From: a bacterium
GTDB taxonomy: Bacteria > JAMCPX01 > DATBWZ01
DNA length: 64,000 nucleotides
NCBI GenBank assembly: GCA_036514535.1
Contig: DATBWZ010000039.1
Coordinates: forward strand, 5,919-69,918
Direction of reading: 5' to 3'
This document shows positions 1 through 64,000 of this stretch, one piece after another. The notes below the pieces were generated by a model. That model was not told the DNA's origin. It saw nothing but the letters and a program-made list of their open reading frames with translations, and did no database searches. Within the stretch, counting starts at the first letter, position 1. Each line of letters begins with the position of its first letter. A program made the translations under genes and the position numbers.

Positions 1-74
1 GAGAGACCTGCGAACATCAGTTTATTGCAGGAGAATAGTATAAATTCATCAGCCGTCAATAAAGTTTAATTTAT

Positions 75-102
75 TGTTTTAAATAAATTATTGTGATAGA
101 AT
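75..102 (+). promoter_or_regulatory. Candidate sigma70-type promoter for the giant TPR gene: TTGTTT(-35)-16 nt-TGaTAGAAT (extended -10).
   Basis: Read directly in the sequence upstream of the ATG at 109. No experimental support. Confidence 0.3.
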
Positions 103-108
103 TTTTGC

Positions 109-3100
109 ATGGTTGTAAAATGTGAGAAATGCGGGGCAATGTACATCCTGAGCGATGAAAAATTAAAGGCTCAGGAATGGAAATTACCCTGTACGAAATG
201 CCAGCATGTCACGCAGTTAGCTCCTCCTGGCGAAGGCAAACCGGAAGGGGATAAGCCCTCTTTGTCTGCTGTCCAGGCTCCTGTAAAGGAAGCGGCTCCG
301 GTTTTGCCTCAGGAGACAGCGGAACTTCTGAACCAATTTAAAGCCAATCCCAAATCCAAAACATTTTTCCCGGTAGCAGAATATTATTTCAAAGAGGGAA
401 AATTTGAGGATGCGGTAAATATACTTAATGAAGGATTGAAGCATAATCCTGCCTATCTTACTGCAAGGCTTATTCTCGGCAGGACATACGTAAAACTTGA
501 GCGATGGAAGGAAGCTGTAAGTGAACTGGAGAGGGTCTGCAATCAATCAAGGGAAAACACCCTTGCCCAGAAGAACCTTGCAATAGCTCTCAAGGCTCTT
601 GGCAGGATTGAAGAGGCAAGGCGGGCAATAGATGTAGTTAAGATGTTTGAGCCTAAGGATATAGAGGCGGATAATATACTCAAAGAATTGATAGAATCCG
701 GGGAATCGCTGGCGCAGCCGGAAGAATCAGCGACGCATGAACCAAAGTCAGAGGTTGAAATGGAACAACCTGCTGATAGCGGGTTGGAGAACATACTTCA
801 GGCGCCGGAGGAAGAATCTATAGAAAAAGAAACGGCAGATGTAGATATCTCCGGGGCTATTGATGATTTGTTTGCAAAAGCAAAGGGGGCCACAGAATTT
901 ACAGAAGGGCCAGCAAAGCAGGAAGAAAAAGGGCTGCCGGAAGAAGGCGCATTTTCTGTTGACAAAGAGCCGTTGGAAGATAAAGCCCTCTCTAATGAGA
1001 ACCTGCCTGTTGATAAGGATGTTTTTGAGGAAGAGTCCAGAGAATCTGAAGAAGGTTTACCCGTCGATAAGGATATATTTGATAAAGATTTAGAAGAGGG
1101 ATTTGGGGAAACAGGGGAATCTAAATTGCCGGAAGAAGGCTCTTTTACCCTTGGAGAGGACCCTTCCGCTGAACTTGCATCAGAGATGACTTCTGAAGAA
1201 TCTCAGGTAGAGGATCAGGTTGGAGAGTCAGCGGAAAATGCATTCAATGACTTGGAAAAGAGGACGGAAGACGCGGACAGTGTAGTTGAAGGGTTTAATA
1301 CTGGAAGATTTGATGCTGGTGTAACCGCAGATGGTGTGATTGAGGATGTGTTCAAGGAAGAAGAAGGGGTTGAGATTGAAACAAAGGTGGAGCAAGAGCC
1401 ACTAACACCGCAGCTTGATGAAGAGATTCTTGCCGAGACGCGGCCCAAGGTTGTTGTGTCTCAGCCGACTGGGATATATACTGCTGGGACTGCGGCAAAA
1501 GAAACACAGAAAAAAATAAAAATTAAACCGCTTTATCTGTTGATTTTTGCCGGGTTGCTTATTCTTTCATCTGCGACAGGTTTTTATTACTGGGAGTTTG
1601 AATATACCGGCACACAGCCAAATGTAGAAAAATTAATCACTGTCAGCAAGGGGATACTCAAAGCTAACGAAGGAAAAAAGATTGAGGCAGAACGGCTTTT
1701 TACAGAAGCAACAGTAGCATACAGTACTGATTCTGTTAACGGGTATCTGAAATCCTATGACCTTTTTAAGCGGTGCATTGTGCTTGACCACAATAATCCT
1801 AAGTACTTTGCGCTTCTTGCCGAATCTGCTGCGGAACTCAGCATTTTTATTAATGACAAAAGGTACCTTGACGAGAGCAACATGCTTTCCTCCCGCGCCC
1901 TTGAAATGGCTCCGGATAATCATTACTCCCAGAGGGCGATCGCCCATTTTTATAAAGTGCAGGGAAAACCGTCAGAGGCTTTAGTGTACATTACCAAGGC
2001 AATTTCCACAGATACAAAGGATATTAATGCGCTGATTTTGCAGGGGGAGATACAAAGCATGCTTCCGGAAAGCCTGAGTGATGCTGAGGTGTCTGTTAAT
2101 GAGGCACAGTCTATACGTGAGACCGCTCCCGGGTATTATCTCCTCGGGAAGATTTATGAAAATAAAGAGTCTTTTGATCTTGCGCTGACTAACTTTAAAA
2201 AAGCAGTTTCATTGCATCCGGATTATCTGAAAGCGATTCTTTCTGCGGCCGGTACGGCTCAGAGGCTTGGACTCTATGCTGACGGAGAAACACTGCTGAC
2301 ACAAGCATATTCTGGGATTAATAAATTTCACATTATTGAACAGAAACAAATTTACCTTTCAATGGCGTCGCTAAACCTGGAGATTGGAAAGCTGGAAAAC
2401 GCAAAAAGCGATCTTGAAGAGGTTTTAAAAATATCCAAATCTGATGTTCAGGCTTTTCTTATGCTGGGAGATGTTTCAGTAAAACTAAACAGGTATGAGG
2501 ATGCTGCCGGCTATTACGAGAATGCTCTCAAGATTGAGCCACAGAATCCAGAAGCGAACTATCTTGCTGGTGCGGTTTACGTCAGAATTAAAAAATACAC
2601 GCAGGCGATAGAAAGATTAAAAAAGGCGGTTGAGGGTCAGCCGAAGGAGTTCAAATACCATCTTGGCCTTGGTATTGCTTACCTGTATAGCGACCAGTTA
2701 AATGACAGTTTAACAGAATTAAAGAAGGCACAGGAGATTGATCCTAAAAATTCCGATGTTCTCTATAACCTGTGCAATGTTTATCTGAAAAAAGGCGAGA
2801 AAGAGACTGCGCTGGAGGTAGCAAGGAAAGCAGTGGCGTCGGCGCCTGATTCCATTGATGCCCGGATGGCGCTGAGCAGGACCTATGAACAACTTGAACG
2901 TAATCCGGAGGCAAAAGCAGAACTTGAAAAAGCAATAAAATTAGATCCTAAAAACGGAAAACCTTATTCCAATCTTTCACGAATATTCCTGAAGGAAGGG
3001 AATATAGCATCTGCCTTTGCCTATGGCGAAAAAGCGGTAAGTCTTTCAAAAGATCCGGCAACCTGCCGCACTTTTGCTGATATTCTGGAGAAAAAGGGCG

Positions 3101-4023
3101 ATGCGGCCGGGGCAATAGAATACCTTCTTAAAGCAATTGAAATGGAGCCATACAATTATTTCAATTATTACCGTCTGGGGGAGATTTATTACAGTAAAAA
3201 GGATCTTAATAATGCGCTGAAAGCCTTTCAGGATTCTGTATCGCATAACAGTACGGATCTTTTATCCAATTTTAACATAGGAAGGGCGCTTGAGGACAAA
3301 GGGGAACTTGACAATGCCTACGCACAGTATGAGAAAGTTATTTCCAACATTGATAATAAGTTTTCTCCGGCATATTTCAGGATGGGAATTATTTCAGAAA
3401 AGAAGAATGACATTTCAAAATCTATTTCAAAGTATGAAAAATCTGTGGAATTTGACAAATCCAGGGCTGAATACTTTTATTATCTTGGGAAAGCGCAATA
3501 TTCTATGAACGATTTTGTAAAGGCGCAGCACAATCTTGAATCAGCGGTAAAACTGGCTCCGGAGTTTGCCCCATCTCATCTTGTTCTGGGAATGGTCTAT
3601 GATTATCTCGGGGATTATCAAAGAGCGCTTCACGAATACGCAATGAGTTTAAAACTTTCGCCACAGAATGCCGAACCGCTTATAAAGACCGCTAATATAT
3701 TGAGAGCCCAGGGAGAGTACGCAAAATCCTTTGAGGTTCTTAAGCAGGCAATGAAGGTGGATCCCTCCAGACCCAGCCTCTATTATTCCCTTGGACTTCT
3801 TTACGAGGAGAAGGGGGAACTTGAGCGCGCAATGGACAGTTATAAAAGAGCAATAAGCCGCGACGCTAATTATCCGGAACCATATTACAACCTTGGGTTT
3901 ATGTATTCAAAACTTGGCAGAAATTCCGAAGCAAGGGAAAACTTGCTAAAAACCCTATCTCTTGGCATTGGTTCTGCGCAGGCTAAGAAAGCTAAAGAAG
4001 CCCTTGCAAAATTGCCGCAATAG
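109..4023 (+). CDS. Giant TPR-repeat protein (1304 aa). N-terminal MJ0042-type CxxC...CxxC zinc ribbon, TPR block, ~300-aa acidic low-complexity linker, one TM helix, then a long TPR array.
   Basis: N-terminus CEKCGAMY...CTKCQHV (two CxxC pairs). TM segment LYLLIFAGLLILSSATGFYYW. Dozens of TPR-like 34-aa repeats (A/Y/L spacing, 'NPxxxxA' patterns). Long ORF with no competing frame. Confidence 0.85.
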   Translation: MVVKCEKCGAMYILSDEKLKAQEWKLPCTKCQHVTQLAPPGEGKPEGDKPSLSAVQAPVKEAAPVLPQETAELLNQFKANPKSKTFFPVAEYYFKEGKFEDAVNILNEGLKHNPAYLTARLILGRTYVKLERWKEAVSELERVCNQSRENTLAQKNLAIALKALGRIEEARRAIDVVKMFEPKDIEADNILKELIESGESLAQPEESATHEPKSEVEMEQPADSGLENILQAPEEESIEKETADVDISGAIDDLFAKAKGATEFTEGPAKQEEKGLPEEGAFSVDKEPLEDKALSNENLPVDKDVFEEESRESEEGLPVDKDIFDKDLEEGFGETGESKLPEEGSFTLGEDPSAELASEMTSEESQVEDQVGESAENAFNDLEKRTEDADSVVEGFNTGRFDAGVTADGVIEDVFKEEEGVEIETKVEQEPLTPQLDEEILAETRPKVVVSQPTGIYTAGTAAKETQKKIKIKPLYLLIFAGLLILSSATGFYYWEFEYTGTQPNVEKLITVSKGILKANEGKKIEAERLFTEATVAYSTDSVNGYLKSYDLFKRCIVLDHNNPKYFALLAESAAELSIFINDKRYLDESNMLSSRALEMAPDNHYSQRAIAHFYKVQGKPSEALVYITKAISTDTKDINALILQGEIQSMLPESLSDAEVSVNEAQSIRETAPGYYLLGKIYENKESFDLALTNFKKAVSLHPDYLKAILSAAGTAQRLGLYADGETLLTQAYSGINKFHIIEQKQIYLSMASLNLEIGKLENAKSDLEEVLKISKSDVQAFLMLGDVSVKLNRYEDAAGYYENALKIEPQNPEANYLAGAVYVRIKKYTQAIERLKKAVEGQPKEFKYHLGLGIAYLYSDQLNDSLTELKKAQEIDPKNSDVLYNLCNVYLKKGEKETALEVARKAVASAPDSIDARMALSRTYEQLERNPEAKAELEKAIKLDPKNGKPYSNLSRIFLKEGNIASAFAYGEKAVSLSKDPATCRTFADILEKKGDAAGAIEYLLKAIEMEPYNYFNYYRLGEIYYSKKDLNNALKAFQDSVSHNSTDLLSNFNIGRALEDKGELDNAYAQYEKVISNIDNKFSPAYFRMGIISEKKNDISKSISKYEKSVEFDKSRAEYFYYLGKAQYSMNDFVKAQHNLESAVKLAPEFAPSHLVLGMVYDYLGDYQRALHEYAMSLKLSPQNAEPLIKTANILRAQGEYAKSFEVLKQAMKVDPSRPSLYYSLGLLYEEKGELERAMDSYKRAISRDANYPEPYYNLGFMYSKLGRNSEARENLLKTLSLGIGSAQAKKAKEALAKLPQ
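930..1150 (+). repeat. Degenerate in-frame tandem repeats (~60 nt / 20 aa period) inside the acidic linker of the giant TPR protein.
   Basis: Recurring peptide units LPEEGAF / LPVDKDVFEEE / LPVDKDIFDKD / LPEEGSF and the matching nucleotide blocks (ctgcctgttgataaggatgtttttgag vs ttacccgtcgataaggatatatttgat). Confidence 0.45.
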
Positions 4024-4038
4024 CCTAATGACTCATTT

Positions 4039-5763
4039 ATGGTTCATAATAAAAAAATAATGCATCTTTTAATTATTCTTTTAATGATTATCTCCGGATG
4101 CGGAACTGCGGTTACAGCGACAAGGACTGGATCTACTTATCCTGTCAAGAGTTCCTATAACAGCAATGCGGATGCGAACTATCATTTCATTCTTGGCAAG
4201 GTGTATTATTTTGACGGTAAGTATGACGATGCTGAGAGGGAATTCAGGGAGGCAGTGAGACTTAATCCATTTGTGACTGATATAAGGGTTGAACTTGCTG
4301 TAATTCTTTTAAAAACCGGAAAAATTGCGGAGGCGAAAGAGGCTCTGCGGCAGGTGGCGGATACTGAGGAATACGCACCCCAACTGCATGCAATTCTCGG
4401 AAAAATATATTATGCGTCGAAGGAATACGATAATGCCGTAAAAGAGTTTGAAAAGAGCATACAGGAAAATCCGGATGACGCTGATGTGTACCTGGATCTG
4501 GGAACGGTCTATGCTGAAATTAATGAGTATGTTAAGGCTAGAGAGACATTGGAGAGTCTTTTAAAAGTGATTCCGGATTTCTTTCTTGCTTACTATTATA
4601 TAGCCAAAATAGAAATAGCAAGAAACAATCTGGATGAAGGAATTAAATATTACAATCTCTCCCTGCAGAATAATCCTGATTTTCTCGGGGCGTGGCTTGA
4701 ACTTGGAGAATTATATGAAAAGACCGATATGATTAATGAAGCCATAACTGCCTATAATAAAGCTCTGGACCTTATGCCGCAGAATATAAACATTCACGAG
4801 AAAATAGGATATCTCTATACAAAGAATGACAACGCAAAGGCAGCTATCAAATATTTTAAAGAAGCCTTGTCCATTGATTCAACGAACCTTGATCTCCACC
4901 TGAAACTTGGCATAATCTATTTCAGCGAAAAGGATTATGCCAGGGCTATTGATGAATTTAATTATATACTTGTTTCAATACCAGATAGCCCTGTCGCGCT
5001 CTATTATCTTGGAATGACCTATATTGAGAAAGGCGAGTATTCAAAAGGCAGAGCCGAATTATTGAAAATGCCATCCGACACCAAACTGTATACGGATTCC
5101 ATTATTTGGGTTGCGTTTTCGTATCAGAAAGAAAACAATCTCAAGGATGCAATTGATTATCTCAAGTCAAAAATATCTGATGGCGTTAAGTCTGTTGAAT
5201 TGTACAAGGTAACGGCTTCTTATCTCACTGATGCTAAATTATTTGACGAGGCAATTGAATTTGCAAACCAGGGGTTAAAGGATTTCCATGATTCGGAGAC
5301 GCTTTACTTCCAATTGGGTATTATATACGATGAGTATGGTAAGCCTGACATTGCAGAGGAAAAGATGCAGAAGGTCATTGATATAAATCCTGATAATCCG
5401 CTTGCTCTCAATTATATTGGATACACCTGGGCAGAGAAAGCGATTAATATTGATAAAGCAGAACAGATGATTAAGAAAGCCCTTGGGTTAAGACCAAACG
5501 ATGGATTTATTGTGGACAGCCTTGGATGGATTTATTACCAGAAGGGCCGGTACAAGGATGCTATGAAAGAACTCCAGAGGGCGTTAAAACTTGCCGGAGA
5601 TGATCCGATAATTTTTGAACATATTGGGGATACTTATTTTAAGCTTGGAAAGCCAGAAAAGGCAGTGGAATTGTACACCCATGCGCTTACCATGAAGATG
5701 AAGGATAAAGATTTTGTGCGGATCAAGGATAAATTGGGCATTCTTAAAAAGAATGCGCATTGA
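4039..5763 (+). CDS. TPR-repeat lipoprotein (574 aa).
   Basis: Signal peptide with lipobox (LLMIISGC). The body is TPR repeats throughout. Starts 16 nt after the preceding TPR gene. Confidence 0.8.
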   Translation: MVHNKKIMHLLIILLMIISGCGTAVTATRTGSTYPVKSSYNSNADANYHFILGKVYYFDGKYDDAEREFREAVRLNPFVTDIRVELAVILLKTGKIAEAKEALRQVADTEEYAPQLHAILGKIYYASKEYDNAVKEFEKSIQENPDDADVYLDLGTVYAEINEYVKARETLESLLKVIPDFFLAYYYIAKIEIARNNLDEGIKYYNLSLQNNPDFLGAWLELGELYEKTDMINEAITAYNKALDLMPQNINIHEKIGYLYTKNDNAKAAIKYFKEALSIDSTNLDLHLKLGIIYFSEKDYARAIDEFNYILVSIPDSPVALYYLGMTYIEKGEYSKGRAELLKMPSDTKLYTDSIIWVAFSYQKENNLKDAIDYLKSKISDGVKSVELYKVTASYLTDAKLFDEAIEFANQGLKDFHDSETLYFQLGIIYDEYGKPDIAEEKMQKVIDINPDNPLALNYIGYTWAEKAINIDKAEQMIKKALGLRPNDGFIVDSLGWIYYQKGRYKDAMKELQRALKLAGDDPIIFEHIGDTYFKLGKPEKAVELYTHALTMKMKDKDFVRIKDKLGILKKNAH

Positions 5764-6522
5764 ATGGTTTCACTGCAAAAAATTTGCTTCTTGATTCCTA
5801 TCGTTGCGGTTGTTTTTTCATGTCAACATCATGAAAGTTATGTCCGGCAGCCACAACTTGACAGAGAAATTATTAATGACCTGATTACAAGAGAAGCGGA
5901 AATTTCAAGTATAAAAACGCGCGCTTGGATAAAGATTCATTCACCCGAGGGCGAGTTCAGTTTTGACTGCATCTACGCTGCTGAATCTCCCTCAATGTTT
6001 CGCATAGAACTCCTGAAGCCGTTCGGCATGGTTGCCGTTTCCGTCGCAACAGACGGCGACAGGCTTTACATTATAAATTACAATGATAATTTATGTTTTG
6101 ATGGTGCGCTGAACAGGAAAAACATAAAGGCATTTCTGCCCTTTGAAGTGGACCCTCATATACTTACCTCCATCATTTTAACAAAAATTCCATATCTTGA
6201 TTCTTCCGCAATAAACGGGGTAAATAAAACTGACAGTGAAATTGAATTTCTCTATGCTCCGAATATAACGGATACAGGCATAATTAGAATTTCAGATATT
6301 CCTGAGCGCTCAATATCCGGCGACCTTGATGGAATGACTTTTGAGTACAAAAAGTTCTATAATGCAAGGGGGACGATATATCCAACGGTTGTCAATTTAA
6401 AACATGGAAGTGTAAGCATAGAGATGAAACTGGAGGACACCGTGTTTAATTCTGAAGAGAAAGATGCTGAGTTTTTTTTGCGGATACCGGGAAACTGTAA
6501 AAAAATACCTGAAAGGAATTGA
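5764..6522 (+). CDS. LolB-like / DUF4292-like outer-membrane lipoprotein (252 aa).
   Basis: Lipobox VVFSCQ. Size and position (directly after TPR genes, stop-start junction TGAATG) match the LolB-fold lipoprotein family that often follows TPR genes. Family assignment is from memory, not alignment. Confidence 0.45.
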   Translation: MVSLQKICFLIPIVAVVFSCQHHESYVRQPQLDREIINDLITREAEISSIKTRAWIKIHSPEGEFSFDCIYAAESPSMFRIELLKPFGMVAVSVATDGDRLYIINYNDNLCFDGALNRKNIKAFLPFEVDPHILTSIILTKIPYLDSSAINGVNKTDSEIEFLYAPNITDTGIIRISDIPERSISGDLDGMTFEYKKFYNARGTIYPTVVNLKHGSVSIEMKLEDTVFNSEEKDAEFFLRIPGNCKKIPERN

Positions 6523-8171
6523 TGAAGATGAAAAAAATATTAATGATTTTGATATTGTTTCTGTTTTTTTCTTCTGTTGCGCTTATCTTGGTAAAGCAGA
6601 AAAAATCTGGTAAAGTATCCGGACAGATAAAAACAGAAAAAGCGGACCCGGCATACGGAGACGCAATCATTGTCGGCTCAATCGGAGATGCAAGCAATTT
6701 ACTGCCGCCACTTGCTTCTGATAGCGCTTCTTTTGACATTATTGGTCTGGTTTATAATGGCATTGTGAAATACGATGAAAATCTGAACCTTACCGGCGAC
6801 CTTGCCGAGTCCTGGGACATCTCACGGGATTGCAGGACGGTGGTATTCCACCTGAGGAAGGGGGTGAGATGGCACGATGGAGCGGAGTTTACAGCCTACG
6901 ATGTGGAATTCGGATACAAAACAATCGTGAATCCAAAAACGCCGACAGCATATTCAAGCTCTTTTGAAGAGGTGAAAAATGTTGAGGTAACTGACAAACA
7001 CACTCTTAAAGTGGTTTATAGAAAACCATTTGCTCCAGGACTGTCAACTTGGTCAAATCTTGTGGTTCTGCCAAAGCATCTTTTGGAGGGGAAGGATATA
7101 ACCAAGAGCGGCCTTTTCAGGCATCCAGTGGGGACAGGCCCGTATAAATTCAAAGAATGGACTCCAGGCCAAAAGATTGTTTTGGAGGCAAATCCAGACT
7201 ACTTTGAAAAGGGAAAGCCATATATACAACGTTACATTTACAGAATAATCCCTGATCAGTCAACCATGTTTCTTGAACTCAGGGGCGGAAATATTGACGA
7301 GACGAGTCTTACGCCGATACAGTTCAGAAGGCAGACGGATACCCCTTATTTTGCTGATAATTTTAAAAAGTACAATTACCTTTCCTTTGGTTATACCTAC
7401 CTCGGTTATAATTTGAAAAAGGAAATTTTCAAGGATAAAAGGGTCAGACAGGCAATTTCCTATGGAATAAACAAGAAAGAGATAATTGACGGAGTTCTTC
7501 TGGGCCTTGCTTCTCCTGCAAGTGCCCCATATAAACCAGACACCTGGGTCTATAATCCGGGGATAAAGAAATATGATTACAACCCTGTTAAGGCTAAGGA
7601 GTTGCTTCAGGATGCAGGATGGGCAGATACTGACGGCGACGGTTTTATGGATAAAAATGGCAAAAAGTTTGAATTTTATGTGACTACGAATCAGGGCAAT
7701 GATCAGAGGTTAAAAACAGCGGAGCTTGTGCAGCGGAATCTGGGAGAAATAGGAATTAAAATGAATATCAAAGTATTGGAATGGACAGCCTTTCTGGACG
7801 CCATTGACAGAAGGAATTTTGATGCTGTGATAATCGGTTGGAGCCTTGATCCGGATCCGGACCAGTATGATATCTGGCACTCAAGCAGGACAGGGCCGAA
7901 GGAATTTAATTTTGTATCCTATGAAAATCCCGAGGTTGACAGGCTTTTGGAGGCTGGCAGAAATGCATGCTCCATTGATAAAAGAAAAGGGTACTACTTT
8001 AAATTGCAGGAGATCCTTGCCGAGGATCAGCCATATACTTTTCTTTATTTTCCGCAATCGCTGCCGATTGTCCATTCAAGATTTTACGGAATAAAACCTG
8101 CGCCCGCTGGCATCGGGTATAATTTTGTGGACTGGTTTGTTCCTCAACAAATGCAGAAATATTATTTTTAA
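6519..8171 (+). CDS. ABC transporter substrate-binding protein, family 5 (peptide/nickel, OppA/DppA-like).
   Basis: Signal/TM N-terminus. Length 550 aa. SBP_bac_5-like motifs (GVRWHDG, dipeptide-binding-like core, C-terminal ...WFVPQQ). 4-nt overlap with the upstream gene. Confidence 0.85.
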
Positions 8172-8173
8172 CC

Positions 8174-9154
8174 ATGCTTGTTTTTATCGCAAAGAGACTG
8201 GGCGGCATAATCCCAATATTGTTCGGGATTACAATAATTTCCTTCATAGTGATCCATCTTGCTCCGGGTGAGCCGGAGATTGCAGAACTGCAGATGAATC
8301 CGAAGGTTTCTGCAGAGGCGAGGATGCGGCTGAGAGAGTTTTACGGCCTTGATAAGCCGCTGTACGAGCAGTATTATATCTGGCTGAAGAAATTTATAAG
8401 ACTTGATTTCGGAGAATCTTTTTCCCCTGACCACAGACCTGTGATTGATAAAATTGCCGAAAGGCTGCCTATTACAATTGCTATTAATTTGCTGAGCATC
8501 CTGTTCATCTTTTTATTTGCTATTCCCATTGGAGTTTTTTCAGCGATTTACAGAGACACATTATTTGACAAGTTTTCTACACTTTTTGTTTATATAGGAT
8601 TTGCAATTCCCGGGTTTTGGCTTGCGTTGATTCTCATGTATGTTTTTGGCCTGAAACTGGGTATACTGCCCATCTCCGGGATTACCTCCATAGTTGCGAA
8701 AGATGATATGTGGTGGAAAATTATTGATGTGTCAAAACACCTGATACTTCCTGTGTTCGTGAGCGCCTTTGGCGGGCTTGCGGGTCTCTCCAGGTATGTC
8801 CGTTCAAATATGTTTGAAGCGCTGCATCAGGATTATATAACCACTGCCAGGGCAAAGGGACTGAACGAAGGCAAGGTCATTTTCATCCACGCCATGAAGA
8901 ATGCCTTGTTGCCGGTTGTGACAATTATCGGTCTGTCCGTCCCGGAGCTTATCGGCGGGAGTGTTATCTTTGAAAGCGTATTTGCGATCCCGGGAATGGG
9001 GCAACTCTTCTATCAAAGCGCAATGATGAGAGATTATCCAACAATCATGGGGGTTCTTGCAATAGTGGCAGTCCTGACTCTGATTGGCAATCTTATTGCT
9101 GATGTATGCTACGCAATTGCGGATCCAAGGATCAGGGTTGGTAGGGACAATTGA
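8174..9154 (+). CDS. ABC peptide transporter permease (DppB/OppB-like).
   Basis: BPD_transp_1 signature region ...TARAKGL.. and EAA-like motif. Six predicted TM helices. Typical 326 aa length. Confidence 0.85.
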
Positions 9155-9984
9155 TTAAAGAATTTTTGCAAAACAAAATGTTTCTTTTCGGTTCAATGCT
9201 TATAATTTTCTTTGCGTTAATAGGTATCTTTGCCCCTTATATTACTGCACACGACCCTGTTGCTATCAGCATAAAAGAGATATTACAGCCGCCGTCAAAT
9301 GAACACCTCATGGGGACCGATGAATTGGGAAGGGATGTTTTCAGCAGGTTTGCTTACGGGACAAGGATATCCCTGTCCGTAGGAATAATTGCAGTGTTGA
9401 TAAGGGTGATAATCGGTATCCTGGTGGGCGCTGTTGCGGGTTATTACGGAGGCATTGTTGATGCAGTTCTCATGCGGTTTGTGGATGTGATGCTCACATT
9501 TCCGACATTATTTTTGCTTCTTGCACTTGTGGCATTTCTGGAACCGAGCATATTCACCGTAATGGGCGTCATTGGTGCTACAACCTGGATGGGGCTTTCC
9601 CGCCTTATTAGAGCAGAGGTGCTCTCTCTCAGGGAGAGGGGCTTTGTGGAATCCTCAAAGGCTCTCGGTAGTAGCAGCACAAGAATTATGCTCAGGCATA
9701 TTCTCCCGAATGCTATGGCTCCGGTTATAGTTTCTGCTATCCTGGGTGTTGCCGGAGCAATACTTGCCGAATCAAGCCTGAGTTTTCTCGGATTGGGAGT
9801 GCCTCCACCGGTGCCAAGCTGGGGCAGTATTATTTCCGATGGCAAAGATAATCTTGATATCGCTCCATGGCTTTCTTTTTTTCCGGGAGTAGCAATACTC
9901 TTGACAGTTTTGGGCTTTAATCTGATAGGTGACGCATTGAGCGAAGAGATGCAGCCGAAGGGTGGTAAGGGTAAGCCAAATTGA
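9151..9984 (+). CDS. ABC peptide transporter permease (DppC/OppC-like).
   Basis: N-terminal TM, ...SSKALGSS...RHILPNA... permease motif. Overlaps the previous permease by 4 nt. Confidence 0.85.
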
Positions 9985-10017
9985 CAGAACGGACTATTCA
10001 GATTAAAATGTTTATAA

Positions 10018-11646
10018 GTGTTGCATTGGGATAAAATGAAAAAATTCTTCAATTATGCCGCTCTGATGTTTATAATTGTATTTTTTGGCTGTGAAAGCGG
10101 AACGCAAAACAGAATAAACTCGCTTTCCAAAGAAGGGAAAGAATCTCTTTCAACCGGAGATTACGAAGGGGCAAAGGGAAAATTCAGCGAGATATTAAGC
10201 CTTGATGGAAGTCATTGCGACGGACTTTACGGGATGCTTCTTGGAGAAATGATGGCTTTTATTGATTCCGTTTATGGTTACATTGATTTGACGAATTCAA
10301 TAACCGGGAATCAAAGCGCTCAGTCCGGTTTGAGATTACAGCAGGCTGGCGTGGTTGATGGAGTTATCTACGAAGTTGCCAATATTTTTCTTGACTACTT
10401 TAAAAATCTGGATTTTTATGCCGTTAGGGTTAAGGAAATGAAATGTTCTTTCAGCCTCTCAATGCTGCCAATATCACGCTCAGGTATTGAATTCCGAGGC
10501 GAATGGGATGAACACGAGGCGCATTTTATAAGTATGCTGTCAAATGGGGGGAAGGCAATTGTTAACTTCTTAATTGCCCATAATCTGGATGTGAATACAG
10601 TGCCTATTCGTGATGCCCGTGATTCGGGTTTGCTTAAATTTAATCCCGAGGATGTTGTTGTTTTTTTGCGTTCAGTTGGGTTTATTGTTGAGACAAGTCC
10701 GGAACTATTGAAATGGAGCACAAATGCTGTGCGCAGGGCAAGCTTTGATGCTGTTCCTCAGTACTGCGCCGCAATGTTTCATGAGGCGAAGGAATTGCTG
10801 AATATTTTTACAGAACAGGACAAAACCCCGTACGATGATATAATTGCCTGGGTTGATGTTGATAATGATGGCATTCCTTCATCAGGGGATAAATTAATCC
10901 TTAATGTTTATAAAATGGATACTGGCGAGCCAGCCGTTGATCTCAGCGGGTACACCGGCATTTTTCTGCCTATACTCGCTTCATCCATGGACGATTGGAG
11001 GGCGAAAATTACAAGAGTTGAGGATGCTTTTGCTTTCAGGCTTTCGTCCGGTGAAAGGATTTCCTTTGATGAGATTCTGCCATGGTTTGGAAGCATGCTG
11101 GGAATATCCAATACCCTTGAATTTGATATTATTGCGCTCTTTAAGGGTATGGATTACACAGGGGAAAATGTAAGACCCCTGAGGGACCTTCTACCTTATC
11201 TTTTTGATCATGACGGTAATTCCAGTACCTACCAGATTTTTCTTGTAGAAGGAGAAATATTCGGAACACCGTTACAAGGAAAAGAAGGATACTTGTTTAA
11301 TGGGGATGCCAAACACTTCGGTATTGGAACCGATTGGAATCCATCGGATACCAGTATAGACCATGCTTCAGGGGAAATAAAGCCGGACTGTGCTGTTCCC
11401 AATCAGACTGGGGTGCAGATAGGCATTGACAGTTACGGCAATCCGGTTTATCTGCCACTTATCTATGTGGGGTGGCCAGATCCATCATTTAACGGGGCAG
11501 TGTATACGAATGATGGAGGAACCTGCGCGGACTCTTCCCAGTTTAGCAAGACAACCGTATACAGCTTGAACAAGGAGTTAAACAGGCTGATTGCTGGATG
11601 GGGAAACTTTTTCTACGCTGTAGTTGCCGGCGGGGTATCATTCTGA
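10018..11646 (+). CDS. Large hypothetical lipoprotein (542 aa), function unknown.
   Basis: Signal peptide plus lipobox-like FFGCES. No motif I can assign. Sits where ABC ATPase genes would be expected. Confidence 0.6.
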   Translation: MLHWDKMKKFFNYAALMFIIVFFGCESGTQNRINSLSKEGKESLSTGDYEGAKGKFSEILSLDGSHCDGLYGMLLGEMMAFIDSVYGYIDLTNSITGNQSAQSGLRLQQAGVVDGVIYEVANIFLDYFKNLDFYAVRVKEMKCSFSLSMLPISRSGIEFRGEWDEHEAHFISMLSNGGKAIVNFLIAHNLDVNTVPIRDARDSGLLKFNPEDVVVFLRSVGFIVETSPELLKWSTNAVRRASFDAVPQYCAAMFHEAKELLNIFTEQDKTPYDDIIAWVDVDNDGIPSSGDKLILNVYKMDTGEPAVDLSGYTGIFLPILASSMDDWRAKITRVEDAFAFRLSSGERISFDEILPWFGSMLGISNTLEFDIIALFKGMDYTGENVRPLRDLLPYLFDHDGNSSTYQIFLVEGEIFGTPLQGKEGYLFNGDAKHFGIGTDWNPSDTSIDHASGEIKPDCAVPNQTGVQIGIDSYGNPVYLPLIYVGWPDPSFNGAVYTNDGGTCADSSQFSKTTVYSLNKELNRLIAGWGNFFYAVVAGGVSF

Positions 11647-11648
11647 AT

Positions 11649-12938
11649 ATGATGTCGTTTGACTTTGACAATGCCTTAACAGGTTTAAAAAATGGAAGAA
11701 ATTTTTCACTGGTAACATTTGATAATCTAACAGCTTTATTAAAAAAAATTAAAGAGGGTAGCGGAGAATTTATCTTTGCACGGATTTTTGAGGATCTTTG
11801 CGTCATCAAAGAAATCAAGCAGATTTCCAGAGAGATCCGGGGGAAATTTGACTCGCTCATCGTGGCAGGGATTGGAGGATCATCTCTCGGGGCAAGGTGC
11901 CTGTATGATAATTTTTTAAACAAAAAAGAACGAAGGGGGCTGAAGGTATTTTTTATGGAAAACATTGATTCACAGTCTATTGCCTCAATTCTTGATCTTG
12001 TTAACCCGGCAAAAACCGCGGTAAATTTTATCAGCAGGTCCGGCACTACACTGGAGACGGTTACGCATTTTTTTATACTCAGGGAAATTTTCCGCAAAAG
12101 GCTCGGGAGCGATTACGGCAGCCATTTTTATGTAACCACGGCAAACATGTCCTCCCCGCTTGGCAGGGCTGCTGCCAGCGAGGGCTACCGGCTTATCACC
12201 CTTCCGCCTGAACTCTCAGGCAGGTATTCCGTCCTGAGCCCCGTAGGACTGCTTCCCGCATCGTGTGCCGGAATTGATATTGATGAAATTATTGCAGGCG
12301 CCAGAGCAGGAAAGGGGGCTTCGCTGAAAAAACATATTTACAGCAATCCTGCATTGATGGGGGCGGCAGTAAATTATTTTCATTATAAAAAAGGCAAAAA
12401 AATTGCAGCAATTATGCCCTACAGGGATTCCCTGTTCAGTTTTGGTGAATGGTTTGCCCAGATCTGGGCAGAAAGTCTGGGGAAAAAAAGCTGGAACGGT
12501 ATTGCTAACGGGCAAACCCCAATCAGGGGAATTGGAGTTCAGGATCAGCATTCACTCATGCAACTCTACCTTGACGGGCCTGACGATAAGATTGTGATCT
12601 TTCTTACTGCTGGTGCGGAATACGATTTTAAAATAAAAAATTCAGGTGAAAATTTCAAATATTTAGAGGGGAAAACTGTCAATGACGTTCTTTTTGCGGA
12701 ACAGAAGGCAACCGAGATTGTCCTTGGATCCAGAGAAAGGCCGAGCTGGTCTGTTCACATGGATGCTGTCTCTCCGTATAATATGGGAGCGCTGTTCTTT
12801 ATTTTTGAGACTATGACAGTTTTTGCTGCAAACCTTTTTAAGGTAAATCCCTTTGATCAGCCGGCTGTGGAAGAGATAAAAGGATGGGCAAAGAAGATTC
12901 TTGCCTCAGGTTCAAATCGTGCCAAAAAAGAAAATTGA
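11649..12938 (+). CDS. pgi: Glucose-6-phosphate isomerase (bifunctional archaeal/bacterial short PGI type).
   Basis: PGI signature IVAGIGGSSLGARC and ...GIGVQDQHS...  The ORF track starts at 11598, but the ATG at 11649 (MMSFDF) avoids overlap with the upstream gene. Confidence 0.8.
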   Translation: MMSFDFDNALTGLKNGRNFSLVTFDNLTALLKKIKEGSGEFIFARIFEDLCVIKEIKQISREIRGKFDSLIVAGIGGSSLGARCLYDNFLNKKERRGLKVFFMENIDSQSIASILDLVNPAKTAVNFISRSGTTLETVTHFFILREIFRKRLGSDYGSHFYVTTANMSSPLGRAAASEGYRLITLPPELSGRYSVLSPVGLLPASCAGIDIDEIIAGARAGKGASLKKHIYSNPALMGAAVNYFHYKKGKKIAAIMPYRDSLFSFGEWFAQIWAESLGKKSWNGIANGQTPIRGIGVQDQHSLMQLYLDGPDDKIVIFLTAGAEYDFKIKNSGENFKYLEGKTVNDVLFAEQKATEIVLGSRERPSWSVHMDAVSPYNMGALFFIFETMTVFAANLFKVNPFDQPAVEEIKGWAKKILASGSNRAKKEN

Positions 12939-13689
12939 CGCCGGAATAATTCTCGGATCCGGAATTGACATGCCCCCACATCTCAGAATTGTTGAAAGGA
13001 TTCCGTATTCAAAATTGGGGCTGCCTATCCCGTCTGTAAAAGGGCATGGGAATTTGTTTGTTATTGCGCAAATGGCTGGAAAAATGGCAGGGATCTTCAC
13101 CGGGAGGCTCCACCTTTACGAAGGATATTCTCCACAGGAGGTATGCCAGCAGGTCAAAATTATAAGAAACTTCGGGGCGGACAACATAGTCATCAGCAAT
13201 GCTTCAGGTATTGTTAATAAAAATTTCAAACCTGCGCAGATTATGTTGATTAAGGACCAGATAAACCTTACTGGCAAAACGCCTTTCATCGCAAAAAAGA
13301 ATGATGTGAAATTCCTTAATTGTTCAGGTATTTATTTTATTGAAAAATTAAAGTATTTTAATAGGATATGTAAGAAATATAATGTAAAACTTGAAGTTGG
13401 TGTACTTGCTGGTGTGCGTGGACCTGAATATGAAACGCCTGCTGAGGTCAGAATGCTGAGACGGCTTGGCGCAGATGCTGTCTGCATGTCAACGGTCATT
13501 GAGGCGCTTCAGGCGCATGTGTTGGGTATGCGGGTGTTTGGAATTTCTGTGCTGACGAATTATGCCGGTGAAGGCGTTGCGCATAACGCGCACAAGGAGG
13601 TTCTTAATATTGCCCGAACATGCTCTGGCGCGGTCTGGGGGTTGATAGAAGCGTTTGTTTTAAATAAACAACTTGAGGTTATGAAATAA
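12901..13689 (+). CDS. Purine nucleoside phosphorylase / 5'-methylthioadenosine phosphorylase family (PNP-I, trimeric type).
   Basis: N-terminal GIILGSGI, central ...MSTVIEA... and C-terminal ...SVLTNYAGEG... motifs typical of the PunA/MTAP family. Confidence 0.75.
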   Translation: MPQVQIVPKKKIDAGIILGSGIDMPPHLRIVERIPYSKLGLPIPSVKGHGNLFVIAQMAGKMAGIFTGRLHLYEGYSPQEVCQQVKIIRNFGADNIVISNASGIVNKNFKPAQIMLIKDQINLTGKTPFIAKKNDVKFLNCSGIYFIEKLKYFNRICKKYNVKLEVGVLAGVRGPEYETPAEVRMLRRLGADAVCMSTVIEALQAHVLGMRVFGISVLTNYAGEGVAHNAHKEVLNIARTCSGAVWGLIEAFVLNKQLEVMK

Positions 13690-13711
13690 ATTTATCTCTA
13701 TGTAATTAGGG

Positions 13712-15976
13712 TCAAAATCTGACTGAAATAAATCCGCCTAACCGTGTTCCGATCTCTCTTGCACGGTAGGTTGTTGAACTGTTACCATCTATCACTTGCG
13801 ATGCTTCAAGATGTTTTCTGAACAGGAGGTTGGATCCGAAAAGTCCAACTTCCATTCGCCCGCCAAGCAGGGAATATCCGAGTTTCATATTCAGGTTTAC
13901 ATATGGCTTTACCGATTTAACAGAGATCCCATCTGAAATATCAGTTCCTGGCAGGAATACCCGCTCTTTGAAGCCCGTTGAATAATTTGCCGAAAGAGAA
14001 CCCTCAATTTTATCATACATCTGGATAATGAATCCGGCATTTGTTATGTGATTTGGATTGGAATCATCAGGATTAATGTGGGTAATATCCGGATCTTTAG
14101 ACTTGTCAATAGCCCTCACATGAGCATAATTAAGAAAAAAACTTAAGTCTTTTATCAGAATGACCCTTAGATCTGCCTCTCCGCCGAACGAATCAAAATC
14201 TTCCGGAAAATTTTTATAACCGTTCTCCGCTGGAACAAATTCTATAAAATTTTTCAGGCGATTATAAAAAGTTGCAATCATAAGATTTATCCTTCTGAAA
14301 AATACAACTGAATAATTTACCTGGTAGGCTGTTATTTCTTCGTTCAAAAGTCCTACAGGTGCGTTTCTGATTTCAACGAAAGAGGGCTGACGGTATCCAT
14401 TTCTTAAAGAAAATCCTATAGAACTTTCTTTTGCCGGAATAAAAGATATTCCCAAAACATAGGAGTTTGCCTGGGGTGTGAGGGAGTTCCAGTCAAATCT
14501 GTAGGAAAGGGTCAGCTTTAAGTTCTCAAAGGGTGAAATTTCGTTTGAAATAAACACCCCGATACCCCTCTGTGTTATTTTGTGTCCCGGAGTATCATCC
14601 GGGGAATATACATCTATGCTGATATTTCCACCCACCATTATCCTGTTCAATAGCCCGGCGTAAAGCAACTTTTGCGAATATAAATTAAAATCGTCAGAAC
14701 TTCCGCTGTAAGGTGGAACAGTTGTTCTGAGTTCTGGCGTATCAGAAAAAACAACATCCACCGGCTTGGTTACCATAATATTGTTTTTAACCAAATAACC
14801 TTCTATGAGTAAATTTCTGTAAGACAATGTTGCCTGGCCGTAAGATGATTCAAACTGAGAATAGAAGTCCCCCTGATTTGTAAAAAAGGGCTTTCTGTTT
14901 TTTAAATATCCAGTGCTTAAAGAAAATAATTTACCACTGTCAGGGCTGTACTCAAAATAAGGGTTCACCTGAATAGAGCTGAAGAATTGCTTATCAGGAT
15001 CAGCCCATGAATTTAATTGCCCGTACTCTGTTGAAATCTTGGCTCCGATATTGCCTGTTTTTATCCCGCTGCCAGCATACATAAAAAGACTATTCCCATT
15101 GCCAGCGCGCAGGCTGGTTCTGAAAGTTTCCATTTCGTAAGGCTTTTTTGTCCTTATATCAATTACGCCCGCATAGGCGCCTGAGCCGTACAGGGATGAG
15201 AGGGGCCCGTTCACGATCTCTATTTTTTTTATATCGTTAAGCGATGTTTGCATTGCTGACCACCACGGGACTCCTAATGATTTTATTTCTGCGTTTCTTC
15301 CGTCCACCATTACTTTGATCTGATTGTTCCGGTTTGCCATGCCCCTTGCTCCCAATTCATACAGCCCTGAATCAATATTGCGTGCATCAATGCCAGGGGC
15401 AAATCTGAGAATATCCGGAATAAAATAAACTCCCATGGCATGAATTTCTTGATCATTTAATACTGTAACGGGTAATAACACCTCTTCTGGAGGTAGATCG
15501 TATCTGGAAGGGGTATGGATGGTATCTTCCGGAATAACAGGAGACTGTTGAGTAACGGGATTCAATTTCTGGTCCTGCTGTTTACTATCAAAAACTTGTA
15601 CATACTGGGCTTTTTTGTGATCCCTGAAAATTAAATGCGGGAGTCCGGTTCTGTCAATAAGAAATATAAAATATTTAAGTCCGGGGTAAATTACCTCCCC
15701 TGCGGGTATAGTTCCTTCAAATATAGCGCCATTTCTCTTCATAAGAATTATCTTGAAATCATTTTCCCCGGAGATGCAATAGCCAATGCTTGCATGCAGG
15801 ACATTCTCCGGTTCATATATTATTGCCTGGATTTTGAGCGGCTGATGCGCTATTGCCTGGACAGGAGGTGTGTGAATTACATTGAATGATATTATTTCTG
15901 CTGAGTAGGATATAAGTTCTAAAGTCATGATATTTGATAGCATAAAAATAAAAGATAGTTTCCTGAATATACGCAT
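13712..15976 (-). CDS. TonB-dependent outer-membrane receptor with an extra ~170-aa N-terminal domain.
   Basis: Signal peptide. Plug-domain motif IEIVNGPLSSLYGSGAYAGVIDIRTKK. Long beta-rich barrel region. C-terminal aromatic residue (…SVRF). Confidence 0.75.
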   Translation of the reverse strand: MRIFRKLSFIFMLSNIMTLELISYSAEIISFNVIHTPPVQAIAHQPLKIQAIIYEPENVLHASIGYCISGENDFKIILMKRNGAIFEGTIPAGEVIYPGLKYFIFLIDRTGLPHLIFRDHKKAQYVQVFDSKQQDQKLNPVTQQSPVIPEDTIHTPSRYDLPPEEVLLPVTVLNDQEIHAMGVYFIPDILRFAPGIDARNIDSGLYELGARGMANRNNQIKVMVDGRNAEIKSLGVPWWSAMQTSLNDIKKIEIVNGPLSSLYGSGAYAGVIDIRTKKPYEMETFRTSLRAGNGNSLFMYAGSGIKTGNIGAKISTEYGQLNSWADPDKQFFSSIQVNPYFEYSPDSGKLFSLSTGYLKNRKPFFTNQGDFYSQFESSYGQATLSYRNLLIEGYLVKNNIMVTKPVDVVFSDTPELRTTVPPYSGSSDDFNLYSQKLLYAGLLNRIMVGGNISIDVYSPDDTPGHKITQRGIGVFISNEISPFENLKLTLSYRFDWNSLTPQANSYVLGISFIPAKESSIGFSLRNGYRQPSFVEIRNAPVGLLNEEITAYQVNYSVVFFRRINLMIATFYNRLKNFIEFVPAENGYKNFPEDFDSFGGEADLRVILIKDLSFFLNYAHVRAIDKSKDPDITHINPDDSNPNHITNAGFIIQMYDKIEGSLSANYSTGFKERVFLPGTDISDGISVKSVKPYVNLNMKLGYSLLGGRMEVGLFGSNLLFRKHLEASQVIDGNSSTTYRAREIGTRLGGFISVRF

Positions 15977-16039
15977 TTATAATTAAAATATACATTTGTT
16001 GAATATTTGCAAGAAATTTCATATCCCCCAAAAAGCTCA

Positions 16040-16062
16040 TTGACAATGCGGCTGGTATAAAT
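16040..16062 (+). promoter_or_regulatory. Candidate promoter for ispD (TTGACA; TGgTATAAA extended -10).
   Basis: Read in the divergent intergenic region between the TonB receptor and ispD. The -35/-10 spacing is short, so the extended -10 is the stronger element. Confidence 0.3.
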
Positions 16063-16074
16063 TAAAATTCAGTT

Positions 16075-16758
16075 ATGCGTGTTTGCGCAATAATTGTGGC
16101 AGCAGGTTCGGGAAAGAGATTTGGTTCAAGAATACCGAAGCAGTTCCATGTTCTTGGCAAAAAGCCTGTTCTTGCTCATGTACTTTACAGGTTTGATAGT
16201 TCTCCAATAATCAATGGAATCTGCCTTGTAGTAAAAAAGAAATCTATTGAAATGATAAGAAAGAAAATAGTCCAAAGATATAATTTTAAAAAAGTCTGCA
16301 TGGTTATTGGAGGAGGGAAGGAGAGACAGGATTCGGTTTACAATGGGCTGATTAATATCGGAGACAATTGGGATGTTGTTATGGTTCACGACGGGGTCAG
16401 ACCATTTATAAATGATCAGTTAATAAGCAAAGTAGCAAAGGCCGCAATGCGCTGCGGAGCCGCAATCCCAGGAATAAAGGTCAGAGATACAGTGAAGGCT
16501 GTAAATGATTATGATAAAATAGTTGAGACGGTTAACAGGGAAAACCTGTGGCTTGCTCAAACTCCACAGGCATTCCGGTATGAAATTTTAAAAAAGAGCT
16601 ATGAAAAAGCAAGAAGAGAAAAATATACAGGAACTGATGATGCAATGCTTGTGGAGAAAGCAGGGTACAAAGTTATTGTAATTGAGGGGTTGCGCTCAAA
16701 CATTAAGATTACTACAGCAGAGGATCTGCGGACTCTAATCTTACTTTCAAATGGATGA
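16075..16758 (+). CDS. ispD: 2-C-methyl-D-erythritol 4-phosphate cytidylyltransferase.
   Basis: N-terminus AIIVAAGSGKRFG. 227 aa. Followed by ispF. Confidence 0.9.
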   Translation: MRVCAIIVAAGSGKRFGSRIPKQFHVLGKKPVLAHVLYRFDSSPIINGICLVVKKKSIEMIRKKIVQRYNFKKVCMVIGGGKERQDSVYNGLINIGDNWDVVMVHDGVRPFINDQLISKVAKAAMRCGAAIPGIKVRDTVKAVNDYDKIVETVNRENLWLAQTPQAFRYEILKKSYEKARREKYTGTDDAMLVEKAGYKVIVIEGLRSNIKITTAEDLRTLILLSNG

Positions 16759-16776
16759 TTATAGTGGAGGATTATT

Positions 16777-17256
16777 ATGATAAGGGTTGGAATAGGGTCG
16801 GACATACATAAATTTACCACTTCTCAACGAAAATTAGTTATCGGCGGGGTGGAAGTTCCGTATTACAAGGGCCTTATTGGCAACTCGGACGGAGATGTCC
16901 TGATCCACGCCGTTTGCGATTCCATACTTGGTGCGATCAGGGCAGGCGATATTGGTGTCCATTTTCCTCCTGACGACCAGCGCTTCACAGATATTTCAAG
17001 CATGGTTCTTTTAGCGGAAGTAGGAAAGATGTGCTACCAGCGGGGTTACCGGATTGTAAATATTGATTCAATGGTAATATGCGAGAAGCCGAAGCTACAG
17101 TCTTTTATACCTCGGATGATTGACAATATAGCGGAAATGCTGAAGATATCGGCTGATTCTGTAAGTATAAAAGCGACAACTTCTGAGGGGCTTGGATTTA
17201 CCGGGAGAGGCGAAGGTATTCTGGCAAATGCGGTAACCCTTGTGGAGAAAACGTAA
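16777..17256 (+). CDS. ispF: 2-C-methyl-D-erythritol 2,4-cyclodiphosphate synthase.
   Basis: RVGIGSDIHKF...GHSDGDVL.H motifs. 159 aa. Confidence 0.9.
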   Translation: MIRVGIGSDIHKFTTSQRKLVIGGVEVPYYKGLIGNSDGDVLIHAVCDSILGAIRAGDIGVHFPPDDQRFTDISSMVLLAEVGKMCYQRGYRIVNIDSMVICEKPKLQSFIPRMIDNIAEMLKISADSVSIKATTSEGLGFTGRGEGILANAVTLVEKT

Positions 17257-18665
17257 TGCTCCGGATATACAACTCCTTAACGCGCAGGAAAGAAAATTTT
17301 ACTCCAATTACTCCCGGCAGGGTAAATATGTATGTCTGCGGAATTACAGCGTATGACCTCTGCCATGTGGGGCATGCCAGGGCGCAGATAGTATTTGATA
17401 TTATTTACAGGTATCTCAGATATGCAGGGTACGATCTGCTCTATACAAGGAATTTCACCGATGTTGACGACAAGATTATTAAAAAGGCAAAAGAGACCGG
17501 TATGTCATGGAAGGATGTGGCTGATAAATACATAGATGAATTCCTCAAGGATATGACCCGTCTGGGGCTGGCCAAACCCGATAAAGAGCCGCGCGTTTCA
17601 GAGCATATAGATGATATAGTTGCGCTCATTAATAAATTGATTGAAAAAGGCTATGGATATGTTGTAAATGGCGATGTCTATTTTGAAGTCAAGAAATTTG
17701 AAAATTACGGGAAATTATCGGGTAAAAAAATAGACGAATTGATTGCCGGCGCCCGTATTGAAGTAGATGAACGCAAGAGGGATCCGCTTGATTTCGCTCT
17801 CTGGAAATCAAGCAAACCAGGCGAGCCGTCCTGGGACAGCCCCTGGGGGAAAGGCCGTCCCGGCTGGCACATTGAGTGCTCTACCATGAGTATGAAGTAC
17901 CTGGGGGAGAATTTTGACATTCATGGCGGCGGTATGGACCTTATATTCCCGCACCACGAGAACGAAAATGCGCAATCCGAAGCGGCGACAGGGAAAAGGT
18001 TTGCAAACTACTGGATACATAACGGAATTGTTACGATAAATCAGGAGAAGATGTCAAAATCTCTTGGGAACATATTTGCTATCTCCGAAGCCCTTGAAAG
18101 GTTTGATTTTGAAGCGATCAGGTTATTCATTCTTGGCGGCCATTACCGTTCGCCACTTGATTTCAGCGAACAGAATATAAAGGAATCGGAACGGGCGCTG
18201 GAAAGGATGTATACGAACATTCTCATTCTTCAGAGGGGCGGCGTACAGAAAGCAGAATCGGTTGCTAAAGGTGCAGTGCTGGGGAACGAAATGCTTGATA
18301 AATTCAGCGAATTCATGAACGATGACTTTAATACGCCAGCAGTAATTGCCATGATCTTTACCGCGGTCAGGGCATTGAATGCGAAAAAGGAAAAACTATC
18401 AGAAACGCTTCATGCAATTTCAAAAATAGGAGGGGTTTTAGGTATTTTCACATCGTCTCCTGAAGAATTTTTATTCAGGGTCAGGAAGAGGAAAACAAAT
18501 ATTCTTGGGATAGATGCAATCAAGGTAGAACTCCTTATAAAAGAAAGGGAATCTTTTAGATCCGCAAAAGAGTTTGCAAAAGCAGATTCCATCAGAGCAA
18601 AACTGCAGGAGATGGGAATTGCCCTGGAAGATACAAGGGACGGGACTATCTGGAGAATTGAATAA
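17256..18665 (+). CDS. cysS: Cysteinyl-tRNA synthetase.
   Basis: Class I HIGH (HVGHAR) and KMSKS (KMSKSLGN) motifs. Zn-binding Cys residues. 469 aa. Confidence 0.92.
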   Translation: MLRIYNSLTRRKENFTPITPGRVNMYVCGITAYDLCHVGHARAQIVFDIIYRYLRYAGYDLLYTRNFTDVDDKIIKKAKETGMSWKDVADKYIDEFLKDMTRLGLAKPDKEPRVSEHIDDIVALINKLIEKGYGYVVNGDVYFEVKKFENYGKLSGKKIDELIAGARIEVDERKRDPLDFALWKSSKPGEPSWDSPWGKGRPGWHIECSTMSMKYLGENFDIHGGGMDLIFPHHENENAQSEAATGKRFANYWIHNGIVTINQEKMSKSLGNIFAISEALERFDFEAIRLFILGGHYRSPLDFSEQNIKESERALERMYTNILILQRGGVQKAESVAKGAVLGNEMLDKFSEFMNDDFNTPAVIAMIFTAVRALNAKKEKLSETLHAISKIGGVLGIFTSSPEEFLFRVRKRKTNILGIDAIKVELLIKERESFRSAKEFAKADSIRAKLQEMGIALEDTRDGTIWRIE

Positions 18666-18667
18666 AA

Positions 18668-18698
18668 CCGCAAAGGAGTATGGCCGCTTTGCGGCTTT
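18668..18698. terminator. Bidirectional rho-independent terminator between convergent cysS and a FadL-like gene.
   Basis: Perfect 8-bp inverted repeat CCGCAAAG...CTTTGCGG, flanked by an A-run upstream and TTT downstream. Confidence 0.6.
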
Positions 18699-18701
18699 GA
18701 C

Positions 18702-20057
18702 TCAGGATTCAATATCTATTTTTTCTACCCTTTCCGGAGGTGGAAAATTAAATTTTACAGTAAAGCCTGCATTAAATATATCTCCCCGCGCAGTAAATCC
18801 AGGGTATGCGGGATTATCTATTAGGTTCTCTGGTTTTGTCGTCTCTCTTTTTGTCATCAACTGATACTGGAAATGCATATCCAGTTCAATCATTTTCGGA
18901 ACATTCATGATTGCCAGTGCGTAGCCCATGCCTGTTGAAATTATATGTGTGTTGCTGTCAATTAGATTTGAAATCCCGGTCTGGGCAGGCACAGGGGACT
19001 GTCTGAAGATGTATCCTCCCCTCACTGCAAGTTTGTGATCAATCATTGTGTATTCCGCTCCTATTTTAGGAAGCAGGGTGTCACGAAGCCCTGGATCATT
19101 GCGTGTCAGCGGAGTCATTGCTTTTCCTAAGCCTTCATTGCCTAAAGTTACAGCTACCCATGGCGGTGTATAGGCTGACCATTGAACAAACCCGAGATCG
19201 GCTGCCATTGTCAGGGAGTCGTTCATAAAATATGAGAAGCCGATTGTAATCTGTTGAGGTGAATGCTGACCGCCCATATCAAGATTTATTGGGCCAGTGA
19301 GATCGTCGTTAAGTGTAGTTGAAACCTTTACCTTCTTTTCCCCGCGGTATGAAAGGCCAATGCGGTATTTTGCAGCATTATACAGTATTCCCAGATATGG
19401 CGAAATATTAAGGGGGAATTCTCCTGTAGCCTCAGCGTAAAAAGGTTCGGCTGTCATGTCAGTTTCCAGCATAAGTTTTAAATCGGCAAGCACGCTTACG
19501 CCAGCGCCTACACTAAGATATTTGTTTACCTGGTATCCAGCTCCTGCGAGAATAATAGTTGTGTAGGGCAGTTCTTCAAATAGCAGTGTTATTGGTTCGG
19601 ACTCCGGTTTAAATCTTTCTTTTATGAGAAGATGTCCCTTTGCTACATGAATAAGAACTCCAAAGGCAATATGTTTGCCAAATATAGGTCCCACCTTGTT
19701 TATACCGCCAATGCTGAATCCGTAGGGACTATCCATGTCGGATGCATCATCAAGTTTAAGCTGGGCGGCAAGGCTTTTCCCCTTGAATTCAAAATTTTCG
19801 TATGGATATAAATAGGAAAATTCAGTGGTTGTTCCATACGTAGTATTTACAATAGCCGCCGGGTTGTAATAAAGACCCGTTGGATCTGTTGCAAGTGTTG
19901 TATAGGCATTCCCCATTGCTGTTGATCTGGAATCAACGCCAAATATGTTATAGGAATTGGCGTATAACGACGATGCAGTGACTGCGAACAAGGTTAACGC
20001 TAAAAATGTTTTTATTTTTTTCATATCAATCCTCCTTCTAAATTTATTTAATTTCAA
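18702..20057 (-). CDS. FadL/TodX-family outer-membrane hydrophobic-compound channel (paralog 1).
   Basis: Signal peptide. N-terminal LYYNPAAI (NPA motif of the FadL family). Beta-barrel-like alternating hydrophobic pattern. About 450 aa. Confidence 0.7.
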   Translation of the reverse strand: MKLNKFRRRIDMKKIKTFLALTLFAVTASSLYANSYNIFGVDSRSTAMGNAYTTLATDPTGLYYNPAAIVNTTYGTTTEFSYLYPYENFEFKGKSLAAQLKLDDASDMDSPYGFSIGGINKVGPIFGKHIAFGVLIHVAKGHLLIKERFKPESEPITLLFEELPYTTIILAGAGYQVNKYLSVGAGVSVLADLKLMLETDMTAEPFYAEATGEFPLNISPYLGILYNAAKYRIGLSYRGEKKVKVSTTLNDDLTGPINLDMGGQHSPQQITIGFSYFMNDSLTMAADLGFVQWSAYTPPWVAVTLGNEGLGKAMTPLTRNDPGLRDTLLPKIGAEYTMIDHKLAVRGGYIFRQSPVPAQTGISNLIDSNTHIISTGMGYALAIMNVPKMIELDMHFQYQLMTKRETTKPENLIDNPAYPGFTARGDIFNAGFTVKFNFPPPERVEKIDIES

Positions 20058-21352
20058 AAATCCGCAGCAAACGCTACATTAAATTTTTCAATAATTGCCC
20101 TGTAGAATCCTGTTGAAGAATACTGGTTATTTGATACTGTAATGTGTCTTGAGTTTAAAGGTTGATAGTGGGTAAACCCGCCGCTGATTTTTAGGTTCTT
20201 TGATAATCTGTATTCTCCGGATATAAAGGCAAGGATCTTGTCAAATTCAAGGTTTAATGCCGAAATATACTCGGAAGGAATACCGCTCGGATCATATCCA
20301 AAGCCAAACCCGATCTTAGAAATTTTGTTCGGAGAGTACCTTAAGTCAAACTTCCAGTTTATCGTGTCTACAAATTTACTTTGCAGTTTGTAGGGATTGA
20401 ATTTAAGCAGGTTCAGCAGATTCTGCATGGTTGCGTCATCCGATATAAGATCTACGGTAATATTCTTGTTTACGGACCAGTCATACCATTGGGCAATAAA
20501 ATTTGATTCCCACTGCTGGCTTAATAAATATTTTGCGCCGAAATTTATCGCCTGCGGAAAGTTCTGGTGCGCAACAGCGTCCAGGTCTAATCCGTCACCC
20601 AGCACAGAGAGCAGGGGACTGTTTGCTTCTGGTCCCCTTGTTATGTATGCAGGCCCTTTGTAATCTGCCTTGAATGGGGCAAGGTAAGCTGCCCCAATTG
20701 TTAATCCACGGACAGGTTTCGCTGTTACCCCCAAGCTGAAAGAAAACGCATTTGCTTTAAGCCAATCCAGATGAGCCCGCATTTCAGTTGAAGGGTCTTC
20801 GTTATTCAACAGACCTATGCTCATTTTTGCATCCAGCAAGCCGAATATGTAATTAAGAGCGGCACCGACGGAGAGTTTCTGAGAAATCATGTAACTTACC
20901 GCGGGCCCAAAATTTGCCGTAAAAAGGAGCGCATTTGTTCCATTGAAACGTTGCGGCCCGTCCTTGTCCCATGCCGCCATCCTGCCCATGTGCGCGTATC
21001 CGGCAATCCCAAAACTTAAAGGAATATTTTTTACTGAATGTGTTAATCCAAAGTAGGGGGGAGGTATAAAACTTGAGGCGGATGTTTCATCATATTTATT
21101 TAATTCTTTCAGGTCTGAACCATACTCAATTCTCTCATAAGAAACATTTTGATAAACAGGCGGCAGATCAAGAAAAATATTTGTTCCCTTTGAGAAACTG
21201 ATGGCGGATGGATTCCAATACAGCGCTGCAGGATTTGGGTCTGTTGGTCCTGAAAAGTTGCCGCCGATATCCGGGACCAGATATCCGTTTGAATGTAGTT
21301 TTGTGTGCAGGGATATTAATAATAAAAACAATAAAAACAAGTACCGCCGCAT
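20054..21352 (-). CDS. FadL/TodX-family outer-membrane channel (paralog 2).
   Basis: ALYWNPSAISF motif. C-terminal aromatic residue (…AADF). Signal peptide begins at the internal Met (MRRYLFLLFLLL), so the start is placed at 21352 rather than the ORF-track 21406. Confidence 0.7.
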   Translation of the reverse strand: MRRYLFLLFLLLISLHTKLHSNGYLVPDIGGNFSGPTDPNPAALYWNPSAISFSKGTNIFLDLPPVYQNVSYERIEYGSDLKELNKYDETSASSFIPPPYFGLTHSVKNIPLSFGIAGYAHMGRMAAWDKDGPQRFNGTNALLFTANFGPAVSYMISQKLSVGAALNYIFGLLDAKMSIGLLNNEDPSTEMRAHLDWLKANAFSFSLGVTAKPVRGLTIGAAYLAPFKADYKGPAYITRGPEANSPLLSVLGDGLDLDAVAHQNFPQAINFGAKYLLSQQWESNFIAQWYDWSVNKNITVDLISDDATMQNLLNLLKFNPYKLQSKFVDTINWKFDLRYSPNKISKIGFGFGYDPSGIPSEYISALNLEFDKILAFISGEYRLSKNLKISGGFTHYQPLNSRHITVSNNQYSSTGFYRAIIEKFNVAFAADF

Positions 21353-21440
21353 TAACCCCTCCGGACAATTTTGTAATAAATTATAATAAAAAGGGGCAAT
21401 TGTCAACTGCTTTTTTTTTCAGGCTGGATTCCTGCTTTGC

Positions 21441-21468
21441 TTGATTTATATTGGCAAAAAAATATAAT
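21441..21468 (+). promoter_or_regulatory. Candidate sigma70 promoter for aroD (TTGATT-16 nt-TATAAT).
   Basis: Read in the divergent intergenic region. Its position implies the aroD start is the ATG at 21475. Confidence 0.4.
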
Positions 21469-21474
21469 AACAGC

Positions 21475-22194
21475 ATGGGTATTGTTAAAATCGGCAGGGT
21501 GCGTCTTGGCCATCCCACAAGAATTGTGGGAGTTGTTACCGGACAAAAATCCCTAAAAAAATTAAAAGAAATTAAAAAAAATGGCGCAGAAATAATTGAG
21601 CTCAGAGTTGATCAACTGAGGTCGCATAAACCAGAATATATCAAGGCGATAATTGATAATATCAAGCAGACTGGTATTCCTGTTATAGGCACAATAAGGC
21701 ATACGGAATGGCGAAAAAAATATGGCGTACATGCAGAGGAAAAAAGGCTGGATTGTTTTTCAAAGATTATTTTTTCTGTAGATGCTGTTGATATTGAGCA
21801 TGAATCAAACAAAATAAGGGACAAGGTTATCTCTTTTGCAAAAAAACATAATAAAACAGTAATCTATTCCTACCATAACTTTTTTAAGTTACCCGCCCCC
21901 GCTGTTTTGGACAGGATTTGCACGAGATTCAGAAGTTCGGGAGCAGATATTCTGAAGCTTGCAGTGACAGTCAACTCCCTTGAAGATGCGTTTGAGTTTA
22001 TGATTTATGTTAAAAAACTCTCAAAACTCTCCCATGTTATCGGAATAGGAATGGGAGAAGCAGGGAAGTTTACAAGAATTTATGGTGGACTTTTTGGCTC
22101 CTGCATAACCTATGCTTACATTGACAGAAAAGTTGTCCCGGGCCAGTTACCACTTCGCGGACTAAAGAAAAAGATTGAGGGGATTTATTCTTAA
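21475..22194 (+). CDS. aroD: 3-dehydroquinate dehydratase, type I.
   Basis: IVGVVTG...ELRVD... motifs of type I DHQase. The ORF-track start at 21451 is a TTG inside the predicted promoter, so the ATG at 21475 is preferred. Confidence 0.75.
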   Translation: MGIVKIGRVRLGHPTRIVGVVTGQKSLKKLKEIKKNGAEIIELRVDQLRSHKPEYIKAIIDNIKQTGIPVIGTIRHTEWRKKYGVHAEEKRLDCFSKIIFSVDAVDIEHESNKIRDKVISFAKKHNKTVIYSYHNFFKLPAPAVLDRICTRFRSSGADILKLAVTVNSLEDAFEFMIYVKKLSKLSHVIGIGMGEAGKFTRIYGGLFGSCITYAYIDRKVVPGQLPLRGLKKKIEGIYS

Positions 22195-22274
22195 ATATTT
22201 TCCGGATTACTTCGTTTATACTTTCATTAAAGAAGTTTTGGAATAAATCGTAAAAAAGGGTTCAGTCTCTTTGT

Positions 22275-23549
22275 TTATGTTCCTAATTCCCAGGAACTAA
22301 GGTATTTTTTCTGTTCTTTTGTTAGAGTGTCAATTTTTATGTTCATGTTTTTAAGTTTCAGGAATGCTATCTCTCTGTCAATTTTTTCTGGCACGGAATA
22401 GACCTGATGCTCTAATAGGGAACTATTTTTTACAAGATATTCCGCCGATAGCGCTTGGTTTGCAAAACTCATATCCATTACACTGGAAGGGTGCCCCTCG
22501 GCGGCAGCAAGGTTAATAAGCCTGCCTTCACCGAGAAGATACAATCTTTTCCCATTTCTAAGTGTATATTCTTCAACAAGATCGCGGATAATTCTTTTTT
22601 TACTGCTAATACTATTCAATCCGGGAATGTCCAGTTCTACATTGAAATGCCCTGAGTTGGATATTATGGCGCCGTTCTTCATTTTTAAAAAGTGTTCCTT
22701 TCTGATTACGTTTATATTTCCAGTAAGAGTGCAGAAGATTTCACCTTCTTTTGCTGCCTCGGTAATCGGTTTTACTGTGAATCCATCCATTACTGCTTCC
22801 AGCGCCTTGACTGAATCTACTTCAGTGATGATTACATTTGCTCCCATACCGCGGGCGCGCATTGCAACGCCTCTTCCGCACCAGCCGTATCCGCATACGA
22901 CAAAGATTGAACCTGCAAGCAGCCTGTTTGTCGCGCGGATTATGCCGTCAATCGTGCTCTGTCCGGTGCCGTATCGGTTGTCAAAAAAATGTTTTGTCTG
23001 AGCATCGTTAACCGCTATGATGGGGTATGCCAGGACTCCGTGCTGGGCCATACTTTTCAATCTGATTACTCCGGTAGTAGTCTCCTCGGTTCCTCCAATT
23101 ACACCGTTTAATAAATTCCGCATATTTTTATGAAGGGTTGATACGATGTCCGCACCGTCATCCATTGTGATTGAGGGTTTTATGCTGAGTGCATTGGATA
23201 TATGTTTATAGTATGTTTTGTTATCCTCGCCTTTTATAGCGTAAACGGAAATTTCCAGGTGTTTTGCAAGAGACGCTGCCACATCATCCTGCGTACTTAG
23301 AGGATTTGATGCGCACAGGCTTACATCCGCTCCTCCGAAAACCAATGTTTCCATCAGATTAGCTGTCTCTGTTGTTACATGAAGACAGGCGGTTATTTTT
23401 GTTCCTTTGAGGGGTTTTTCTTTTTGAAATCTTTTTGTGATTGAATTAAGAACAGGCATGGTCATTGCTGCCCATTCTATTCTCAATTTTCCTTTCTCTG
23501 CAAGATTTATATCTTTAATATCGTATGATTTTCGCAAGGCGGGGCTCAC
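22275..23549 (-). CDS. ahcY: Adenosylhomocysteinase.
   Basis: NAD-binding [10 protein letters not shown]. Conserved ...[10 protein letters not shown]... 424 aa. Confidence 0.92.
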
Positions 23550-24703
23550 TTAACAGATTTCTTTAGCTCCGCTACCTTATCAGTCCTTTCCCAGCTGAAT
23601 TCTGATTCGGATCTGCCGAAATGCCCGTAACTGGCTGTTTTCTTGTATATAGGCCTCAAAAGGTCAAGGGTTTTGATAATGCTCATCGGCCTCATATCAA
23701 ATATTTCAAGGCAGGCTTTTTCTATTTTACTCTCTTCAACTTTTGCTGTTCCGAAGGTATCAATCATGAATGATACCGGTTTGGCAACTCCAATTGCATA
23801 AGCAATCTGTGTCTCGCATCTATCGGCAAGACCGGCTGCCACAATATTTTTTGCTATATACCTTGCCATATATGCGCCGCTTCTGTCAACCTTTGACGGA
23901 TCCTTCCCGGAAAAACATCCACCGCCATGTCTGCCCATTCCGCCGTATGTGTCAACCATGATCTTTCTGCCTGTTAAGCCGCAATCACCCTGCGGTCCGC
24001 CTATTACGAACCTGCCTGTCGGATTCACATAAATATTTGTATTTTTTGCCATCAAATCCGACGGAATGATTGGTTTAATTACCTCTTCTATTATGGAATT
24101 ATGGAGGACCTTCTGGGATATATCAGGCGAATGCTGAGCGGCAATTATAATATTTGTTACCATTTTAGGTTTGCTGTTTTCGTACTCAATTGTAACCTGG
24201 GATTTTCCATCAGGCCGCAAGAATTCAAGCCCGCTTCTTCTTTTTTTCGCCAATTGCATTGTAAGCTTATGAGCAAAGCTGATAGGGGTTGGCATTAATT
24301 CCGGGGTCTCGTTGCATGCGTATCCGAACATCATACCCTGATCGCCGGCGCCCTGGTCCATCCCATCCTTATTGTTAACACCCTGCGCAATATCAGGGGA
24401 CTGTTTTTCTACAGCGACAAGAACAGCGCAACTCTGCCAGTCAAATCCCATTTTCCCGTCGGTGTAACCAATATCCTTGATCGTTTCACGAACAATGGGC
24501 TGAAAATCAATTGTTCCGCTTGTGGTGATCTCTCCGGCAATTATAACCATACCTGTTTTTACGAGCGCTTCACAAGCTACCCGGCTGTTTTTATCCTGGG
24601 AAATGACATTGTCAAGAATTGAATCCGATATCTGGTCGCAGATTTTGTCCGGATGCCCTTCGGTAACGGATTCAGATGTGAATAAAAACTTTCTGTTCAT
24701 CAT
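23546..24703 (-). CDS. metK: S-adenosylmethionine synthetase.
   Basis: [21 protein letters not shown]-terminus and GGGAFSGKD motif. Overlaps ahcY by 4 nt. Confidence 0.95.
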
Positions 24704-24766
24704 AATCGATAAATATTATATGAATTAATAAATTGTGTCAATAAAATTGTTCGGATTTTGCGAAAT

Positions 24767-26500
24767 CTACCCGTAGGGAAGGTAATCGCCAAACTTTTCG
24801 CGCAGCAATGTTATAATTTCGGATGAATTTTTCATTGATAATGCTGCGTTTGCAATTTCTTCTGCAGTAGTTATGTCAATGGAATTAATAATCTTTTTGA
24901 CCAGGGGAACTGTTTTAGGATCCATTGAGAGATGCCTAAGTCCAAGGCCGATAAGAATAGGTATATAAAAAACATCTCCTGCCATTTCGCCGCAGATATT
25001 CACCTCAATGCCGGCCTGGAGTGCAGATTGGATTATATTTTTGATTAATCTCAATATGGCTGGATGAAGCGGATTGTAAAGATAGGCAACGTGTTCATTT
25101 GTACGGTCAATTGCGAGGGTGTACTGGATAAGGTCGTTTGTGCCAATGCTGAAAAAATCGACCTCCTTGGCTAATATGTCTGAAATTATGGATGCAGATG
25201 GGGTTTCTATCATTATTCCTACAGGTATATTCTCATTAAATTTTATCCCGCTTGTTTTAATCTCCCTCTTTATATCCAGAATGATTTCCTTTGCTTTTCT
25301 TATCTCATTGATATCTGCAATCATTGGGATTAGAATTTTCAAGTTTCCGTAAGCGCTTGCCCGGAGTATAGCTCTCAACTGCACCCTGAACAAATCTATA
25401 TTATGCAGACAGAGCCTGATTGCCCTGAGTCCCAACGCGGGATTTACCTCCTTTTCAAAATTAAGAAATTTTGCTAGTTTGTCGCTTCCGATATCCACAG
25501 TTCTTATTATGGTAGTAAGTGCCCCCATTTTTTCTGCAACTTGTTTGTATACGCTGAAATGTTCCTCCTCTGCAGGCATTTCTGTCCTGTTCAAATATAA
25601 AAATTCTGTTCTGAATAGCCCTATGCCTTCGGCACTATTGGCAATTACGGCAGGAATCTCACTTAAGAATTCAACATTTGCCATCAATTTTATATAAGTC
25701 CCATCTATGGTTACAGGAAGAAGGGTTTTTAATTTTTTGAACCCTTTTTCTTTTCTGATTATTTTTTTCTGCAGTTTAATATACTTCTGATAGATTTGCG
25801 GCGAAGGATTTATTATTACTTCTCCGTCAATTCCATTTATAATTACATTATCATCAGCTTTTGCCTTGTTGCAGATTTTTTCAATACCTACAACAGCAGG
25901 TATTTCAAGTGCTCTTGCGAGGATTGCCACGTGGGATGTTCTTGTCCCCATTTCGGTTGCTATGCCGAAGACTCTTTCATTTGTGAATAATGCTGTGTCA
26001 GCAGGGGAGATGTCCCTTGCAATAATAATACCCGTATTGTCAATTTTTTCCTTCTCCGGTTGTTTTATGCCCAGGTTTTTAAGAACTCTTTTGAAGACAT
26101 GTTCAACATCCCTGCTTCGCTCTTTTATATACTCATCTTCAATTTTCGCGAAAGTATTTTCTATTTCGGCAAGTATCCTTTCTATAGCCCATTCTGCGTT
26201 GATCTTTTCATCTCTAATGATTTCCAGGGTCTTTTTAATAAGCGCCTTGTCTTCAAGTATCATAATGTGCGCATCAAGAATAAATATGACATCTTTTCCA
26301 ATCTTTTTATCTATTTCCTTTTTAATTTTTTTAATCTCATTTTTTGTCGTATCCAGAGCTTTAACAAATTTTTGTTTCTCTTTCTTAATTCCGGAAGGTT
26401 TTATATGGTAATGCGAAACAGGTGTGGCATTGCTGTCAAGAATTATTGCCTTGCCTATCCCAATACCTTTTGATACCGGTATGCCTTTAAGAATTTCCAT
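24767..26500 (-). CDS. ptsI: Phosphoenolpyruvate-protein phosphotransferase (PTS enzyme I).
   Basis: Phospho-His region GTRTSHVAILARALEIPAVVG and PEP-utilizing C-terminal domain. 577 aa. Confidence 0.9.
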   Translation of the reverse strand: MEILKGIPVSKGIGIGKAIILDSNATPVSHYHIKPSGIKKEKQKFVKALDTTKNEIKKIKKEIDKKIGKDVIFILDAHIMILEDKALIKKTLEIIRDEKINAEWAIERILAEIENTFAKIEDEYIKERSRDVEHVFKRVLKNLGIKQPEKEKIDNTGIIIARDISPADTALFTNERVFGIATEMGTRTSHVAILARALEIPAVVGIEKICNKAKADDNVIINGIDGEVIINPSPQIYQKYIKLQKKIIRKEKGFKKLKTLLPVTIDGTYIKLMANVEFLSEIPAVIANSAEGIGLFRTEFLYLNRTEMPAEEEHFSVYKQVAEKMGALTTIIRTVDIGSDKLAKFLNFEKEVNPALGLRAIRLCLHNIDLFRVQLRAILRASAYGNLKILIPMIADINEIRKAKEIILDIKREIKTSGIKFNENIPVGIMIETPSASIISDILAKEVDFFSIGTNDLIQYTLAIDRTNEHVAYLYNPLHPAILRLIKNIIQSALQAGIEVNICGEMAGDVFYIPILIGLGLRHLSMDPKTVPLVKKIINSIDITTAEEIANAALSMKNSSEIITLLREKFGDYLPYG

Positions 26501-26505
26501 ATCTC

Positions 26506-26802
26506 TTATTCTTCGTTAAATTTTGACTCAATCAGTGCCTTCAGTTTATCAAGCGCTTGTTTTGCATCCTTGCCTTTTGTGCTTATTTTAAGTTCGGATC
26601 CGCGAGCAGCAGCAAGGGTTAGAAGTCCCATAATGCTTTTGCCATTGACTGATATGCTATCTTTGATGACAGTGATTTCGCTCTGAAACTTAAATGCCAG
26701 CTGGACGAACTTTGCAGCCGCACGGGCATGCAGTCCCAGTTTGTTTGTAATCATGCACTTATATGAATAATGATTTGTTTTAGAGTTTTTGTCTGAAGTC
26801 AT
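26506..26802 (-). CDS. ptsH: HPr/NPr-like phosphocarrier protein with a ~15-aa N-terminal extension.
   Basis: Active-site region KLGLHARAAAKFV. The start at 26802 gives an ATGA overlap with the upstream EIIA stop. The ORF-track start at 26892 adds 30 implausible Cys-rich residues. Confidence 0.8.
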   Translation of the reverse strand: MTSDKNSKTNHYSYKCMITNKLGLHARAAAKFVQLAFKFQSEITVIKDSISVNGKSIMGLLTLAAARGSELKISTKGKDAKQALDKLKALIESKFNEE

Positions 26803-27206
26803 TTTCTGTTTAATTTTAAAATTTCGCTGGCAATTGAAATATTTTTCTGTCCGTAATTCTTTACAAATTCGGCAAGTTCGCCAAGTTTCCATCCTTCTCT
26901 ATGCGTACATAATTTCAGAAGAATGGGGAGATTTACACCTGTTATCACCTCAACTTTGTTTTCTTCAAGGAAGGAAAGCCCCACATTTGAAGGGGTGCCG
27001 CCAAACATATCTGTGAGTATTAATACGCCATCTCCCTGATCCGCTTTTTTAATTGTTTCAAGAATTTCTTTCCTCAGATTATCTACGGATTTGCTTGGAT
27101 CAACGCTTATAGCATACATGTTGTCTGCTTTGTTCATTATAAATTGTGTTGTAAGCAGCATTTCCTGTGCAATATCTCCGTGCGACACTATAATTACCCC
27201 AATCAA
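26799..27206 (-). CDS. PTS EIIA component, mannose/fructose family.
   Basis: N-terminal MIGVIIVSHGDIAQE (His in SHG). 135 aa. Confidence 0.8.
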   Translation of the reverse strand: MIGVIIVSHGDIAQEMLLTTQFIMNKADNMYAISVDPSKSVDNLRKEILETIKKADQGDGVLILTDMFGGTPSNVGLSFLEENKVEVITGVNLPILLKLCTHREGWKLGELAEFVKNYGQKNISIASEILKLNRK

Positions 27207-27216
27207 TTTATTCTCC

Positions 27217-28092
27217 TTAGATTTTATTTACATCCCTGTGTTTAATTGTAAGACGAAAGCCTTGTTTTTTCAAGTGTTCTTTTAATTTTTCCACGATTGC
27301 AACGGATCTGTGCTTGCCTCCGGTACAGCCTACGGAAATTGTAAAATATTTTTTCCCTTCGTTTCTGTATTGAGGAAGAATATATTCAAGAAAACTGAAC
27401 CATCTTTTTAAAAAATTACTTGTATCCTTACTGGAGAGAATAAATTTCTGAACCTTTTTGTCCAGCCCCGAAAAATTTTTAAGGTTTTTATGAAAATAGG
27501 GGTTTGGCAGAAATCGCACATCCATAACAGTGTCCGATTCGCTTGGGATCCCAAACCGGTATCCGAAGGAAATCAAATTTATTGTAAGCGTGTCTTTATC
27601 TCTTGGCTTAGACAGATATTTAAACAGTTCTGTTCTCAACTGATTAACATTTAACATTGTCGAGTCAACTATGATGTCGGCTATTGCCCGCACCGGCGAT
27701 AGCAATTTTCTCTCCATAGCAATTCCCTTTCTGACGCTTCCCGTGAAATCAAGCGGATGCTTTCTCCTGGTCTCACTGTAGCGCCTTATTAAGGATTCAT
27801 CTGCGGCATCCAGAAAGATAACTGTAATGTCAATCCCTATGTTTTTTAATTTTTTTAGTTCCACCGGGACCATTTTTAAAAAATCCCCTTCACGGACATC
27901 TATACCGAGTCCGATAAGAGAAAATTCTTCAGTAGAATTCGCGCACAGTTCTAAAAATTTTGGGATCAGAACTGACGGCAGATTGTCAACGCAATAATAG
28001 CCCAGGTCTTCAAGAACCCTGATAGCGGTGCTTTTTCCGGATCCTGAAAGTCCGGTAACAATAACAAGTTTTTGTGTTTTCTTCTTGGTCAA
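27217..28092 (-). CDS. rapZ: RapZ/YvcJ-family P-loop nucleotide-binding RNase adaptor protein.
   Basis: Walker A GLSGSGKS near the N-terminus. 291 aa. Conserved position between hprK/ptsN and HPr. Confidence 0.85.
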   Translation of the reverse strand: MTKKKTQKLVIVTGLSGSGKSTAIRVLEDLGYYCVDNLPSVLIPKFLELCANSTEEFSLIGLGIDVREGDFLKMVPVELKKLKNIGIDITVIFLDAADESLIRRYSETRRKHPLDFTGSVRKGIAMERKLLSPVRAIADIIVDSTMLNVNQLRTELFKYLSKPRDKDTLTINLISFGYRFGIPSESDTVMDVRFLPNPYFHKNLKNFSGLDKKVQKFILSSKDTSNFLKRWFSFLEYILPQYRNEGKKYFTISVGCTGGKHRSVAIVEKLKEHLKKQGFRLTIKHRDVNKI

Positions 28093-28119
28093 TTTTATTA
28101 CCTTAATTAAAATTAAACG

Positions 28120-29040
28120 CTAAGTTCCTTCAATCCGGAGCCTGTTCTGCAGATTTTTTCTTATATCCAGCGTAATGTCATACCCCATTTTCTTTAAAAG
28201 GTACATTCTTGATGCGACTTCTATAAGTGTGCAGATATTTCTGCCTGATTTAACAGGGATAACCGTTTTGGAGATCTTTTTGCCCAGAATATTTAACCAT
28301 TTTTGGTAGCCAAGCCTGTCAATAGCAGCAGATTTTTTTTCCATCAGTTCAACTACGAGTTCAAGTTTTTTTCTGTCTCTTACAGAAGAAACTCCGAAGA
28401 TCTTTGTTACATCCATTATGCCCAGGCCTCTGATCTCAATAAAATGGGCGGTAAGTTCAGGCGAAGTTCCAAAAAGTTCACCTGTATCATCTTTGTAGAT
28501 CTCTACGATATCGTCGGATACGAGACGGTGTCCCTTCGTTATTAACTCAAGCGCAATTTCACTCTTTCCCATCCCGCTTTTGCCCTGGATCAGGATTCCA
28601 ACACCAAAAACATCAACAAGGACTCCGTTTATAACCGTAGTATTTCGCTGCAGGTGAGAGAGGATCTTTTCGCATTTATTGCAAAAGTCCTTTTCTGGCA
28701 AAAGCGTCTCAATCAATGGCAGCATATTGGTATCGCAGAAATTTTTCAGACCTCTCGGGACAGAATGGGCGTAATTTTTTATTATTCCGGCAATCCTGTT
28801 TCTTTTTATTTTTTTGAAAAGCGATTCCTGCAGTGTTTTATTTTTCTGGAGATCCCTTAAAGAGTTATCCGGCAAATAAAGCAGGGAAAGTCTTCTGCTG
28901 CTTGTTTTATCTAACTCATCAAGATACTTGATTTTTATACTGCCTATATTCCTCCATAGGCCATTCTTTCCGCATATTAGCCGGAGACCCAGTTTATTCT
29001 GCTCAATATTTATAAGGTTTTTAATAGTAAGGTATCCCAT
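28120..29040 (-). CDS. hprK: HPr kinase/phosphorylase.
   Basis: P-loop GKSGMGKSE and ...IEIRGLGI... motifs. 306 aa. Confidence 0.9.
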   Translation of the reverse strand: MGYLTIKNLINIEQNKLGLRLICGKNGLWRNIGSIKIKYLDELDKTSSRRLSLLYLPDNSLRDLQKNKTLQESLFKKIKRNRIAGIIKNYAHSVPRGLKNFCDTNMLPLIETLLPEKDFCNKCEKILSHLQRNTTVINGVLVDVFGVGILIQGKSGMGKSEIALELITKGHRLVSDDIVEIYKDDTGELFGTSPELTAHFIEIRGLGIMDVTKIFGVSSVRDRKKLELVVELMEKKSAAIDRLGYQKWLNILGKKISKTVIPVKSGRNICTLIEVASRMYLLKKMGYDITLDIRKNLQNRLRIEGT

Positions 29041-29508
29041 TTATATATTCCTTTTTGTCCGGGATTCTTCCTTTAGAATTGCTTCTACTATATCTTCAGA
29101 TGCGGATAAAGATATAAGGTTCTCCCGTATCTTTTCGGAACTCAGGATGTCGCAGATTTCAGCGAGTATTTTTAGATGCGTATCCGCCGTCTCATCCGGA
29201 GAGAGAAGCAGAAAAAACAAATGGGCTGGTTTATTATCCGGGGAATTAAAATCAACTCCATGGCTGCTTCTGCCGATTATTAGTATAAAGTTTTTTAACC
29301 CCGAGACCTTGCCGTGCGGGATTGCTATTCCATGCTCAATGCCCGTGCTGCTGAGTTTCTCCCTTTCCGATATAATTCTGTACAGAGAGTCTTCAGATAA
29401 TTTAAATTTTTCGGCTGCAGCGCTGGCAAGTTCTTTTAGAACGCCCTGCTTTGTCCTGGACTTAATTTCAATTACAGCATCTTTCAATATTATGTCCTTT
29501 AAGTGCAT
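29041..29508 (-). CDS. ptsN: PTS EIIA-Ntr (nitrogen regulatory IIA).
   Basis: EIIA-2 fold with GIAIPHGK phospho-His motif. 155 aa. Immediately downstream of hpf and rpoN. Confidence 0.88.
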   Translation of the reverse strand: MHLKDIILKDAVIEIKSRTKQGVLKELASAAAEKFKLSEDSLYRIISEREKLSSTGIEHGIAIPHGKVSGLKNFILIIGRSSHGVDFNSPDNKPAHLFFLLLSPDETADTHLKILAEICDILSSEKIRENLISLSASEDIVEAILKEESRTKRNI

Positions 29509-29526
29509 TACGACATCTACTCTGCT

Positions 29527-30057
29527 TTATGCCAGTTCAGGTGCCAGGACCTCAAATGAATTTTCACGTTTTTTATGGATGATCTTGACATTGTTCTTTG
29601 TTACATCTATGAAAATAAAAAATTTTTCATTATTATGACTAAAATGTTCCATTGCTTCACTTAACGCCATTGGCTTTAATTTAACAATCTTTTCTTTTAG
29701 TTTAATTTTGTTTTTGGAATTATCATCATTTGTAACTTCTGTGCCAAAAAGTGCTTTTTTAGGGACTACCCTGCGTTTTTTGAGCCTATCCCTTTCCTTT
29801 CTTGCAACATTTTCTGCCACAGAGGATATGGAATCAATAACACTGTGCCAGTCTTCCCCTGATTCTGTAACATTAAAATTGAATTTATGGGACTTGATAT
29901 TAAGTGATAATTCAAAACGATATTTTTCATGTGCGATGATTGCTCTGATCTGAATAGGATCTTTCAGCAACTTCTCCACCTTTTTCAATCTCAGGATAAG
30001 ATATTCACGCATATCATTTCTGTGCGACATGTGTCTGAATGCAACGGTTATTTCCAT
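29527..30057 (-). CDS. hpf: Ribosome hibernation-promoting factor (long form).
   Basis: N-terminus MEITVAFRHM... of the sigma-54 modulation/YfiA family. 176 aa. Follows rpoN. Confidence 0.85.
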   Translation of the reverse strand: MEITVAFRHMSHRNDMREYLILRLKKVEKLLKDPIQIRAIIAHEKYRFELSLNIKSHKFNFNVTESGEDWHSVIDSISSVAENVARKERDRLKKRRVVPKKALFGTEVTNDDNSKNKIKLKEKIVKLKPMALSEAMEHFSHNNEKFFIFIDVTKNNVKIIHKKRENSFEVLAPELA

Positions 30058-30081
30058 TTCCCCTCCTTTTGTGTTTTTGGT

Positions 30082-31503
30082 TTAACCTATCTTTTTTCTT
30101 TCTCTTGCTGGATGAATTCCAAGTTTTTCCCTGTATTTTACCACTGTCCTTCTTGCAATATTGAATCCTATCTTTTTTAATTCTTCCATAATTTTCTCAT
30201 CTGTAAACGGGACCATGTGATTCTCCATTGAAATTATATTTGCAATTTTTGTTTTTAGCAATTCAGAAGATACATTTCCTCTGTCCGATGTATGTATGGA
30301 GGATGAAAAGAAATACTTCATTTCAAAAATTCCCTGCGGGGTATCCATGTATTTGCCCGTACAGGCTCTGCTTACAGTTGATTCGTGAAGATTAACGTTA
30401 TAAGCGATTTCCCTTAAAATAAGCGGTTTCAGATATTCAATTCCTTTGTCAAGAAATTCATGCTGGTATTTCACTATGCTCCTTGCAACAATAAGGATGC
30501 TCTGATTGCGTTTATGAATTCCACCTATAAGCCATATAGCGGATCTCATCCTGTCGTTTATATAGTTTCTAACTTCAGGTTTTATATCGGTTTTTGCTGT
30601 GAGATTGCTGTAATATCTGTTTATTTTTAAATGTGGCGTACCTTCTTCATTGAGAAAAGTGTGGTATTCGTTATCAATTTTTTTAACAATGACATCCGGG
30701 ATAATAGTAGGCGGTTCAATAGACGACAGACTTCTCCCTGGTTTTGGGTCAAGGGTCATTATTATTTTTAAGGCATCCATTACCAACTCTTCTTTGATCT
30801 TAAGTTTTTTTGCTATGATTTTGAATTTTTTAGCCTCAATTTCCTTCATGTATCCATTGAGTATGTCTTCTATAAGACTATTATGCAGGCCTTTATTATG
30901 CAGTTGTATTAGGAGACATTCTTTCATATCCCTTGCACCAATCCCTGCTGGTTCAAATTGGTGTATTTTTTTAAGAACATTTTCAATCTCGGATAATTTG
31001 TAGTCGGATGACTCTGCCAACTCTTCCAGTGGGGTGCCTAAGTAACCGTTTTCATCTATATTGCCTATTATAAGTGTTCCAATTTGTTTTTCCTCTTCGG
31101 AAAATTCACCCTGGCTCAGTTGGCATATAAGATTTTCGTAAAGCGACACCTGTCCTTTTATATCAGGTGATCCTTTAAAAAACTTGTCCGGAGACCCATA
31201 CACAGTGAAATCATCCCTGTTGTCTGATATTATTTTTTGTAACGTTTCAGAGATTTTTGAGTTTTCTTCATGGGGTTTCTCTGAGTCCTTAGCAGTTGGC
31301 TGAGACGGGTCTAAATTGGCAGAAAGGATGTCCTGCTGTTCGCTTTCCGGGGCCGCCTCTTCAATGATTGGATTGGCCTTCAGCGCTTCGGCTACAAGTT
31401 CAAGAAGTTCTGCCCTTGTGATTTGCAACAATTTAATTGCCTGCTGAAGCTGCGGCGTCATCAGCAGTTGCTGTGAAATTTTTAATGTCTGTTTAAGTTC
31501 CAT
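30082..31503 (-). CDS. rpoN: RNA polymerase sigma-54 factor.
   Basis: Gln/Leu-rich N-terminus and C-terminal RpoN box ARRTVVKYREKLG. 473 aa. Confidence 0.95.
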   Translation of the reverse strand: MELKQTLKISQQLLMTPQLQQAIKLLQITRAELLELVAEALKANPIIEEAAPESEQQDILSANLDPSQPTAKDSEKPHEENSKISETLQKIISDNRDDFTVYGSPDKFFKGSPDIKGQVSLYENLICQLSQGEFSEEEKQIGTLIIGNIDENGYLGTPLEELAESSDYKLSEIENVLKKIHQFEPAGIGARDMKECLLIQLHNKGLHNSLIEDILNGYMKEIEAKKFKIIAKKLKIKEELVMDALKIIMTLDPKPGRSLSSIEPPTIIPDVIVKKIDNEYHTFLNEEGTPHLKINRYYSNLTAKTDIKPEVRNYINDRMRSAIWLIGGIHKRNQSILIVARSIVKYQHEFLDKGIEYLKPLILREIAYNVNLHESTVSRACTGKYMDTPQGIFEMKYFFSSSIHTSDRGNVSSELLKTKIANIISMENHMVPFTDEKIMEELKKIGFNIARRTVVKYREKLGIHPARERKKIG

Positions 31504-31512
31504 ATTCGTATC

Positions 31513-32241
31513 TCAGATTTTAAAATCGGTTCCCAGATAATGCTCTTTTACCTTTTCATTATGCAGTAAATAATCAGGAACTCCTTCAGCAAGGATCTTT
31601 CCGTCATTTATTATGTATGCTCTGTCGCATATAGAAAGAGTTTCACGGACGTTATGGTCAGAAATAATTACCCCGATATTTTTATTTTTGAGATTTGTAA
31701 TTATTTTCTTTATCTCGGATACCGCAATGGGATCAACCCCGGTGAATGGTTCATCCAGCAGCAAAAATGCAGGCGATACAGAAAGCGCTCTGGCTATTTC
31801 AAGTCTTCGCCGTTCTCCTCCGGATAAAGTGTATGCTTTTTGATATGAGAGATCCTTAAGATCCAGTTCATCCTGCAGTTGTTTAATAACCCGTTCAATT
31901 TCGCTGTTGTTCATTCCTGTCGCTTCAAGGACAACCTGAATATTTTCCCTTACGGACATCTTTTTAAAAACAGATGTATCCTGAGGAAGATAGGTTATGC
32001 CATACCTTGCTCTTTGAAAAACGGGCTTATCGGTCATATCCTTATTATCAAGGAAAATTTTCCCTCCATCCGGTTTGTACATGCCGGCGATCATAAAAAA
32101 TGTTGTTGTTTTCCCTGCTCCGTTTGGGCCCAGCAGCCCCACGATTTCACCGTTCATAACGCTAATGGAAAGCCCATCAACAATTTTTCTTCCGTTGAAA
32201 AACTTGCTTAAGCTTTTTGCCTCAATCTTTCTTAGATTCAT
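31513..32241 (-). CDS. lptB: LPS export ABC transporter ATPase.
   Basis: Walker A GLLGPNGAGKTT and LSGGERRRLEIARAL signature. 242 aa. Immediately upstream of rpoN. Confidence 0.92.
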   Translation of the reverse strand: MNLRKIEAKSLSKFFNGRKIVDGLSISVMNGEIVGLLGPNGAGKTTTFFMIAGMYKPDGGKIFLDNKDMTDKPVFQRARYGITYLPQDTSVFKKMSVRENIQVVLEATGMNNSEIERVIKQLQDELDLKDLSYQKAYTLSGGERRRLEIARALSVSPAFLLLDEPFTGVDPIAVSEIKKIITNLKNKNIGVIISDHNVRETLSICDRAYIINDGKILAEGVPDYLLHNEKVKEHYLGTDFKI

Positions 32242-32704
32242 TTTTCCATTCCCTCGATCTGATGCTCGCAGTTGCTTTTTTGACTGTAAAGCTGTCCTGA
32301 TCTATATAATAGATGATCTCTTCGCCTTCAAGTATGTCGTCGCCCGTCCATATGCGTGGGTTGTTTTTAAACATTATCAACCTCTTGATGTTATCAAAAA
32401 ATATTTCCCCGCTGGTAGCCACTTTGTCTTTTTCTATTATTTTTACAGAACCGGTTGCTTCAATTGAATTAATTTCTTCTCCGCTTTTTCCGTAATTTGC
32501 CGTCAATTTGTCCGCGTATATCTGCATGTCCCCCTGTTGCGCCATAACCTTTCCGCTGAAGACTATTTTGTGTTCTTTTCTTTTTACCTCCATTATATCA
32601 GATTTAATGTGAACCGGGATTGGAGTTGCCGAATAGATTATACTCACTGAAATTCCGAAAAATATAATGCCGGCTATAGTAATTGTTTTTATAATACCCT
32701 TCAT
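32222..32704 (-). CDS. lptA: LPS transport periplasmic protein LptA (OstA-like).
   Basis: Signal peptide. OstA-like beta-jellyroll length (160 aa). Position between lptC and lptB. Confidence 0.75.
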   Translation of the reverse strand: MKGIIKTITIAGIIFFGISVSIIYSATPIPVHIKSDIMEVKRKEHKIVFSGKVMAQQGDMQIYADKLTANYGKSGEEINSIEATGSVKIIEKDKVATSGEIFFDNIKRLIMFKNNPRIWTGDDILEGEEIIYYIDQDSFTVKKATASIRSREWKNESKKD

Positions 32705-33261
32705 TTTTCCATTTGCTTGCTTATGACGGCGTCCACATCCCCGATAAAAGAAATGATTCCGTTTGAGAGGTTCAGATCCATGGATGAAGCGGTTACGACA
32801 GCGTTTCTTGATATTAGTTTAACCTTATCATTGGAATAAGATTTGTTTCCCTTTATGTCAAAATAAATTGATTCGGCAAAGACCTGTGTTCCGTCGTCCA
32901 TTTCACCGTACGCCCCATTTCCCAGGTAAATTGTATTGCCTCTGTCTGAGATTTTGCCATCCTTGCTCTTCACAGAAAATACCCCTTCATTTTTTAACAA
33001 TATTTTACCCTTGATATTTTCAATAACGCCTTCACCGGAATCAATCACAAATGTTCCGCTGTCCGCTGAGATTGTAAAAAGCAGCGTGCTTCCTTCCATC
33101 TCTTTGTACTCCAGTCCTTTCATGTATATGCTTTCTCCTTCTGGAAGATTCGTATAATTGGGAATAACTGGATTCTGAATTTGACTATTCCATATAATGA
33201 GCCAGAGAAGAACAAAAGCAAAAACTGTAATGATTATTATTATCTTAATAAATTCGTTCAT
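32701..33261 (-). CDS. lptC: LPS export protein LptC.
   Basis: Single N-terminal TM anchor. 186 aa. Operon position upstream of lptA/lptB. Confidence 0.7.
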   Translation of the reverse strand: MNEFIKIIIIITVFAFVLLWLIIWNSQIQNPVIPNYTNLPEGESIYMKGLEYKEMEGSTLLFTISADSGTFVIDSGEGVIENIKGKILLKNEGVFSVKSKDGKISDRGNTIYLGNGAYGEMDDGTQVFAESIYFDIKGNKSYSNDKVKLISRNAVVTASSMDLNLSNGIISFIGDVDAVISKQMEK

Positions 33262-33316
33262 TTAATAATATAATATCATGAGTGGGGTATTATGCAAATT
33301 ATTTCAGGCAGAGTGC

Positions 33317-33343
33317 TTGACATGAGTTCATGCGTGTTATAAT
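33317..33343 (+). promoter_or_regulatory. Candidate promoter for kdsB (TTGACA-15 nt-gTGtTATAAT, extended -10).
   Basis: Read in the 165-nt divergent region between lptC and kdsB. Confidence 0.4.
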
Positions 33344-33425
33344 ATTCTTGAAGAGATGGCGCTCTTTGCAACCCAAAAAAATCCATTTTTTTGTGGGAGG
33401 CTAATCGGGCGTTGTCCCGGAAAAG

Positions 33426-35778
<2,353 letters not shown>

Positions 35779-35786
35779 TGATATCT

Positions 35787-36614
35787 ATGGGCAATTTTTT
35801 TCTAATAGAAAAATTAAGAATCGGAATGCAGAAGAATTTCCTGCTTATTGCTGGTCCCTGCGTAATAGAATCAGAAATAATGACCATGAAGATTGCAGAA
35901 TATTTAAAGAAGACATGCTCAGAAGCGAAAATATCTCTGATTTTTAAAGCTTCTTACGATAAAGCAAATAGAACATCAATCCGTTCTTTCAGGGGACCCG
36001 GAATCAAACAAGGATTAAAAATTCTAAGCAAGGTAAAGGCGGAATTCAGAGTGCCTGTTCTGACAGATGTACACTGCAGGGAAGAGGTTGACAAGGTTGC
36101 AGAAATTGTTGATATTTTGCAGATACCGGCTTACTTATGCAGGCAGACAGATCTTCTTGTTGCTGCCGGCAAAACAGGAAAACCGGTAAATGTGAAAAAA
36201 GGACAATTTCTATCCCCCTGGGATATGCAGCATATTGTGGCAAAGATAGAAAGCACAGGAAATAAAAAAATAATGCTTACAGAAAGGGGAACTATTTTTG
36301 GCTATAACAATCTGGTTTCTGATCTCAGGTCATTGGTAATAATGAAGAAAACCGGCTATCCTGTAATTTTTGATGCTACGCACAGTGTCCAGATTCCGGG
36401 TGGAAATCTAAACACTTCTGGTGGAAATGCAGAATACATTGAATCTCTATCAATGGCTGCTGTTGCCGTTGGCATTGATGGTTTATTCATGGAGGTTCAT
36501 CCTCATCCTGAAAAAGCCCTGTCCGATGGGATGAACTCTTTGAAACTTGACAGATTGCCGCATTTTTTAAAGATCTTAAAATCTATTATCATTGTGGTAA
36601 GGAAGAATGGCTGA
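35787..36614 (+). CDS. kdsA: 3-deoxy-8-phosphooctulonate (KDO-8-P) synthase.
   Basis: LLIAGPCVIES and KASYDKANRTS motifs. The ORF-track start at 35778 is a GTG overlapping the pyrG stop. The ATG at 35787 is preferred, but either is possible. Confidence 0.9.
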   Translation: MGNFFLIEKLRIGMQKNFLLIAGPCVIESEIMTMKIAEYLKKTCSEAKISLIFKASYDKANRTSIRSFRGPGIKQGLKILSKVKAEFRVPVLTDVHCREEVDKVAEIVDILQIPAYLCRQTDLLVAAGKTGKPVNVKKGQFLSPWDMQHIVAKIESTGNKKIMLTERGTIFGYNNLVSDLRSLVIMKKTGYPVIFDATHSVQIPGGNLNTSGGNAEYIESLSMAAVAVGIDGLFMEVHPHPEKALSDGMNSLKLDRLPHFLKILKSIIIVVRKNG

Positions 36615-37584
36615 TAAGGATCCCATAAGCATAGCAAAAAGGGTGCTTAGAATTGAATCAGAAGCCGTCCGGGATTTAGAGCGCCGGATCAATAAGGAGT
36701 TCTCCAGGGCAGTGGATGTCATATACAACTGTAAAGGAAAGGTGGTTATCACCGGCATGGGAAAATCAGGGCTGATAGGCCAGAAGATTGCCTCCACCTT
36801 TTCAAGCACTGGGACACCAGCGTTTTTTTTACATCCTGCAGAGGGGATTCACGGGGATCTTGGGATACTTTCAAGAAACGATATTGTAATAGCAATTTCC
36901 AACAGCGGCGAGACAGAAGAAGTGGCAAAGATTATTCCTATTATTAAAAGGCTTGGTATAAAGCTGATAGCCATAACCGGCAGTACAAAATCAACCCTTG
37001 CAAAGGTTGCTGACATTATTATTGATGTCGGGGTAAAAGAGGAAGCGTGCCCGTTAAACCTTGTTCCGACAGCAAGCACCACTGCTGCGCTGGCACTCGG
37101 TGATGCTCTTGCTGTAAGCCTTCTGGATAAGAGAGGCTTCAGAGAAGAGGATTTTGCCCTTATCCATCCCGGAGGAATGCTGGGAAGAAAGCTTATATTG
37201 CGGGTAGAGGATGTGATGCATGCCGGCGATAAGATGCCAATTGTTAAGTCTGATACCGGCATGAAAGAGATCCTGATTGAAATGACTTCAAAGAGGTTTG
37301 GTATTACCGGTGTTGTAAACAATAAGGGTGAATTAATCGGTGTAATTACTGATGGGGATCTGCGGCGGTCGCTGGAAATGCATCCGGATATTATGAAAAA
37401 AAAGGCTTCAGAAATAATGACCAGCGGCCCTAAAAAAATAGAAAAAAGCGCTCTTGCAGTGAAGGCATTGAAGTTTATGGAAGATTATGCTATAACCTGT
37501 CTTTTTGTGTACGATAATGGAAAGGAACATGTGCCCGTGGGTGTGCTTCACCTTCATGATCTTCTGAGAGTCGGTGCGGTATGA
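36607..37584 (+). CDS. kdsD: Arabinose-5-phosphate isomerase (KdsD/KpsF; SIS plus tandem CBS domains).
   Basis: SIS motif VVITGMGKSG and C-terminal CBS pair. 325 aa. Confidence 0.9.
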   Translation: MADKDPISIAKRVLRIESEAVRDLERRINKEFSRAVDVIYNCKGKVVITGMGKSGLIGQKIASTFSSTGTPAFFLHPAEGIHGDLGILSRNDIVIAISNSGETEEVAKIIPIIKRLGIKLIAITGSTKSTLAKVADIIIDVGVKEEACPLNLVPTASTTAALALGDALAVSLLDKRGFREEDFALIHPGGMLGRKLILRVEDVMHAGDKMPIVKSDTGMKEILIEMTSKRFGITGVVNNKGELIGVITDGDLRRSLEMHPDIMKKKASEIMTSGPKKIEKSALAVKALKFMEDYAITCLFVYDNGKEHVPVGVLHLHDLLRVGAV

Positions 37585-38120
37585 AAACAGGAATTAACAA
37601 TCTCAAGGCAAGAAAGATAAAATTGCTCCTGCTGGATGTTGATGGCGTGCTGACAGATGGCGGTCTAATTTTTTCCGATAAAGGAATTGAGTCAAAAACC
37701 TTCAATGTGCGGGACGGACACGGAATAGTCATGCTGCTCAATGCCGGTATTCCCACCATATTTATTACCGGAAGAAAATCAAAGGCGGTTCTTTACAGGG
37801 CGAAGGACCTGAGCGTAAAAGAGGTCTATCAGAATACTTTTGACAAAGTCAAGGTTCTTAAGAAAATACTGAGTCGCTATGGATTGAAACCTGAGAATGT
37901 TGCTTACATGGGTGATGATGTGACTGATATTCCCATTCTGAAGAGCGTTGGATTGTCTGCAACGGTAAGCGACGGGGTTGCGGAAGTTAAAAAATTTGTT
38001 AATTTTATTTCAACCAAAAAAGGGGGCAGGGGTGCAGTCAGGGAACTGGCAGAATTTATCCTGAAATCAAAAAAACTGTGGGATAATATAGTGAGCAATG
38101 TGATAAAAAAATATGTATGA
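37581..38120 (+). CDS. kdsC: KDO-8-phosphate phosphatase (HAD family).
   Basis: HAD motif I LLLLDVDGVLTDG. 179 aa. 4-nt overlap with kdsD. Confidence 0.9.
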   Translation: MKTGINNLKARKIKLLLLDVDGVLTDGGLIFSDKGIESKTFNVRDGHGIVMLLNAGIPTIFITGRKSKAVLYRAKDLSVKEVYQNTFDKVKVLKKILSRYGLKPENVAYMGDDVTDIPILKSVGLSATVSDGVAEVKKFVNFISTKKGGRGAVRELAEFILKSKKLWDNIVSNVIKKYV

Positions 38121-39031
38121 ATTTCCGCAAAAAATTAATCAGGGATTTTGTATATTGTTTATTTATCGGAATTTATAAAACTTTTAGACAATTTCCTCTC
38201 TGGATTAATTTAAAACTCGGTTCTTTTTTTGGTATTTTTTGCTTCTACCTGCTGAAGAAGGAACGCAAGCGTTCGCTTGAACACCTCGGGCTTGCTTTTG
38301 GAACTCTGGGTGATAGAGAGAGAATGGCCATTGCCCGTAAAAATTTCAGAAGAATAGGCATTAATATAATGGAAAATATCAGTATGGATAAATCTCTTAG
38401 CATTGGTTCGGAAAGGATCGTGGTAAACGGACTTGAATTCATTAAGGCGGCGCTGGTAAAGGGCAACGGATTGATCTGGGTAACAGGGCATATCGGAAAT
38501 TGGGAGATTATGCCGGCTTACTTTTCCAGTGTGTTGCGGTATCCTGTTTCGGTGATTGCAGCGCCTCTGTATGACGAACGTCTTACCAGGATTATTGTTG
38601 CCTGGCGTGAGAGTTTTGGCGTAAGAACAATCCTGCGGGGCGGGCTGGCATCATATCGCCAAATAAGGGAATGTTTTACGAAAAACAGGATGCTTGGTAT
38701 TCTGATAGATCAGGATACTAAAGTTCCGGGTGTTTTTGTTGATTTTTTTGGAATGAAAGCTTTTACTCCAAGGGGTGCTATGGATCTTGCATTGAGGTTT
38801 AAGGCTCCAATTGTTGTTGGATTTCCGGAACGGATTGATAAATATGAATATAATATAACTATCAGTAATTTTGAGATTGAGGAGTGTGCAGATTATGAGG
38901 AAACGGTGATTAAAAACACACAAAAACTTACCAGGATCATTGAAGACGAAATAAGAAGAAGGCCGGAGGACTGGGTCTGGATGCACCGGAGATGGAAAAG
39001 AAAGATTTCAAAAGATAAGGTATCCTCGTGA
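38117..39031 (+). CDS. Lipid A biosynthesis (KDO)2-lipid IVA acyltransferase family (LpxL/HtrB-like).
   Basis: N-terminal TM. Acyltransferase H(x)4D-like GHIGNWE. 304 aa. Context directly after the kds genes. Confidence 0.8.
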   Translation: MNFRKKLIRDFVYCLFIGIYKTFRQFPLWINLKLGSFFGIFCFYLLKKERKRSLEHLGLAFGTLGDRERMAIARKNFRRIGINIMENISMDKSLSIGSERIVVNGLEFIKAALVKGNGLIWVTGHIGNWEIMPAYFSSVLRYPVSVIAAPLYDERLTRIIVAWRESFGVRTILRGGLASYRQIRECFTKNRMLGILIDQDTKVPGVFVDFFGMKAFTPRGAMDLALRFKAPIVVGFPERIDKYEYNITISNFEIEECADYEETVIKNTQKLTRIIEDEIRRRPEDWVWMHRRWKRKISKDKVSS

Positions 39032-39999
39032 ATTTTATTTTTCTTCTTGCACTTAGCCTTGCCGCACAGACTGTGGAACTCGGCTCTATTGAAAAAATAA
39101 AGGGAGGGGTTTTTGTTATCAGAGATTCCAGCACCTTTTCTGCCAGGCAGAAAGCAAATATTTTTAATGGAGATATCATAAAAACCAGTGGAGACGGTTA
39201 TGCCGGTTTGGTGCTTAAAGACGAAACAAGGGTTGATGTTTTTGAAAATTCCGAGTTTCAAGTCAGTCTTGACAGCGTTCTGCCTGAATCAACGTTGCAG
39301 AAGATTGTGTACAGGGTAGGCATTCTGATTGGCAGGTTGAGGTTTGCTGTTAAGGTAGGGCAGCCCCGATGGATAAATGTTACCACTCCCACATCCGCCC
39401 TTGGCGTAAGGGGGACCGAATTCAATGTACTGACCGGAGCGGATTCCTCTTCGGTAATTGAAATATTTGATGGGGATGTTCTGCTGCTTGCTGACGAAGC
39501 TATGAGTCTTGGTTACGGAAACAGGGCTATGTACGATCTGACCGAAGAAAAATTTGAAATTGAACCCCTGGAGAACAAGTTTGATCATACTGAATGGCTA
39601 TCAAAAAGGGCGACAGAATGGAAGGATAAACGCAGGCATGTTGGGAAAAATCTTAATGACCTTGTTCTGAAAAGGATAGGGGAATTTGATGCTCTGACAG
39701 ATAGCATTTTAAAATCAGCAGATGAAGGCAAGGAGGAAAAAATAAATCAGAGCCTTTCATTATTGGTTCTTTCCGACGATACACTGAAGAACAGTGAGTT
39801 CTTTATGGAGAGGAACAGGATTAGAAACCTTTATAAAAAAAGGCTGGAAGATGTAAGAAAGAGGTGGGCTGAAAGGCGAACACAGGTTGTAGAGCGATTT
39901 GAAAAAAGACGAAAGGAAATAAACGAGCGGTTTAAGGAGAAAAAGAAAGATATTAAAAACGAATTTGAGGAAAAACGAAAGAAACGGAATAAAAACTAA
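39028..39999 (+). CDS. FecR-domain secreted protein with a highly charged (K/R/E-rich) coiled-coil C-terminal tail.
   Basis: Signal peptide MNFIFLLALSLAAQT. FecR-like beta-rich core. C-terminus KKRLEDVRKRWAERR...EEKRKKRNKN. Confidence 0.55.
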   Translation: MNFIFLLALSLAAQTVELGSIEKIKGGVFVIRDSSTFSARQKANIFNGDIIKTSGDGYAGLVLKDETRVDVFENSEFQVSLDSVLPESTLQKIVYRVGILIGRLRFAVKVGQPRWINVTTPTSALGVRGTEFNVLTGADSSSVIEIFDGDVLLLADEAMSLGYGNRAMYDLTEEKFEIEPLENKFDHTEWLSKRATEWKDKRRHVGKNLNDLVLKRIGEFDALTDSILKSADEGKEEKINQSLSLLVLSDDTLKNSEFFMERNRIRNLYKKRLEDVRKRWAERRTQVVERFEKRRKEINERFKEKKKDIKNEFEEKRKKRNKN

Positions 40000-40037
40000 G
40001 AGATATGATATAATTCTAAGAACTTGTAATATAATTT

Positions 40038-40111
40038 GTGCCCGTAGCTCAATTGGATAGAGCATTGGACTCCGGATCCAAAGGCTGGGGGTTCAAATCC
40101 CCCCGGGCACG
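40038..40111 (+). tRNA. tRNA-Arg (anticodon CCG).
   Basis: Hand-folded cloverleaf. 7-bp acceptor GTGCCCG/CGGGCAC, T8A9, D-stem GCTC/GAGC, anticodon stem TTGGA/TCCAA with loop CTCCGGA, T-arm GGGGG-TTCAAAT-CCCCC. Coordinates ±2. Confidence 0.85.
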
Positions 40112-40147
40112 AATAATGAAATTGGTTTGAAATTTTAATATAGACTT

Positions 40148-41308
40148 ATGATATTTACTGAAGAGTCAAAAAGAGAAAAGTGGATCCGAAGATTTTTGAA
40201 AAAAGCAGTCCACTACAATAAAGTTAACATCCTTAGGAACGGCACAGAGGCATTTCCTGTTATGTTAAAATCTATTGAAGATGCAAACGAAACAATAAAT
40301 CTTGAGTTTTATAAAATCCAGAATGATAAAACAGGCTGGGAATTTGCCAGAGCACTTGCAAAAAAACAAGAGGAAGGTTGCAGTGTGAGGGTTATCTATG
40401 ATTCAATGGGATGCATTGACGCTGGAAATGAATTGTTTGACTATCTCAAATTAAATGGTGTGAGGACACTTGAATACCATCCCGTGCTTCCATTTTCATC
40501 CAAACACTGGGGGTGGTGGAAGAGGAATCACCGGAAAATGCTGATAGTTGACGGAAAAATTGCTTTTGTCGGCGGGATTAATCTTACAGATGAGTATTCC
40601 GGTGTAATAGGAGAAGCACAAGGCTGGCGGGATACAGATATAGTTATAATAGGTCCGGCAGTAAGGGATCTGCAGAAACTTTTTCTGTCAACATGGAACA
40701 CAGAGGGGACTGAACCCAGCGACGGCAAGAGATTTTTCCCGGTGATAGAACCTGCGGGAGAAATACCTGTAAGAATACTGGGCAGCAGACGGAGGAAAAA
40801 CAGAAGGATAATCAGAAGGGCATATTTAAATGCAATCAATAATTCGCGGAATATTATCTTTATTGCCAATGCCTATTTTGTTCCGGATAGAGGTATACTC
40901 AGGGCATTGAAAAATGCGAAAAAAAGGGGGGTGGATATCAGGTTAATTTTACCTGCAAAAACAGACATTCCTCCTGTTCGTTATGCCAGTTGCGCTCTTT
41001 ATTCAAGATTTTTAAGATGGGGTGTAAGGATCTTTGAATGGCAGGGAAGCGTCCTTCATGCTAAAACAGCGGTAATTGACGGCATTTGGAGCACTGTAGG
41101 TTCTTTCAATATTGATCGTCGGAGCATTACACATAATCTTGAAGTAAATGTTACAATCTTTAATGAAGCGTTTGGTAAAAAAATGACAGAGATGTTTAAC
41201 GAGGATTTTAAGAATTGTAAAGAGATAGAGTTAAAGAAATGGAAGAGGAGATCTTTGAGCCAGAAATTTTTTGAGAAATTGTTCTACTTGATAAGACACT
41301 GGTTTTAA
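40148..41308 (+). CDS. Phospholipase D-superfamily protein with two HKD motifs (cardiolipin synthase-like, no obvious TM).
   Basis: HKD motifs HRKMLIVDGKIAFVGGINL and HAKTAVIDGIWSTVGSFNID. 386 aa. Confidence 0.8.
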   Translation: MIFTEESKREKWIRRFLKKAVHYNKVNILRNGTEAFPVMLKSIEDANETINLEFYKIQNDKTGWEFARALAKKQEEGCSVRVIYDSMGCIDAGNELFDYLKLNGVRTLEYHPVLPFSSKHWGWWKRNHRKMLIVDGKIAFVGGINLTDEYSGVIGEAQGWRDTDIVIIGPAVRDLQKLFLSTWNTEGTEPSDGKRFFPVIEPAGEIPVRILGSRRRKNRRIIRRAYLNAINNSRNIIFIANAYFVPDRGILRALKNAKKRGVDIRLILPAKTDIPPVRYASCALYSRFLRWGVRIFEWQGSVLHAKTAVIDGIWSTVGSFNIDRRSITHNLEVNVTIFNEAFGKKMTEMFNEDFKNCKEIELKKWKRRSLSQKFFEKLFYLIRHWF

Positions 41309-41355
41309 CTCCAAATATTCTTGAAAAACTTTGAATCATGTATTAAACTCTGAAT

Positions 41356-43182
41356 ATGCAGAGAGGAATTATAGTGCTGCTGGTTATTGTTGTTTTTTCT
41401 TTTATCCTTTACCAGCGTTTTTTGCCAACAGGGACAACCTTAAAAGAATTAACCTACTCAGAGTTTCTTGATGAGGTGGAAAAAAGCAATGTCAATGAAG
41501 TGGAAATAAGAAATGAAAATGTCTCCGGGAAGCTGAGCGATGGAGGGAGATTTAAAACCTATGCCTTTGTAGATTCAGACCTCTTAAAGAAATTGGCCAA
41601 TAAATCTGTTAAAATAACAATAAAACCGGCTGATTCTGAATCATTCTGGAAGGCGCTGTTAATTACCTGGTTGCCCACCCTTATAGTGTTTTTTTTAATA
41701 GTTATGATGTTCAGACAGATGCAGTCTGCCGGAGGAAAAGCCTTTACTTTTGGGAAAAGCAGGGCAAGGGTGATGACGCAGGATAAGAATAAGGTTACAT
41801 TCAAGGATGTAGCCGGAATTGATGAGGTGAAAGAAGAACTTAAAGAAATTATTGATTTTCTTAAGGACCATAAAAAATATACAAGGCTGGGCGGCAGGAT
41901 TCCCAAAGGTGTTTTGCTTGTGGGGGCGCCTGGAACCGGGAAAACGCTCCTTGCTCGTGCTATTGCGGGAGAAGCGGGAGTTCCCTTTTTCAATATCAGC
42001 GGCTCGGATTTTGTTGAGATGTTTGTTGGCGTGGGTGCAGCACGGGTAAGGGATCTTTTTGAGACAGCAAAGAAGAGCTCTCCCTGCATTCTTTTTATTG
42101 ACGAGATTGATGCCGTAGGCCGGCACAGGGGCGCGGGCCTCGGTGGCGGACATGATGAAAGGGAACAAACATTGAATCAACTGCTTGTAGAGATGGACGG
42201 ATTTGAGCCCGGTACCGGAATTATTATAATCGCTGCAACAAACAGGCCTGATATTCTTGATCCGGCGCTTATGCGCCCTGGCAGGTTTGACAGGAGAATT
42301 GTAGTGCCTACGCCGGATGTAAAGGGGAGGGAGGAAATTCTAAAGGTTCACACAAGGAAGACCGTAATGGAAGAGAATGTTGATGTAAAACTCATAGCCC
42401 GCGGGACTGCCGGATTTACAGGGGCGGATCTTGAGAACCTGGTAAACGAAGCAGCATTGCTTGCCGCCAGAAAAGACAAGGATAAAGTAGCTACGGATGA
42501 TTTTGAAGAAGCAAAGGATAAAGTTCTTATGGGAGTTGCGCGCAGAAGCATGATTATCAGCGATTCAGAACGAAAGACCACCGCTTATCATGAAACGGGT
42601 CATACCCTGGTAGCAAAAATACTTCCGGGAACGGACCCAATTTATAAGGTTACAATAATACCGAGGGGTATGGCTCTTGGGATGACACAGCAACTGCCAA
42701 TTGATGACAGGCATATTTATCCAAAGGAGTATATCCTTAATACAATTACCGTATTAATGGGAGGCAGGGTTGCAGAGGAAATAGTTTTCAATCACATAAC
42801 CACCGGAGCGGGGAATGATATTGAACGGGCTACAGAAATTGCTAGAAAAATGGTCTGCGAATGGGGGATGAGTGAAACGCTTGGTCCGCTTACTTATGGA
42901 AAAAAAGAGGAGCTGATCTTCCTCGGCAAAGAAATAACCCAACATAAAGATTACAGTGAATCGACAGCGCAGGAGATTGATTCAGAAGTAAAAAAGATTG
43001 TGACGGAATGCTACAAAAAAGCAAAACAGATACTGACAGATAACGCTGATTTATTGCATTTGCTTGCCCAGAGATTGCTGGAAAAAGAAGTTCTTGACAA
43101 TGCTAATATTGATGCACTGATACAGGAGCATAACAAAATAAAAGATAATCCCCAGACAATAGACCCAGGGGTAAGGGCTTGA
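41356..43182 (+). CDS. ftsH: ATP-dependent zinc metalloprotease FtsH.
   Basis: N-terminal TM. AAA+ Walker [12 protein letters not shown]. Zn-binding HETGH. 608 aa. Confidence 0.97.
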
Positions 43183-44396
43183 TCCCGGTTTTCTTAAGAA
43201 TAAATACATTAGAAGAAGCTAAAAATGAACTGAAGGCTGTGGATGTTGCTTCAGTTGGCATAGAACTGATGGCACCAAAGATGCTGAATCTGAACATTAA
43301 GCTTAAATCAGTACCTCTTAAGACTGCGAATATTCTAAAACAGGAAATGCTTTCAATCGGCGGGGATGCAGCTGTATCAAAAGGGGCTCTTGATTTGAGT
43401 GTTGACTCTTCGGATGTAATACTTATAGGAACAAACAAACATTTTAGAAGACTATGCGAAAAATTAATCTATCAGCCCTTCGGTTTGCAGGAATTAAGCA
43501 GAACACTTGTTAAGCATATAGAAAATTATTTTAAAAATAACCGGATTCTAAAATTAAACGGTTCGGTTATAGATTTTGGTGCCGGGCCGAAAATAATGGG
43601 CATCGTAAATATAACACCTGATTCCTTCTATGATGGAGGACTATACTATGATAAGGATAAAGCAATTAAATATGCTATCGGGCTTGCGGAGGAGGGCGCG
43701 GACATAATAGATATCGGCGGCGAATCCACCCGCCCCGGCTCCAAACCGGTAGGTCTTGAGGAAGAATTGAGCAGGGTTCTACCTGTAGTTGCTGAGGTTT
43801 CTAAAAGAATCTCAATCCCTCTTTCCATTGATACCTCAAAATCAGAAGTTGCAGCGAGGGCTGTTGATGCAGGAGCCCAAATTATTAACGATATAAGCGG
43901 AATGCAGTTTGACCCTAATATGGTGCATGTTGCAGCAAAGAAAAAGGTTCCGGTGGTTCTGATGCATATAAAGGGAACTACTGCCACAATGCAAGACAAT
44001 CCTTATTATGAAGATGTAATCCAGGAAATGCTTGATTATTTCAGCGAGAGAACGGAGTATGCATTTGAAAACGGGCTTAAGGCGGACAATATCATCCTTG
44101 ATCCTGGTATTGGTTTTGGCAAAAGACTAACGGATAATTTAGAGATATTGAAAAAATTGGATGCCTTCAGGATATTCGGTATGCCGCTGTTAGTTGGCGT
44201 CTCAAGAAAGTCTTTTATAGGCAAGATACTCAATCTGGATGCTCATGATAGACTTGAGGGATCCATCTCTGCCGGACTCTGTGCGATTTCAAGGGGCGCA
44301 GATATTATACGTGTCCACGATGTCAAACGAACAAAACAGGCTTTAACAATTTATAACGCAATTGAAAACAGTCATAGGACTTTGAATTTTGTATGA
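43179..44396 (+). CDS. folP: Dihydropteroate synthase with ~120-aa N-terminal extension.
   Basis: Pterin-binding core begins at MGIVNITPDSFYDGG. Conserved DIGGESTRPG. 4-nt overlap with ftsH. Confidence 0.88.
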   Translation: MIPVFLRINTLEEAKNELKAVDVASVGIELMAPKMLNLNIKLKSVPLKTANILKQEMLSIGGDAAVSKGALDLSVDSSDVILIGTNKHFRRLCEKLIYQPFGLQELSRTLVKHIENYFKNNRILKLNGSVIDFGAGPKIMGIVNITPDSFYDGGLYYDKDKAIKYAIGLAEEGADIIDIGGESTRPGSKPVGLEEELSRVLPVVAEVSKRISIPLSIDTSKSEVAARAVDAGAQIINDISGMQFDPNMVHVAAKKKVPVVLMHIKGTTATMQDNPYYEDVIQEMLDYFSERTEYAFENGLKADNIILDPGIGFGKRLTDNLEILKKLDAFRIFGMPLLVGVSRKSFIGKILNLDAHDRLEGSISAGLCAISRGADIIRVHDVKRTKQALTIYNAIENSHRTLNFV

Positions 44397-45166
44397 TTGC
44401 AAAAGATATGCTTAATTTATTATGGAACATTCTTGATGTCCTCCTCGTTGCGTATATAGTTTACAGGATTCTTCTGTTGTTAAAAGGAACAAGGGCACAG
44501 CAGATGCTCGTTGGTCTGATTGTAATTATAACTGCTTTTTTTATAACTGATTTCCTCAAGCTAAATACATTAAACTGGTTTCTGTCAGGAATTATCGGGT
44601 CAATAGTTCTGATAGTAATTGTTCTTTTTCAGGACGAGATCCGGAGAGGGCTTGTTCAGGTTGGGAAAAAATCCATATTGTTAAACCAGGAGACAATAAA
44701 TAAAACTGTTGCCATAGAAGAGATTATAAAAGCTGCCGGAGAGATGGCGTCAAAAAAAACAGGCGCCCTTATTATTCTTGAACAAAGGAACAATCTGGAC
44801 AACAACATTGAAATAGGAACAATCATAGATTCCGACATAAAGTCAGAATTGCTTCAAAGTATATTCCAACAAAATTCCCCCTTGCATGATGGAGCTGTTG
44901 TGGTACGGAATGTCCGGATATTTGCTGCTGGCTGTATATTGCCTATCTCAACAACACCAGATGTTATAAAAAAGATTGGAACAAGGCACAGGGCAGCTTT
45001 AGGTATATCAGAAATTACCGATGCAGTTGCGATTGTGGTTTCGGAAGAAACGGGATCTATTTCTTTTGTAACAGGAGGGGAAATACATTATAATCTAACA
45101 AGTTCGGGGTTAAGACAATTTTTGATTGTCACCCTTGAACTTGCAGAGAACAAAGATGAAGCTTAA
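44393..45166 (+). CDS. cdaA: Membrane-anchored diadenylate cyclase (c-di-AMP synthase, DisA_N/DAC domain).
   Basis: Three N-terminal TM helices. DAC motifs DGAVVV and RHRAALGISE...IVVSEETGSIS. 257 aa. Confidence 0.9.
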   Translation: MIAKDMLNLLWNILDVLLVAYIVYRILLLLKGTRAQQMLVGLIVIITAFFITDFLKLNTLNWFLSGIIGSIVLIVIVLFQDEIRRGLVQVGKKSILLNQETINKTVAIEEIIKAAGEMASKKTGALIILEQRNNLDNNIEIGTIIDSDIKSELLQSIFQQNSPLHDGAVVVRNVRIFAAGCILPISTTPDVIKKIGTRHRAALGISEITDAVAIVVSEETGSISFVTGGEIHYNLTSSGLRQFLIVTLELAENKDEA

Positions 45167-46091
45167 TAAAATTTTTGAAAAACTGGCGCAAAATTTATCA
45201 TTAAAAATTTTAGCACTTCTTATAGCATTGGTTCTCTGGTCCTATGTTGTGGGAATTAGGCAGACTGCAACAGTGATAAAAGTACCCGTGGAAGTGACAC
45301 ATACGCCGGATTCAATGATGATTACTTCTCCCATCCCTAAATTTGTAAATATGAAGGTCTCGGGACCAAGGAGTAAACTGTATGAATTTTCATCAAAAAA
45401 CTTGGTGTATGAAATTAATGTGTCGGGGATGCAGACAGGGCGGAATATTTTTTATTTTGATCTTGAGGAAATAAACTTTCCCGGCAATCTAAAGCCAATT
45501 TGGATCAGCCCGGCGAATATAACTATTGAAATTGCCGAGGTTATAAGCAAACCTATTGAGGTTGAAGCAAACATTATTGGAAACCCGGGCAAGGGATACG
45601 CTGTAAAAAGTATAGAATTAAAACCCAAGAAGATAGAAATAACAGGGACTTTGAATACCCTGCAAAATGTAGAAAAAATATATACAAAGCCATTTGATAT
45701 AAGCGGGGAAACAGAGAATAAGTTGGGTTTACTTTTACCGCTTGAATTTTTAGATATTAAATATAAAAACATAGAAGCGGAGACTGTATTCGTGGATATC
45801 TATATTGGCCCAAAGATTGTTACAAGGGTAATCAGCGATTACCGTGTTGATGTAATTAATAATGGGATAAATTTCAAGATATTTCCGGAAGCATTGAATA
45901 TAGAACTCAGCGGACCAGAACTTGTTCTTGAAACATTTCCATTGAAAGATCTGAAGGCATATATTAACATTGAAACTATGAAACCAGGGAATTATAATAT
46001 CAAACCTGTAGTTGAACTTCCGGACCAAATAATTCTTGAACATCTTAACCCTGAGAGCATAAGCGTTACAATTTTACCTGTGAAAAAATAA
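45126..46091 (+). CDS. cdaR: YbbR-domain protein (CdaR-like regulator of CdaA).
   Basis: N-terminal TM plus repeated YbbR-like beta-rich domains. Conserved position between cdaA and glmM. Confidence 0.7.
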   Translation: MSPLNLQRTKMKLNKIFEKLAQNLSLKILALLIALVLWSYVVGIRQTATVIKVPVEVTHTPDSMMITSPIPKFVNMKVSGPRSKLYEFSSKNLVYEINVSGMQTGRNIFYFDLEEINFPGNLKPIWISPANITIEIAEVISKPIEVEANIIGNPGKGYAVKSIELKPKKIEITGTLNTLQNVEKIYTKPFDISGETENKLGLLLPLEFLDIKYKNIEAETVFVDIYIGPKIVTRVISDYRVDVINNGINFKIFPEALNIELSGPELVLETFPLKDLKAYINIETMKPGNYNIKPVVELPDQIILEHLNPESISVTILPVKK

Positions 46092-46111
46092 AGTTAAATG
46101 CAGGGGTTATT

Positions 46112-47467
46112 GTGAGTAGATTATTCGGGACAGATGGTATTCGTGGTGTTGTAAATAGCGAACCGATGACTGTGGATACGGTTCTGAAAATCGGCAAAGC
46201 AATAGCGCATGTTTTTCGCAGCCGCAGTAAAAAAAGCCGCTTTCTTATTGGCAAGGACACCCGGTTATCCGGTTATATGTTTGAAACAGCTCTTTCTGCC
46301 GGCATTTGTTCCATGGGGGCAGATGTTTTGCTCGTCGGACCTCTTCCTACCCCGGGGGTCGCTTTTGTAACCACGGATTTAAGAGCTGATGCTGGCTCAG
46401 TAATTTCTGCATCCCACAATTTATATCAGGATAACGGGATAAAATTCTTTGCCCCCGATGGATTTAAACTTCCGGACAGACTTGAAGAACAAATTGAGAG
46501 TTTGGTTCTTTCCAGCGAGATAAACAAGGTTAATTCCAGATCTATTAATACCGGAAAAGCTTACAGGGTTGCTGATGCTATAGGCAGGTATATGGTATTT
46601 TTAAAGAATGTGATACCTAAAGGTATCACATTTGACGGGATAAAGGTAGTTCTTGATTGTGCGAACGGTGCTGCATATAAGATAGCTCCGGCGTTACTGG
46701 AAGATCTTGGCTGTAAGGTGGTTTCTATAAATACTAAACCTACGGGCAAGAACATAAATCACAACTGCGGCGCCATGTATCCACAGGAAATGGCATCAGC
46801 TGTTAAAAGGGTTGGGGCAGACGTAGGTTTTTCTCTTGATGGCGATGGAGACAGGCTGATTGCATCTGATGAAAAAGGAAATGTCCTTGATGGCGATCAT
46901 CTTATATATATTTTTGCGAAATACATGAAGAAGAAAAAAAAACTTAACAGCAATATGGTTGTGTCAACCCACATGTCAAATTTCGGATTGGAACAGGTCC
47001 TTTCAGAATTAGGGATTAAGTTTTTGAGAACCAGTGTAGGGGACAGATATGTTGTGGAAGAAATGAGAAAAAATAATTTAAATTTGGGAGGCGAGCAATC
47101 GGGGCACATAGTTTTTCTGAACCACCATACCACAGGAGATGGATTGATAACCGCTCTTAAGCTTTTGTTGATTTTAAAAGATACTGCTACACCTCTTTCA
47201 TTGTTAACAAAGGGTATCCATATTTACCCGCAGATTCTCAAAAACATATCTGTACCGGAGAAGAAGGAAATTAGTGAAATGCCGGCCCTCGTAAAGGAGA
47301 TAAATTCAGTAAAGAAAAATCTTGGAAACGCAGGGAGGATTTTTGTAAGATATTCCGGCACCGAGAATATTCTTAGAATTATGATAGAGGGCAGGGACGA
47401 AAGAACAATTAAAAAATATGCGGGCAGTATCGCCAGTATTGCCCGGGAAAAAATCGGAGCAACTTAA
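46112..47467 (+). CDS. glmM: Phosphoglucosamine mutase.
   Basis: GTDGIRG N-terminus. Active-site Ser in ISASHN. 451 aa. Confidence 0.95.
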   Translation: MSRLFGTDGIRGVVNSEPMTVDTVLKIGKAIAHVFRSRSKKSRFLIGKDTRLSGYMFETALSAGICSMGADVLLVGPLPTPGVAFVTTDLRADAGSVISASHNLYQDNGIKFFAPDGFKLPDRLEEQIESLVLSSEINKVNSRSINTGKAYRVADAIGRYMVFLKNVIPKGITFDGIKVVLDCANGAAYKIAPALLEDLGCKVVSINTKPTGKNINHNCGAMYPQEMASAVKRVGADVGFSLDGDGDRLIASDEKGNVLDGDHLIYIFAKYMKKKKKLNSNMVVSTHMSNFGLEQVLSELGIKFLRTSVGDRYVVEEMRKNNLNLGGEQSGHIVFLNHHTTGDGLITALKLLLILKDTATPLSLLTKGIHIYPQILKNISVPEKKEISEMPALVKEINSVKKNLGNAGRIFVRYSGTENILRIMIEGRDERTIKKYAGSIASIAREKIGAT

Positions 47468-47476
47468 GGAGGGTAA

Positions 47477-48214
47477 ATGCCAAACTTAGCTGTTAATATC
47501 GATCACATTGCAACCCTCCGCGAAGCGCGGAAGGGAAATACCCCGGATCCTGTCCCTGCCGCTGCTCTTGCGGAGCTTGCCGGAGCGGATGGTATAGTGG
47601 TCCATCTCAGAGAGGACAGAAGGCATATCAAAGAGAGGGATGTGGATCTTTTGCGTAAAACAGTTAAAACCAGATTGATCCTTGAAATGGCGCCAACACA
47701 GGAGATGTTGAAGATTGTTTTCTCTATAAAACCGGATATGGTAACGCTTGTCCCGGAGAGAAGGGAAGAACTGACAACGGAAAGCGGGCTTGATATTATA
47801 CTTGCGCTTGATTCGCTCAAAAAGTATGTTCGTACACTGAAAGATGGCAATATAACTGTGAGCATATTTGTAAATCCTGATCTTGATCAGATAAAAGCAG
47901 CGCATAAGATAGGAACGGATTATATTGAGATTCATACTGGCTTGTATGCTGAAGCGAGGAAATCGGATGAATCAAAATTCGAATTTGAGAAGATTCTAAA
48001 CGCTGCAAAGTTTGCATCAAAATTAGGGTTGGGAATTAATGCAGGGCATGGCTTGGACTACAACAATGTGCAGACGATAGCGCAAATTGGTGAAATTGAG
48101 GAATTAAGTATAGGTCACAGTATTATGAGCAGAGCGATGTACACAGGGATACTGCAGGCCGTAAAGGAGATGAAGCAGTTGATTTTTGAGGCATTAATGC
48201 TTTCGGAGGGATGA
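47477..48214 (+). CDS. pdxJ: Pyridoxine 5'-phosphate synthase.
   Basis: N-terminus [15 protein letters not shown]. 245 aa. Confidence 0.92.
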
Positions 48215-48215
48215 G

Positions 48216-48647
48216 ATGGAAAGGACGCTTTCAATTATAAAACCAGACGGTGTTCAAAAAAATATTACAGGGGAGATAATAAAAAGATTTGAGGGGAACG
48301 ACTTAAGAATAGCCGGCATGAAAATGTTGCACCTAACAAGGAAAGAATGCATGGAGTTTTATCATATTCATAGAGATAAGCCCTTTTATCCGAGTCTTGT
48401 AGAATTTATGTCATACGGTCCAGTGGTGGTTATGGTTCTTGAGGGAGAGAATTCAATTGAGAAAAACAGGAGTCTCATGGGGGCAACCGATCCTGCCGAG
48501 GCCGCAAAGGGAACAATCAGGAGCGATTTTGGAACAAATATTGAACGGAATGCTGTCCATGGCTCCGATTCCTATAAAACCGCAGAATGGGAGATAAAAT
48601 TTTTTTTCAAGGATTTTGAAATATTCAGCAGATACAGAAACTATTAA
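48216..48647 (+). CDS. ndk: Nucleoside diphosphate kinase.
   Basis: [10 protein letters not shown] and active-site NAVHGSD. 143 aa. Confidence 0.95.
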
Positions 48648-48649
48648 AT

Positions 48650-49681
48650 TTGCATAACTTGTTAAAGCGCGATTTTAAAAATTTCACATACAACGACCTT
48701 GAAAATTTTCTAAATTCAATTGGTGAAAAGCCTTACAGGGCGCACCAATTGTTTGATTGGGTATATAGAAAAAACATAAAATGTTTTTCAAAAATGACTA
48801 ATATTTCCAAAGAATTAAGAACGAAATTTAATGAATTACTTTTGATTTATGAACAGCCGGATTATGAAGAATTTTCCTCAGGAGATGGCACAAAAAAGTA
48901 TCGTATAAAACTTGAGAATAGAAATATTATTGAGTCGGTTTACATTCCGGAAACAAGAAGGGCAACCCTTTGTGTCTCCACTCAGTCGGGTTGCAATCTG
49001 GGATGCAGGTTCTGCCTTACAGGCAGGGGCGGCTTCAACAGAAACCTTACGGTTTCAGAAATGGTTGCGCAAGTTCTCCTTACGAAGGACAGTATTGCTG
49101 ATAAGAAACCACTAACGAACATTGTTCTTATGGGGATGGGCGAACCGCTTCTTAATTATGAAAATGTTGTTAAATTTATCAATATTCTTATAGATTCAAA
49201 AGGACTTGCTTTTGCAAAGAGAAAGGTCACTCTTTCAACAAGCGGAATACTGCCTGAACTGGATAATTTTATCAAGAATGTAGATGTTAGCCTTTCTATT
49301 TCGCTTAATGCTCCTGATGACGCAACCAGATCGTTAATTATGCCGGTTAACAAAAGGTTTAAACTTAAAGATATACTGGGAGTGGCAAGACAGTATCCTA
49401 AGGTTCGGAAAAGGATGGTCACTTTTGAATATGTGTTGATCAGCGGCATTAACGATTCGCCGGATCATGCGCATGAACTGGCTAAGCTGCTTAAAGGCAT
49501 ACGATGCAAAATCAACCTTATCCCATATAACGAAAACCCGTTTTGCGAATTTCGCAAGCCATCGGATAACGTCGTAGCTGAGTTCCATGATCTGCTTATG
49601 AAATACAATTACACTGCCACCATACGCAAATCCAGGGGGCAGGAGATCTCTGCATCCTGCGGGCAACTGGGAGTTTTTTGA
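48650..49681 (+). CDS. rlmN: 23S rRNA/tRNA m2A methyltransferase, radical SAM.
   Basis: Radical-SAM CNLGCRFC motif and C-terminal Cys. 343 aa. Confidence 0.9.
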   Translation: MHNLLKRDFKNFTYNDLENFLNSIGEKPYRAHQLFDWVYRKNIKCFSKMTNISKELRTKFNELLLIYEQPDYEEFSSGDGTKKYRIKLENRNIIESVYIPETRRATLCVSTQSGCNLGCRFCLTGRGGFNRNLTVSEMVAQVLLTKDSIADKKPLTNIVLMGMGEPLLNYENVVKFINILIDSKGLAFAKRKVTLSTSGILPELDNFIKNVDVSLSISLNAPDDATRSLIMPVNKRFKLKDILGVARQYPKVRKRMVTFEYVLISGINDSPDHAHELAKLLKGIRCKINLIPYNENPFCEFRKPSDNVVAEFHDLLMKYNYTATIRKSRGQEISASCGQLGVF

Positions 49682-49693
49682 TTTCAGGAAGAT

Positions 49694-50278
49694 TTATGCA
49701 ATATTTGAATATTTTTTAATAAATGCATTTAATCTGGGTTCAATATCCCATTCTTTTGCCCATTTTTTAAGATACGTTAAATTGAGGTTTTTAAAATTAT
49801 ATTGAAAAACATTTTCTACATCCTGGATGTCAATCGGCCGGTTCGCTATTAGTTTATGAACAATCAAATCTTCGGGCGAGATAACCGGAACTTCAATATT
49901 AAAAATTTTCAGCCACACCTTTCTCTTTAAAGTCTCTTCTTGATATGGAATATGCGCCAGCATAAGATCTATCCTGATTATTATCCCGCGTCGTTTTTTA
50001 GTAACTTGTATAAGATCAGGAGGTTTTGAAGGGCCAAGAAACCTTATTTCAAATCCATTATCCTTCAGGTTGCGGACGATTTCTTCTAAGTCCTTTTCCG
50101 AAATAAAAACAACTAAATCAATATCATCGGTTGCCCTTGATCTTCCCCAGGCTCCAGCCGCCAGTCCTCCGAGAATAGCGTAGTCAATATTTCGTTTTTC
50201 AAAGATTGATTTGAGATGTTTTAAACTCTCTATAAAAAAGAGAGTAAAATCATCTGTTATTTTTTCTCCATCTTTCAT
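49694..50278 (-). CDS. Nucleotidyltransferase-fold protein (MNT/AbiEii/DUF2204-like), 194 aa. Possible toxin-antitoxin or antiphage component.
   Basis: Pol-beta-type NTase motif GGLAAGAWGRSRATDDIDLVVF (G-x-R/S...DxD). Convergent with rlmN. Not a recognisable housekeeping enzyme. Confidence 0.55.
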   Translation of the reverse strand: MKDGEKITDDFTLFFIESLKHLKSIFEKRNIDYAILGGLAAGAWGRSRATDDIDLVVFISEKDLEEIVRNLKDNGFEIRFLGPSKPPDLIQVTKKRRGIIIRIDLMLAHIPYQEETLKRKVWLKIFNIEVPVISPEDLIVHKLIANRPIDIQDVENVFQYNFKNLNLTYLKKWAKEWDIEPRLNAFIKKYSNIA

Positions 50279-50456
50279 ATAGTGATAGTATAGTTAAAAT
50301 ATCCTTATCTCCAAACCTTTCGTTTTCCGTCACTATTTCATTCTTAGTTTTCCACATTTTTTTTCCACCGGCAAGATGTATTTCGTAGGAAATGCCGGAC
50401 AAACTGATTGTGTTTTCCATATTTTTTGAAGCTGCTTTTCTAACTTTTTCAAGCAT
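50250..50456 (-). CDS. Small hypothetical protein (68 aa) immediately upstream of, and overlapping, the NTase gene. Possible cognate partner.
   Basis: ORF only. 29-nt overlap with the NTase start. No motif recognised. Confidence 0.3.
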   Translation of the reverse strand: MLEKVRKAASKNMENTISLSGISYEIHLAGGKKMWKTKNEIVTENERFGDKDILTILSLYERWRKNNR

Positions 50457-50554
50457 TTATATTCATTGTATAACAAATATTAATCCATGTCATCATTATT
50501 TTAACTTGTGCAATTTGCTATAATCTGAATAAAATTATAATTATAATAACGCTT

Positions 50555-51742
50555 ATGGTTGATCTTTTTAAAATAATTACGGTATTGCTGGCAATAATAT
50601 TTCTTACAAAGCGAAAATGGAACCTCGGATTGGTTATGATTTTCTGTACGTTTCTGATCGCACTTTTTTATAAAATGTCGTTACATGATTTAGGTAGAAG
50701 TTTTATTGTTACATCTACGGATTTCAAAACTGTCAATTTAATCCTTGCTCTTACACTTATCAGAGGGTTTGAATACATCCTGAGAAAAAAAGGGGTGCTT
50801 GCGGGAATGATGGATACCCTGAAAGGGCTGCTGCGGGGAAGCAGGGCAGTGATCCCCGTGATGCCATCTCTGATAGGAATGCTTCCTTCTGTAGGGGGCG
50901 CTCTCTTTTCCGCTCCAATGGTGCAGGAAACCACTAAGAATTTGAAAATATCACCTGAAAAAAAGAGTTTTATAAATTACTGGTTCAGGCATCCATGGGA
51001 ATATATATTGCCTCTCTACCCGGGGATCATACTTGCTTCGGGAATAGCAGGTGTTTCGCTCAGGAAATTTATAATTGAAAATTCCCTTTATGCTTTGGGC
51101 ATGGTTGTGATTGGCTACATTCTAGGTCTAAGAAAAATAAAAATGGATAATAATTCTACGAATTCTTTTAATATAAACGGAGTTAAGAATTTTTTGCCGT
51201 TTATCACACTATTAATATTCGTTCTGGTATTGCATTTTGATCTTCTTACTGCGCTTATACTTGAACTGATACTGGTTTTTGTATTTTTGAGATCACCGTT
51301 CTCTGAAATCGCTGAGACAATAAAAAAATCTATCTCACTTGAAATAATCACACTTATTTTCGGTATCATTCTGTTTAAAACAACAATGGAAATCAGCGGA
51401 GCGGTGAAAAATCTCAGCATATTCTTTACTGCAAATCAGGTGCCATTAATGCTTCTTTTGTTCTTTTTACCGTTTATTACAGGGCTCCTGACAGGATTTA
51501 CAGTAGGCTTTGTAGGTTCTACTTTTCCGCTTTTGCTATCTCTGATAAAAGGTAATACCATGCACCATGTTGTGTTTGCGTTTTGCTCCGGATATGTTGG
51601 AGTTTTGTTATCGCCGGTACATTTATGTCTTGTGCTCACAAGGCAGTACTTTGATGCAGATATGTGGCGGGTTTATATGAGGATATTGCCGGCAGCTATG
51701 TTTGTGCTGGCTATAGCTACGCTTAGGTATCTGTTTCAGTAA
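50555..51742 (+). CDS. Polytopic integral membrane protein of unknown function (395 aa, ~10-12 TM helices).
   Basis: Hydrophobic segments throughout. Preceded by an extended -10 promoter-like TGcTATAAT at ~50516-50524. Confidence 0.6.
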   Translation: MVDLFKIITVLLAIIFLTKRKWNLGLVMIFCTFLIALFYKMSLHDLGRSFIVTSTDFKTVNLILALTLIRGFEYILRKKGVLAGMMDTLKGLLRGSRAVIPVMPSLIGMLPSVGGALFSAPMVQETTKNLKISPEKKSFINYWFRHPWEYILPLYPGIILASGIAGVSLRKFIIENSLYALGMVVIGYILGLRKIKMDNNSTNSFNINGVKNFLPFITLLIFVLVLHFDLLTALILELILVFVFLRSPFSEIAETIKKSISLEIITLIFGIILFKTTMEISGAVKNLSIFFTANQVPLMLLLFFLPFITGLLTGFTVGFVGSTFPLLLSLIKGNTMHHVVFAFCSGYVGVLLSPVHLCLVLTRQYFDADMWRVYMRILPAAMFVLAIATLRYLFQ

Positions 51743-51779
51743 AAGATATTTTAAAGTAAACACTGAAGATAAAATCAAA

Positions 51780-51851
51780 TAGGCACGGGCGGTCTCGAAC
51801 CGCCGGCCTCTTGCGTGTCGAGCAAGCGCTCCACCCCTGAGCTACGTGCCT
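51780..51851 (-). tRNA. tRNA-Val (anticodon GAC), with C rather than the canonical U at position 33.
   Basis: Hand-folded from the reverse complement. Acceptor AGGCACG/CGTGCCT, T8A9, D-stem GCTC/GAGC, anticodon stem CTTGC/GCAAG with loop TCGACAC, T-arm GGCGG-TTCGAGA-CCGCC. Coordinates ±2. Confidence 0.75.
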
Positions 51852-52007
51852 ATGTTGTTTTTTATAACACTACATTATAAGTTTGTCAAGGGAATGGGGT
51901 GGCCGGCGGCGCAGCGCTGTTATTCAACCCGATGATTTTCCGGCAACGCTTCTGATGCCGTTTTGATTGCATTGCGAACAGAATGCTTCTATGTTATATT
52001 TTAATCA

Positions 52008-53753
52008 ATGCCTTCAAGGATCGTAATATTGCCAGAAGATGTCGCAATTAAGATTGCTGCCGGTGAGGTTGTGGAGAGGCCTGCTTCGGTGATAAAGGAA
52101 TTGGTTGAGAACTCAATAGATGCCGGAGCGGACCGTATTGAGATCTCGGTTGATGGAGGCGGAGTAGAGTCCATTACTGTGAGGGACAACGGCTCAGGTA
52201 TAGATCCGGATGACTTGAAAATTCTTTTTAAAAGGCATGCAACAAGCAAAATCGCCACGGTTGAAGATATAACCAACATTTCCACATTCGGATTCAGGGG
52301 AGAGGCATTGACCAGCATTGCGCAGGTTTCAAGGCTGGAGTTGCTCTCAAAGATTCATGGCAATACATCGGGCATAAGAATATATACAGAGGGGGGGAGC
52401 ATCAAATCCTTTGAGGATGCAGGATGTCCGGAAGGAACCGCTATTATTGTCAGTGACCTGTTTTTCAATGTTCCGGCAAGGAAAAAATTCCTGCGCTCCA
52501 GGTTTACTGAAAATTCTATGATGACCTCTGTTGTAGAAAGATTTGGTTTAGCCCATCCCGAGATCTATTTCAAATTGATGCTTGACTCAAAAACTGTCAT
52601 TGATCTTCAATCTGTAAGGAACCTGAGAGAACGGGTTGCAATGATTTTTGGCGCAGAAATACTGAAAAAACTCGTGGAGCTGTCAGGCAGTTCAGATGAT
52701 ATTAAGGTCGCGGGTTTTGTTTCGCCGCCAGAGATCGCTGACATCCGCGGTTCATACCTCTATGTGAACAAAAGATTTGTGAGGGACAGGCTGCTGCAGC
52801 GAGCAATTATGAAGGCGTATTCCGAGACAGGCGGACGAAAGGAACCGTATTTTGCTATAATCTCCATTACGCTTCCTCCTGAAGATGTGGATGTCAATGT
52901 CCATCCCCAAAAATATGAAGTCCGGTTCAAAAAAACAGACAAAATCTTCAATGCTGTCCTCAAGGCAGTAATCTCAAGTTTCAGAAAGGTCATTCCGGAA
53001 ACTGTTCTGTCCGATGAGGCTCCAGCCCATACAGCATACAATAGAATTCAGGAATCCCTGGAATCCTATCTTTTGAAAGAGGGGTTTTTAAAATATAACG
53101 AGTTAAAAGAGACGGCAGTCAAGCGTCAGGTGACAGAACCCGGGAGCATATTTTATTCGCCCGATCTTGAAGTTTTGCTTGGGGAACTGGTTCCCAAATG
53201 CCAGATTATGAATAAATATCTGCTCTGCGAATCAGACAGTGGTTTGGTGATTATTGATCAGCACGCTGCCCACGAGATGCTTACATTTTATAAGTTAAAA
53301 GCATCCTATAGGGAAGGAACTGCCCAAGCGCAGTATCTTCTTGAATCAGCGGTGGTTGAACTCTCCTCATCTTCTCAACAGGTTCTTTTGAACCATAAAG
53401 AGTTTCTTTTAAAATTAGGCATTGATATTGAGGAATTTGGCAATAACGCTGTGATTCTAAGATCGCTGCCGGTTATGTTTAACGAGACAATGCCTTCGGA
53501 GGTTCTCTCAAGACTTGCCAGCGACCTTCAGGAGATTGAAACGATAGATGATGATCGCCAATTGAATAAAATGCTTTCCAGCATGGCTTGCTACTCTTCT
53601 ATTCGTGCTGGCAAGTCGTTGACACCGGAAGAGATGCAGTATCTTATAAATGACTTAAGGTGCACTGTTGCTTCTCCTTATTGTCCTCACGGGAGACCGG
53701 TGTTGAGACTTATAACATACAACGATCTTAATGAGTGGTTCAGGAGAAAATGA
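52008..53753 (+). CDS. mutL: DNA mismatch repair protein MutL.
   Basis: GHKL ATPase motifs (ELVENSIDAGA, RDNGSGI) and C-terminal dimerisation region. 581 aa. Confidence 0.93.
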   Translation: MPSRIVILPEDVAIKIAAGEVVERPASVIKELVENSIDAGADRIEISVDGGGVESITVRDNGSGIDPDDLKILFKRHATSKIATVEDITNISTFGFRGEALTSIAQVSRLELLSKIHGNTSGIRIYTEGGSIKSFEDAGCPEGTAIIVSDLFFNVPARKKFLRSRFTENSMMTSVVERFGLAHPEIYFKLMLDSKTVIDLQSVRNLRERVAMIFGAEILKKLVELSGSSDDIKVAGFVSPPEIADIRGSYLYVNKRFVRDRLLQRAIMKAYSETGGRKEPYFAIISITLPPEDVDVNVHPQKYEVRFKKTDKIFNAVLKAVISSFRKVIPETVLSDEAPAHTAYNRIQESLESYLLKEGFLKYNELKETAVKRQVTEPGSIFYSPDLEVLLGELVPKCQIMNKYLLCESDSGLVIIDQHAAHEMLTFYKLKASYREGTAQAQYLLESAVVELSSSSQQVLLNHKEFLLKLGIDIEEFGNNAVILRSLPVMFNETMPSEVLSRLASDLQEIETIDDDRQLNKMLSSMACYSSIRAGKSLTPEEMQYLINDLRCTVASPYCPHGRPVLRLITYNDLNEWFRRK

Positions 53754-54709
53754 AAAAAGGAATCAAAAATCATCCTGTCATAATAATTGGCGGTCCCACC
53801 GGGAGCGGGAAAACAGGTCTTGCGCTGTTTTTAGCAACAAATTTAAATGGGGAAATTATCAATGCCGATTCGCGGCAGATCTACAGATTTATGGATATAG
53901 GGACCGCAAAGCCAACCCCGGAACAGCTTAGTACTGTAAAACACCATCTAATAGACATGGTGGATCCTGATCAGGATTTTAATGCACAACTATTCATAAA
54001 GTTTGCAGAAAAAGCATTTAGAGATATAATAAACAAAGGGATGCGTGTATTTGTCGCTGGTGGGACGGGGCTCTATATATCTGCTTTTCTCAATGGCATG
54101 GTTGAAGGCGCTCCTCCTAACAATCGGGTGAGGTCGAGGTTGAGGACAGCTCTCAAAAAGTCCGGAGAGAAGCATATGTACGATCTTTTGAAGAAAATTG
54201 ATCCTGAATCCGCAAGATTGATTCATCCAAACGATTCTTACAGGGTGCTGAGAGCCCTGGAGATTTACGAAACAACAGGAGTTTCTCCATCAAAGTTGAG
54301 AAAGGAGAAATGGAAAAGCCAGAGTGTCAAAAATAATGTTCTTTATCTCTGTATTGATATGCCAAGAAAAAAGTTATATGATAATATAAACAAAAGAGCC
54401 GATATGTTGATAAAAAAAGGGTTAGTAGACGAGGTAAAATACCTGCTTTCAAACGGGTATGGTGAGGAATTAAAATCCATGCAGAGCTTTGGTTACAGGG
54501 AGATTGTTCGTTATGTGAAGGGAGAGTCTTCTCTGGCAGATGCTATTGAGGAGTTAAAGAAAAATACAAGACATTACGCTAAACGCCAGGTTACATGGTT
54601 CCGCGGAGTAAAGGGCGTAAGGTGGGTTAATCCTGATTCGGAGCAAGGGATTTTACAAACATGCAGGGATTTTTTGGAGGAAGTTGACTGTGATAAATCA
54701 GCCGCTTGA
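53750..54709 (+). CDS. miaA: tRNA dimethylallyltransferase.
   Basis: P-loop [15 protein letters not shown] overlap with the mutL stop at 53750-53753. The ORF-track start at 53735 lies inside mutL. Confidence 0.9.
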
Positions 54710-55667
54710 CTTTGAGAAGCATATTGTTGAACTTGAAAAGAAGGTTGAGGAGTTAAAACATATCCAGGGCAATGATGTTGATATCTCCGAAGAGATTTCA
54801 AAGATTGAAATAAAGGTTCAAAAATTGCTCATAGAAACGTTTTCTAAATTAACCCCCTGGCAAAAAACTCAGCTTGCCCGGCATCCACAACGCCCGCATT
54901 TTCTTGATTATGTTCCTGAGATCTTTCAGAACTTTCTTGAGTTTCATGGAGACAGGGTATTCGGTGACGACCCTTCGTTATGCGGAGGATTTGCAACTTT
55001 TGATGGTAGAACTGTAATGATTATCGGGCATCAAAAGGGCAGGACCGCCAAGGAAAAATCATACCGTAATTTCGGGATGTCTCATCCGGAGGGATACAGA
55101 AAAGCGATAAGGCTTGTGAAACTTGCAGAACATTTTGGAAAGCCAGTGATAACATTTATTGATACACCTGGCGCCTTTCCTGGTATCGGTGCAGAGGAAA
55201 GGGGACAGGCGCCAGCAATTGCCGAATCTATTTATACAATGTGCGGACTGAATATGCCGATTATCTCTGTCGTTATTGGAGAAGGTGGAAGCGGAGGGGC
55301 ACTTGGGATAGGAGTATGCGATAGATTGCTGATGCTTGAATATGCAGTGTATTCCGTTATATCTCCGGAGGGATGCGCCTCAATACTCTGGAAAGACCCA
55401 AGCAGAGCAGAGGAAGCGGCTGAATGTCTGCGACTTACTGCGCAGGATATTCTTGAGTTTGGTATTGTAGATGAAATAATCAGAGAGCCGCTCGGCGGCA
55501 GCCACAGAAATCTCAGAAAAACTGCACTTAGTATTAAGGAGCATATACAAAAACATATTAATGAATTAGATGGTATCCCTACAGATGAACTGCAGAAAAA
55601 ACGGTATGAAAAGCTAAGAAAGGTCGGTACTTACAGGGATCAAGACAGGATTTATAGGACTTTCTGA
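54684..55667 (+). CDS. accA: Acetyl-CoA carboxylase carboxyltransferase alpha subunit.
   Basis: Conserved ...[10 protein letters not shown]...GEGGSGGAL... carboxyltransferase core. 327 aa. Confidence 0.92.
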
Positions 55668-55668
55668 A

Positions 55669-57078
55669 ATGTCATTGGTAATAGGTATAAGTTTTGGAGA
55701 TAAAAAAATCGGCGCATGCCTTTTGGAAACATTCTTCAGAGGGTGGAAATTTTTGGATTTTCGCGAAAGCGAGATTAAAAATGCGGGATCCGCCGCAGAA
55801 ATTACTCAGATACTAAAAAAGATGTTTACTCCGGAGGAGGTCTCTGCCGGCAATTTTCTATGTTCTCTTCCAGGCATGGATGTGTTCTACCGGGCAATGA
55901 ATATTCAGTTCAGCGATCCGGTAAAGATTCAACAGGCTGTTGAGGTAGAGATGGATACTCTCCTGCCTGTCCCGCTTGAAGATATTGTTGTTACCTGGAC
56001 TAATATTGCAAAGAGAACGGTACAGGATAATGTATTAGCGTATGGAATAAAAAAAGAGAAGATTTTATATTTTCTTGATATTCTTCGTGCCGCAGGAATT
56101 GAACCAATAATTTTAGACTGGGATGCAGTTTCGCTTTTGAATTTACTTTCCAGGCTCCCTGATTCACCAGACGGAGGATTAACAGGCATCATTCATCTGG
56201 AAGATGACAGAACCATTCTGTGTTTTAAATCAGCGTCAGGTCCGGCGTTTGCGAGAACGCTCAGGCAGGGCGCTGATTTGCCTACGGAATTAAACAGAAC
56301 ATTGAGATCCAAAATAGACTCTGAAAAAAGAGAGATTCGCAAAATTTTTCTTTCAGGGCATGCAGAACGATTAAAGGTTGTATCCCGGCAATTAGAGCAG
56401 TTTTTTGAGACGACGATAATTGAGCTTATGAATTTTTCCGATTATATCCCCGAGTGTTCAGTATTGCGGCCGGACATTCAAAGCAAAGCCCTGCTCCCCC
56501 TTTCAATAGCCCTACGGCGCATCTTGAAGAAGGCGGTTGGCGGGAATTTCAGAAGGGGAGAGTTTGCTTATACTGCCTCACTTGAAGAAGTCAAGACCAG
56601 TCTTGCAGCTACAGGAATTATAGGATGCATTATACTTGCGCTTGGGATTGGAAACATTATATATAAATATGTTGACAGGAAAACCGTATATAAAAAAATA
56701 CAGTCGCAGCTTTCTGAAGTTTGTTCCGTATCTGTCAGCGGGTATGACCCCTATATGGACTGTGCAAAGGAATTGAAAAAGGCGTATATGGAAAAACTCC
56801 AGCGAAGATTCTCAAGGGTAAAGGCGGTGGATATTTTAAGAGAATTCAGTGTGCGCGTTTCCAATGCTCAGATAATTGATATATCAGAAGTATCAATGGA
56901 TGGAGAAAAGATCAAAATAAAGGGGACTGCGCCAGCTCTTGAGATAGTAGAAAAGATAAAAAACGATCTCTCAAAATCTGAACTATTTGGCTTGGTTGAG
57001 ATTATTGATTCAAAAAAGAGTATTGATGGGGCATCGTTTGGCTTCAGCCTTACAGTAACTCTGAAGCCAGCAGGATAA
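55669..57078 (+). CDS. GspL-like protein: PilM-type actin-like cytoplasmic domain, single TM, periplasmic PilN-like domain.
   Basis: PilM-like region QQAVEVEMDTLLPVPLEDIVVTW. TM helix TGIIGCIILALGIGNIIY near residue 330. 469 aa. Confidence 0.55.
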   Translation: MSLVIGISFGDKKIGACLLETFFRGWKFLDFRESEIKNAGSAAEITQILKKMFTPEEVSAGNFLCSLPGMDVFYRAMNIQFSDPVKIQQAVEVEMDTLLPVPLEDIVVTWTNIAKRTVQDNVLAYGIKKEKILYFLDILRAAGIEPIILDWDAVSLLNLLSRLPDSPDGGLTGIIHLEDDRTILCFKSASGPAFARTLRQGADLPTELNRTLRSKIDSEKREIRKIFLSGHAERLKVVSRQLEQFFETTIIELMNFSDYIPECSVLRPDIQSKALLPLSIALRRILKKAVGGNFRRGEFAYTASLEEVKTSLAATGIIGCIILALGIGNIIYKYVDRKTVYKKIQSQLSEVCSVSVSGYDPYMDCAKELKKAYMEKLQRRFSRVKAVDILREFSVRVSNAQIIDISEVSMDGEKIKIKGTAPALEIVEKIKNDLSKSELFGLVEIIDSKKSIDGASFGFSLTVTLKPAG

Positions 57079-57611
57079 TGAAGGAAAAGATCAGGCAATT
57101 CTACTTGTCGCGCACAAACCGGGAGAAAATGATTCTCCTTGCAGGAACTGCGTGCGTTTCATTGATAATCCTTTTCATGGTTGCTTCCCCGCTGATAAAC
57201 AGTTACAGAAAGATTGACAGGATGGTTTCCGACAAAAAAGAAGAACTCCTTCGCGTCCTGGAATTGAAAAAGGAGTATGGTGGAATTGATAGTATATCTG
57301 CAGGTACAAAATTTTTTGAAAAGGGTACCTCTCTGCTTGGTTTTCTGGAGGGGATCACATCAAAAATAGGGATGAGCGTCCAGTCTTTCAGACCAGGAGA
57401 GGGTGAAACTTACGGAAAATATAAAGAGATCAACGCAGAGATAAAGTTTGCCGGAATATCCCTTCAGGAAGTAACAGAATTACTGTATTTTCTTGAGTAC
57501 AACAATAATCATTACACTGTCTGGGTTAAAAAATTATATTTAAAAACAACTTTTAAGGATCCCAATAAACTTGATGTTACAATTAATCTTGGAGCATACC
57601 AATATTTATGA
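57078..57611 (+). CDS. GspM/PilO-like bitopic inner-membrane protein.
   Basis: Single N-terminal TM (MILLAGTACVSLIILFMVASPLI), then a ~140-aa periplasmic domain. Start abuts the previous gene. Confidence 0.5.
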   Translation: MKEKIRQFYLSRTNREKMILLAGTACVSLIILFMVASPLINSYRKIDRMVSDKKEELLRVLELKKEYGGIDSISAGTKFFEKGTSLLGFLEGITSKIGMSVQSFRPGEGETYGKYKEINAEIKFAGISLQEVTELLYFLEYNNNHYTVWVKKLYLKTTFKDPNKLDVTINLGAYQYL

Positions 57612-58567
57612 ATATTAAAAAGGTTATAAAAATAAATAAAGTAATAAATATATTTAAAGTCGCTTATAGTTTTTTTAAAGATAAATTTACCGGGGAAAAT
57701 AGCAAAAAAGTTTTGCCCAAAATTGCGTATGCCGGATGTTTTTTAATCAGTTTTGTTTTTTTTGTTATACTCACTTTTCCCTATGATTCCCTGAAGACTC
57801 GTATAATGTACGAATTCTCGGCACGGCAAATGGGAATTCTTTCTATATCCGGTCTTTCCTATGCATTCCCCTTTGGGTTAAAGTTCCTCGGAATGGAGTA
57901 CTATGGCACTGATAGCATGAAGGATGTTGAATTTCTTAAAGCCAATTATATAAAAGTAAGACAGTCTTTGTTCTCACTCTTTACAGGAAAAATTGATCTG
58001 TCATTTTCTTCCGCTCTTTATAGTGGAAAGAGCAATGGCAGAATACAGTTGAAAAAGGACGGAGGCCGGCTTTATATCAACACCAAAAATATTGAATTCG
58101 GGGAATATTCGCCATTGTCCCAGCTTTTCGGGCTAAAAGTAACCGGCAGATTAAATGCAATGTGTGATATTGAGGATCAGGGGTTTAATATATCAAAGAG
58201 CAACGGTGAAATAGATATAAATATTGAAAATTTTATTATGGAGGAATCTTCTTTTTTGAGTCTTTTCAGACTTCCGAAACTGACAATTCAGAGTATCTCA
58301 GGAAAAGCAAAGATTACCAATGGGCTGTTGAAGGTTGATACCATTACGCTTACCGGTGGTGACATAAACGGCACGGCAAATGGGGAGATTAATCTCAGAC
58401 ATCCGTTTAACAACAGTATCCTTGACCTTCAGGTGAGGTTTATGTTCAGCAGTGTTTATCAGGAAAAATTAAAAAGTATTCTGGACCCTTTAAACATAAA
58501 GCAGGACCCCGGCGGATTTTATGTAATGAACATAGGGGGAACCGCAGGACTGCCAAGGCTTAAGTAA
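57608..58567 (+). CDS. GspN-like membrane-anchored periplasmic protein.
   Basis: N-terminal TM (AGCFLISFVFFVILTF), beta-rich body. Size and operon position after L/M homologues. Confidence 0.4.
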   Translation: MNIKKVIKINKVINIFKVAYSFFKDKFTGENSKKVLPKIAYAGCFLISFVFFVILTFPYDSLKTRIMYEFSARQMGILSISGLSYAFPFGLKFLGMEYYGTDSMKDVEFLKANYIKVRQSLFSLFTGKIDLSFSSALYSGKSNGRIQLKKDGGRLYINTKNIEFGEYSPLSQLFGLKVTGRLNAMCDIEDQGFNISKSNGEIDINIENFIMEESSFLSLFRLPKLTIQSISGKAKITNGLLKVDTITLTGGDINGTANGEINLRHPFNNSILDLQVRFMFSSVYQEKLKSILDPLNIKQDPGGFYVMNIGGTAGLPRLK

Positions 58568-58573
58568 TCCGTA

Positions 58574-60868
58574 ATGAAAAGAATATTTTTTTTTGTGGGC
58601 ATGGGGATTTTTTTTGTTGTCTTCCGCACAACAGCAGAGGTCAGCGCAAGTAAATTGGACCGTGTTCTTAGATTGGGTCTTGAGAGGGAGCAACTGCATC
58701 GCCCGTCACCACTTATTAATTATGACAATGAGGGCAGGGTGAAGGTATTGATCCGGACAGACAGTCCTTTCGGGGTTAGGAAAATGGTTGAAGGGCTTGG
58801 CGGCAAAACAGGGGCTTTTTCAGGCGGTATTCTTACTGGCAGTGTGCCGGTTGACGCTCTCACAGAATTAGCCGGTTTTCCGGATGTTTTTAGCATATCC
58901 GCTTCAAGAAGGCTCAAACCGCTTCTTGACAAAAGCGTATCTGCCATCTCTGCCGATAGCGCACATTCGGGTTCTGGTATTGCCAGGGGGGTAACAGGAC
59001 GGGATGTAATAGTCGGCATAGTGGATACGGGGGTTGATTTTAAACACCGTGTTTTTAAAAATTCTGACGAAAGCACAAGATTTCTCTCTATATGGGATCA
59101 GAATATTTCTGGAACTGGACCATCTGATTTCGGGTACGGGACCGAATGCGATGTTAATTCTATAAACAAAGGATTATGCAACGAAAAGGATATGGATCCC
59201 GATTACAGCCACGGCACGCATGTTACGGGAATTGCGGCTGGTTCTGACGCAAAATACAACGGCGTTGCGCCCGGGGCAATGATTGTCGGAGTTAAGACTA
59301 TTTACGATGAGGCATCGGTAATTGACGGAGTTGACTATATATTTAATCTTGCCGGAAAATACAATAAACCCGCGGTTGTCAATCTGAGCCTCGGAGGGCA
59401 GTATGGTCCGCACGACGGGACAAGTCAGTTTGATACTGCACTGGAGGCTTTGCAGGGCAACGGGAAGATAATTGTTGCTGCTGCAGGGAACGATGGGTCC
59501 TATAAGGTGCACGTTGAGAGCAATGTAATCCCTTCAGCAGAATCCTGGGCTGTTTTTGATGTTTATCCGAATGAGACCGATGTATTGCTGGAGGTATGGT
59601 ATAATGCCCTGGACCTTATTAATTTTGCTGTTGCAGGATTAAAGGACAATCAGGTCTGCAAGACAGATTTTATTGCTCCTGGACAGAGCAATCAGTTCAC
59701 TATATCCTCCTGTTCCTCCACTAATTGCGGCAACGCAATAATAGATGCATCCGCAACCGTCAATCCCAATAACTCCAGGCAAGTGTATGTTCTTATATCC
59801 GCCCCATCAGCAACGCAGCCTCTTTCCAGGTGCAGGTGGGCTATTGGCGCACAGAGCAATTCTGCTGATGCAGATGGCGGAAGTTTTGATGGATGGATAA
59901 CCACAGCGAATGCGGAATTCGGTGCATCGGAGTTAATACCCGGATTGGGAACAACCGTCCCTGGTGATAGCAATAAAACCATATCCACTCCTGCTGACGC
60001 AAAGAATATTATTGCAATAGGGTCATTTGTAACGAAAAACGAGTGGACTGCTCAGGATGGCAATAAATATACTTGTAATGGATGTACACCCGGAGACATC
60101 TCGGCTTTCTCCTCAAGGGGACCTACAAGGGATGGAAGGCTAAATCCGGCTATTGCCGCGCCCGGAGAATGGGTTGCATCTTCAAAATCCTCAAATGTCT
60201 CGCTAATAGATTCAAAACTCCTGCTGCCGGATCAAGGGTTCTTTATGCTGGCAGGGACAAGTATGGCATCTCCGCATGCGGCGGGGGCTATAGCGCTGAT
60301 GCTTGATTGGAATCCTAATCTTGGACCGGCGGCGGTCAAAAATTATATAACAGCAAATGCAAAAAACGATTCCTTTACGGGATTAAATAGGGCAAGCAAT
60401 CCGGATAATAGATGGGGACACGGCAAACTGGATATCCTGAAGGCACTGCAATCAATAGCCCCGGCTGCGATAGATGCAACACCGCCGCAGATTTCTGATG
60501 TGGTGGTTAATGTATCATCGGATTCAACCGTTTCAGTGTCCTGGAAGACAGACGAATTGAGTGATAGTTCAATAAAGGCTTCTTTTGGAAACGGGGAAGA
60601 GATAGCCGCAGTAGAAATGAGTTTTGTTACAGACCATACTCTAATCTTCTCTGGTCTGGAGACAAGAAATCTCTTCAGATTGGATATTTCATCCAGGGAT
60701 CCGAGGGGAAATGCTGGTTCGGTAACAAACCTGCCTGTGTTTGTACCGGGAAAAGGATGCGGTTGCACTGCCTCCGGAGGATCCAATGACTCTTTTGCAC
60801 CCGTATTTTTATTGGGTCTTTTTTGGCTCATCTTCAGATTAAAATCAAGAAGAAGCATCAAGTTATAA
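58574..60868 (+). CDS. Secreted subtilisin-like serine peptidase (S8), with Fn3-like domain and a C-terminal Cys-containing motif + TM + basic tail (sorting-signal-like).
   Basis: Signal peptide. Catalytic triad contexts VGIVDTGVD (Asp), HGTHVTG (His), GTSMASPHAAG (Ser). C-terminus GKGCGCTASGGSNDSFAPVFLLGLFWLIFRLKSRRSIKL. Confidence 0.85.
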   Translation: MKRIFFFVGMGIFFVVFRTTAEVSASKLDRVLRLGLEREQLHRPSPLINYDNEGRVKVLIRTDSPFGVRKMVEGLGGKTGAFSGGILTGSVPVDALTELAGFPDVFSISASRRLKPLLDKSVSAISADSAHSGSGIARGVTGRDVIVGIVDTGVDFKHRVFKNSDESTRFLSIWDQNISGTGPSDFGYGTECDVNSINKGLCNEKDMDPDYSHGTHVTGIAAGSDAKYNGVAPGAMIVGVKTIYDEASVIDGVDYIFNLAGKYNKPAVVNLSLGGQYGPHDGTSQFDTALEALQGNGKIIVAAAGNDGSYKVHVESNVIPSAESWAVFDVYPNETDVLLEVWYNALDLINFAVAGLKDNQVCKTDFIAPGQSNQFTISSCSSTNCGNAIIDASATVNPNNSRQVYVLISAPSATQPLSRCRWAIGAQSNSADADGGSFDGWITTANAEFGASELIPGLGTTVPGDSNKTISTPADAKNIIAIGSFVTKNEWTAQDGNKYTCNGCTPGDISAFSSRGPTRDGRLNPAIAAPGEWVASSKSSNVSLIDSKLLLPDQGFFMLAGTSMASPHAAGAIALMLDWNPNLGPAAVKNYITANAKNDSFTGLNRASNPDNRWGHGKLDILKALQSIAPAAIDATPPQISDVVVNVSSDSTVSVSWKTDELSDSSIKASFGNGEEIAAVEMSFVTDHTLIFSGLETRNLFRLDISSRDPRGNAGSVTNLPVFVPGKGCGCTASGGSNDSFAPVFLLGLFWLIFRLKSRRSIKL

Positions 60869-61022
60869 AATTTTTAAATATAATACAGATGGATATATCT
60901 GTTCCCTTGTCAAACCCCGGATGACTCATTTAAAAAGGGCACTCTAAAGGGGTTGAACCATAATTAACCTCCTCCTTCCGGGTTACATTTAATTCTGAGT
61001 AAATTCGCTGGTGTCTGAATAC

Positions 61023-61051
61023 TTGACATAGTTCTCAATATTCTGCATAAT
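61023..61051 (+). promoter_or_regulatory. Candidate sigma70 promoter for ttcA (TTGACA-17 nt-CATAAT), with RBS AGGTGGAGG at ~61064.
   Basis: Canonical spacing, read directly. A Shine-Dalgarno sits 5-7 nt before the ATG at 61076. Confidence 0.5.
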
Positions 61052-61075
61052 CAAAATCTGCAAAGGTGGAGGTAA

Positions 61076-61876
61076 ATGGCGCGGACTACAGGACTTGAGA
61101 GGCTTATTCTGCACAGGGTTGGAGTTGCTATTGACAAATACAGCCTTATCTCAAATGGAGACCGTATTCTTGTTGCTCTTTCTGGCGGCAAAGACAGCTG
61201 GACAATGTTCAGCATACTGGAAAATCTAAGGCGCAAGGCGCCTGTGAGGTTTGAACTGCTTCCGGTTGTTGTCCATCCGGGGTTTAAGGGATTCAGGACA
61301 GATATACTTGAAAAATACCTGCAGGGGCATGATTTTAAATATCATATTGAATTATCTGACATTTACGGCTGTATTCAGGATATTAAATGGAAAAAAAACA
61401 AGGAGACAACAATATGCGCTGTTTGTTCCAGATTCCGGCGGGGCATTCTCTACAGGCTTGCGCCTGCTCTCGGCTGCTCAAAGATTGCTCTTGGACACCA
61501 TGCGGATGATCTTATTGAAACCCTGCTGCTCAATGCTTTTTACGAGGGAAGGCTGGAAAGCATGCCGGCAAGGTTTAATGCTGAAGACGGAATAAATACA
61601 GTGATAAGACCTCTTGTGTTTGTCTGGGAAAGGGAGACAAGGGAATATGCAAGGATTAAAAAGTTGCCGGTTATATGCTGTATGTGCCCCGCCTGCGGCG
61701 ATACCAGTATAAAAAGGCCACAGGTTAAAAGGCTTCTCAATGAGCTTGAAACTGGGCATCCTGGAATCAAAAAAAGTTTTTTAAAAGCGCTCCGGAATTT
61801 TAATCCAGAGAGGTTGCTTGATGCGAAATATTATAAGGAATTGAAAAATGGAAAAAAGATCAGGGAAAGTGCTTGA
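61076..61876 (+). CDS. ttcA: tRNA 2-thiocytidine biosynthesis protein TtcA-family PP-loop ATPase.
   Basis: PP-loop ALSGGKDS. CxxC pairs (CAVCSRF, CPACG). 266 aa. Confidence 0.85.
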   Translation: MARTTGLERLILHRVGVAIDKYSLISNGDRILVALSGGKDSWTMFSILENLRRKAPVRFELLPVVVHPGFKGFRTDILEKYLQGHDFKYHIELSDIYGCIQDIKWKKNKETTICAVCSRFRRGILYRLAPALGCSKIALGHHADDLIETLLLNAFYEGRLESMPARFNAEDGINTVIRPLVFVWERETREYARIKKLPVICCMCPACGDTSIKRPQVKRLLNELETGHPGIKKSFLKALRNFNPERLLDAKYYKELKNGKKIRESA

Positions 61877-62099
61877 ATTAGTATACAGATGGTATTCGGA
61901 ATCCGGACCTGCATTCATTGCTTCCAAAAGAGCTGTAGAGGAAGAATGCGGCATGAGCCGTGCCGAAGTGGAAAATTCTTTAAACTGGCTTATCGGGAAA
62001 GGGTTTATTGAGTTATGGCAAATGGGGGATTGCGTGCGGATAACAGAAAAGGGCATAACTTATTCAGAAAAAAAGAAAAGAATTGATAAAATTTCTTAA
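61848..62099 (+). CDS. Small hypothetical protein (83 aa), possibly a winged-helix DNA-binding protein. Overlaps the 3' end of ttcA in another frame.
   Basis: ORF only. Its helix-turn/beta-hairpin-like pattern is a weak call. Confidence 0.35.
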   Translation: MEKRSGKVLELVYRWYSESGPAFIASKRAVEEECGMSRAEVENSLNWLIGKGFIELWQMGDCVRITEKGITYSEKKKRIDKIS

Positions 62100-62150
62100 T
62101 TTTATAAAATATTATCAAATTTATTAAAATAAGAAGGAGAGGGGTGCGAA

Positions 62151-63953
62151 ATGAAATATGAATTTAAGAACCTGGGGCAGATGTTCTTTTCCCGCATGTC
62201 AAGATATACAGATAATCCTGCATTGCGCTATAAAAAAGACGGGCAGTGGGTTGATGTCACATGGAAAGAGGCGGGAGACAGCGTAAAAGCAATAGCCTCC
62301 GCCCTGCTGGCGATTGGGGTAAAAAGGGGAGACAAGATTTCAATCCAGTCTCAGTCGAGGTTAGAATGGGTGCTTTGTGACATAGGTGCGTTATCCATAG
62401 GGGCAATCACAGTTCCCATTTATCCATCTAACACGGCAGAACAGAGCGAATACATTATAAACGATTCCGAAGCAAAGGTTCTTATTGTTGAAAACCTTAT
62501 GCAATTGGATAAGATAAAGCAGATAAGACAAAAGATTCCCAATGTTATAAAAATAATCGTTATTAAGGAATTGACCAAGTCAGAAGATAAAACCATTAGC
62601 AGTCTTGATGAATTAATTAATCTTGGCAAGAGCGAACTTAAAAAGAACGACGAACAAATTAAAAAAATACTGGAAGAAATAAGCATAGAGGATGTTGCTA
62701 CCCTTGTATATACATCCGGTACCACCGGTTCGCCAAAGGGAGTTATCCAGACACACAAAAATCATATTGCTATGTCAACCAACCTTTATAAGGTGTATAG
62801 CCACAACCCGGGAGATATCAATCTTTTATTCCTGCCGCTTGCACATTCATTTGCAAGGGGAATAGAGTTTTTTGGAATATACTCTGGGACAGGTATTATG
62901 GCATTTGCCGAAAGCGTTGAGAAGATTGCTCAGAATCTTGTGGAGGTAAAGCCTCAGGTTATGGCAAGCGTTCCCAGAATATTTGAGAAGGTTTATCAGG
63001 CTGTGCTTTCCGGAGCGCAGGCTTCACCTGTTAAGAAAAAGATTTTTGATTGGGCGCTTGAAGTGGGAAAGCAGGTGAGCCGGCTGATCCAGAAAAAACA
63101 ACCTGTTCCGTTAGGTTTGAGAATAAAACGGTCAATTGCACACAAACTTGTTTTCTCTAAGCTGCACGCAAAACTCGGTGGCAGAATAAGATTCTTTATA
63201 TCCGGGGGTGCACCGCTTTCAAGGGATATAGCAGAATTTTTCCACGCTGCTGGGATTCTAATCCTTGAGGGGTATGGCTTAACAGAAACAGTCCCTGCCA
63301 CGCACATTAACAGGATTGACGGATACAAATTCGGAACAGTTGGACAGTTAATCCCAGGAGTTGAAGTGAAAATTGCGCCGGATGGCGAGATAATTGTCCG
63401 CGGCGACAACATCGCTACAAAGGGGTACTTCAAGAAACCGGAAGCAACAGCCGAATCCTTCACAGCTGATGGTTGGTTTAAGACCGGAGATATCGGGGAA
63501 ATAGATTCAGAAGGCTTCCTGAAAATAACGGACAGGAAGAAGGATATGATTAAGACTGCCGGCGGGAAATTTGTTGCGCCACAAAATATAGAAAATATCC
63601 TGAAGACGGACCCGTTTGTGAGCCAGGCAGTGGTTATAGGTGATCAGCGGCCATACTGTGTTGTCCTGATTGCGGTGAATAAAGAAGAGGCGGAGAAATT
63701 TGCTAAAGGGAACGGAATCCAATACAAAGATTATTCGGATCTTATAAAAAATCCGCAAATCAGGGAAAGGGTCAAACATACTATTGATGCAGTAAATTCA
63801 AAACTTGCAAGTTTTGAATCATTAAAGAAATTTGAGCTGCTTCCTCAGGATCTGACACAGGAAGGAGGAGAACTTACGCCTACACTTAAAGTAAAACGAA
63901 AGGTTATCATGCAGAAATACAATGAACTGGTAGATTCTATGTATAAAAATTAA
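62151..63953 (+). CDS. Long-chain fatty-acid--CoA ligase (AMP-binding family).
   Basis: AMP-binding motif YTSGTTGSPKGV. ...GYGLTET... Lys near the C-terminus. 600 aa. Confidence 0.9.
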   Translation: MKYEFKNLGQMFFSRMSRYTDNPALRYKKDGQWVDVTWKEAGDSVKAIASALLAIGVKRGDKISIQSQSRLEWVLCDIGALSIGAITVPIYPSNTAEQSEYIINDSEAKVLIVENLMQLDKIKQIRQKIPNVIKIIVIKELTKSEDKTISSLDELINLGKSELKKNDEQIKKILEEISIEDVATLVYTSGTTGSPKGVIQTHKNHIAMSTNLYKVYSHNPGDINLLFLPLAHSFARGIEFFGIYSGTGIMAFAESVEKIAQNLVEVKPQVMASVPRIFEKVYQAVLSGAQASPVKKKIFDWALEVGKQVSRLIQKKQPVPLGLRIKRSIAHKLVFSKLHAKLGGRIRFFISGGAPLSRDIAEFFHAAGILILEGYGLTETVPATHINRIDGYKFGTVGQLIPGVEVKIAPDGEIIVRGDNIATKGYFKKPEATAESFTADGWFKTGDIGEIDSEGFLKITDRKKDMIKTAGGKFVAPQNIENILKTDPFVSQAVVIGDQRPYCVVLIAVNKEEAEKFAKGNGIQYKDYSDLIKNPQIRERVKHTIDAVNSKLASFESLKKFELLPQDLTQEGGELTPTLKVKRKVIMQKYNELVDSMYKN

Positions 63954-64000
63954 CAGATAAAAAATCATTGTTTTGATATTATATTTTCCATGGAGGATTG

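Follow-up and report, generated by a model that had tools for sequence, protein, structure and literature searches.

How an importer operon without ATPase genes is to be understood, when a large lipoprotein of no named family stands in the position where the ATPases are expected, is the question raised by a 64,000-nucleotide stretch of bacterial DNA (hereafter the window). An earlier reading from the sequence alone offered two alternatives, in which either the ATPases are supplied in trans or the transporter has gained the lipoprotein as an accessory part. The evidence favors the first, although only indirectly, and does not support the second. The explanation favored here, with a probability of roughly 75%, is that two independent units abut at this locus, an importer whose ATPases would be supplied in trans and a lipoprotein-pgi unit. 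The features of the region, with positions counted from the first nucleotide of the window, are as follows.

5764-6522, + strand: LolB-like/DUF4292-like lipoprotein gene, for context only; its stop codon overlaps the start of the next gene
6519-8171, + strand: family-5 substrate-binding protein (SBP) of a PepT (Opp/Dpp/Nik) type ABC importer; SBP_bac_5
8174-9154, + strand: DppB/OppB/NikB-type permease (TMD 1); BPD_transp_1 (4.6e-41) and BPD_transp_1_N
9151-9984, + strand: DppC/OppC/NikC-type permease (TMD 2); BPD_transp_1 (1.7e-30) and OppC_N
9981-10009, + strand: sigma-70-like promoter match, TTGACA-17-TAAAAT, 11/12 positions; consensus match only
10036-11646 (ORF from 10018), + strand: lipoprotein of an unnamed family; lipobox FFGC, TPR-like N-terminal scaffold, DxDxDG-like loop, novel C-terminal domain
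11649-12938, + strand: short-type glucose-6-phosphate isomerase gene pgi, 429 aa; Pfam PGI 102 bits (cut-off 22)
12919-13689, + strand: purine-nucleoside phosphorylase gene that begins before pgi ends; NCBIfam PRK08202 219.5 bits (cut-off 218), Pfam PNP_UDP_1

The importer genes

PepT-family systems (TC 3.A.1.5) normally use a DppD/DppF heterodimer. The E. coli DppABCDF and NikABCDE systems and the S. aureus Opp2 and Opp4 systems share with the window cluster the SBP-B-C gene order, the coupling of the genes and the EAA motifs, as well as a family-5 SBP and the permease domains BPD_transp_1, BPD_transp_1_N and OppC_N. In contrast with these systems, the window cluster has no DppD/DppF in cis or within 75 kb.

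The SBP (6519/6522-8171; Pfam E 1.5e-103) and the two permeases are full length and score 347, 141, and 106 bits, respectively, against their Pfam families. The SBP begins with a signal/anchor sequence; its ORF opens at TTG 6519, the likelier start being ATG 6522 or 6528. Both permease translations carry an EAA-type coupling motif, and alignments of relatives to the DppC-like permease begin at its residues 1-3. Read directly from the sequence, the SBP gene is followed by the first permease gene after a 2-nt gap (TAA-cc-ATG), and the two permease genes overlap by 4 nt (TTGA). The translational coupling of a family-5 SBP with DppB/DppC-like permeases, as proposed from the sequence alone, is thus borne out by the ORFs, the family matches, and the junctions. 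A TGATG at 6520-6524 likewise forms the junction with the upstream gene, whose product gives weak matches to NCBIfam LolB1_Flavo (3.9e-5) and Pfam DUF4292 (0.005), both under cut-off.

With one Cluster C/family-5 SBP and two distinct DppB/DppC-type permeases with EAA motifs, unit 1 (6522-9984) is predicted to supply the membrane and extracytoplasmic parts of a canonical PepT-family type I ABC importer. The best NCBIfam matches are Opp4A (262 bits) and NikA (193 bits) for the SBP, both under the equivalog cut-offs, Opp2B (305 bits) and Opp4B (276 bits) for the DppB-like permease, and Opp4C (326 bits) and NikC for the DppC-like permease. Since all NCBIfam equivalog scores are under cut-off, they do not decide between peptide, nickel and opine as the substrate; an Rfam scan of the window for a substrate-indicating riboswitch returned only two tRNAs, located elsewhere in the window.

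The missing ATPase genes

A scan for Walker A and LSGGQ motifs, together with a family search, found no DppD/DppF gene in the 64-kb window, in agreement with the sequence-only reading. The sole ABC ATPase there is LptB (31513-32241, - strand). This candidate was rejected as the missing ATPase, since its score of 339 bits (cut-off 240) identifies it as LptB at equivalog level and it lies beside lptA and lptC. ATPase genes just outside the window would have refuted the sequence-only reading, yet the 75-kb contig of a strain-level twin, which reaches 3.7 kb and 7.8 kb past the window, has no ABC ATPase in these flanks by gene tables or tblastn, and DppD/F-type tblastn queries gave no match in the window or in the flanks. 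The pair of DppD/DppF-type ATPases that PepT operons encode with their permeases is therefore missing from both window and twin flanks, and what is left is the layout of an importer with shared ATPases, an operon that has no NBD gene but retains intact TMDs.

Such a layout is not peculiar to this genome. The scanned GTDB representatives, whose best match is 60% identical, do not include the genome of the window. Among 45 related loci with at least 3 kb on each side, ATPase genes are downstream in 22, only upstream in 3, and absent in 20, placing the frequency of the split arrangement at ∼44%. When 61 related loci with at least 3 kb downstream are considered, 30 have no ATPases. No ATPase-like sequence was detected by tblastn within ±10 kb in 18 of the 20 loci lacking ATPase genes.

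Type I importers are known to draw on multitask ATPases whose genes lie at a remote locus, as illustrated by MsmX of B. subtilis, MsmK of S. pneumoniae, and MsiK of Streptomyces, which serve importers that likewise consist of an SBP and two TMDs with no NBD gene (PMC7658222). The experimentally documented cases are CUT1 sugar importers (PMC7658222) that use a MalK-type homodimeric ATPase, whereas the window cluster belongs to the PepT family. Supply in trans is the reading favored by the retained EAA motifs, the ∼44% of related loci that are split, and the multitask precedent (PMC7658222), all of which bear on it indirectly. Two nucleotide-binding subunits encoded elsewhere in the genome would in that case attach in trans to the EAA coupling helices that both permeases retain.

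The absence of ATPase genes within 75 kb could also mean that the SBP-permease-permease cluster is a non-functional, decaying remnant of an operon that lost them. This is improbable, as the three ORFs are full length with strong family scores, the EAA motifs are intact in both permeases, and the translational coupling of the three genes is kept. The window and its twin differ at 11 positions in 13.5 kb, with three synonymous changes, no nonsynonymous changes, and no stops, a comparison of weak power given that the sequences are too similar to test selection. The ATPase-less layout is, moreover, intact in the 20 split loci, which come from many phyla, a pattern unexpected for decaying remnants. 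The importer is an ordinary example of a frequently seen split arrangement. ABC importer operons without ATPase genes are an already-known pattern, and the transporter itself matters little; the split frequency is mildly useful since the experimental cases of sharing to date all concern sugar importers, and the ∼44% of split PepT-type relatives suggests that ATPase sharing may be widespread in the peptide/nickel family.

An unnamed lipoprotein family

The lipoprotein is 536 aa long from ATG 10036 and 542 aa from GTG 10018. The former is the likely start (MKKFFNY...) and is the one called in the 99% twin protein P0001; the gap to the upstream permease gene is consequently 51 nt and not the 33 nt first assigned, while the 542-aa ORF and its FFGCES lipobox stand as described. 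The signal peptide ends in the lipobox, MKKFFNYAALMFIIVFFG-C-ESGT (...IVFFGC followed by ESGT), and the lipobox cysteine is invariant in 29/29 aligned members, as required of a bacterial lipoprotein.

The protein has no Pfam, NCBIfam, or PDB sequence match. Its original description as motif-less holds for these databases but not for the family alignment, in which 11 positions are invariant (C25, C67, C143, R218, D280, E411, E413, D430, H433, F434, and D457). A disulfide between C67 and C143 and a Ca2+ loop (DxDxDG-like) are probable. The C-terminal domain (roughly 200 residues), which is confidently modelled and matches no PDB structure, contains the invariant cluster E-x-E / D-x-x-H-F / D; such a cluster could form a catalytic or metal site. 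The lipoprotein is most likely a lipid-anchored, periplasm-facing scaffold or binding protein.

Resemblance to characterized lipoproteins is partial. The TPR lipoproteins (BamD, NlpI, PilF, and LpoA-type), which are scaffolds or adaptors, align with only 100-170 of the 542 residues; the window protein differs in having no sequence-family membership and in its extra ∼200-residue C-terminal domain, and the neighbor genes of BamD and NlpI are absent beside it. No Pfam TPR match is obtained with the window protein, three of the 29 members reach a single weak TPR_2 match (best E 0.0012), and the PDB profile matches cover one motif at residues ∼27-65. A SusD-like identity was also considered and rejected for want of sequence support, a fold match that is only partial, and the lack of an adjacent receptor: none of the 29 members matches a SusD Pfam family, the SusD/RagB match ranks 60th among generic TPR matches, and the receptor is on the opposite strand, not adjacent, and not conserved in other loci.

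The family comprises about 70 representatives at 50% clustering, none of them named. Searching a 5.8-billion-protein index with a profile of the family alignment A1 returned only six proteins, all already known, and a metagenome scan with alignment A2 returned three loci, two of them already known. A ∼460-aa beta-propeller-like lipoprotein and a ∼1,235-aa protein were rejected as conserved partners, being found beside the family in the P0002-P0005 clade alone and having no homologue in the window.

The lipoprotein between importer and pgi

An accessory subunit is expected to show conserved co-occurrence or synteny with its transporter, and the two fail to co-occur whichever of them is taken as the starting point. 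No close relative of the organism carrying this transporter locus was found; in transporter relatives at greater distance the lipoprotein is missing, its family being found in 0/80 related transporter loci, and the lipoprotein relatives are in turn without the transporter, with PepT-type genes in 0/9 other lipoprotein loci. The gap between the second permease gene and the lipoprotein gene is the only sizeable one in the co-directional array and holds the promoter-like site at 9981-10009; only two sites score as high in a scan of 5500-14000. That this site is used as a promoter in the host, whose lineage is unclassified, is a prediction from its consensus match. Read-through from the permease genes is possible, in which case transporter and lipoprotein would share a transcript in this genome.

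We conclude that the lipoprotein is no part of the transporter; the proposal of a new accessory component is not supported, given the missing co-occurrence, the promoter-like site in the gap, and the identity of its recurring partner, pgi. A narrower version, in which the lipoprotein assists the ATPase-less importer in this lineage only, perhaps as a lipid-anchored protein for substrate capture or docking that acts with the permease pair, is very improbable. It would fit the co-directional adjacency to the transporter in the window and the strain-level twin, a 51-nt gap that transcription could cross, and a family member at locus L089 that lies ∼1.5 kb downstream of another importer without ATPase genes (Peripla_BP_2 and FecCD). 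Yet at L089 importer and lipoprotein are kept apart by a 414-aa gene in convergent orientation and by 221 nt, at L002 and L087 at least 3 kb upstream of the lipoprotein are without ABC genes, and at L097 the tail of the upstream gene is not a permease C-terminus. The gap itself contains the best promoter-like site of the region, and a cytoplasmic ATPase is not replaceable by a periplasmic lipoprotein. The accessory reading is thus largely refuted by the missing co-occurrence. A weak lipoprotein-profile match at L010, 8.5 kb from an ATPase-less permease pair, was set aside as consisting only of a signal peptide and a generic TPR motif.

The one recurring partner of this unnamed envelope-protein family is pgi, which in the window starts 2 nt past the lipoprotein stop, as read from the sequence. 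Its product fits the PGI family domain over its full length. The NCBIfam PGI equivalogs all score at or below 243 bits, under their cut-offs (PRK03868, 243 bits against 487), and the protein is accordingly placed in a divergent short subgroup. The spacing of the pair is 2 nt in the window, 3 nt at L006, and 12 nt at L097, with a 4-nt overlap at L089, where the PGI homologue matches at E=8e-37. Across these four loci the lipoproteins are 26-44% identical and the PGIs 32-48%, while the other flanking genes differ. The purine-nucleoside phosphorylase gene probably closes the unit in this genome; its adjacency is not kept where the lipoprotein-pgi pair occurs elsewhere.

On the favored explanation of two abutting units, unit 2 (about 9981-13689) would start at its own promoter inside the 51-nt gap, with unit 1, one binding protein and two permeases, as a chance neighbor. 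Unit 2 would encode a lipid-anchored extracytoplasmic protein translationally coupled to pgi and, here, to the purine-nucleoside phosphorylase gene, such that the lipoprotein would be co-expressed with pgi.

Whether the lipoprotein and the short PGI go further and work together as a genuine two-gene functional module, coupling for instance some glycan-related activity in the envelope or outside the cell to hexose-phosphate metabolism, is a separate and more doubtful matter. Four lineages with lipoproteins of 26-44% identity hold the pair within 12 nt while all other neighbors differ, PGI divergence follows lipoprotein divergence, the paired PGIs fall under every NCBIfam equivalog cut-off, and the acidic/His cluster fits a catalytic or metal site. 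Against such a module, the PGI has no signal peptide and is cytoplasmic while the lipoprotein is exported, the pair is found in only four of about nine independent contexts, and the P0002-P0005 clade lacks it despite the 66% identity between L002 and the pgi-linked L006. Promoter sharing alone can explain conserved adjacency. A literature search for a lipoprotein-pgi operon returned nothing relevant, and we know of no biochemical link between a periplasmic lipoprotein and a cytoplasmic PGI. The furthest-reaching possibility, a rather improbable one, is that this undescribed envelope family, with its C-terminal fold absent from the PDB, has been kept since ancient times in a module with a divergent short PGI to which it is translationally coupled; such a module would tie an activity outside the cytoplasm to hexose-phosphate metabolism in a way not recognised so far.

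Of the two units, that of the lipoprotein offers the more useful lead, with a modelled domain that has no solved structural relative, invariant acidic/His residues, and a repeated link to pgi. The protein gives structural genomics a clearly delimited target and poses the question of why a protein destined for export is inherited together with a core enzyme of glycolysis.

Transporter genes and the search for their ATPases

The ORFs and family assignments that the sequence-only reading proposed for 6519-11646 hold: an SBP_bac_5 substrate-binding protein, a DppB-type permease, a DppC-type permease and a lipobox ORF are followed by pgi, the glucose-6-phosphate isomerase gene. The transporter genes are listed below.

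6519-8171, + strand, SBP_bac_5 protein gene (Pfam, 347 bits)
8174-9154, + strand, DppB-type permease PermB (BPD_transp_1 and BPD_transp_1_N)
9151-9984, + strand, DppC-type permease PermC (BPD_transp_1 and OppC_N)

The closest curated NCBIfam models for these proteins belong to the Opp4/Opp2/Nik group, and the substrate class is not assignable because every score falls below the equivalog cut-off. The substrate-binding gene meets PermB at TAA-cc-ATG, and PermB meets PermC at TTGA. Canonical EAA coupling motifs, read in the translations, are kept in both permeases, which are therefore built to dock ATPases. Compared with the twin (L004), a strain-level near-identical contig with 11 nucleotide differences over 13.5 kb, the three transporter genes carry three synonymous and no nonsynonymous changes; these numbers, too small for a test, give no sign of transporter decay.

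The absence of DppD/DppF-type ATPase genes is confirmed across the 64-kb window. A scan for Walker A and LSGGQ in every ORF of at least 150 aa detected a single ABC ATPase, at 31513-32241(-); its score places it as LptB at equivalog level (339 bits, cut-off 240), and it adjoins lptA and lptC. Similarly, tblastn with six genuine DppD/DppF-type ATPases from related loci matched only LptB in the window (27% identity). The twin contig (ENA k141_2337064, 75.4 kb) continues past the window by 3.7 kb on the left and 7.8 kb on the right, and the JGI contig L096 reaches ~1.7 kb further on the right. No ABC_tran gene is present in these flanks, and the ATPase genes therefore do not lie just outside the window. 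Other minus-strand features of the window include a conserved housekeeping cluster at 24767-33261 (lptC-lptA-lptB-rpoN, two small ORFs, hprK, rapZ and ptsI) and ahcY-metK at 22275-24703. Two outer-membrane channel genes of FadL/Toluene_X type stand in tandem at 18702-21406, also on the minus strand.

Upstream of the transporter, a tightly packed array at 109-6524 encodes a 1,304-aa Zn-ribbon/TPR protein, a 574-aa TPR lipoprotein and a LolB-like/DUF4292-like lipoprotein. Because the stop of the LolB-like gene overlaps the start of the substrate-binding gene (TGATG), one transcript may cover the transporter genes and these envelope-related genes. All genes between 4039 and 13689 abut or overlap their neighbor, with the sole exception of a gap 5' of the lipoprotein gene. 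The lipoprotein does adjoin the permeases as proposed; the gap is 51 nt rather than 33 because the likely start is ATG 10036, as called in the 99% identical protein of the twin (P0001). Within the gap, TTGACA-17-TAAAAT agrees with the consensus at 11 of 12 positions, a score reached by just one other site in an 8.5-kb scan, and is a candidate promoter.

Prevalence of ATPase-less PepT clusters

PepT clusters without ATPase genes are not unusual. Scanning the DppC-like protein against one genome per GTDB species revealed 80 related transporter loci (43-60% identity) in Nitrospirota, Thermodesulfobacteriota, Bacillota, Chloroflexota and other phyla, with flank classes assigned by phmmer and motif. 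Among the 45 loci with at least 3 kb on each side, ATPase genes are present within 3 kb downstream in 22, only upstream in three and on neither side in 20; they are absent downstream in 30 of the 61 loci with at least 3 kb of downstream sequence. ORF-independent tblastn over ±10 kb found no ATPase-like sequence in 18 of the 20 loci lacking ATPases, and the only hits in the remaining two are to distant ATPases (about 30% identity), 4-9 kb off on the other strand. The closest relatives are mixed, with ATPases in L007, L009 and L015 and none in L010, L012, L014 and L016.

Supply of the ATPases in trans, one of the two explanations offered earlier, is the likely and an ordinary one, given the frequency of the layout, the intact EAA motifs and the precedent of MsmX, MsmK and MsiK, in which a distantly encoded ATPase energizes importers without their own ATPase gene (PMC7658222). 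These precedents are sugar importers, whereas the importer in the window is of the PepT family, for which we infer trans supply here.

Three Nitrospirota-type loci (L008, L011 and L013) harbor ORFs of ~750-920 aa, flagged as resembling ABC ATPases, 5' of the permease pair. They abut PermB in L008 and L013 and lie ~2 kb from it in L011; two convergent ATPase genes are also present downstream in L008 and L011. The upstream ORFs may reflect either an uncommon fused architecture or an ORF-calling artefact.

The lipoprotein and the importer

The evidence speaks against the lipoprotein being part of the transporter. The alternative explanation, in which it is a new accessory component, predicted that the gene order would be kept in relatives; the family is missing from all 80 related transporter loci, and PepT genes were never found beside other family members in the loci examined. 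The sole weak match to the lipoprotein profile, in L010, consists of a signal peptide and a generic TPR motif. We keep the accessory role at about one chance in twenty, and not at zero, because an ATPase-less importer is nearby in two of the four lipoprotein loci with at least 3 kb of upstream sequence. In the second (region L089:4060-8767), a Peripla_BP_2 and FecCD importer, whose 13-kb contig encodes no ATPase, lies ~1.5 kb upstream of a lipoprotein-pgi pair. However, a convergent 414-aa gene and 221 nt separate it from that pair, it differs in ABC class from the importer of the window, and importers lacking ATPases occur commonly in these lineages; with four loci, the sample is also tiny. 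The proximity is therefore treated as coincidence.

Other family members have different neighbors. A repeat-rich, beta-propeller-like lipoprotein gene of ~460 aa follows the family member convergently in L001, L002 and L092, and in L003 and L005 (46-50% identity).

L001:1866-3254, ~460-aa gene convergent with family member
L002:11642-13030, same
L003:1990-3372, same
L005:1712-3094, same
L092:1701-3089, same

This arrangement is found throughout the clade of P0002-P0005, where either an 880-aa penicillin-amidase-family gene or one of ~1,235 aa accompanies it; in L002, a divergent 1,239-aa gene precedes the family member. No homologue of the ~460-aa or ~1,235-aa gene is present in the window. 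L087 (33% identity) contains a tandem paralogue, the two copies (L087:3151-6086) being only 24% identical and 12 nt apart, and in L088 a methyltransferase-like fragment follows the family member.

A lipoprotein family coupled to pgi

The 10018-11646 ORF carries a clean lipobox (IVFFG-C-ESGT) and matches nothing in Pfam, NCBIfam or PDB sequences. Exhaustive phmmer against 1.84 billion representatives identified 70 proteins at E <= 1e-3, most of 500-600 aa; three much longer matches align only to the TPR-like motif. A word-indexed search of 5.8 billion proteins returned only six close clusters. The cluster of the window lipoprotein contains NCBI HEY4715924.1, and the sole label in ten clusters checked is 'hypothetical protein'.

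In a 29-member alignment, the lipobox cysteine, C67 and C143 are invariant; the latter two probably pair as a disulfide, consistent with a protein outside the cytoplasm. Invariance extends to R218, to D280 of a DxDxDG-like loop and to E411, E413, D430, H433, F434 and D457, which form a C-terminal cluster. The sequence alone reveals no more than a single TPR-like motif, and its EF-hand-like matches fall short of significance. AlphaFold2 gives a confident model (pLDDT 88.5, pTM 0.86). Tentatively, and with low confidence, we regard the protein as a lipid-anchored scaffold or binding protein that faces the periplasm and has a putative metal or ligand site in a novel domain. The lipoprotein gene (10036-11646) holds five of the window-twin differences, three of them nonsynonymous; the numbers, too small to test selection, are compatible with a fast-evolving exposed protein.

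The repeated coupling of this family to pgi, together with its structurally novel C-terminal domain, is a modest new lead. The expected pgi begins at ATG 11649, 2 nt past the lipoprotein stop codon (11644-11646), and is followed by a purine-nucleoside phosphorylase gene. The pair recurs in L006 (44% identity, 3-nt gap), in L097 (28% by BLASTP, 12-nt gap), where the tail of the upstream gene is not a permease C-terminus, and in L089 (26% identity, 4-nt overlap), where the downstream 354-aa gene has no Pfam match on record yet matches the window PGI at E = 8e-37. The four lipoproteins are 26-44% identical mutually and the four PGIs 32-48%, diverging in step, while the remaining flanking genes all differ. 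The pairing looks ancestral with loss in one sub-clade because the lipoproteins of L006 (linked) and L002 (unlinked) are 66% identical. No literature on the pair was found. The coupled PGIs are of a divergent short type (354-429 aa).

Window 11649-12938, short PGI gene coupled to lipoprotein
L006:1793-3043, same
L097:1901-3157, same
L089:8764-9828, same

None of the scanned copies (window, L006 and L097) reaches the cut-off of any NCBIfam PGI equivalog, the best match being PRK03868 at 243-260 bits (cut-off 487).

What the first reader, a model, noticed from the sequence alone, without database searches (positions are those of the whole stretch)
49694..50456. Two-gene nucleotidyltransferase-fold module (68-aa ORF + 194-aa NTase) inserted against the grain between rlmN and a membrane protein
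The 194-aa protein carries a minimal pol-beta-type NTase motif (GGLAAGAWGRSRATDDIDLVVF) typical of MNT/AbiEii/DUF2204-type toxin-antitoxin or abortive-infection proteins. It is preceded by a small overlapping ORF, is convergent with the housekeeping pdxJ-ndk-rlmN run and divergent from the next gene. This is the only clearly accessory-looking locus in the window. The partner is too short to be a canonical HEPN or AbiEi, so it may be a variant TA/defence pair.
Basis: partly seen in the sequence, partly recalled or inferred. Interest (0 to 1): 0.55.

Follow-up and report, generated by a model that had tools for sequence, protein, structure and literature searches.

The report
MenAT1-like nucleotidyltransferase toxin–antitoxin pair
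Two small overlapping genes between rlmN and a membrane-protein gene most likely form a toxin–antitoxin pair of a known type: an enzyme resembling the tuberculosis tRNA-modifying toxin MenT1, plus a 68-residue partner of an undescribed family.

Summary
The minus strand carries a 68-aa ORF (50250..50456) that overlaps a 194-aa ORF (49694..50278) by 29 nt.

- **Enzyme.** The 194-aa protein is a minimal pol-beta-fold nucleotidyltransferase (NTase). It passes the Pfam cut-offs for DUF6036, DUF2204 and AbiEii. Its closest solved relative, by sequence profile (E 4.6e-14) and by predicted fold (TM about 0.7), is the M. tuberculosis tRNA-modifying toxin MenT1. All MenT1 catalytic residues are kept.
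- **Partner.** The 68-aa ORF is a real gene. Every NTase homologue with upstream sequence has a 66–73-aa ORF overlapping it by 25–29 nt. Most substitutions fall at third codon positions. In six loci a TTGnnn-17-TATAAT promoter ends 6–9 nt before its ATG, which suggests a leaderless mRNA.
- **Mobility and decay.** The pair sits in at least five unrelated gene neighbourhoods. In some lineages the NTase has been deleted or frameshifted while the small gene survives.
- **Relation to MenA1.** The partner has the size, position and predicted long N-terminal helix of the antitoxin MenA1. No sequence or fold similarity to it was detectable, and the family has only three clusters among 1.84 billion representative proteins.

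Verdict: a new member of the known MenAT/AbiE-type NTase toxin–antitoxin kind, with an orphan antitoxin family. Interest is modest. Toxicity, neutralisation and the tRNA target are inferred, not shown.

The parts
50465..50493 (-). Sigma-70-type promoter-like site: ATGACA, 17-nt spacer, TACAAT. The -10 box ends 8 nt before the ATG of the small ORF, which implies a leaderless or nearly leaderless bicistronic mRNA.
   Evidence: 10 of 12 matches. The count of such sites in this region is not above chance on its own. However, the same TTGnnn-17-TATAAT arrangement ends 6-9 nt before the small-ORF start in L001, L002, L004, L005 and L010, where the flanking sequence is otherwise unrelated.
50250..50456 (-). 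68-aa basic (pI 9.75) all-helical protein, the putative antitoxin. Predicted helices span residues 2-33, 38-48 and 50-67.
   Evidence: conserved partner; invariant L19, I22, H27, K32, E44, E46, D52, Y60, E61, W63, R64. (coding substitution pattern). (AF2 pLDDT 75). (pI). No hit in Pfam, NCBIfam, PADLOC or PHROGs.
50250..50278 (-). 29-nt overlap of the two ORFs. The NTase ATG lies inside the codons for ...Y-E-R-W-R... of the small ORF, and no Shine-Dalgarno sequence is visible. Translational coupling is likely.
   Evidence: An overlap of 25-29 nt is conserved in all eight loci examined.
49694..50278 (-). 194-aa minimal pol-beta-fold nucleotidyltransferase, MenT1-like, the putative toxin.
   Evidence: Pfam. 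(profile against PDB: MenT1 8an4/8an5/8rr5, E 4.6e-14). (AF2 pLDDT 90.2, pTM 0.85). (top Foldseek hits are MenT1 chains, E 1e-11, TM 0.66-0.70).
50117..50170 (-). Codons for G37-D54 (GGLAAGAWGRSRATDDID): the hG[GS] motif, T50 (equivalent to the MenT1 phospho-acceptor T39) and metal-binding D52-x-D54 (equivalent to MenT1 D41/D43).
   Evidence: with residue identities checked. MenT1 residue roles are taken from PMC10435456 and PMC11375011.
49967..49969 (-). Codon for D104, the invariant third acidic residue of the NTase active site (IRIDLML).
   Evidence: invariant column.
49820..49855 (-). Codons for K142-D153 (KLIANRPIDIQD): the C-terminal-domain K...D motif, equivalent to the MenT1 catalytic residues K137 and D152.
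   Evidence: alignment (the chain index equals the paper numbering minus 1). Residue identities checked.

Best explanation
The locus is a two-gene toxin-antitoxin module of the MenAT/AbiE nucleotidyltransferase kind, closest in architecture to MenAT1 of M. tuberculosis. Proposed mechanism, with shown and inferred steps marked.

1. Both genes are transcribed from one sigma-70-type promoter as a leaderless bicistronic mRNA. The promoter position is shown and conserved; the transcription start is inferred.
2. The 68-aa helical protein is translated first, and the overlapping NTase ORF is translationally coupled to it (inferred from the conserved 25-29 nt overlap and the lack of a Shine-Dalgarno sequence).
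3. The free 194-aa NTase would add nucleotides to the 3'-CCA ends of tRNAs, blocking aminoacylation and translation and arresting growth. This is inferred from homology to MenT1 and from conservation of T50, D52, D54, D104, K142 and D153.
4. The small protein neutralises the NTase by laying its long N-terminal helix across the active-site face, and possibly by triggering auto-phosphorylation of T50, as MenA1 does to MenT1 T39 (inferred by analogy only).

The biological role is probably that of a mobile addiction or stress module, or an abortive-infection module. This is not established.
For: - **NTase homology.** Pfam DUF6036, DUF2204 and AbiEii are all above gathering score. The family profile hits MenT1 at E 4.6e-14, and the next hit (5uvd) is at 2.2e-7. 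A high-confidence model (pLDDT 90) has the MenT1 chains as its top five Foldseek hits (E 1e-11 to 5e-10, TM up to 0.70). These rank ahead of LnuA, TM1012 and ANT(2'').
- **Catalytic residues.** MenT1 T39/D41/D43/K137/D152 align with T50/D52/D54/K142/D153. The phospho-acceptor position is T in 11 of 12 family members and S in the twelfth. The hydrophobic pocket residues of MenT1 that receive MenA1 (L8/L120/L123) align with L19/F126/I128.
- **Partner.** It has the same length as MenA1 (68 aa; PMC10435456) and the same upstream position. It has a predicted 32-residue N-terminal helix followed by shorter helices; MenA1 has a 32-residue alpha1 plus a shorter alpha2. It is conserved with the NTase in all loci and evolves as a coding sequence.
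- **Module behaviour.** The promoter is conserved. There are at least five distinct neighbourhoods: rlmN|DUF401, gcvT|gcvH, beside a MwoI-like restriction-modification system, and two others.
- **Decay pattern typical of toxin-antitoxin loci.** The NTase is cut at residue 140, losing K142/D153, with the small ORF intact in L010, L011 and L022. It is frameshifted in L009. Its catalytic core is deleted in L021.
Against: - No experiment was done. Toxicity, neutralisation and the tRNA target all rest on homology at about 19% structural-alignment identity.
- The best Pfam family is DUF6036, which has no known function and no literature. The AbiEii score (24.0) only just passes its cut-off (22.5).
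- PADLOC AbiEii is weak (E 1.9e-4 over 49 residues).
- The MenT1 residues F28 and F38, which matter for MenA1 binding, are L39 and A49 here.
- No complex prediction could be run.
- No compositional sign of recent acquisition was seen, and no sister genome lacking the pair could be found.
Confidence: 0.68

Rival explanations
1. The NTase is a non-toxic DUF6036/DUF2204-type enzyme, for example one that modifies a small molecule, a protein or an RNA for a physiological purpose. The 68-aa protein would then be a cofactor, regulator or substrate rather than an antitoxin.
For: The best-scoring Pfam families are DUF6036 and DUF2204, whose functions are unknown. There is no literature on them. The partner has no similarity to any known antitoxin.
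Against: The closest characterised relative, by two independent methods, is a proven toxin, and every catalytic residue is conserved. The tight overlapping two-gene operon, the varied gene neighbourhoods and the repeated loss of the NTase with retention of the small gene are typical toxin-antitoxin behaviour.
Confidence: 0.17
2. The NTase is an antibiotic-modifying nucleotidyltransferase of the lincosamide Lnu or aminoglycoside ANT(2'') type, and the upstream ORF is incidental.
For: LnuA and ANT(2'')-Ia appear among the fold hits (E 3e-7 to 7e-5, TM about 0.5). There is a weak Pfam Aminoglyc_resit hit (E 0.018) and weak Lnu sequence hits (E about 0.08).
Against: The Aminoglyc_resit score (15.6) is below its gathering score (21). 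MenT1 scores 4-6 orders of magnitude better in both sequence and fold searches. The strictly conserved overlapping partner gene is not a feature of Lnu or ANT genes. There is no resistance-gene or mobile-element context.
Confidence: 0.05
3. The roles are reversed, as in MNT-HEPN-like systems: the NTase is the antitoxin, which nucleotidylates or sequesters the small protein, and the small protein is the toxin.
For: In MNT-HEPN systems a minimal NTase is the antitoxin (established knowledge). The small protein is basic (pI 9.75) and so could bind nucleic acid.
Against: The small protein has no Rx4-6H HEPN motif (read directly from the sequence) and no HEPN hit. It is encoded first, the usual antitoxin position. 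The lineages that lost the NTase kept the small gene, which would be lethal if the small protein were the toxin. The NTase also carries the C-terminal K...D domain of MenT/AbiEii toxins, not the approximately 100-130-aa MNT layout.
Confidence: 0.04

Closest known systems
MenAT1 (Rv0078B-Rv0078A) of Mycobacterium tuberculosis (PDB 8AN4, 8AN5, 8RR5; PMC10435456, PMC11375011)
   Same: A 68-aa upstream protein without a DNA-binding domain is followed by a roughly 195-aa minimal NTase. MenT1 is the best hit for the NTase by sequence profile (E 4.6e-14) and by fold (TM about 0.7). The catalytic residues T, D-x-D, K and D are conserved, including the phospho-acceptor T. The partner is predicted to have a 32-residue N-terminal helix plus shorter C-terminal helices, like MenA1.
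   Different: The partner has no detectable sequence or fold relation to MenA1. It is basic and belongs to a tiny orphan family of three clusters among 1.84 billion representatives. The MenA1-contact residues F28/F38 of MenT1 are not conserved (L39/A49). The genes overlap by 29 nt. The best Pfam family is DUF6036 rather than AbiEii. The host is an uncultivated low-GC bacterium, not an actinobacterium.
AbiE (AbiEi-AbiEii) type IV toxin-antitoxin / abortive-infection systems, and MenAT3/MenAT4
   Same: The NTase toxin belongs to the DUF1814/AbiEii superfamily (Pfam PF08843 above its cut-off), and the antitoxin gene lies upstream in the same operon.
   Different: AbiEi, MenA3 and MenA4 antitoxins are COG5340 winged-helix proteins several times larger (PMC10435456). 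AbiEii, MenT3 and MenT4 are larger NTases and do not appear among the top 50 fold hits.
MNT-HEPN (MntA-HepT) toxin-antitoxin systems
   Same: A minimal pol-beta NTase is paired with a small partner in a two-gene operon.
   Different: In those systems the NTase is the antitoxin and the partner is a HEPN RNase with an Rx4-6H motif. Here there is no HEPN hit and no such motif, and the NTase has the MenT-type C-terminal helical domain.
Pfam DUF6036 / DUF2204 nucleotidyltransferases of unknown function
   Same: These are the best-scoring Pfam families for the 194-aa protein (35.1 and 31.2 bits).
   Different: These families carry no functional annotation or literature. This locus links one small subfamily of them to a MenT1-like toxin-antitoxin architecture.

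Membership tests
MenT/AbiEii (DUF1814, PF08843) NTase toxins | Match to the family HMM above its curated cut-off | tested here: met
   PF08843 scores 24.0 bits against a cut-off of 22.5 (E 4.4e-5). This is marginal, and DUF6036 (35.1) and DUF2204 (31.2) score higher. A MenT1 fragment itself scores 35.6 bits on PF08843.
MenT/AbiEii (DUF1814, PF08843) NTase toxins | Catalytic residues: hG[GS], S/T-x-D-x-D, a third acidic residue, and a C-terminal-domain K and D (MenT1 T39, D41, D43, K137, D152) | tested here: met
   G37-G38, T50, D52, D54, D104, K142 and D153 align with the MenT1 residues.
MenT/AbiEii (DUF1814, PF08843) NTase toxins | Bi-lobed fold: a beta-sheet NTase domain plus a C-terminal four-helix bundle | tested here: met
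   The AF2 model (pLDDT 90.2) has strands and helices up to residue 132, then four helices at 135-191. The top Foldseek hits are MenT1 chains, TM 0.66-0.70.
MenT/AbiEii (DUF1814, PF08843) NTase toxins | Growth inhibition through nucleotide addition to tRNA 3' ends | not testable with these tools
   Needs expression and biochemical assays.
MenAT1-type pair | A short (about 68-aa) antitoxin gene without a DNA-binding domain, immediately upstream in the same operon | tested here: met
   A 68-aa ORF with a 29-nt overlap and no domain hit. It is conserved in all related loci.
MenAT1-type pair | The antitoxin is homologous to MenA1 (Rv0078B) | tested here: not met
MenAT1-type pair | Toxin:antitoxin:toxin heterotrimer and antitoxin-induced auto-phosphorylation of the active-site Thr | not testable with these tools
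   No multimer prediction was available. Only the acceptor residue (T50) is shown to be conserved.
AbiE (AbiEi-AbiEii) | AbiEi/COG5340 winged-helix antitoxin partner | tested here: not met
   The partner is 68 aa and all-helical, with no Pfam, NCBIfam or PADLOC hit.
MNT-HEPN | HEPN-domain partner with an Rx4-6H motif | tested here: not met
   No HEPN hit, and no R-x(4-6)-H in the 68-aa sequence (read directly).
Antibiotic NTases (Lnu, ANT(2'')) | Match to the family HMM above its cut-off | tested here: not met
   PF10706 Aminoglyc_resit scores 15.6 bits against a cut-off of 21. Lnu sequences hit at E about 0.08.

The most novel reading that the evidence does not exclude
The 68-aa basic helical protein founds a new antitoxin family that is evolutionarily unrelated to MenA1. 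On this reading it has converged on the same solution: a long helix laid across the active-site face of a minimal MenT1-like tRNA nucleotidyltransferase, perhaps also triggering T50 auto-phosphorylation. It would be expressed from a conserved leaderless promoter. That would extend the MenAT1 mode of control beyond actinobacteria, and it would give the uncharacterised DUF6036 family its first functional assignment.
Probability: 0.4. Interest if true: 0.4.

Novelty: new member of a known kind. Interest (0 to 1): 0.3.

Why it matters
If the assignment is confirmed, three things follow. It would give a functional handle (tRNA-targeting toxin) to one branch of the uncharacterised DUF6036/DUF2204 nucleotidyltransferases. 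It would show that the MenAT1 layout, a minimal NTase toxin plus a roughly 68-residue helical antitoxin, occurs outside mycobacteria in uncultivated low-GC bacteria. It would also add a new, sequence-unrelated antitoxin family for testing whether antitoxin-induced auto-phosphorylation is a general way of controlling NTase toxins. It does not open a new category of system.

Tried and rejected
- **Sister-genome presence/absence at rlmN|DUF401.** Scans of genome contigs and metagenome contigs with RlmN found only 37-45% identical relatives, so the test could not be done.
- **More family members.** A scan of metagenome contigs and viral contigs with the NTase alignment found none.
- **Phage or plasmid carriage.** There was no phage hit. 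The one weak plasmid hit is a 291-aa fused protein in Nostoc, whose N-terminal part is unrelated to the small protein.
- **Structure prediction with locus-derived sequences.** It was redone after a profile search brought the partner sequences into the session.
- **Programmed frameshift fusing the two ORFs.** The A6 run in the overlap is present only in the window copy and not in the homologues. Rejected.
- **Terminal repeats, terminators or compositional island.** No convincing flanking repeats, no terminator and no GC anomaly beyond the AT-rich promoter spacer.
- **Full MenA1 sequence.** It could not be obtained. Only residues 1-24 were rebuilt from published primers, enough to confirm that chain 8an5_C is in the library.

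Full report
**Observation.** The minus strand between rlmN (48650..49681, +) and a DUF401/TIGR00529 membrane-protein gene (50555..51742, +) carries two ORFs. One is 68 aa (50250..50456) and the other is 194 aa (49694..50278), and they overlap by 29 nt. The NTase stop codon lies 12 nt from the rlmN stop codon. Apart from tRNA-Val(GAC) at 51779-51852, the pair is the only minus-strand feature in a plus-strand run of genes from 33426 to 63953. The coordinates and the quoted motif are correct.

**The 194-aa protein.**
- Pfam places it in the pol-beta NTase clan. DUF6036 scores 35.1 bits, DUF2204 31.2 and AbiEii 24.0, all above their gathering scores. NTP_transf_5, Polbeta, NTP_transf_2 and Aminoglyc_resit fall below theirs.
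- PADLOC gives only a weak AbiEii match, and NCBIfam gives nothing.
- Homologues are rare: 12 clusters in a 5.8-billion-protein collection, at 26-66% identity.
- A profile of these sequences hits one characterised protein far better than anything else in the PDB. That protein is MenT1 (Rv0078A) of M. tuberculosis (8an4, 8an5, 8rr5), at E 4.6e-14.
- An AlphaFold2 model is confident (pLDDT 90.2, pTM 0.85). It shows a beta-sheet NTase lobe followed by four C-terminal helices.
- Foldseek against the PDB puts the five MenT1 chains first (E 1e-11 to 5e-10, TM up to 0.70). They rank ahead of a fungal NTase-like antigen, LnuA, TM1012 and ANT(2'').
- In the HMM alignment, the MenT1 residues that the literature shows to be catalytic all have identical counterparts. 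T39, D41, D43, K137 and D152 (PMC10435456) correspond to T50, D52, D54, K142 and D153 here. D104 is the invariant third acidic residue.
- T39 of MenT1 is the residue auto-phosphorylated under MenA1 control (PMC11375011). The equivalent position is T in 11 family members and S in the twelfth.

**The 68-aa ORF is a real gene.**
- A word-based search found only the ORF itself. Looking up the contigs that encode each NTase homologue gave a different picture. Every contig with upstream sequence has a 66-73-aa ORF overlapping the NTase start by 25-29 nt.
- These ORFs are 38-58% identical to the window's, with 11 invariant positions.
- Among the five ungapped copies, substitutions by codon position are 126, 103 and 263. 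The annotated frame is the only one open in all five.
- The partner of the most distant NTase (L012, 42% identity) is only marginally similar (hhalign E 0.01, in register). Fast divergence of this kind is expected for an antitoxin.
- The protein is basic (pI 9.75). It is predicted to be all-helical, with helices at 2-33, 38-48 and 50-67 (pLDDT 75).

**Expression signals.**
- A promoter-like site, ATGACA-17-TACAAT, ends 8 nt before the ATG of the small ORF. On its own this is not above chance.
- In L001, L002, L004, L005 and L010, however, a TTGnnn-17-TA(T/A)(A/G)AT arrangement ends 6-9 nt before the start codon. It often has a TGn extended -10 element, and the sequence further upstream is unrelated between loci.
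- This placement implies a leaderless or nearly leaderless transcript (inference).
- Neither ORF has a visible Shine-Dalgarno sequence. The NTase ATG is embedded in the conserved ...YE(K/R)WR... codons of the small ORF, which suggests translational coupling (inference).

**Behaviour as a module.**
- The pair occurs in several neighbourhoods: between rlmN and DUF401 (window); between gcvT and gcvH (L002, L003, L004, L010, L011, L022); beside MwoI-like restriction-modification genes (L001); and in further, unrelated neighbourhoods (L005, L009/L021, L012).
- In L010, L011 and L022 a deletion ends the NTase at residue 140, removing K142 and D153, while the small ORF is intact.
- In L009 the NTase is frameshifted near residue 159.
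- In the syntenic L021 the catalytic GG...DxD segment is deleted, stop codons have accumulated, and the small ORF has also acquired an N-terminal stop.
- Loss of the enzyme first, with retention of the small gene, is what one expects if the enzyme is the toxin and the small protein its antidote (inference).

**Comparison with known systems.**
- MenAT1 consists of a 68-aa antitoxin without a DNA-binding domain, encoded upstream of the minimal NTase toxin MenT1. MenT1 adds nucleotides, mostly CMP, to tRNA acceptor ends.
- MenA1 has a long alpha1 helix (residues 1-32 suffice for antitoxicity) and a shorter alpha2. It bridges two MenT1 protomers across their active-site faces (PMC10435456). It also induces auto-phosphorylation of T39 (PMC11375011).
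- The window pair matches MenAT1 in gene order, in both protein sizes, in the toxin fold and catalytic residues, and in the predicted helix pattern of the partner.
- It differs in the partner's sequence. The small-protein profile does not hit the MenA1 chain 8an5_C even at E<=10, and I confirmed that chain is in the library.
- An exhaustive HMM search of 1.84 billion representatives finds only three clusters of the family. It also finds one unrelated repeat protein.
- MenT1 F28 and F38, which matter for MenA1 binding, are L39 and A49 here. The hydrophobic pocket residues L8/L120/L123 remain hydrophobic (L19/F126/I128).
- The literature already notes that MenA antitoxins are diverse and mutually unrelated. 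An unrelated partner therefore does not take the locus outside the known kind.

**Rivals.**
- A non-toxic DUF6036 enzyme with a small cofactor cannot be excluded without experiments. I put this at about 0.17.
- An antibiotic NTase is unlikely, because the family HMM is below its cut-off and such genes have no conserved partner.
- A reversed MNT-HEPN-like arrangement is contradicted by the absence of a HEPN motif. It is also contradicted by lineages that keep the small gene after losing the NTase.

**What could not be done.**
- No close sister genome exists in the collections (best RlmN identity 45%). Insertion at this junction is therefore untested, and GC content gives no sign of recent transfer.
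- No multimer prediction was available.
- There is no evidence for phage or plasmid carriage.

**Verdict.** The locus is best described as a divergent MenAT1-like nucleotidyltransferase toxin-antitoxin pair with an undescribed antitoxin family. It is a new member of a known kind and of modest interest (0.3).

Noticed in passing
window 51779-51852 (-): tRNA-Val(GAC) lies between the DUF401 gene and mutL (52008..). With the NTase pair it is the only minus-strand feature in the plus-strand gene run 33426-63953. tRNA genes are common integration sites, but no repeats or integrase were seen nearby.
   Followed up: partly
window 50555-51742 (+): The DUF401 membrane protein matches TIGR00529 (AF0261 family) at 225.8 bits, well below that model's curated cut-off of 378.4. 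It is therefore a divergent member of that family. It is not linked to the NTase pair in any other locus.
   Followed up: partly
P0020 (1156 aa): An unrelated large protein carries 8 tandem repeats, 'INLSNISSMLNGTGAKAPETLQKL...', that match positions 14-33 of the small-protein profile (E 1e-8). It also has a SET-like C-terminal region. This may be a shared short helical motif or a chance match.
   Followed up: no
L002 3270-4726; L004 2089-4469; L010 4710-5971; L022 3710-4971: In one uncultivated lineage the gcvT|gcvH spacer is a variable hot spot. It holds the NTase pair plus different small accessory genes: an SMR/Multi_Drug_Res gene, DUF2283, and unannotated 34-90-aa ORFs.
   Followed up: partly
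L001 1255-3622: Here the pair lies beside a restriction-modification system (a MwoI_N-domain endonuclease plus an N6_N4 methyltransferase). This neighbourhood would fit a defence island.
   Followed up: no
L010 5001-5423, L011, L022; L009 2384-2957; L021 3960-4603: These loci form a decay series. The NTase is truncated by deletion at residue 140 (three contigs), frameshifted near residue 159 (L009), or has lost its catalytic core and gained stop codons (L021, 85-87% nt identical to L009). The small ORF is intact in all except L021.
   Followed up: yes
window 50471-50487 (-) and the equivalent promoter spacers in L001, L002, L004, L010: A T(C/T)AATT(A/G)TTT element inside the 17-nt promoter spacer is conserved between loci. 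It could be an operator for an unknown regulator. MenAT1 itself does not autoregulate (PMC11375011).
   Followed up: no
L020 2195-3070 (Nostoc sp. TCL26-01 plasmid NZ_CP040298.1): A 291-aa hypothetical protein has a DUF6036-like C-terminal part (28% identity to the window NTase) fused to an unrelated N-terminal extension of about 100 aa. It lies immediately upstream of a site-specific integrase.
   Followed up: partly
window 50255-50262 (-): An A6 run (GAGAAAAAATAA) lies inside the 29-nt overlap. It could look like a slippery site, but it is absent from all homologous loci, so a programmed frameshift is unlikely.
   Followed up: yes

What the first reader, a model, noticed from the sequence alone, without database searches (positions are those of the whole stretch)
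55669..58567. Isolated GspL/GspM/GspN-like trio, with no secretin, ATPase or pseudopilins, immediately upstream of the sorting-signal protease
Three consecutive, translationally coupled genes encode a PilM-PilN-fusion (GspL-like) protein, a PilO/GspM-like protein and a GspN-like protein. These are the inner-membrane assembly-platform components of T2SS/T4P machines. They sit between accA and the S8 protease, without gspD/E/F/G/pilQ/pilB in the window. Either the machine is split across the genome, or the trio has been co-opted for something else. The adjacent secreted protease is a candidate substrate.
Basis: partly seen in the sequence, partly recalled or inferred. Interest (0 to 1): 0.55.

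Follow-up and report, generated by a model that had tools for sequence, protein, structure and literature searches.

The report
Detached T2SS gspL-M-N genes with protease
Three inner-membrane parts of a type II protein secretion machine sit apart from the rest of that machine's genes, inside a housekeeping operon and next to a protease that is probably one of its cargoes; this is an unusual gene layout of a well-known system, not a new system.

Summary
Three tightly coupled ORFs lie at 55669-57078, 57078-57611 and 57608-58567, between accA and an S8 protease. No other T2SS or T4P gene is in the window or on the remaining ~7.8 kb of the contig downstream.

They are GspL, GspM and GspN of the Leptospira/Myxococcota/Nitrospirota-type T2SS. 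N passes the curated TIGR04411 model (170.8 bits, cutoff 50). L is a PilM-like domain, one TM helix and a periplasmic domain. All three are colinear homologs of the L-M-N genes that end canonical gspG-N clusters.

The nearest relative (L 40%, accA 68% identical) has the same mutL-miaA-accA-L-M-N-S8 order. It also carries a kinase-σ54 regulator-gspCDEFGHIJ operon with no L/M/N, 5.4 kb downstream. A further relative has the same truncated C-J operon, with no L/M/N within 10 kb upstream or directly after gspJ.

So the machine is split and the trio supplies the missing parts. It is neither a paralog set nor a co-opted module. The C-J operon of this particular MAG could not be located.

The protease keeps a MYXO-CTERM-like tail (GCGC, TM helix, basic end). 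Published work links such tags to the T2SS, and GspN to lipid-anchored cargo, so it is a plausible substrate.

This is ordinary biology in an unusual arrangement, in a poorly sampled lineage.

The parts
52008..53753 (+). mutL, first gene of the overlapping gene chain that contains the trio
   Evidence: Pfam HATPase_c_3, DNA_mis_repair and MutL_C on the called gene. It overlaps miaA by 19 nt. The same gene precedes the trio in relative L007, at 51% identity.
53735..54709 (+). miaA (tRNA isopentenyltransferase)
   Evidence: Pfam IPPT. It overlaps accA. Conserved in L007 at 53% identity.
54684..55667 (+). accA (acetyl-CoA carboxylase carboxyltransferase alpha); its stop codon is 1 nt before the gspL start
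   Evidence: PF03255 at 476 bits and NF004344 at 480.6 bits. Junction sequence. 68% identical to the L007 ortholog.
55669..57078 (+). gspL-like gene: cytoplasmic PilM/actin-like domain (about residues 1-260), the conserved FRRGEFAY motif, one TM helix (313-331), and a periplasmic coiled-coil plus alpha/beta domain (about 385-469)
   Evidence: PilM_2 28.8 bits (GA 27), PilN E=0.06, TIGR01175 E=1.3e-8. PDB sequence hits to PilM 2ych and 3jc8. Model Foldseek hits to PilM, FtsA and the GspL/EpsL/PulL cytoplasmic domains. TM helix. Full-length homologs lie between gspK and gspM. Family census: PilM_2 55/55, T2SSL 37/55, PilN 36/55, GspL_C 22/55.
57078..57611 (+). gspM-like gene: bitopic, TM helix 18-36
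   Evidence: PF04612 T2SSM E=2.7e-5, 24.9 bits (below GA 27.8); NF040576 E=0.003. BLASTP E=5e-11 to the M gene of gsp cluster L005. 52% identical to L007 M, which has a T2SSM hit on record. TM helix.
57608..58567 (+). gspN-like gene (Leptospira-type GspN): bitopic, TM helix 39-57
   Evidence: TIGR04411 T2SS_GspN_Lepto equivalog at 170.8 bits (cutoff 50), E=4e-50, aligned over 36-317 of 319 residues. BLASTP E=1e-17 to the gene after gspM in L005. Weak YhdP hit; the family shows YhdP, DUF748 and T2SSN signals.
58574..60868 (+). Secreted subtilisin-family (S8) protease, candidate T2SS cargo; an alternative start at 58601 gives the 755-aa gene call
   Evidence: PF00082 at 144.8 bits. Signal-peptide-like N-terminus and a D151/H214/S563 triad. 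49.5% identical to the syntenic L007 gene.
60755..60865 (+). MYXO-CTERM-like C-terminal sorting tag of the protease (residues 728-764): GCGC, spacer, hydrophobic helix, then RLKSRRSIKL
   Evidence: TIGR03901 at 17.6 bits, cutoff 20, E=0.0037. Tripartite architecture read directly from the sequence; it is the only such tail among window ORFs of at least 150 aa. GCGC, helix and basic tail are conserved in L007. Architecture as defined in PMC11980579.

Best explanation
The trio encodes the GspL-GspM-GspN inner-membrane assembly-platform subunits of a Leptospira/Myxococcota/Nitrospirota-type T2SS. In this lineage the T2SS genes have been split into two transcription units.

One unit is a kinase-σ54 regulator-gspCDEFGHIJ operon carrying the secretin, ATPase, platform protein and pseudopilins. 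It lacks L/M/N. It was seen in relatives and is presumed to lie elsewhere in this genome.

The other unit is this one, where gspLMN were inserted behind mutL-miaA-accA and are followed by an S8 protease.

By analogy with characterised systems (inferred):
- GspL's PilM-like cytoplasmic domain docks the GspE ATPase.
- Its periplasmic domain pairs with GspM.
- GspN, an AsmA-like bitopic protein, assists export of lipid-anchored cargo.

The protease is exported by Sec and held in the inner membrane by its C-terminal helix. It is probably lipidated on the GCGC cysteine and clipped by a CPBP-type 'myxosortase'. The T2SS would then hand it to the cell surface.

Shown here: gene identities, topology, coupling, conserved synteny, and the complementary gene content of the two operons in relatives.

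Inferred: that this MAG has the C-J operon, that the protease is a T2SS substrate, and that GspN serves its lipid anchor.
For: Identity:
- N passes TIGR04411.
- L, M and N are colinear homologs (E=6.5e-22, 5e-11 and 1e-17) of the last three genes of a gspG-H-I-J-K-L-M-N cluster.
- The L fold matches PilM and GspL cytoplasmic domains.
- Each protein has one TM helix in the expected position.

Split machine:
- Relative L007/L010 has mutL-miaA-accA-L-M-N-S8, and 5.4 kb downstream HK-σ54RR-gspC-D-E-F-G-H-I-J ending without K/L/M/N.
- L099 (GspC 84% to L010) has the same C-J operon. It is syntenic only from the kinase to gspJ, with no L/M/N in the 10 kb upstream or directly after gspJ.
- In other lineages the same T2SS type is usually one contiguous C-to-N cluster: 41 of 53 determinable loci.

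Cargo link:
- The S8 gene and its GCGC/TM/basic tail are conserved in synteny at 49.5% identity.
- MYXO-CTERM proteins need the T2SS for surface display (PMC11980579; Haft preprint).
- GspN is required specifically for lipid-anchored T2SS cargo and is AsmA-like (PMC12802150).
- N-family members give weak YhdP, DUF748 and T2SSN hits.

Precedent: Legionella lists lspLM as a unit separate from lspDE and lspFGHIJK (PMC8879694).
Against: - The C-J operon was not found for this organism. It is not in the 64 kb window or on the rest of the contig downstream.
- None of the five GspC homologs whose sample of origin was checked comes from a sample known to hold this organism, and no hit in the GspC search was named with the MAG's VII00 locus tag.
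- The MAG is absent from the species-representative genome collection.
- L does not hit the curated T2SSL or GspL_C models itself, and M is 3 bits below the T2SSM gathering score.
- The tag is below the TIGR03901 cutoff, and no CPBP/myxosortase gene is in the window.
- Conserved synteny was seen in full in only one independent relative. A third lineage shows only L-M on a 1 kb contig.
- Adjacency does not prove a substrate relationship.
Confidence: 0.8

Rival explanations
1. Redundant paralogs: a complete T2SS cluster elsewhere in the genome has its own L/M/N, and this trio is a second, specialised or spare copy.
For: The rest of this genome was not seen. In most other lineages L/M/N are contiguous with C-K.
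Against: In the two relatives where the main cluster was seen (L010, L099) it stops at gspJ with no L/M/N. The contents of the two operons are complementary rather than duplicated.
Confidence: 0.06
2. Remnant: this MAG has lost the secretin/ATPase/pseudopilin operon, and the trio is a leftover kept only because it sits inside an essential operon.
For: No C-J operon could be tied to this organism despite several attempts.
Against: All three ORFs are intact, with preserved TM helices and family motifs. The L protein is identical in all four assemblies, and M and N score the same against the family profiles (M within 4 bits) in each. The order persists across a divergence where accA is only 68% and L only 40% identical.
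Confidence: 0.06
3. Co-opted module: GspL/M/N plus the protease act on their own, for example as an inner-membrane platform for sorting or anchoring the tagged protease, without a secretin, ATPase or pseudopilus.
For: The trio and the protease are translationally coupled and conserved together. They are uncoupled from the rest of the T2SS in this window, and in L099 no L/M/N lies next to the C-J operon.
Against: There is no precedent for this. GspL's cytoplasmic domain is a docking site for GspE in characterised systems. Relatives keep a C-J operon that would be non-functional without L/M.
Confidence: 0.05
4. Type IV pilus alignment complex: the three genes are PilM-N (fused), PilO and an accessory protein serving a T4aP.
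For: The best Pfam/NCBIfam and PDB hits for the L protein itself are PilM and PilN, not T2SSL.
Against: M hits T2SSM rather than PilO. N is a T2SS GspN equivalog. There is no pilP or pilQ next to it. Full-length homologs sit in clusters with T2SSG/J/K and, in relatives, with GspC and GspD N0-type secretins. 37 of 55 family members hit T2SSL.
Confidence: 0.03

Closest known systems
Contiguous gspC-N clusters of Myxococcota, Nitrospirota, Binatia and Geobacter MAGs, and the Leptospira-type T2SS defined by TIGR04411
   Same: The same protein families: a GspL with a PilM-like N-domain, GspM, Leptospira-type GspN, GspC with a PDZ domain and a GspD N0 secretin. Gene sizes and the L-M-N order also match.
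   Different: There the genes form one cluster, C-D-E-F-G-H-I-J-K-L-M-N. Here L-M-N are detached, fused onto mutL-miaA-accA and followed by a protease. The relatives' main cluster also shows no gspK hit.
Legionella pneumophila Lsp T2SS (lspLM listed as a unit of its own)
   Same: T2SS genes are distributed over several units, with L and M together and apart from D/E and F-K (PMC8879694; the placement at separate chromosomal loci is from my own knowledge of the Legionella literature).
   Different: Legionella has no gspN (PMC12802150). No substrate gene is coupled to lspLM. It is a different T2SS subtype (classical proteobacterial GspL).
Myxococcus xanthus MYXO-CTERM / myxosortase (MrtX) / T2SS surface-display pathway
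   Same: The cargo has a tripartite C-terminal tag with a GCGC motif, a TM helix and a basic tail. T2SS dependence of such cargo is published (PMC11980579).
   Different: The tag scores below the TIGR03901 cutoff (17.6 against 20). The organism is an unclassified low-GC MAG, not shown to be Myxococcota. No myxosortase gene was seen. Nothing has been tested experimentally here.
Acinetobacter baumannii / Klebsiella GspN (PulN), an AsmA-like factor for T2SS export of lipoproteins
   Same: A bitopic GspN that goes with lipid-anchored T2SS cargo (PMC12802150). N-family members here give weak AsmA-like (YhdP, DUF748) and T2SSN hits.
   Different: The window's N does not match classical PF01203. The putative lipid anchor here would be C-terminal (Cys tag), not an N-terminal lipobox. 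The fold of this N could not be modelled (pLDDT 39).
T4aP PilM-PilN-PilO alignment subcomplex
   Same: Homologous folds: an actin-like PilM domain, and bitopic PilN/PilO-like partners.
   Different: PilM and PilN are fused into one protein. There is no PilP or PilQ. The third gene is GspN. Homologs lie in gsp clusters, not pil clusters.

Membership tests
T2SS GspL | Cytoplasmic actin-like (PilM/GspL-cyto) domain | tested here: met
   PilM_2 at 28.8 bits against GA 27. PDB PilM hits at E=1.6e-5. Foldseek probability 1.0 to PilM and to GspL/EpsL/PulL cytoplasmic domains; the model pLDDT is only about 70 in this domain.
T2SS GspL | Single TM helix followed by a periplasmic alpha/beta domain | tested here: met
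   One TM helix at 313-331. The C-terminal 385-469 is modelled as beta-beta-alpha-beta-beta at pLDDT about 80. PilN E=0.06.
T2SS GspL | Match to the curated T2SSL (PF05134) or GspL_C (PF12693) models | tested here: not met
   The window protein hits neither model. Among 55 family members, 37 hit T2SSL and 22 hit GspL_C, so the family qualifies but this divergent member does not on its own.
T2SS GspL | Encoded between gspK and gspM in gsp clusters | tested here: met
   Full-length homologs P0002 and P0004 lie between T2SSK and T2SSM genes. In the window it is followed by gspM, but no gspK precedes it.
T2SS GspL | Binds the N1 domain of the GspE ATPase | not testable with these tools
   No GspE from this organism is available, and there is no complex prediction tool.
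T2SS GspM (PF04612) | Passes the Pfam gathering score | tested here: not met
   24.9 bits against 27.8, E=2.7e-5. The orthologs in L007, L006 and L179 have T2SSM hits on record.
T2SS GspM (PF04612) | Small bitopic protein with an N-terminal TM helix, encoded directly after gspL | tested here: met
   177 aa with a TM helix at 18-36 and a 1-nt overlap with L. E=5e-11 to the M gene of gsp cluster L005.
Leptospira-type GspN (TIGR04411) | Passes the curated equivalog cutoff over the full length | tested here: met
   170.8 bits against a cutoff of 50; residues 36-317 align to profile positions 3-279 of 280.
Leptospira-type GspN (TIGR04411) | Encoded after gspM in a T2SS locus | tested here: met
   It overlaps gspM by 4 nt. 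It is homologous (E=1e-17) to the gene after gspM in L005.
Classical GspN (PF01203) / AsmA-like beta-taco fold | Match to PF01203, or a demonstrable beta-taco fold | tested here: inconclusive
   There is no PF01203 hit for the window protein, only a weak YhdP hit (21 bits, E=9e-5). Among 10 family members: YhdP 2, DUF748 2, T2SSN 1. The single-sequence model was unusable (pLDDT 39). No PDB hit.
Complete T2SS (secretin GspD, ATPase GspE, platform GspF, major pseudopilin GspG, plus C and L/M) | All core genes present in the genome | tested here: inconclusive
   They are absent from the window and the contig. In relative L007/L010, C-J and L-M-N are both present on one 31.6 kb contig.
MYXO-CTERM sorting signal (TIGR03901) | Passes the model cutoff | tested here: not met
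   17.6 bits against 20, E=0.0037.
MYXO-CTERM sorting signal (TIGR03901) | Tripartite tail: Cys motif (generic GCGC), TM helix, Arg/Lys-rich end at the extreme C-terminus | tested here: met
   ...PGKGCGCTASGGSNDSFAPVFLLGLFWLIFRLKSRRSIKL. The tail is conserved in L007. The definition is taken from PMC11980579.
MYXO-CTERM sorting signal (TIGR03901) | A cognate CPBP-family myxosortase in the same genome | not testable with these tools
   No PF02517 protein was found among the window genes scanned. The rest of the genome is not available.
T4aP PilMNOPQ alignment complex | Separate pilM, pilN and pilO genes followed by pilP and the secretin pilQ | tested here: not met
   The M- and N-like parts are fused in one ORF. 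The second gene hits T2SSM, and the third is GspN. No pilP or pilQ is present.

The most novel reading that the evidence does not exclude
The gspL-M-N-protease unit is a self-contained module that, in this organism, works without a secretin, ATPase or pseudopilus. One possibility is an inner-membrane platform in which the AsmA-like GspN extracts and sorts a C-terminally lipidated (MYXO-CTERM-like) protease. A milder version is better supported: the trio still serves a T2SS, but GspN's role in handling lipid-anchored cargo extends from N-terminal lipoproteins to Cys-type C-terminal sorting tags, and this occurs outside the Myxococcota. I put that milder version at about 0.3.
Probability: 0.05. 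Interest if true: 0.75.

Novelty: new member of a known kind. Interest (0 to 1): 0.3.

Why it matters
On its own this is a correct annotation of three hypothetical proteins as GspL, GspM and GspN, plus an example of a T2SS whose genes are split between a regulated operon and a housekeeping operon.

Two points give it modest wider value:
- It comes from a lineage with no close representative among 185,579 species genomes. That lineage's main gsp operon lacks K/L/M/N, so automated T2SS detectors that expect one locus would call the system incomplete.
- It places a GspN gene 6 nt upstream of a protease with a Cys-type C-terminal sorting tag. Two recent experimental results are relevant: MYXO-CTERM cargo needs the T2SS, and GspN is needed for lipid-anchored cargo. 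Together they suggest a testable idea, that GspN also serves C-terminally lipidated cargo.

Tried and rejected
- Word-index homolog searches with L and N returned almost nothing. They missed the 40%-identical relative that exhaustive HMMER later found.
- I looked for this organism's own gspC-J operon in several ways:
  - I read the contig to its downstream end.
  - I searched with the relative's GspC and checked names, accessions and samples for the plausible hits P0166-P0176, P0195 and P0168. No hit carried a VII00 tag. Each of the five hits whose sample was looked up (P0168, P0170, P0171, P0173, P0195) came from another sample or had a different GC content.
  - I scanned JGI metagenomes with a GspC alignment.
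- A scan of species-representative genomes with the L alignment found no relative.
I obtained it later through a protein id.
The single-sequence model was unusable (pLDDT 39), so no fold search was run on it.
- PDB sequence searches with M, N and the N-family profile gave nothing meaningful.
- Promoter and terminator scans were at chance level and add nothing about operon boundaries.
- Readings considered and rejected: a T4P PilMNO complex, a redundant paralog set, and a decaying remnant (see the rival explanations).
Full report
OBSERVATION

The window has three consecutive + strand ORFs at 55669-57078 (469 aa), 57078-57611 (177 aa) and 57608-58567 (319 aa).

- The accA stop is followed by one base and then the first ATG.
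- The first and second genes share one base (TAATG).
- The second and third overlap by four bases (ATGA).
- The third ends 6 nt before the ATG of a 764-aa S8 protease.

Upstream, mutL, miaA and accA also overlap one another. So seven genes, mutL-miaA-accA-L-M-N-S8, form one uninterrupted chain. Consensus promoter and terminator scans of the region were at chance level and say nothing either way.

The same genes are called on four independent contigs of the same organism (two ENA assemblies, one Logan, one JGI), with an identical L protein. NCBI holds the protein as HEY4715969.1, 'MAG TPA: hypothetical protein VII00_02580 [bacterium]'.

WHAT THE THREE PROTEINS ARE

The third protein is the firm anchor. 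It matches NCBIfam TIGR04411, 'type II secretion system protein GspN' (Leptospira type, equivalog), at 170.8 bits against a cutoff of 50, over essentially its whole length.

The first protein just passes Pfam PilM_2 (28.8 bits against 27). It has a sub-threshold PilN match at its C-terminus and matches solved PilM structures by sequence.
- An AlphaFold model from a four-sequence alignment is of moderate quality: mean pLDDT 61, about 70 in the N-domain and about 80 in the C-domain.
- Foldseek nonetheless finds PilM, FtsA and the cytoplasmic domains of GspL, EpsL and PulL at probability 1.0.
- It has one TM helix at 313-331. That helix is preceded by an FRRGEFAY motif that is invariant among its four aligned homologs.

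The second protein hits T2SSM at E=2.7e-5, which is 3 bits below the gathering score. It has one N-terminal TM helix.

Exhaustive HMMER found 1,989 relatives of the first protein. Of 55 sampled members, all hit PilM_2, 37 hit T2SSL, 36 hit PilN and 22 hit GspL_C. This is therefore a GspL family that still looks like a PilM-PilN fusion.

Genomic context settles the assignments. Full-length homologs of the first protein lie between T2SSK and T2SSM genes in gspG-H-I-J-K-L-M-N clusters. The window's second and third proteins are homologous to the two genes that follow there (E=5e-11 and 1e-17). The labels GspL, GspM and GspN are justified.

IS THE TRIO REALLY ISOLATED?

Yes, within what can be seen.
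- Pfam scans of the window's other substantial ORFs, together with the Pfam hits on record for the genes at 45-52 kb, find only housekeeping functions. These include TPR proteins, an Opp transporter, ispDF, cysS, FadL-like porins, the rpoN-PTS(Ntr)-lptCAB region, pyrG, kdsA, ftsH, folP, glmM, mutL, miaA and accA.
- HMMs that I built from GspC-K of related clusters hit nothing in the window or in L008, which reaches the downstream end of the 75 kb contig.
- A prepilin N-terminal motif scan found none, against three or four in each control cluster.

RELATIVES EXPLAIN THE ARRANGEMENT

The nearest full-length relative of L is P0006, at 40% identity. It sits on a 31.6 kb contig with the same order, mutL-miaA-accA-L-M-N-S8.

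Gene-by-gene identities to the window are mutL 51%, miaA 53%, accA 68%, L 40%, M 52%, N 38.5% and S8 49.5%. The arrangement has therefore survived considerable divergence.

On that contig, 5.4 kb downstream of the protease, lies a HAMP/PAS histidine kinase, a σ54-type response regulator and then gspC-D-E-F-G-H-I-J. After that the cluster stops, and the next genes are on the other strand. That operon contains no K, L, M or N.

A genus-level relative of that organism is L099 (GspC 84% identical, on a 200 kb contig). It has the same kinase-to-gspJ block but different flanks. It has no L/M/N or accA in the 10 kb upstream, and a different S8-like ORF follows gspJ.

So in this clade the T2SS is genuinely bipartite. 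The two operons are complementary in content, and their distance from each other varies. That matches the window, where the second operon is simply not nearby.

In other lineages with the same T2SS type (Myxococcales, Binatia, Geobacter, Nitrospirae and others), the usual layout is one contiguous C-D-E-F-G-H-I-J-K-L-M-N cluster. L follows the pseudopilin genes in 41 of 53 loci where this could be judged. Some of the remaining 12 probably reflect the low sensitivity of my small HMMs.

The detached trio is therefore a derived rearrangement, and not a unique one. In Legionella, lspLM are likewise listed as a unit separate from lspDE and lspFGHIJK (PMC8879694).

WHAT COULD NOT BE SHOWN

I could not find the C-J operon of this particular organism.
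- The MAG and its clade are absent from the species-representative genome collection. The L-alignment scan found no relative there, although the window's own sequence fits the search pattern. The best GspE in that collection is only 62% identical to the relative's.
- I checked the sample of origin for five GspC homologs at a plausible distance. All came from other samples, and most had a different GC content.

The statement 'this genome has the rest of the machine elsewhere' therefore remains an inference from relatives.

THE PROTEASE

It has a signal-peptide-like N-terminus, an intact D151/H214/S563 triad, and the tail ...GKGCGCTASGGSNDSFAPVFLLGLFWLIFRLKSRRSIKL. This is the tripartite architecture that defines MYXO-CTERM: a Cys motif (generically GCGC), a TM helix and a basic end (PMC11980579).

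It scores 17.6 bits against TIGR03901's cutoff of 20, so I call it MYXO-CTERM-like and not a member. The tail is conserved in the syntenic protease of the relative.

Published work is relevant here:
- MYXO-CTERM proteins are cleaved by a CPBP-type myxosortase, probably after lipidation of the cysteine. They need the T2SS to reach the cell surface (Haft preprint).
- A 2025 study shows that GspN is an AsmA-like beta-taco protein. It is required specifically for T2SS export of lipid-anchored cargo in Acinetobacter and Klebsiella (PMC12802150).

The window's N gives a weak YhdP hit. Across ten family members there are two YhdP, two DUF748 and one classical T2SSN hit. This is consistent with that relationship but does not prove it.

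A gspN gene placed 6 nt upstream of a gene for a probably lipid-anchored surface protease is thus a coherent pairing. The substrate relationship is inferred from conserved adjacency, the tag and the literature. It has not been demonstrated.

MECHANISM (BEST ESTIMATE)

GspL, GspM and GspN are made from the mutL-miaA-accA transcript. They insert as bitopic inner-membrane proteins. They join GspC, D, E, F and the pseudopilins, which are made from a separately regulated operon, probably σ54-dependent. GspL docks GspE, GspL and GspM form the periplasmic platform, and GspN assists lipidated cargo.

The protease is Sec-exported, tethered by its C-terminal helix, processed at the Cys motif and moved to the surface by the T2SS.

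Confidence that the trio is the L/M/N set of a split T2SS: about 0.8. The rival explanations (paralog set, remnant, autonomous module, T4P complex) together hold about 0.2.

NOVELTY AND SCORE

The proteins belong to known families, and the system is a known one. Split T2SS loci and T2SS-dependent tagged proteases are both documented.

What is new is a member from an unsampled lineage with an unusual and conserved placement: inside a housekeeping operon and coupled to a tagged protease. There is also a hint that GspN's lipid-cargo role may extend to C-terminal Cys tags.

I rate it 'new member of a known kind', interest 0.3.

Noticed in passing
L010:6362-9994; L011:6128-9827; L016:3-3558; L099:6352-9990: In the relatives, the gspC-J operon is always directly preceded by a HAMP/PAS histidine kinase and a σ54-type response regulator. 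This suggests σ54-dependent regulation of the main T2SS operon, whereas L/M/N ride on a housekeeping operon. The window carries rpoN at 30082-31503 (-).
   Followed up: partly
L010:10001-18670; L099:9989-18385: The main T2SS operon of this clade ends at gspJ. It has no detectable gspK as well as no L/M/N. Where gspK is, or whether it exists, is unknown.
   Followed up: no
L099:18568-20889: A second S8-like ORF directly follows gspJ in this relative. It is only distantly related to the window's protease (83 bits to my S8 profile) and is cut by the locus end. This is another subtilase-T2SS adjacency in the clade.
   Followed up: no
L017:6370-7488; L106:15579-16601; L114:14276-15205; L119:17553-18578; L130:17540-18541: In several Nitrospirae-type and high-GC clusters, the ORF between gspJ and gspL scores best against my GspN profile, not the GspK profile. 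That implies a J-N-L-M order. It rests only on small home-made HMMs.
   Followed up: no
window:57608-58567 and alignment A5: Leptospira-type GspN proteins give weak, recurrent Pfam hits to the AsmA-like families YhdP and DUF748, and one hit to classical T2SSN. This hints that TIGR04411 proteins share the beta-taco fold recently described for GspN. The fold could not be modelled here.
   Followed up: partly
window:49694-50456 (-): A nucleotidyltransferase-like protein (NTP_transf_5/DUF6036/DUF2204, 194 aa) overlaps a 68-aa ORF. They are the only minus-strand pair in a long run of + strand housekeeping genes, and could be a toxin-antitoxin-like insertion.
   Followed up: no
window:5764-6522 and window:10018-11646: Two sizeable ORFs (252 aa and 542 aa) have no Pfam family at E<=0.001. 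The first follows two very large TPR proteins (109-5763). The second follows an Opp-type ABC transporter.
   Followed up: no
whole window; Neither this MAG nor its nearest relative has a close representative among 185,579 species-representative genomes. The best GspE match there to the relative's GspE is 62% (Nitrospirae and Myxococcales MAGs). The phylum of the organism remains undetermined.
   Followed up: partly
(method): The word-index protein search missed a full-length 40%-identical homolog (P0006) that the exhaustive HMMER search found. Negative results from the word-index tool are therefore weak for this lineage.
   Followed up: yes

What the first reader, a model, noticed from the sequence alone, without database searches (positions are those of the whole stretch)
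60700..60868. S8 subtilase ends in a Cys-Gly-Cys motif + TM helix + Arg/Lys tail, a candidate C-terminal protein-sorting signal
The last ~40 residues (…VPGKGCGCTASGGSNDSFAPVFLLGLFWLIFRLKSRRSIKL) have the tripartite shape of known C-terminal sorting signals: a short signature motif, a hydrophobic helix and a basic cluster. Examples are PEP-CTERM/exosortase, GlyGly-CTERM/rhombosortase and the Cys-containing MYXO-CTERM processed by a CPBP-type protease. A secreted protease does not need a C-terminal TM anchor. The Cys pair just before the helix suggests cleavage and lipid or surface attachment. No such signal is expected in a Desulfobacterota/Nitrospirota-like genome. If this is a dedicated sorting system, its processing enzyme and its other substrates are unknown from this window.
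Basis: partly seen in the sequence, partly recalled or inferred. Interest (0 to 1): 0.6.

Follow-up and report, generated by a model that had tools for sequence, protein, structure and literature searches.

The report
MYXO-CTERM-like sorting tail on T2SS-linked subtilase
A secreted subtilisin-type protease ends in a conserved Gly-Cys-Gly-Cys motif, a membrane helix and a basic tail; this is the already described MYXO-CTERM kind of surface-sorting signal, found here in an unclassified low-GC lineage where the gene always sits at the end of a type II secretion operon.

Summary
ORF 58574-60868 (+), 764 aa, is NCBI HEY4715972.1, "S8 family serine peptidase [bacterium]". It ends in GCGC (aa 728-731), a 9-aa linker, a 14-aa hydrophobic stretch and RLKSRRSIKL. 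It is not a new kind of signal. The only sorting-signal models that match are the MYXO-CTERM ones: TIGR03901.2 scores 24.7 bits on the tail alone and 17.6 bits on the whole protein (cut-off 20). The literature calls GCGC the generic MYXO-CTERM motif. In eight orthologs of about 50% identity, GCGC is invariant while the linker, helix and basic tail drift. AlphaFold puts the motif in a disordered linker between an Fn3-like domain and a terminal helix. The gene lies 6 nt after gspL-gspM-gspN, and gspN precedes it in every lineage contig inspected. In relatives gspC-J lie a few kb downstream. This fits the experimentally shown T2SS dependence of MYXO-CTERM proteins. Not shown: no second tailed protein and no CPBP/myxosortase gene in the window or in about 200 kb of lineage DNA. 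Ortholog tails score below the HMM cut-off, and the phylum is unresolved (nearest named MutL relatives are Syntrophales, 36-40% identity). Verdict: probable new member of a known kind, outside its published taxonomic range. Interest is moderate.

The parts
55669..57078 (+). gspL-like gene (PilM/GspL-type T2SS assembly-platform protein), first gene of the gspLMN-S8 run
   Evidence: TIGR01175 pilM, 34.3 bits, sub-threshold. PF11104 PilM_2 'faint' in precomputed hits. Orthologs at 39-41% identity sit at the same position in all lineage contigs. It starts 1 nt after accA ends.
57078..57611 (+). gspM
   Evidence: NF040576 GspM is weak in the window protein (17.2 bits). Orthologs carry PF04612 T2SSM. 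It overlaps the gspL stop.
57608..58567 (+). gspN (Leptospira-type GspN)
   Evidence: TIGR04411 T2SS_GspN_Lepto, 170.8 bits against a cut-off of 50. It overlaps gspM by 4 nt.
58574..60868 (+). S8 subtilase gene (764 aa), the carrier of the tail; starts 6 nt after the gspN stop codon
   Evidence: PF00082, 144.8 bits. Identical to HEY4715972.1. D151/H213/S563 are invariant. AF2 model has pLDDT 88.1. The nearest solved folds are CspB/CspC/CspA.
58574..58648 (+). N-terminal Sec-type signal peptide (aa 1-25, MKRIFFFVGMGIFFVVFRTTAEVSA)
   Evidence: Read from the sequence: basic n-region, 14-aa hydrophobic core and a VSA-like c-region. The AF2 model has a helix at aa 2-26. No signal-peptide predictor was available.
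60485..60742 (+). Fn3-like beta-sandwich domain (aa 638-723) preceding the tail
   Evidence: Strands E640-723 with pLDDT 80-93. Relative P0011 carries PF16656 and P0036 carries PF00041.
60755..60766 (+). Signature motif G-C-G-C (aa 728-731)
   Evidence: Invariant in 9 of 9 lineage sequences. It lies in a segment with pLDDT < 50 (aa 729-743). It aligns to the start of TIGR03901.2 (profile positions 3-31).
60794..60835 (+). Hydrophobic membrane segment FAPVFLLGLFWLIF (aa 741-754)
   Evidence: Best C-terminal hydropathy window in the whole 64 kb. AF2 helix at aa 743-760. Orthologs have uncharged stretches of 11-19 aa at the same place.
60836..60865 (+). Basic cytoplasmic tail RLKSRRSIKL (aa 755-764, net +5)
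   Evidence: From the sequence. All orthologs have net +2 to +6 after the hydrophobic stretch.

Best explanation
The subtilase carries a functional Cys-type tripartite C-terminal sorting signal of the MYXO-CTERM kind.

Proposed path, by analogy with Myxococcus xanthus:
1. The N-terminal signal peptide takes the pro-enzyme through Sec.
2. The C-terminal helix holds it in the inner membrane, with the basic tail in the cytoplasm.
3. One or both Cys of the exposed GCGC motif are modified, probably lipidated.
4. An intramembrane CPBP-family protease (myxosortase-like) cuts off the helix.
5. The T2SS carries the folded protease across the outer membrane. Its gspL-gspM-gspN genes are co-transcribed with the subtilase gene.
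6. The protease stays anchored on the outer surface.

Shown here: the motif, its invariance, its position in a disordered linker, the HMM resemblance, the active-site residues and the conserved operon link to the T2SS.

Inferred: modification, cleavage, the identity of the enzyme and the final surface location.
For: - HMM match: TIGR03901.2 MYXO-CTERM is the only sorting-signal family hit, with 24.7 bits (E 2.3e-5) on the tail and 17.6 bits on the whole protein. The minor hits are also MYXO-CTERM models (NF045523, TIGR03382).
- Motif conservation: GCGC is invariant in 9 sequences of about 50% identity, while the linker, helix and tail have column identity 0.46-0.51.
- Literature: GCGC is the generic MYXO-CTERM motif. 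The Cys residues are required for MrtX cleavage, and the T2SS is required for surface display (preprint 10.1101/2023.06.07.544157; PMC11980579).
- Structure: the motif lies in a disordered linker (pLDDT < 50) between a confident Fn3-like domain and a terminal helix.
- Operon: gspN (TIGR04411, 170.8 bits) ends 6 nt before the subtilase start, and gspL/M/N overlap or abut.
- Synteny: gspN precedes the subtilase gene in all lineage contigs inspected. In six relatives with downstream sequence, gspC, gspD and gspE start 4.6-5.4 kb after the subtilase gene, with gspF-J seen beyond them where the sequence extends.
- Same-sample T2SS core: a contig from the same ENA sample carries HK-RR-gspCDEFGHIJ.
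- Module swapping: more distant S8 relatives carry other export or sorting modules at the same position (T9SS Por_Secre_tail, FlgD_ig) or other Cys tails, including one from a Myxococcota MAG.
Against: - The whole-protein HMM score (17.6) is below the curated cut-off of 20. Ortholog tails score 0-16.5 bits.
- Five of the 9 lineage tails have Pro inside the hydrophobic segment. The published logo stresses the absence of Pro and charged residues there.
- No second protein with such a tail was found, and no CPBP-like ORF, in the window, in about 30 kb more from the same sample, or in about 200 kb of lineage DNA.
- Haft judged single MYXO-CTERM HMM hits outside Myxococcota to be false positives.
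- A myxosortase is not expected next to its substrates, so its absence nearby is weak evidence either way.
Confidence: 0.55

Rival explanations
1. The tail is a plain, uncleaved C-terminal stop-transfer anchor. The subtilase stays on the periplasmic face of the inner membrane and works beside the GspL/M/N assembly platform, for example processing T2SS cargo or components. GCGC would then be a structural or redox/metal motif, not a sorting signature.
For: Co-transcription with gspLMN fits an accessory role as well as a cargo role. No sorting enzyme and no further substrates were found. Ortholog tails do not reach the HMM cut-off.
Against: A simple anchor does not need an invariant GCGC placed 6-13 residues before the helix in a disordered linker. 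Homologous proteases in other phyla carry surface or extracellular export modules at the same position. A 14-aa hydrophobic stretch is short for a permanent anchor (sequence).
Confidence: 0.2
2. It is a real sorting signal, but it is handled by an enzyme other than a CPBP myxosortase. This could be a rhomboid-type, exosortase-type or still unknown protease, possibly specific to this one substrate.
For: No CPBP gene was seen anywhere near the substrate or the T2SS genes in nine lineage contigs. The tail departs from the canonical MYXO-CTERM in having Pro in the helix and a mixed Lys/Arg tail. V. cholerae VesB is a precedent for a T2SS-exported serine protease sorted by a rhomboid.
Against: No GlyGly-CTERM, PEP-CTERM, JDVT-CTERM or Synerg-CTERM model matches at E <= 10. 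A GG pair before the helix is not conserved among orthologs. All four described Cys-containing tripartite signals pair with CPBP enzymes.
Confidence: 0.15
3. It is a chance resemblance: an unremarkable hydrophobic C-terminus with no sorting role.
For: The HMM models a short, low-information region and is known to give single false positives outside Myxococcota.
Against: GCGC, an uncharged stretch and a positive cluster are kept in every ortholog at about 50% overall identity.
Confidence: 0.03

Closest known systems
MYXO-CTERM / myxosortase (MrtX, MrtC, MrtP) system of Myxococcota and Bradymonadales (NCBIfam TIGR03901.2; Haft preprint 10.1101/2023.06.07.544157; Guo, Haft and Wall 2025, PMC11980579)
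   Same: Tripartite C-terminal layout and the GCGC signature. An N-terminal signal peptide. A hydrolase as cargo (M. xanthus has MYXO-CTERM proteases such as MepA). A link to the T2SS. It is the only HMM family that matches.
   Different: The host is an unclassified 41% GC lineage whose nearest named MutL relatives are Syntrophales at 36-40% identity. Only one tailed protein is visible, against 3-73 per genome. Pro occurs in the helix. The whole-protein score is sub-threshold. The substrate gene is inside a T2SS operon. No myxosortase has been identified.
JDVT-CTERM / MrtJ dedicated system (NF033191)
   Same: A Cys-containing tripartite tail outside Myxococcota, apparently with one substrate per genome.
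   Different: JDVT has a single Cys, a near-invariant DP before a Leu-rich helix, and the enzyme gene next to the substrate. Here there are two Cys, no DP, no HMM hit and no adjacent CPBP gene.
GlyGly-CTERM / rhombosortase, e.g. the serine protease VesB of Vibrio cholerae
   Same: A secreted serine protease held on the cell surface through a C-terminal tripartite signal after T2SS export.
   Different: The signature there is GG, not Cys, and the enzyme is a rhomboid. The GlyGly-CTERM model does not match, and GG is not conserved in the orthologs.
Csp-type subtilases (CspB, CspC, CspA of clostridia)
   Same: They are the best structural matches for the protease body, with TM-score 0.77-0.81 normalised to the target, and the best NCBIfam partial hits. 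They share a prodomain and a beta-rich insert.
   Different: Csp proteins are spore germination proteases of Firmicutes with no C-terminal sorting tail. Sequence identity is only 18-24%.

Membership tests
MYXO-CTERM (TIGR03901.2) | Domain lies at the extreme C-terminus of a protein that has an N-terminal signal peptide | tested here: met
   The HMM match covers aa 728-760 of 764. A signal-peptide-like N-terminus is read from the sequence, and the AF2 model has a helix at aa 2-26.
MYXO-CTERM (TIGR03901.2) | [quoted passage not shown] | tested here: met
   GCGC at aa 728-731 is invariant in 9 of 9 lineage sequences. The motif is described.
MYXO-CTERM (TIGR03901.2) | Hydrophobic helix without charged or Pro residues, followed by an Arg-rich cluster | tested here: inconclusive
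   There are no charged residues in aa 741-754. Pro743 is present, and 5 of the 9 lineage tails have Pro in the segment. The tail RLKSRRSIKL is basic, but it mixes Lys and Arg.
MYXO-CTERM (TIGR03901.2) | HMM score at or above the curated cut-off (20 bits) | tested here: inconclusive
   Whole protein 17.6 bits (below); tail alone 24.7 bits (above). Ortholog tails score 0-16.5 bits. A Myxococcota relative's tail also scores only 17.2 bits.
MYXO-CTERM (TIGR03901.2) | Several to dozens of tailed proteins per genome (3-73 in curated genomes) | not testable with these tools
   One was found in the 64-kb window. No others were found in about 30 kb more from the same sample or in about 200 kb of lineage DNA. 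The whole genome is not available.
MYXO-CTERM (TIGR03901.2) | Cognate myxosortase (CPBP protease with the NF040914 core) in the same genome | not testable with these tools
   There is no CPBP-like ORF in the window or in any fetched locus. Myxosortase genes are not expected near their substrates.
MYXO-CTERM (TIGR03901.2) | Host belongs to Myxococcota or Bradymonadales (published range) | tested here: inconclusive
   NCBI labels the MAG only as 'bacterium'. All named MutL hits in the top 120 are Syntrophales, Smithella or 'Deltaproteobacteria' at 36-40% identity, with no Myxococcota among them. GspE is about equally distant (62-67%) from Deltaproteobacteria, Nitrospirota, Thermodesulfobacteriota and Myxococcales.
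MYXO-CTERM (TIGR03901.2) | Export to the cell surface depends on a T2SS | not testable with these tools
   Only genomic linkage could be tested. The gene follows gspLMN by 6 nt, and this arrangement is conserved in all lineage contigs. A T2SS core is present in the same sample.
JDVT-CTERM / MrtJ (NF033191) | Single Cys, DP motif before a Leu-rich helix, and an adjacent mrtJ gene | tested here: not met
   No NF033191 hit at E <= 10. There are two Cys and no DP. The neighbours are gspN and ttcA.
GlyGly-CTERM / rhombosortase | GG signature directly before the helix, and an HMM match | tested here: not met
   No HMM hit. The SGG in the window's linker is not conserved in the orthologs.
PEP-CTERM / exosortase | P-E-P signature before the helix, and an HMM match | tested here: not met
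   There is no PEP in the tail and no HMM hit.
Peptidase S8 (subtilase) | Pfam PF00082 match with the Asp-His-Ser triad | tested here: met
   144.8 bits against a cut-off of 21.8. D151, H213, S563 and N306 are invariant in 41 homologs.

The most novel reading that the evidence does not exclude
This lineage has a fifth, lineage-specific Cys-CTERM sorting system outside Myxococcota. A single subtilase substrate is hard-wired into the T2SS operon (gspL-gspM-gspN-substrate). Its processing enzyme is either a divergent Mrt-type CPBP protease or something new. That would make it a minimal one-cargo model for how Cys-tagged proteins are handed from the inner membrane to the T2SS.
Probability: 0.25. 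Interest if true: 0.6.

Novelty: new member of a known kind. Interest (0 to 1): 0.38.

Why it matters
The published range of MYXO-CTERM sorting is Myxococcota plus Bradymonadales. Single hits elsewhere have been dismissed as false positives. Here a single hit has independent support: motif invariance across a deep lineage, and a conserved operon link to the T2SS, the export route shown experimentally in M. xanthus.

If confirmed, this would:
- widen the taxonomic range of Cys-type C-terminal sorting;
- give genomic, non-myxobacterial evidence for the link between Cys-CTERM signals and the T2SS;
- offer a simple one-substrate system for finding the still unknown Cys-modifying enzyme.

For annotation, HEY4715972.1 and its orthologs are probably surface-anchored T2SS cargo rather than generic "S8 family serine peptidases".

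Tried and rejected
1. Exact look-up of the 764-aa product found nothing. The 755-aa form starting at Met10, and cluster members, did give contigs.
2. The genome-contig scan did not recover the source genome or the 50% orthologs. The best hits were 40% 'MAG: bacterium' relatives without T2SS neighbours.
3. The metagenome-contig scan added only two lineage contigs that were already known.
4. phmmer of the 49-aa tail against 1.84 billion representatives gave one hit. It is a translated tandem repeat with no tail, so the query is too short to find other substrates.
5. A regex plus TM-count screen for CPBP proteases (EExxxR, then HxxxN/D, with at least 3 TM) was empty over about 2.2 Mb of fetched loci.
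I went round this through GspE homologs. That showed the rest of the T2SS but no CPBP.
7. The promoter/terminator scan was not above shuffle expectation.
8. Cluster look-ups gave no taxon names beyond 'bacterium'.
9. The published J Bacteriol version of Haft's paper and Sah et al. 2020 are not held in the library, so I used the preprint and the 2025 mBio paper.
10. GlyGly-CTERM, PEP-CTERM and JDVT-CTERM were considered and rejected, because no HMM matches and their motifs are not conserved.
Full report
**Observation.** The window has one long ORF at 58574..60868 (+), 764 aa. It ends ...PVFVPGKGCGCTASGGSNDSFAPVFLLGLFWLIFRLKSRRSIKL.
- By residue: G-C-G-C is aa 728-731, then a 9-residue polar linker, then the uncharged stretch FAPVFLLGLFWLIF (aa 741-754), then RLKSRRSIKL (net +5).
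- Pfam finds only Peptidase_S8 (144.8 bits).
- D151, H213, S563 and N306 are invariant in an alignment of 41 homologs, so this should be an active protease.
- The N-terminus (MKRIFFFVGMGIFFVVFRTTAEVSA) looks like a Sec signal peptide. I read this from the sequence; no predictor was available.
- The protein is identical to NCBI HEY4715972.1, "MAG TPA: S8 family serine peptidase [bacterium]", on a 77.6-kb contig.
- A hydropathy and charge screen of all six frames found no other ORF in the window with such a C-terminus.
- The 172-aa ORF on the minus strand at 60343..60861 is antisense to this gene, and I treat it as an artefact.

**Which signal is it?** I scanned the whole protein and the isolated tail against NCBIfam, which holds the curated sorting-signal models.
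- The only hits were MYXO-CTERM models. TIGR03901.2 gave 17.6 bits (E 0.0037) on the whole protein and 24.7 bits (E 2.3e-5) on the tail alone, against a cut-off of 20. There were traces of NF045523 and TIGR03382, which also describe MYXO-CTERM ends.
- No PEP-CTERM, GlyGly-CTERM, JDVT-CTERM or Synerg-CTERM model appeared at E <= 10.
[quoted passage not shown] It also says the 34-residue model is weak, so lineage-specific forms often score low.
- Guo, Haft and Wall (2025) call GCGC the generic motif. They show that the CPBP protease MrtX cleaves the tag, that the Cys residues are needed, and that surface display uses the T2SS.

**Is the tail under selection?** A search of 5.8 billion proteins gave eight orthologs at 48-51% identity, from ENA, JGI, Logan and NCBI metagenomes.
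- All end in GCGC + linker + hydrophobic stretch + basic cluster.
- Column identity is 1.00 for GCGC and 0.75 for the 11 residues before it. It is 0.48 for the linker after it, 0.51 for the helix and 0.46 for the basic tail. The catalytic region is at 0.78.
- Linker length varies from 6 to 13 residues, the uncharged stretch from 11 to 19, and the net charge after it from +2 to +6.
- This is the pattern of a recognition motif followed by segments conserved only in character.
- An AlphaFold2 model (pLDDT 88.1, pTM 0.82) shows: signal helix 2-26; a prodomain-like unit 55-110; the S8 body with a beta-rich insert 140-626; an Fn3-like sandwich 640-723; a low-confidence segment 729-743 that holds most of GCGC; and a terminal helix 743-760. 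The motif is therefore exposed in a flexible linker, as expected for a processing site.
- Foldseek places the protease body nearest the clostridial CspB/CspC/CspA subtilases.

**Caveats on membership.**
- Ortholog tails score only 0-16.5 bits on TIGR03901.2.
- Five of the 9 lineage tails, including the window's, have a Pro in the hydrophobic segment. The published logo stresses the absence of Pro there.
- On the other hand, the tail of a related S8 protease from a Myxococcota MAG (P0030) also scores just 17.2 bits, and another Cys-tailed relative (P0023) scores 25.0. The cut-off is therefore not decisive in either direction.
- Haft states that single hits outside Myxococcota were all judged false positives. 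This hit has to be defended by other evidence.

**Genomic context gives that evidence.**
- The genes upstream are accA, then a PilM/GspL-like gene (55669-57078), then gspM (57078-57611), then gspN (57608-58567; TIGR04411, 170.8 bits against a cut-off of 50).
- The gaps are: 1 nt, an overlap, a 4-nt overlap, and 6 nt before the subtilase start. A 207-nt gap separates the subtilase from ttcA. Consensus promoter and terminator scans were no better than shuffles. The operon is inferred from this gene packing.
- In every lineage contig inspected, gspN sits directly upstream of the subtilase gene. This covers the window plus seven distinct relatives: P0002, P0003, P0005, P0006, P0007, P0008 and P0125. 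Wherever the contig reaches far enough upstream, the full order mutL-miaA-accA-gspL-gspM-gspN-S8 is seen.
- In the six relatives with downstream sequence, the subtilase gene is followed by one to three small genes (a reverse-strand VitK2_biosynth gene and a 113-134-aa ORF in all six, plus an extra 134-aa forward ORF in L089), a PAS histidine kinase, a sigma-54 response regulator and then gspC, gspD and gspE. GspF-G-H-I-J were seen beyond gspE only in L091, whose locus reaches that far.
- In the window organism that second half is not downstream. A 25.9-kb contig from the same ENA sample (ERZ27254867) carries HK-RR-gspCDEFGHIJ, with GspE 71-73% identical to the relatives. I infer, but did not prove, that it belongs to the same genome.
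- The subtilase is thus the only obviously exported protein encoded inside this T2SS locus. This matches the experimentally shown T2SS dependence of MYXO-CTERM proteins and of GlyGly-CTERM proteins such as the protease VesB.

**Family-level view.** More distant members of the same S8 subfamily (30-40% identity) carry different C-terminal modules at the same position.
- T9SS Por_Secre_tail (PF18962) appears in Ignavibacteria- and Bacteroidota-like sequences.
- FlgD_ig-like domains (PF13860) appear in Bipolaricaulota- and Eisenbacteria-like sequences.
- Other Cys + TM + basic tails appear in "Deltaproteobacteria" and Myxococcota MAGs: GCGC, GCTC, or a single Cys.
- The C-terminus of this protease family is therefore a slot for whichever surface-sorting module the host uses.

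**What could not be shown.**
- No CPBP/Abi protease, rhomboid or exosortase is present among the window's genes. Pfam scans covered essentially all long ORFs, and a motif screen was also empty.
- None was found in any fetched locus, about 2.2 Mb in total, including about 200 kb from the lineage.
- No second tailed protein was found there either.
- A phmmer search with the 49-aa tail against 1.84 billion representatives returned only a spurious tandem-repeat translation.
- Myxosortase genes are not expected to lie beside their substrates, so these negatives are weak. The whole genome is needed.

**Taxonomy.**
- NCBI labels the MAG "bacterium".
- MutL has about 50% identity to the same eight lineage members. 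It then drops to 36-40%. Every named hit in the top 120 is Syntrophales, Smithella or "Deltaproteobacteria", and none is Myxococcota.
- GspE is roughly equidistant (62-67%) from Deltaproteobacteria, Nitrospirota, Thermodesulfobacteriota and Myxococcales MAGs.
- The window is 41% GC and encodes LPS, Lpt, TonB and FadL functions, so the organism is a diderm.
- The lineage is deep and unclassified. It probably lies outside the published MYXO-CTERM range (Myxococcota plus Bradymonadales), but best-hit evidence cannot settle this.

**Mechanism and verdict.**
- Best explanation (confidence about 0.55 for the whole chain): Sec export; retention in the inner membrane by the C-terminal helix; modification of the GCGC cysteine(s); removal of the helix by a myxosortase-like CPBP protease; T2SS transfer to the outer surface.
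- Only the sequence features and the T2SS linkage are shown. Modification, cleavage, the enzyme and the final location are inferred from M. xanthus.
- Rivals are an uncleaved inner-membrane anchor for a T2SS-associated periplasmic protease (0.2), a real signal processed by a non-CPBP enzyme (0.15), and chance (0.03).
- I file the finding as a probable new member of a known kind of signal. Formal family membership is unresolved because the HMM cut-off, genome-wide substrate count, cognate enzyme and taxonomy could not be settled.
Interest is moderate.

Noticed in passing
window 55669-58567; L090 4666-13041; L091 6420-15061: The T2SS genes are split. gspL-M-N lie after mutL-miaA-accA. gspC-J lie behind a PAS histidine kinase and a sigma-54 response regulator. 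In relatives the two halves are about 5 kb apart with the subtilase between them. In the window organism the second half is on another contig. No gspK or prepilin peptidase gene was recognised.
   Followed up: partly
P0255: A GspE 100% identical to that of lineage contig L087 is deposited at NCBI as 'Halobacteria archaeon' on a 2,969-bp contig. This is almost certainly a mis-binned bacterial contig in an archaeal MAG. It also hints that this relative lives in a hypersaline habitat.
   Followed up: no
window 58574-60868 (aa 26-626): The protease body is a Csp-like subtilase. It has an N-terminal prodomain-like unit (aa 55-110), a low-confidence junction at aa 113-120 that could be an autoprocessing site, and a large beta-rich insert (aa ~313-450). 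The best PDB matches are CspB, CspC and CspA of clostridia.
   Followed up: partly
P0010-P0120: The same S8 subfamily carries interchangeable C-terminal modules in different phyla: T9SS Por_Secre_tail, FlgD_ig-like domains, or Cys + TM + basic tails. A sister clade (P0011/P0127 'Deltaproteobacteria bacterium', and L005) has a GCTC motif followed by GDL[FL]P before the helix.
   Followed up: partly
window 109-5763: Two adjacent very large TPR-repeat proteins (1304 aa and 574 aa) open the window. Their function is unknown.
   Followed up: no
window 5764-6522 and 10018-11646: Two ORFs (252 aa and 542 aa) flanking an Opp-type ABC transporter cluster have no Pfam match at E <= 0.001.
   Followed up: no
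window 18702-21406 (-): There are two tandem FadL/TodX-family outer-membrane transporter genes. A TonB-dependent receptor lies at 13712-15976 and a long-chain acyl-CoA ligase at 62151-63953.
   Followed up: no
window 49694-50278 (-): This gene encodes a DUF6036/DUF2204/AbiEii-like nucleotidyltransferase. In the near-identical contig L004 a called 68-aa gene lies next to it on the same strand, so the pair may be a toxin-antitoxin-like module set among housekeeping genes.
   Followed up: no
P0373: The only hit of the tail search in the 1.84-billion-protein library is a 337-aa 'protein' made of about five copies of a 60-70-aa unit. It is evidently a translated tandem DNA repeat, that is, a spurious gene call in the public collection.
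   Followed up: yes
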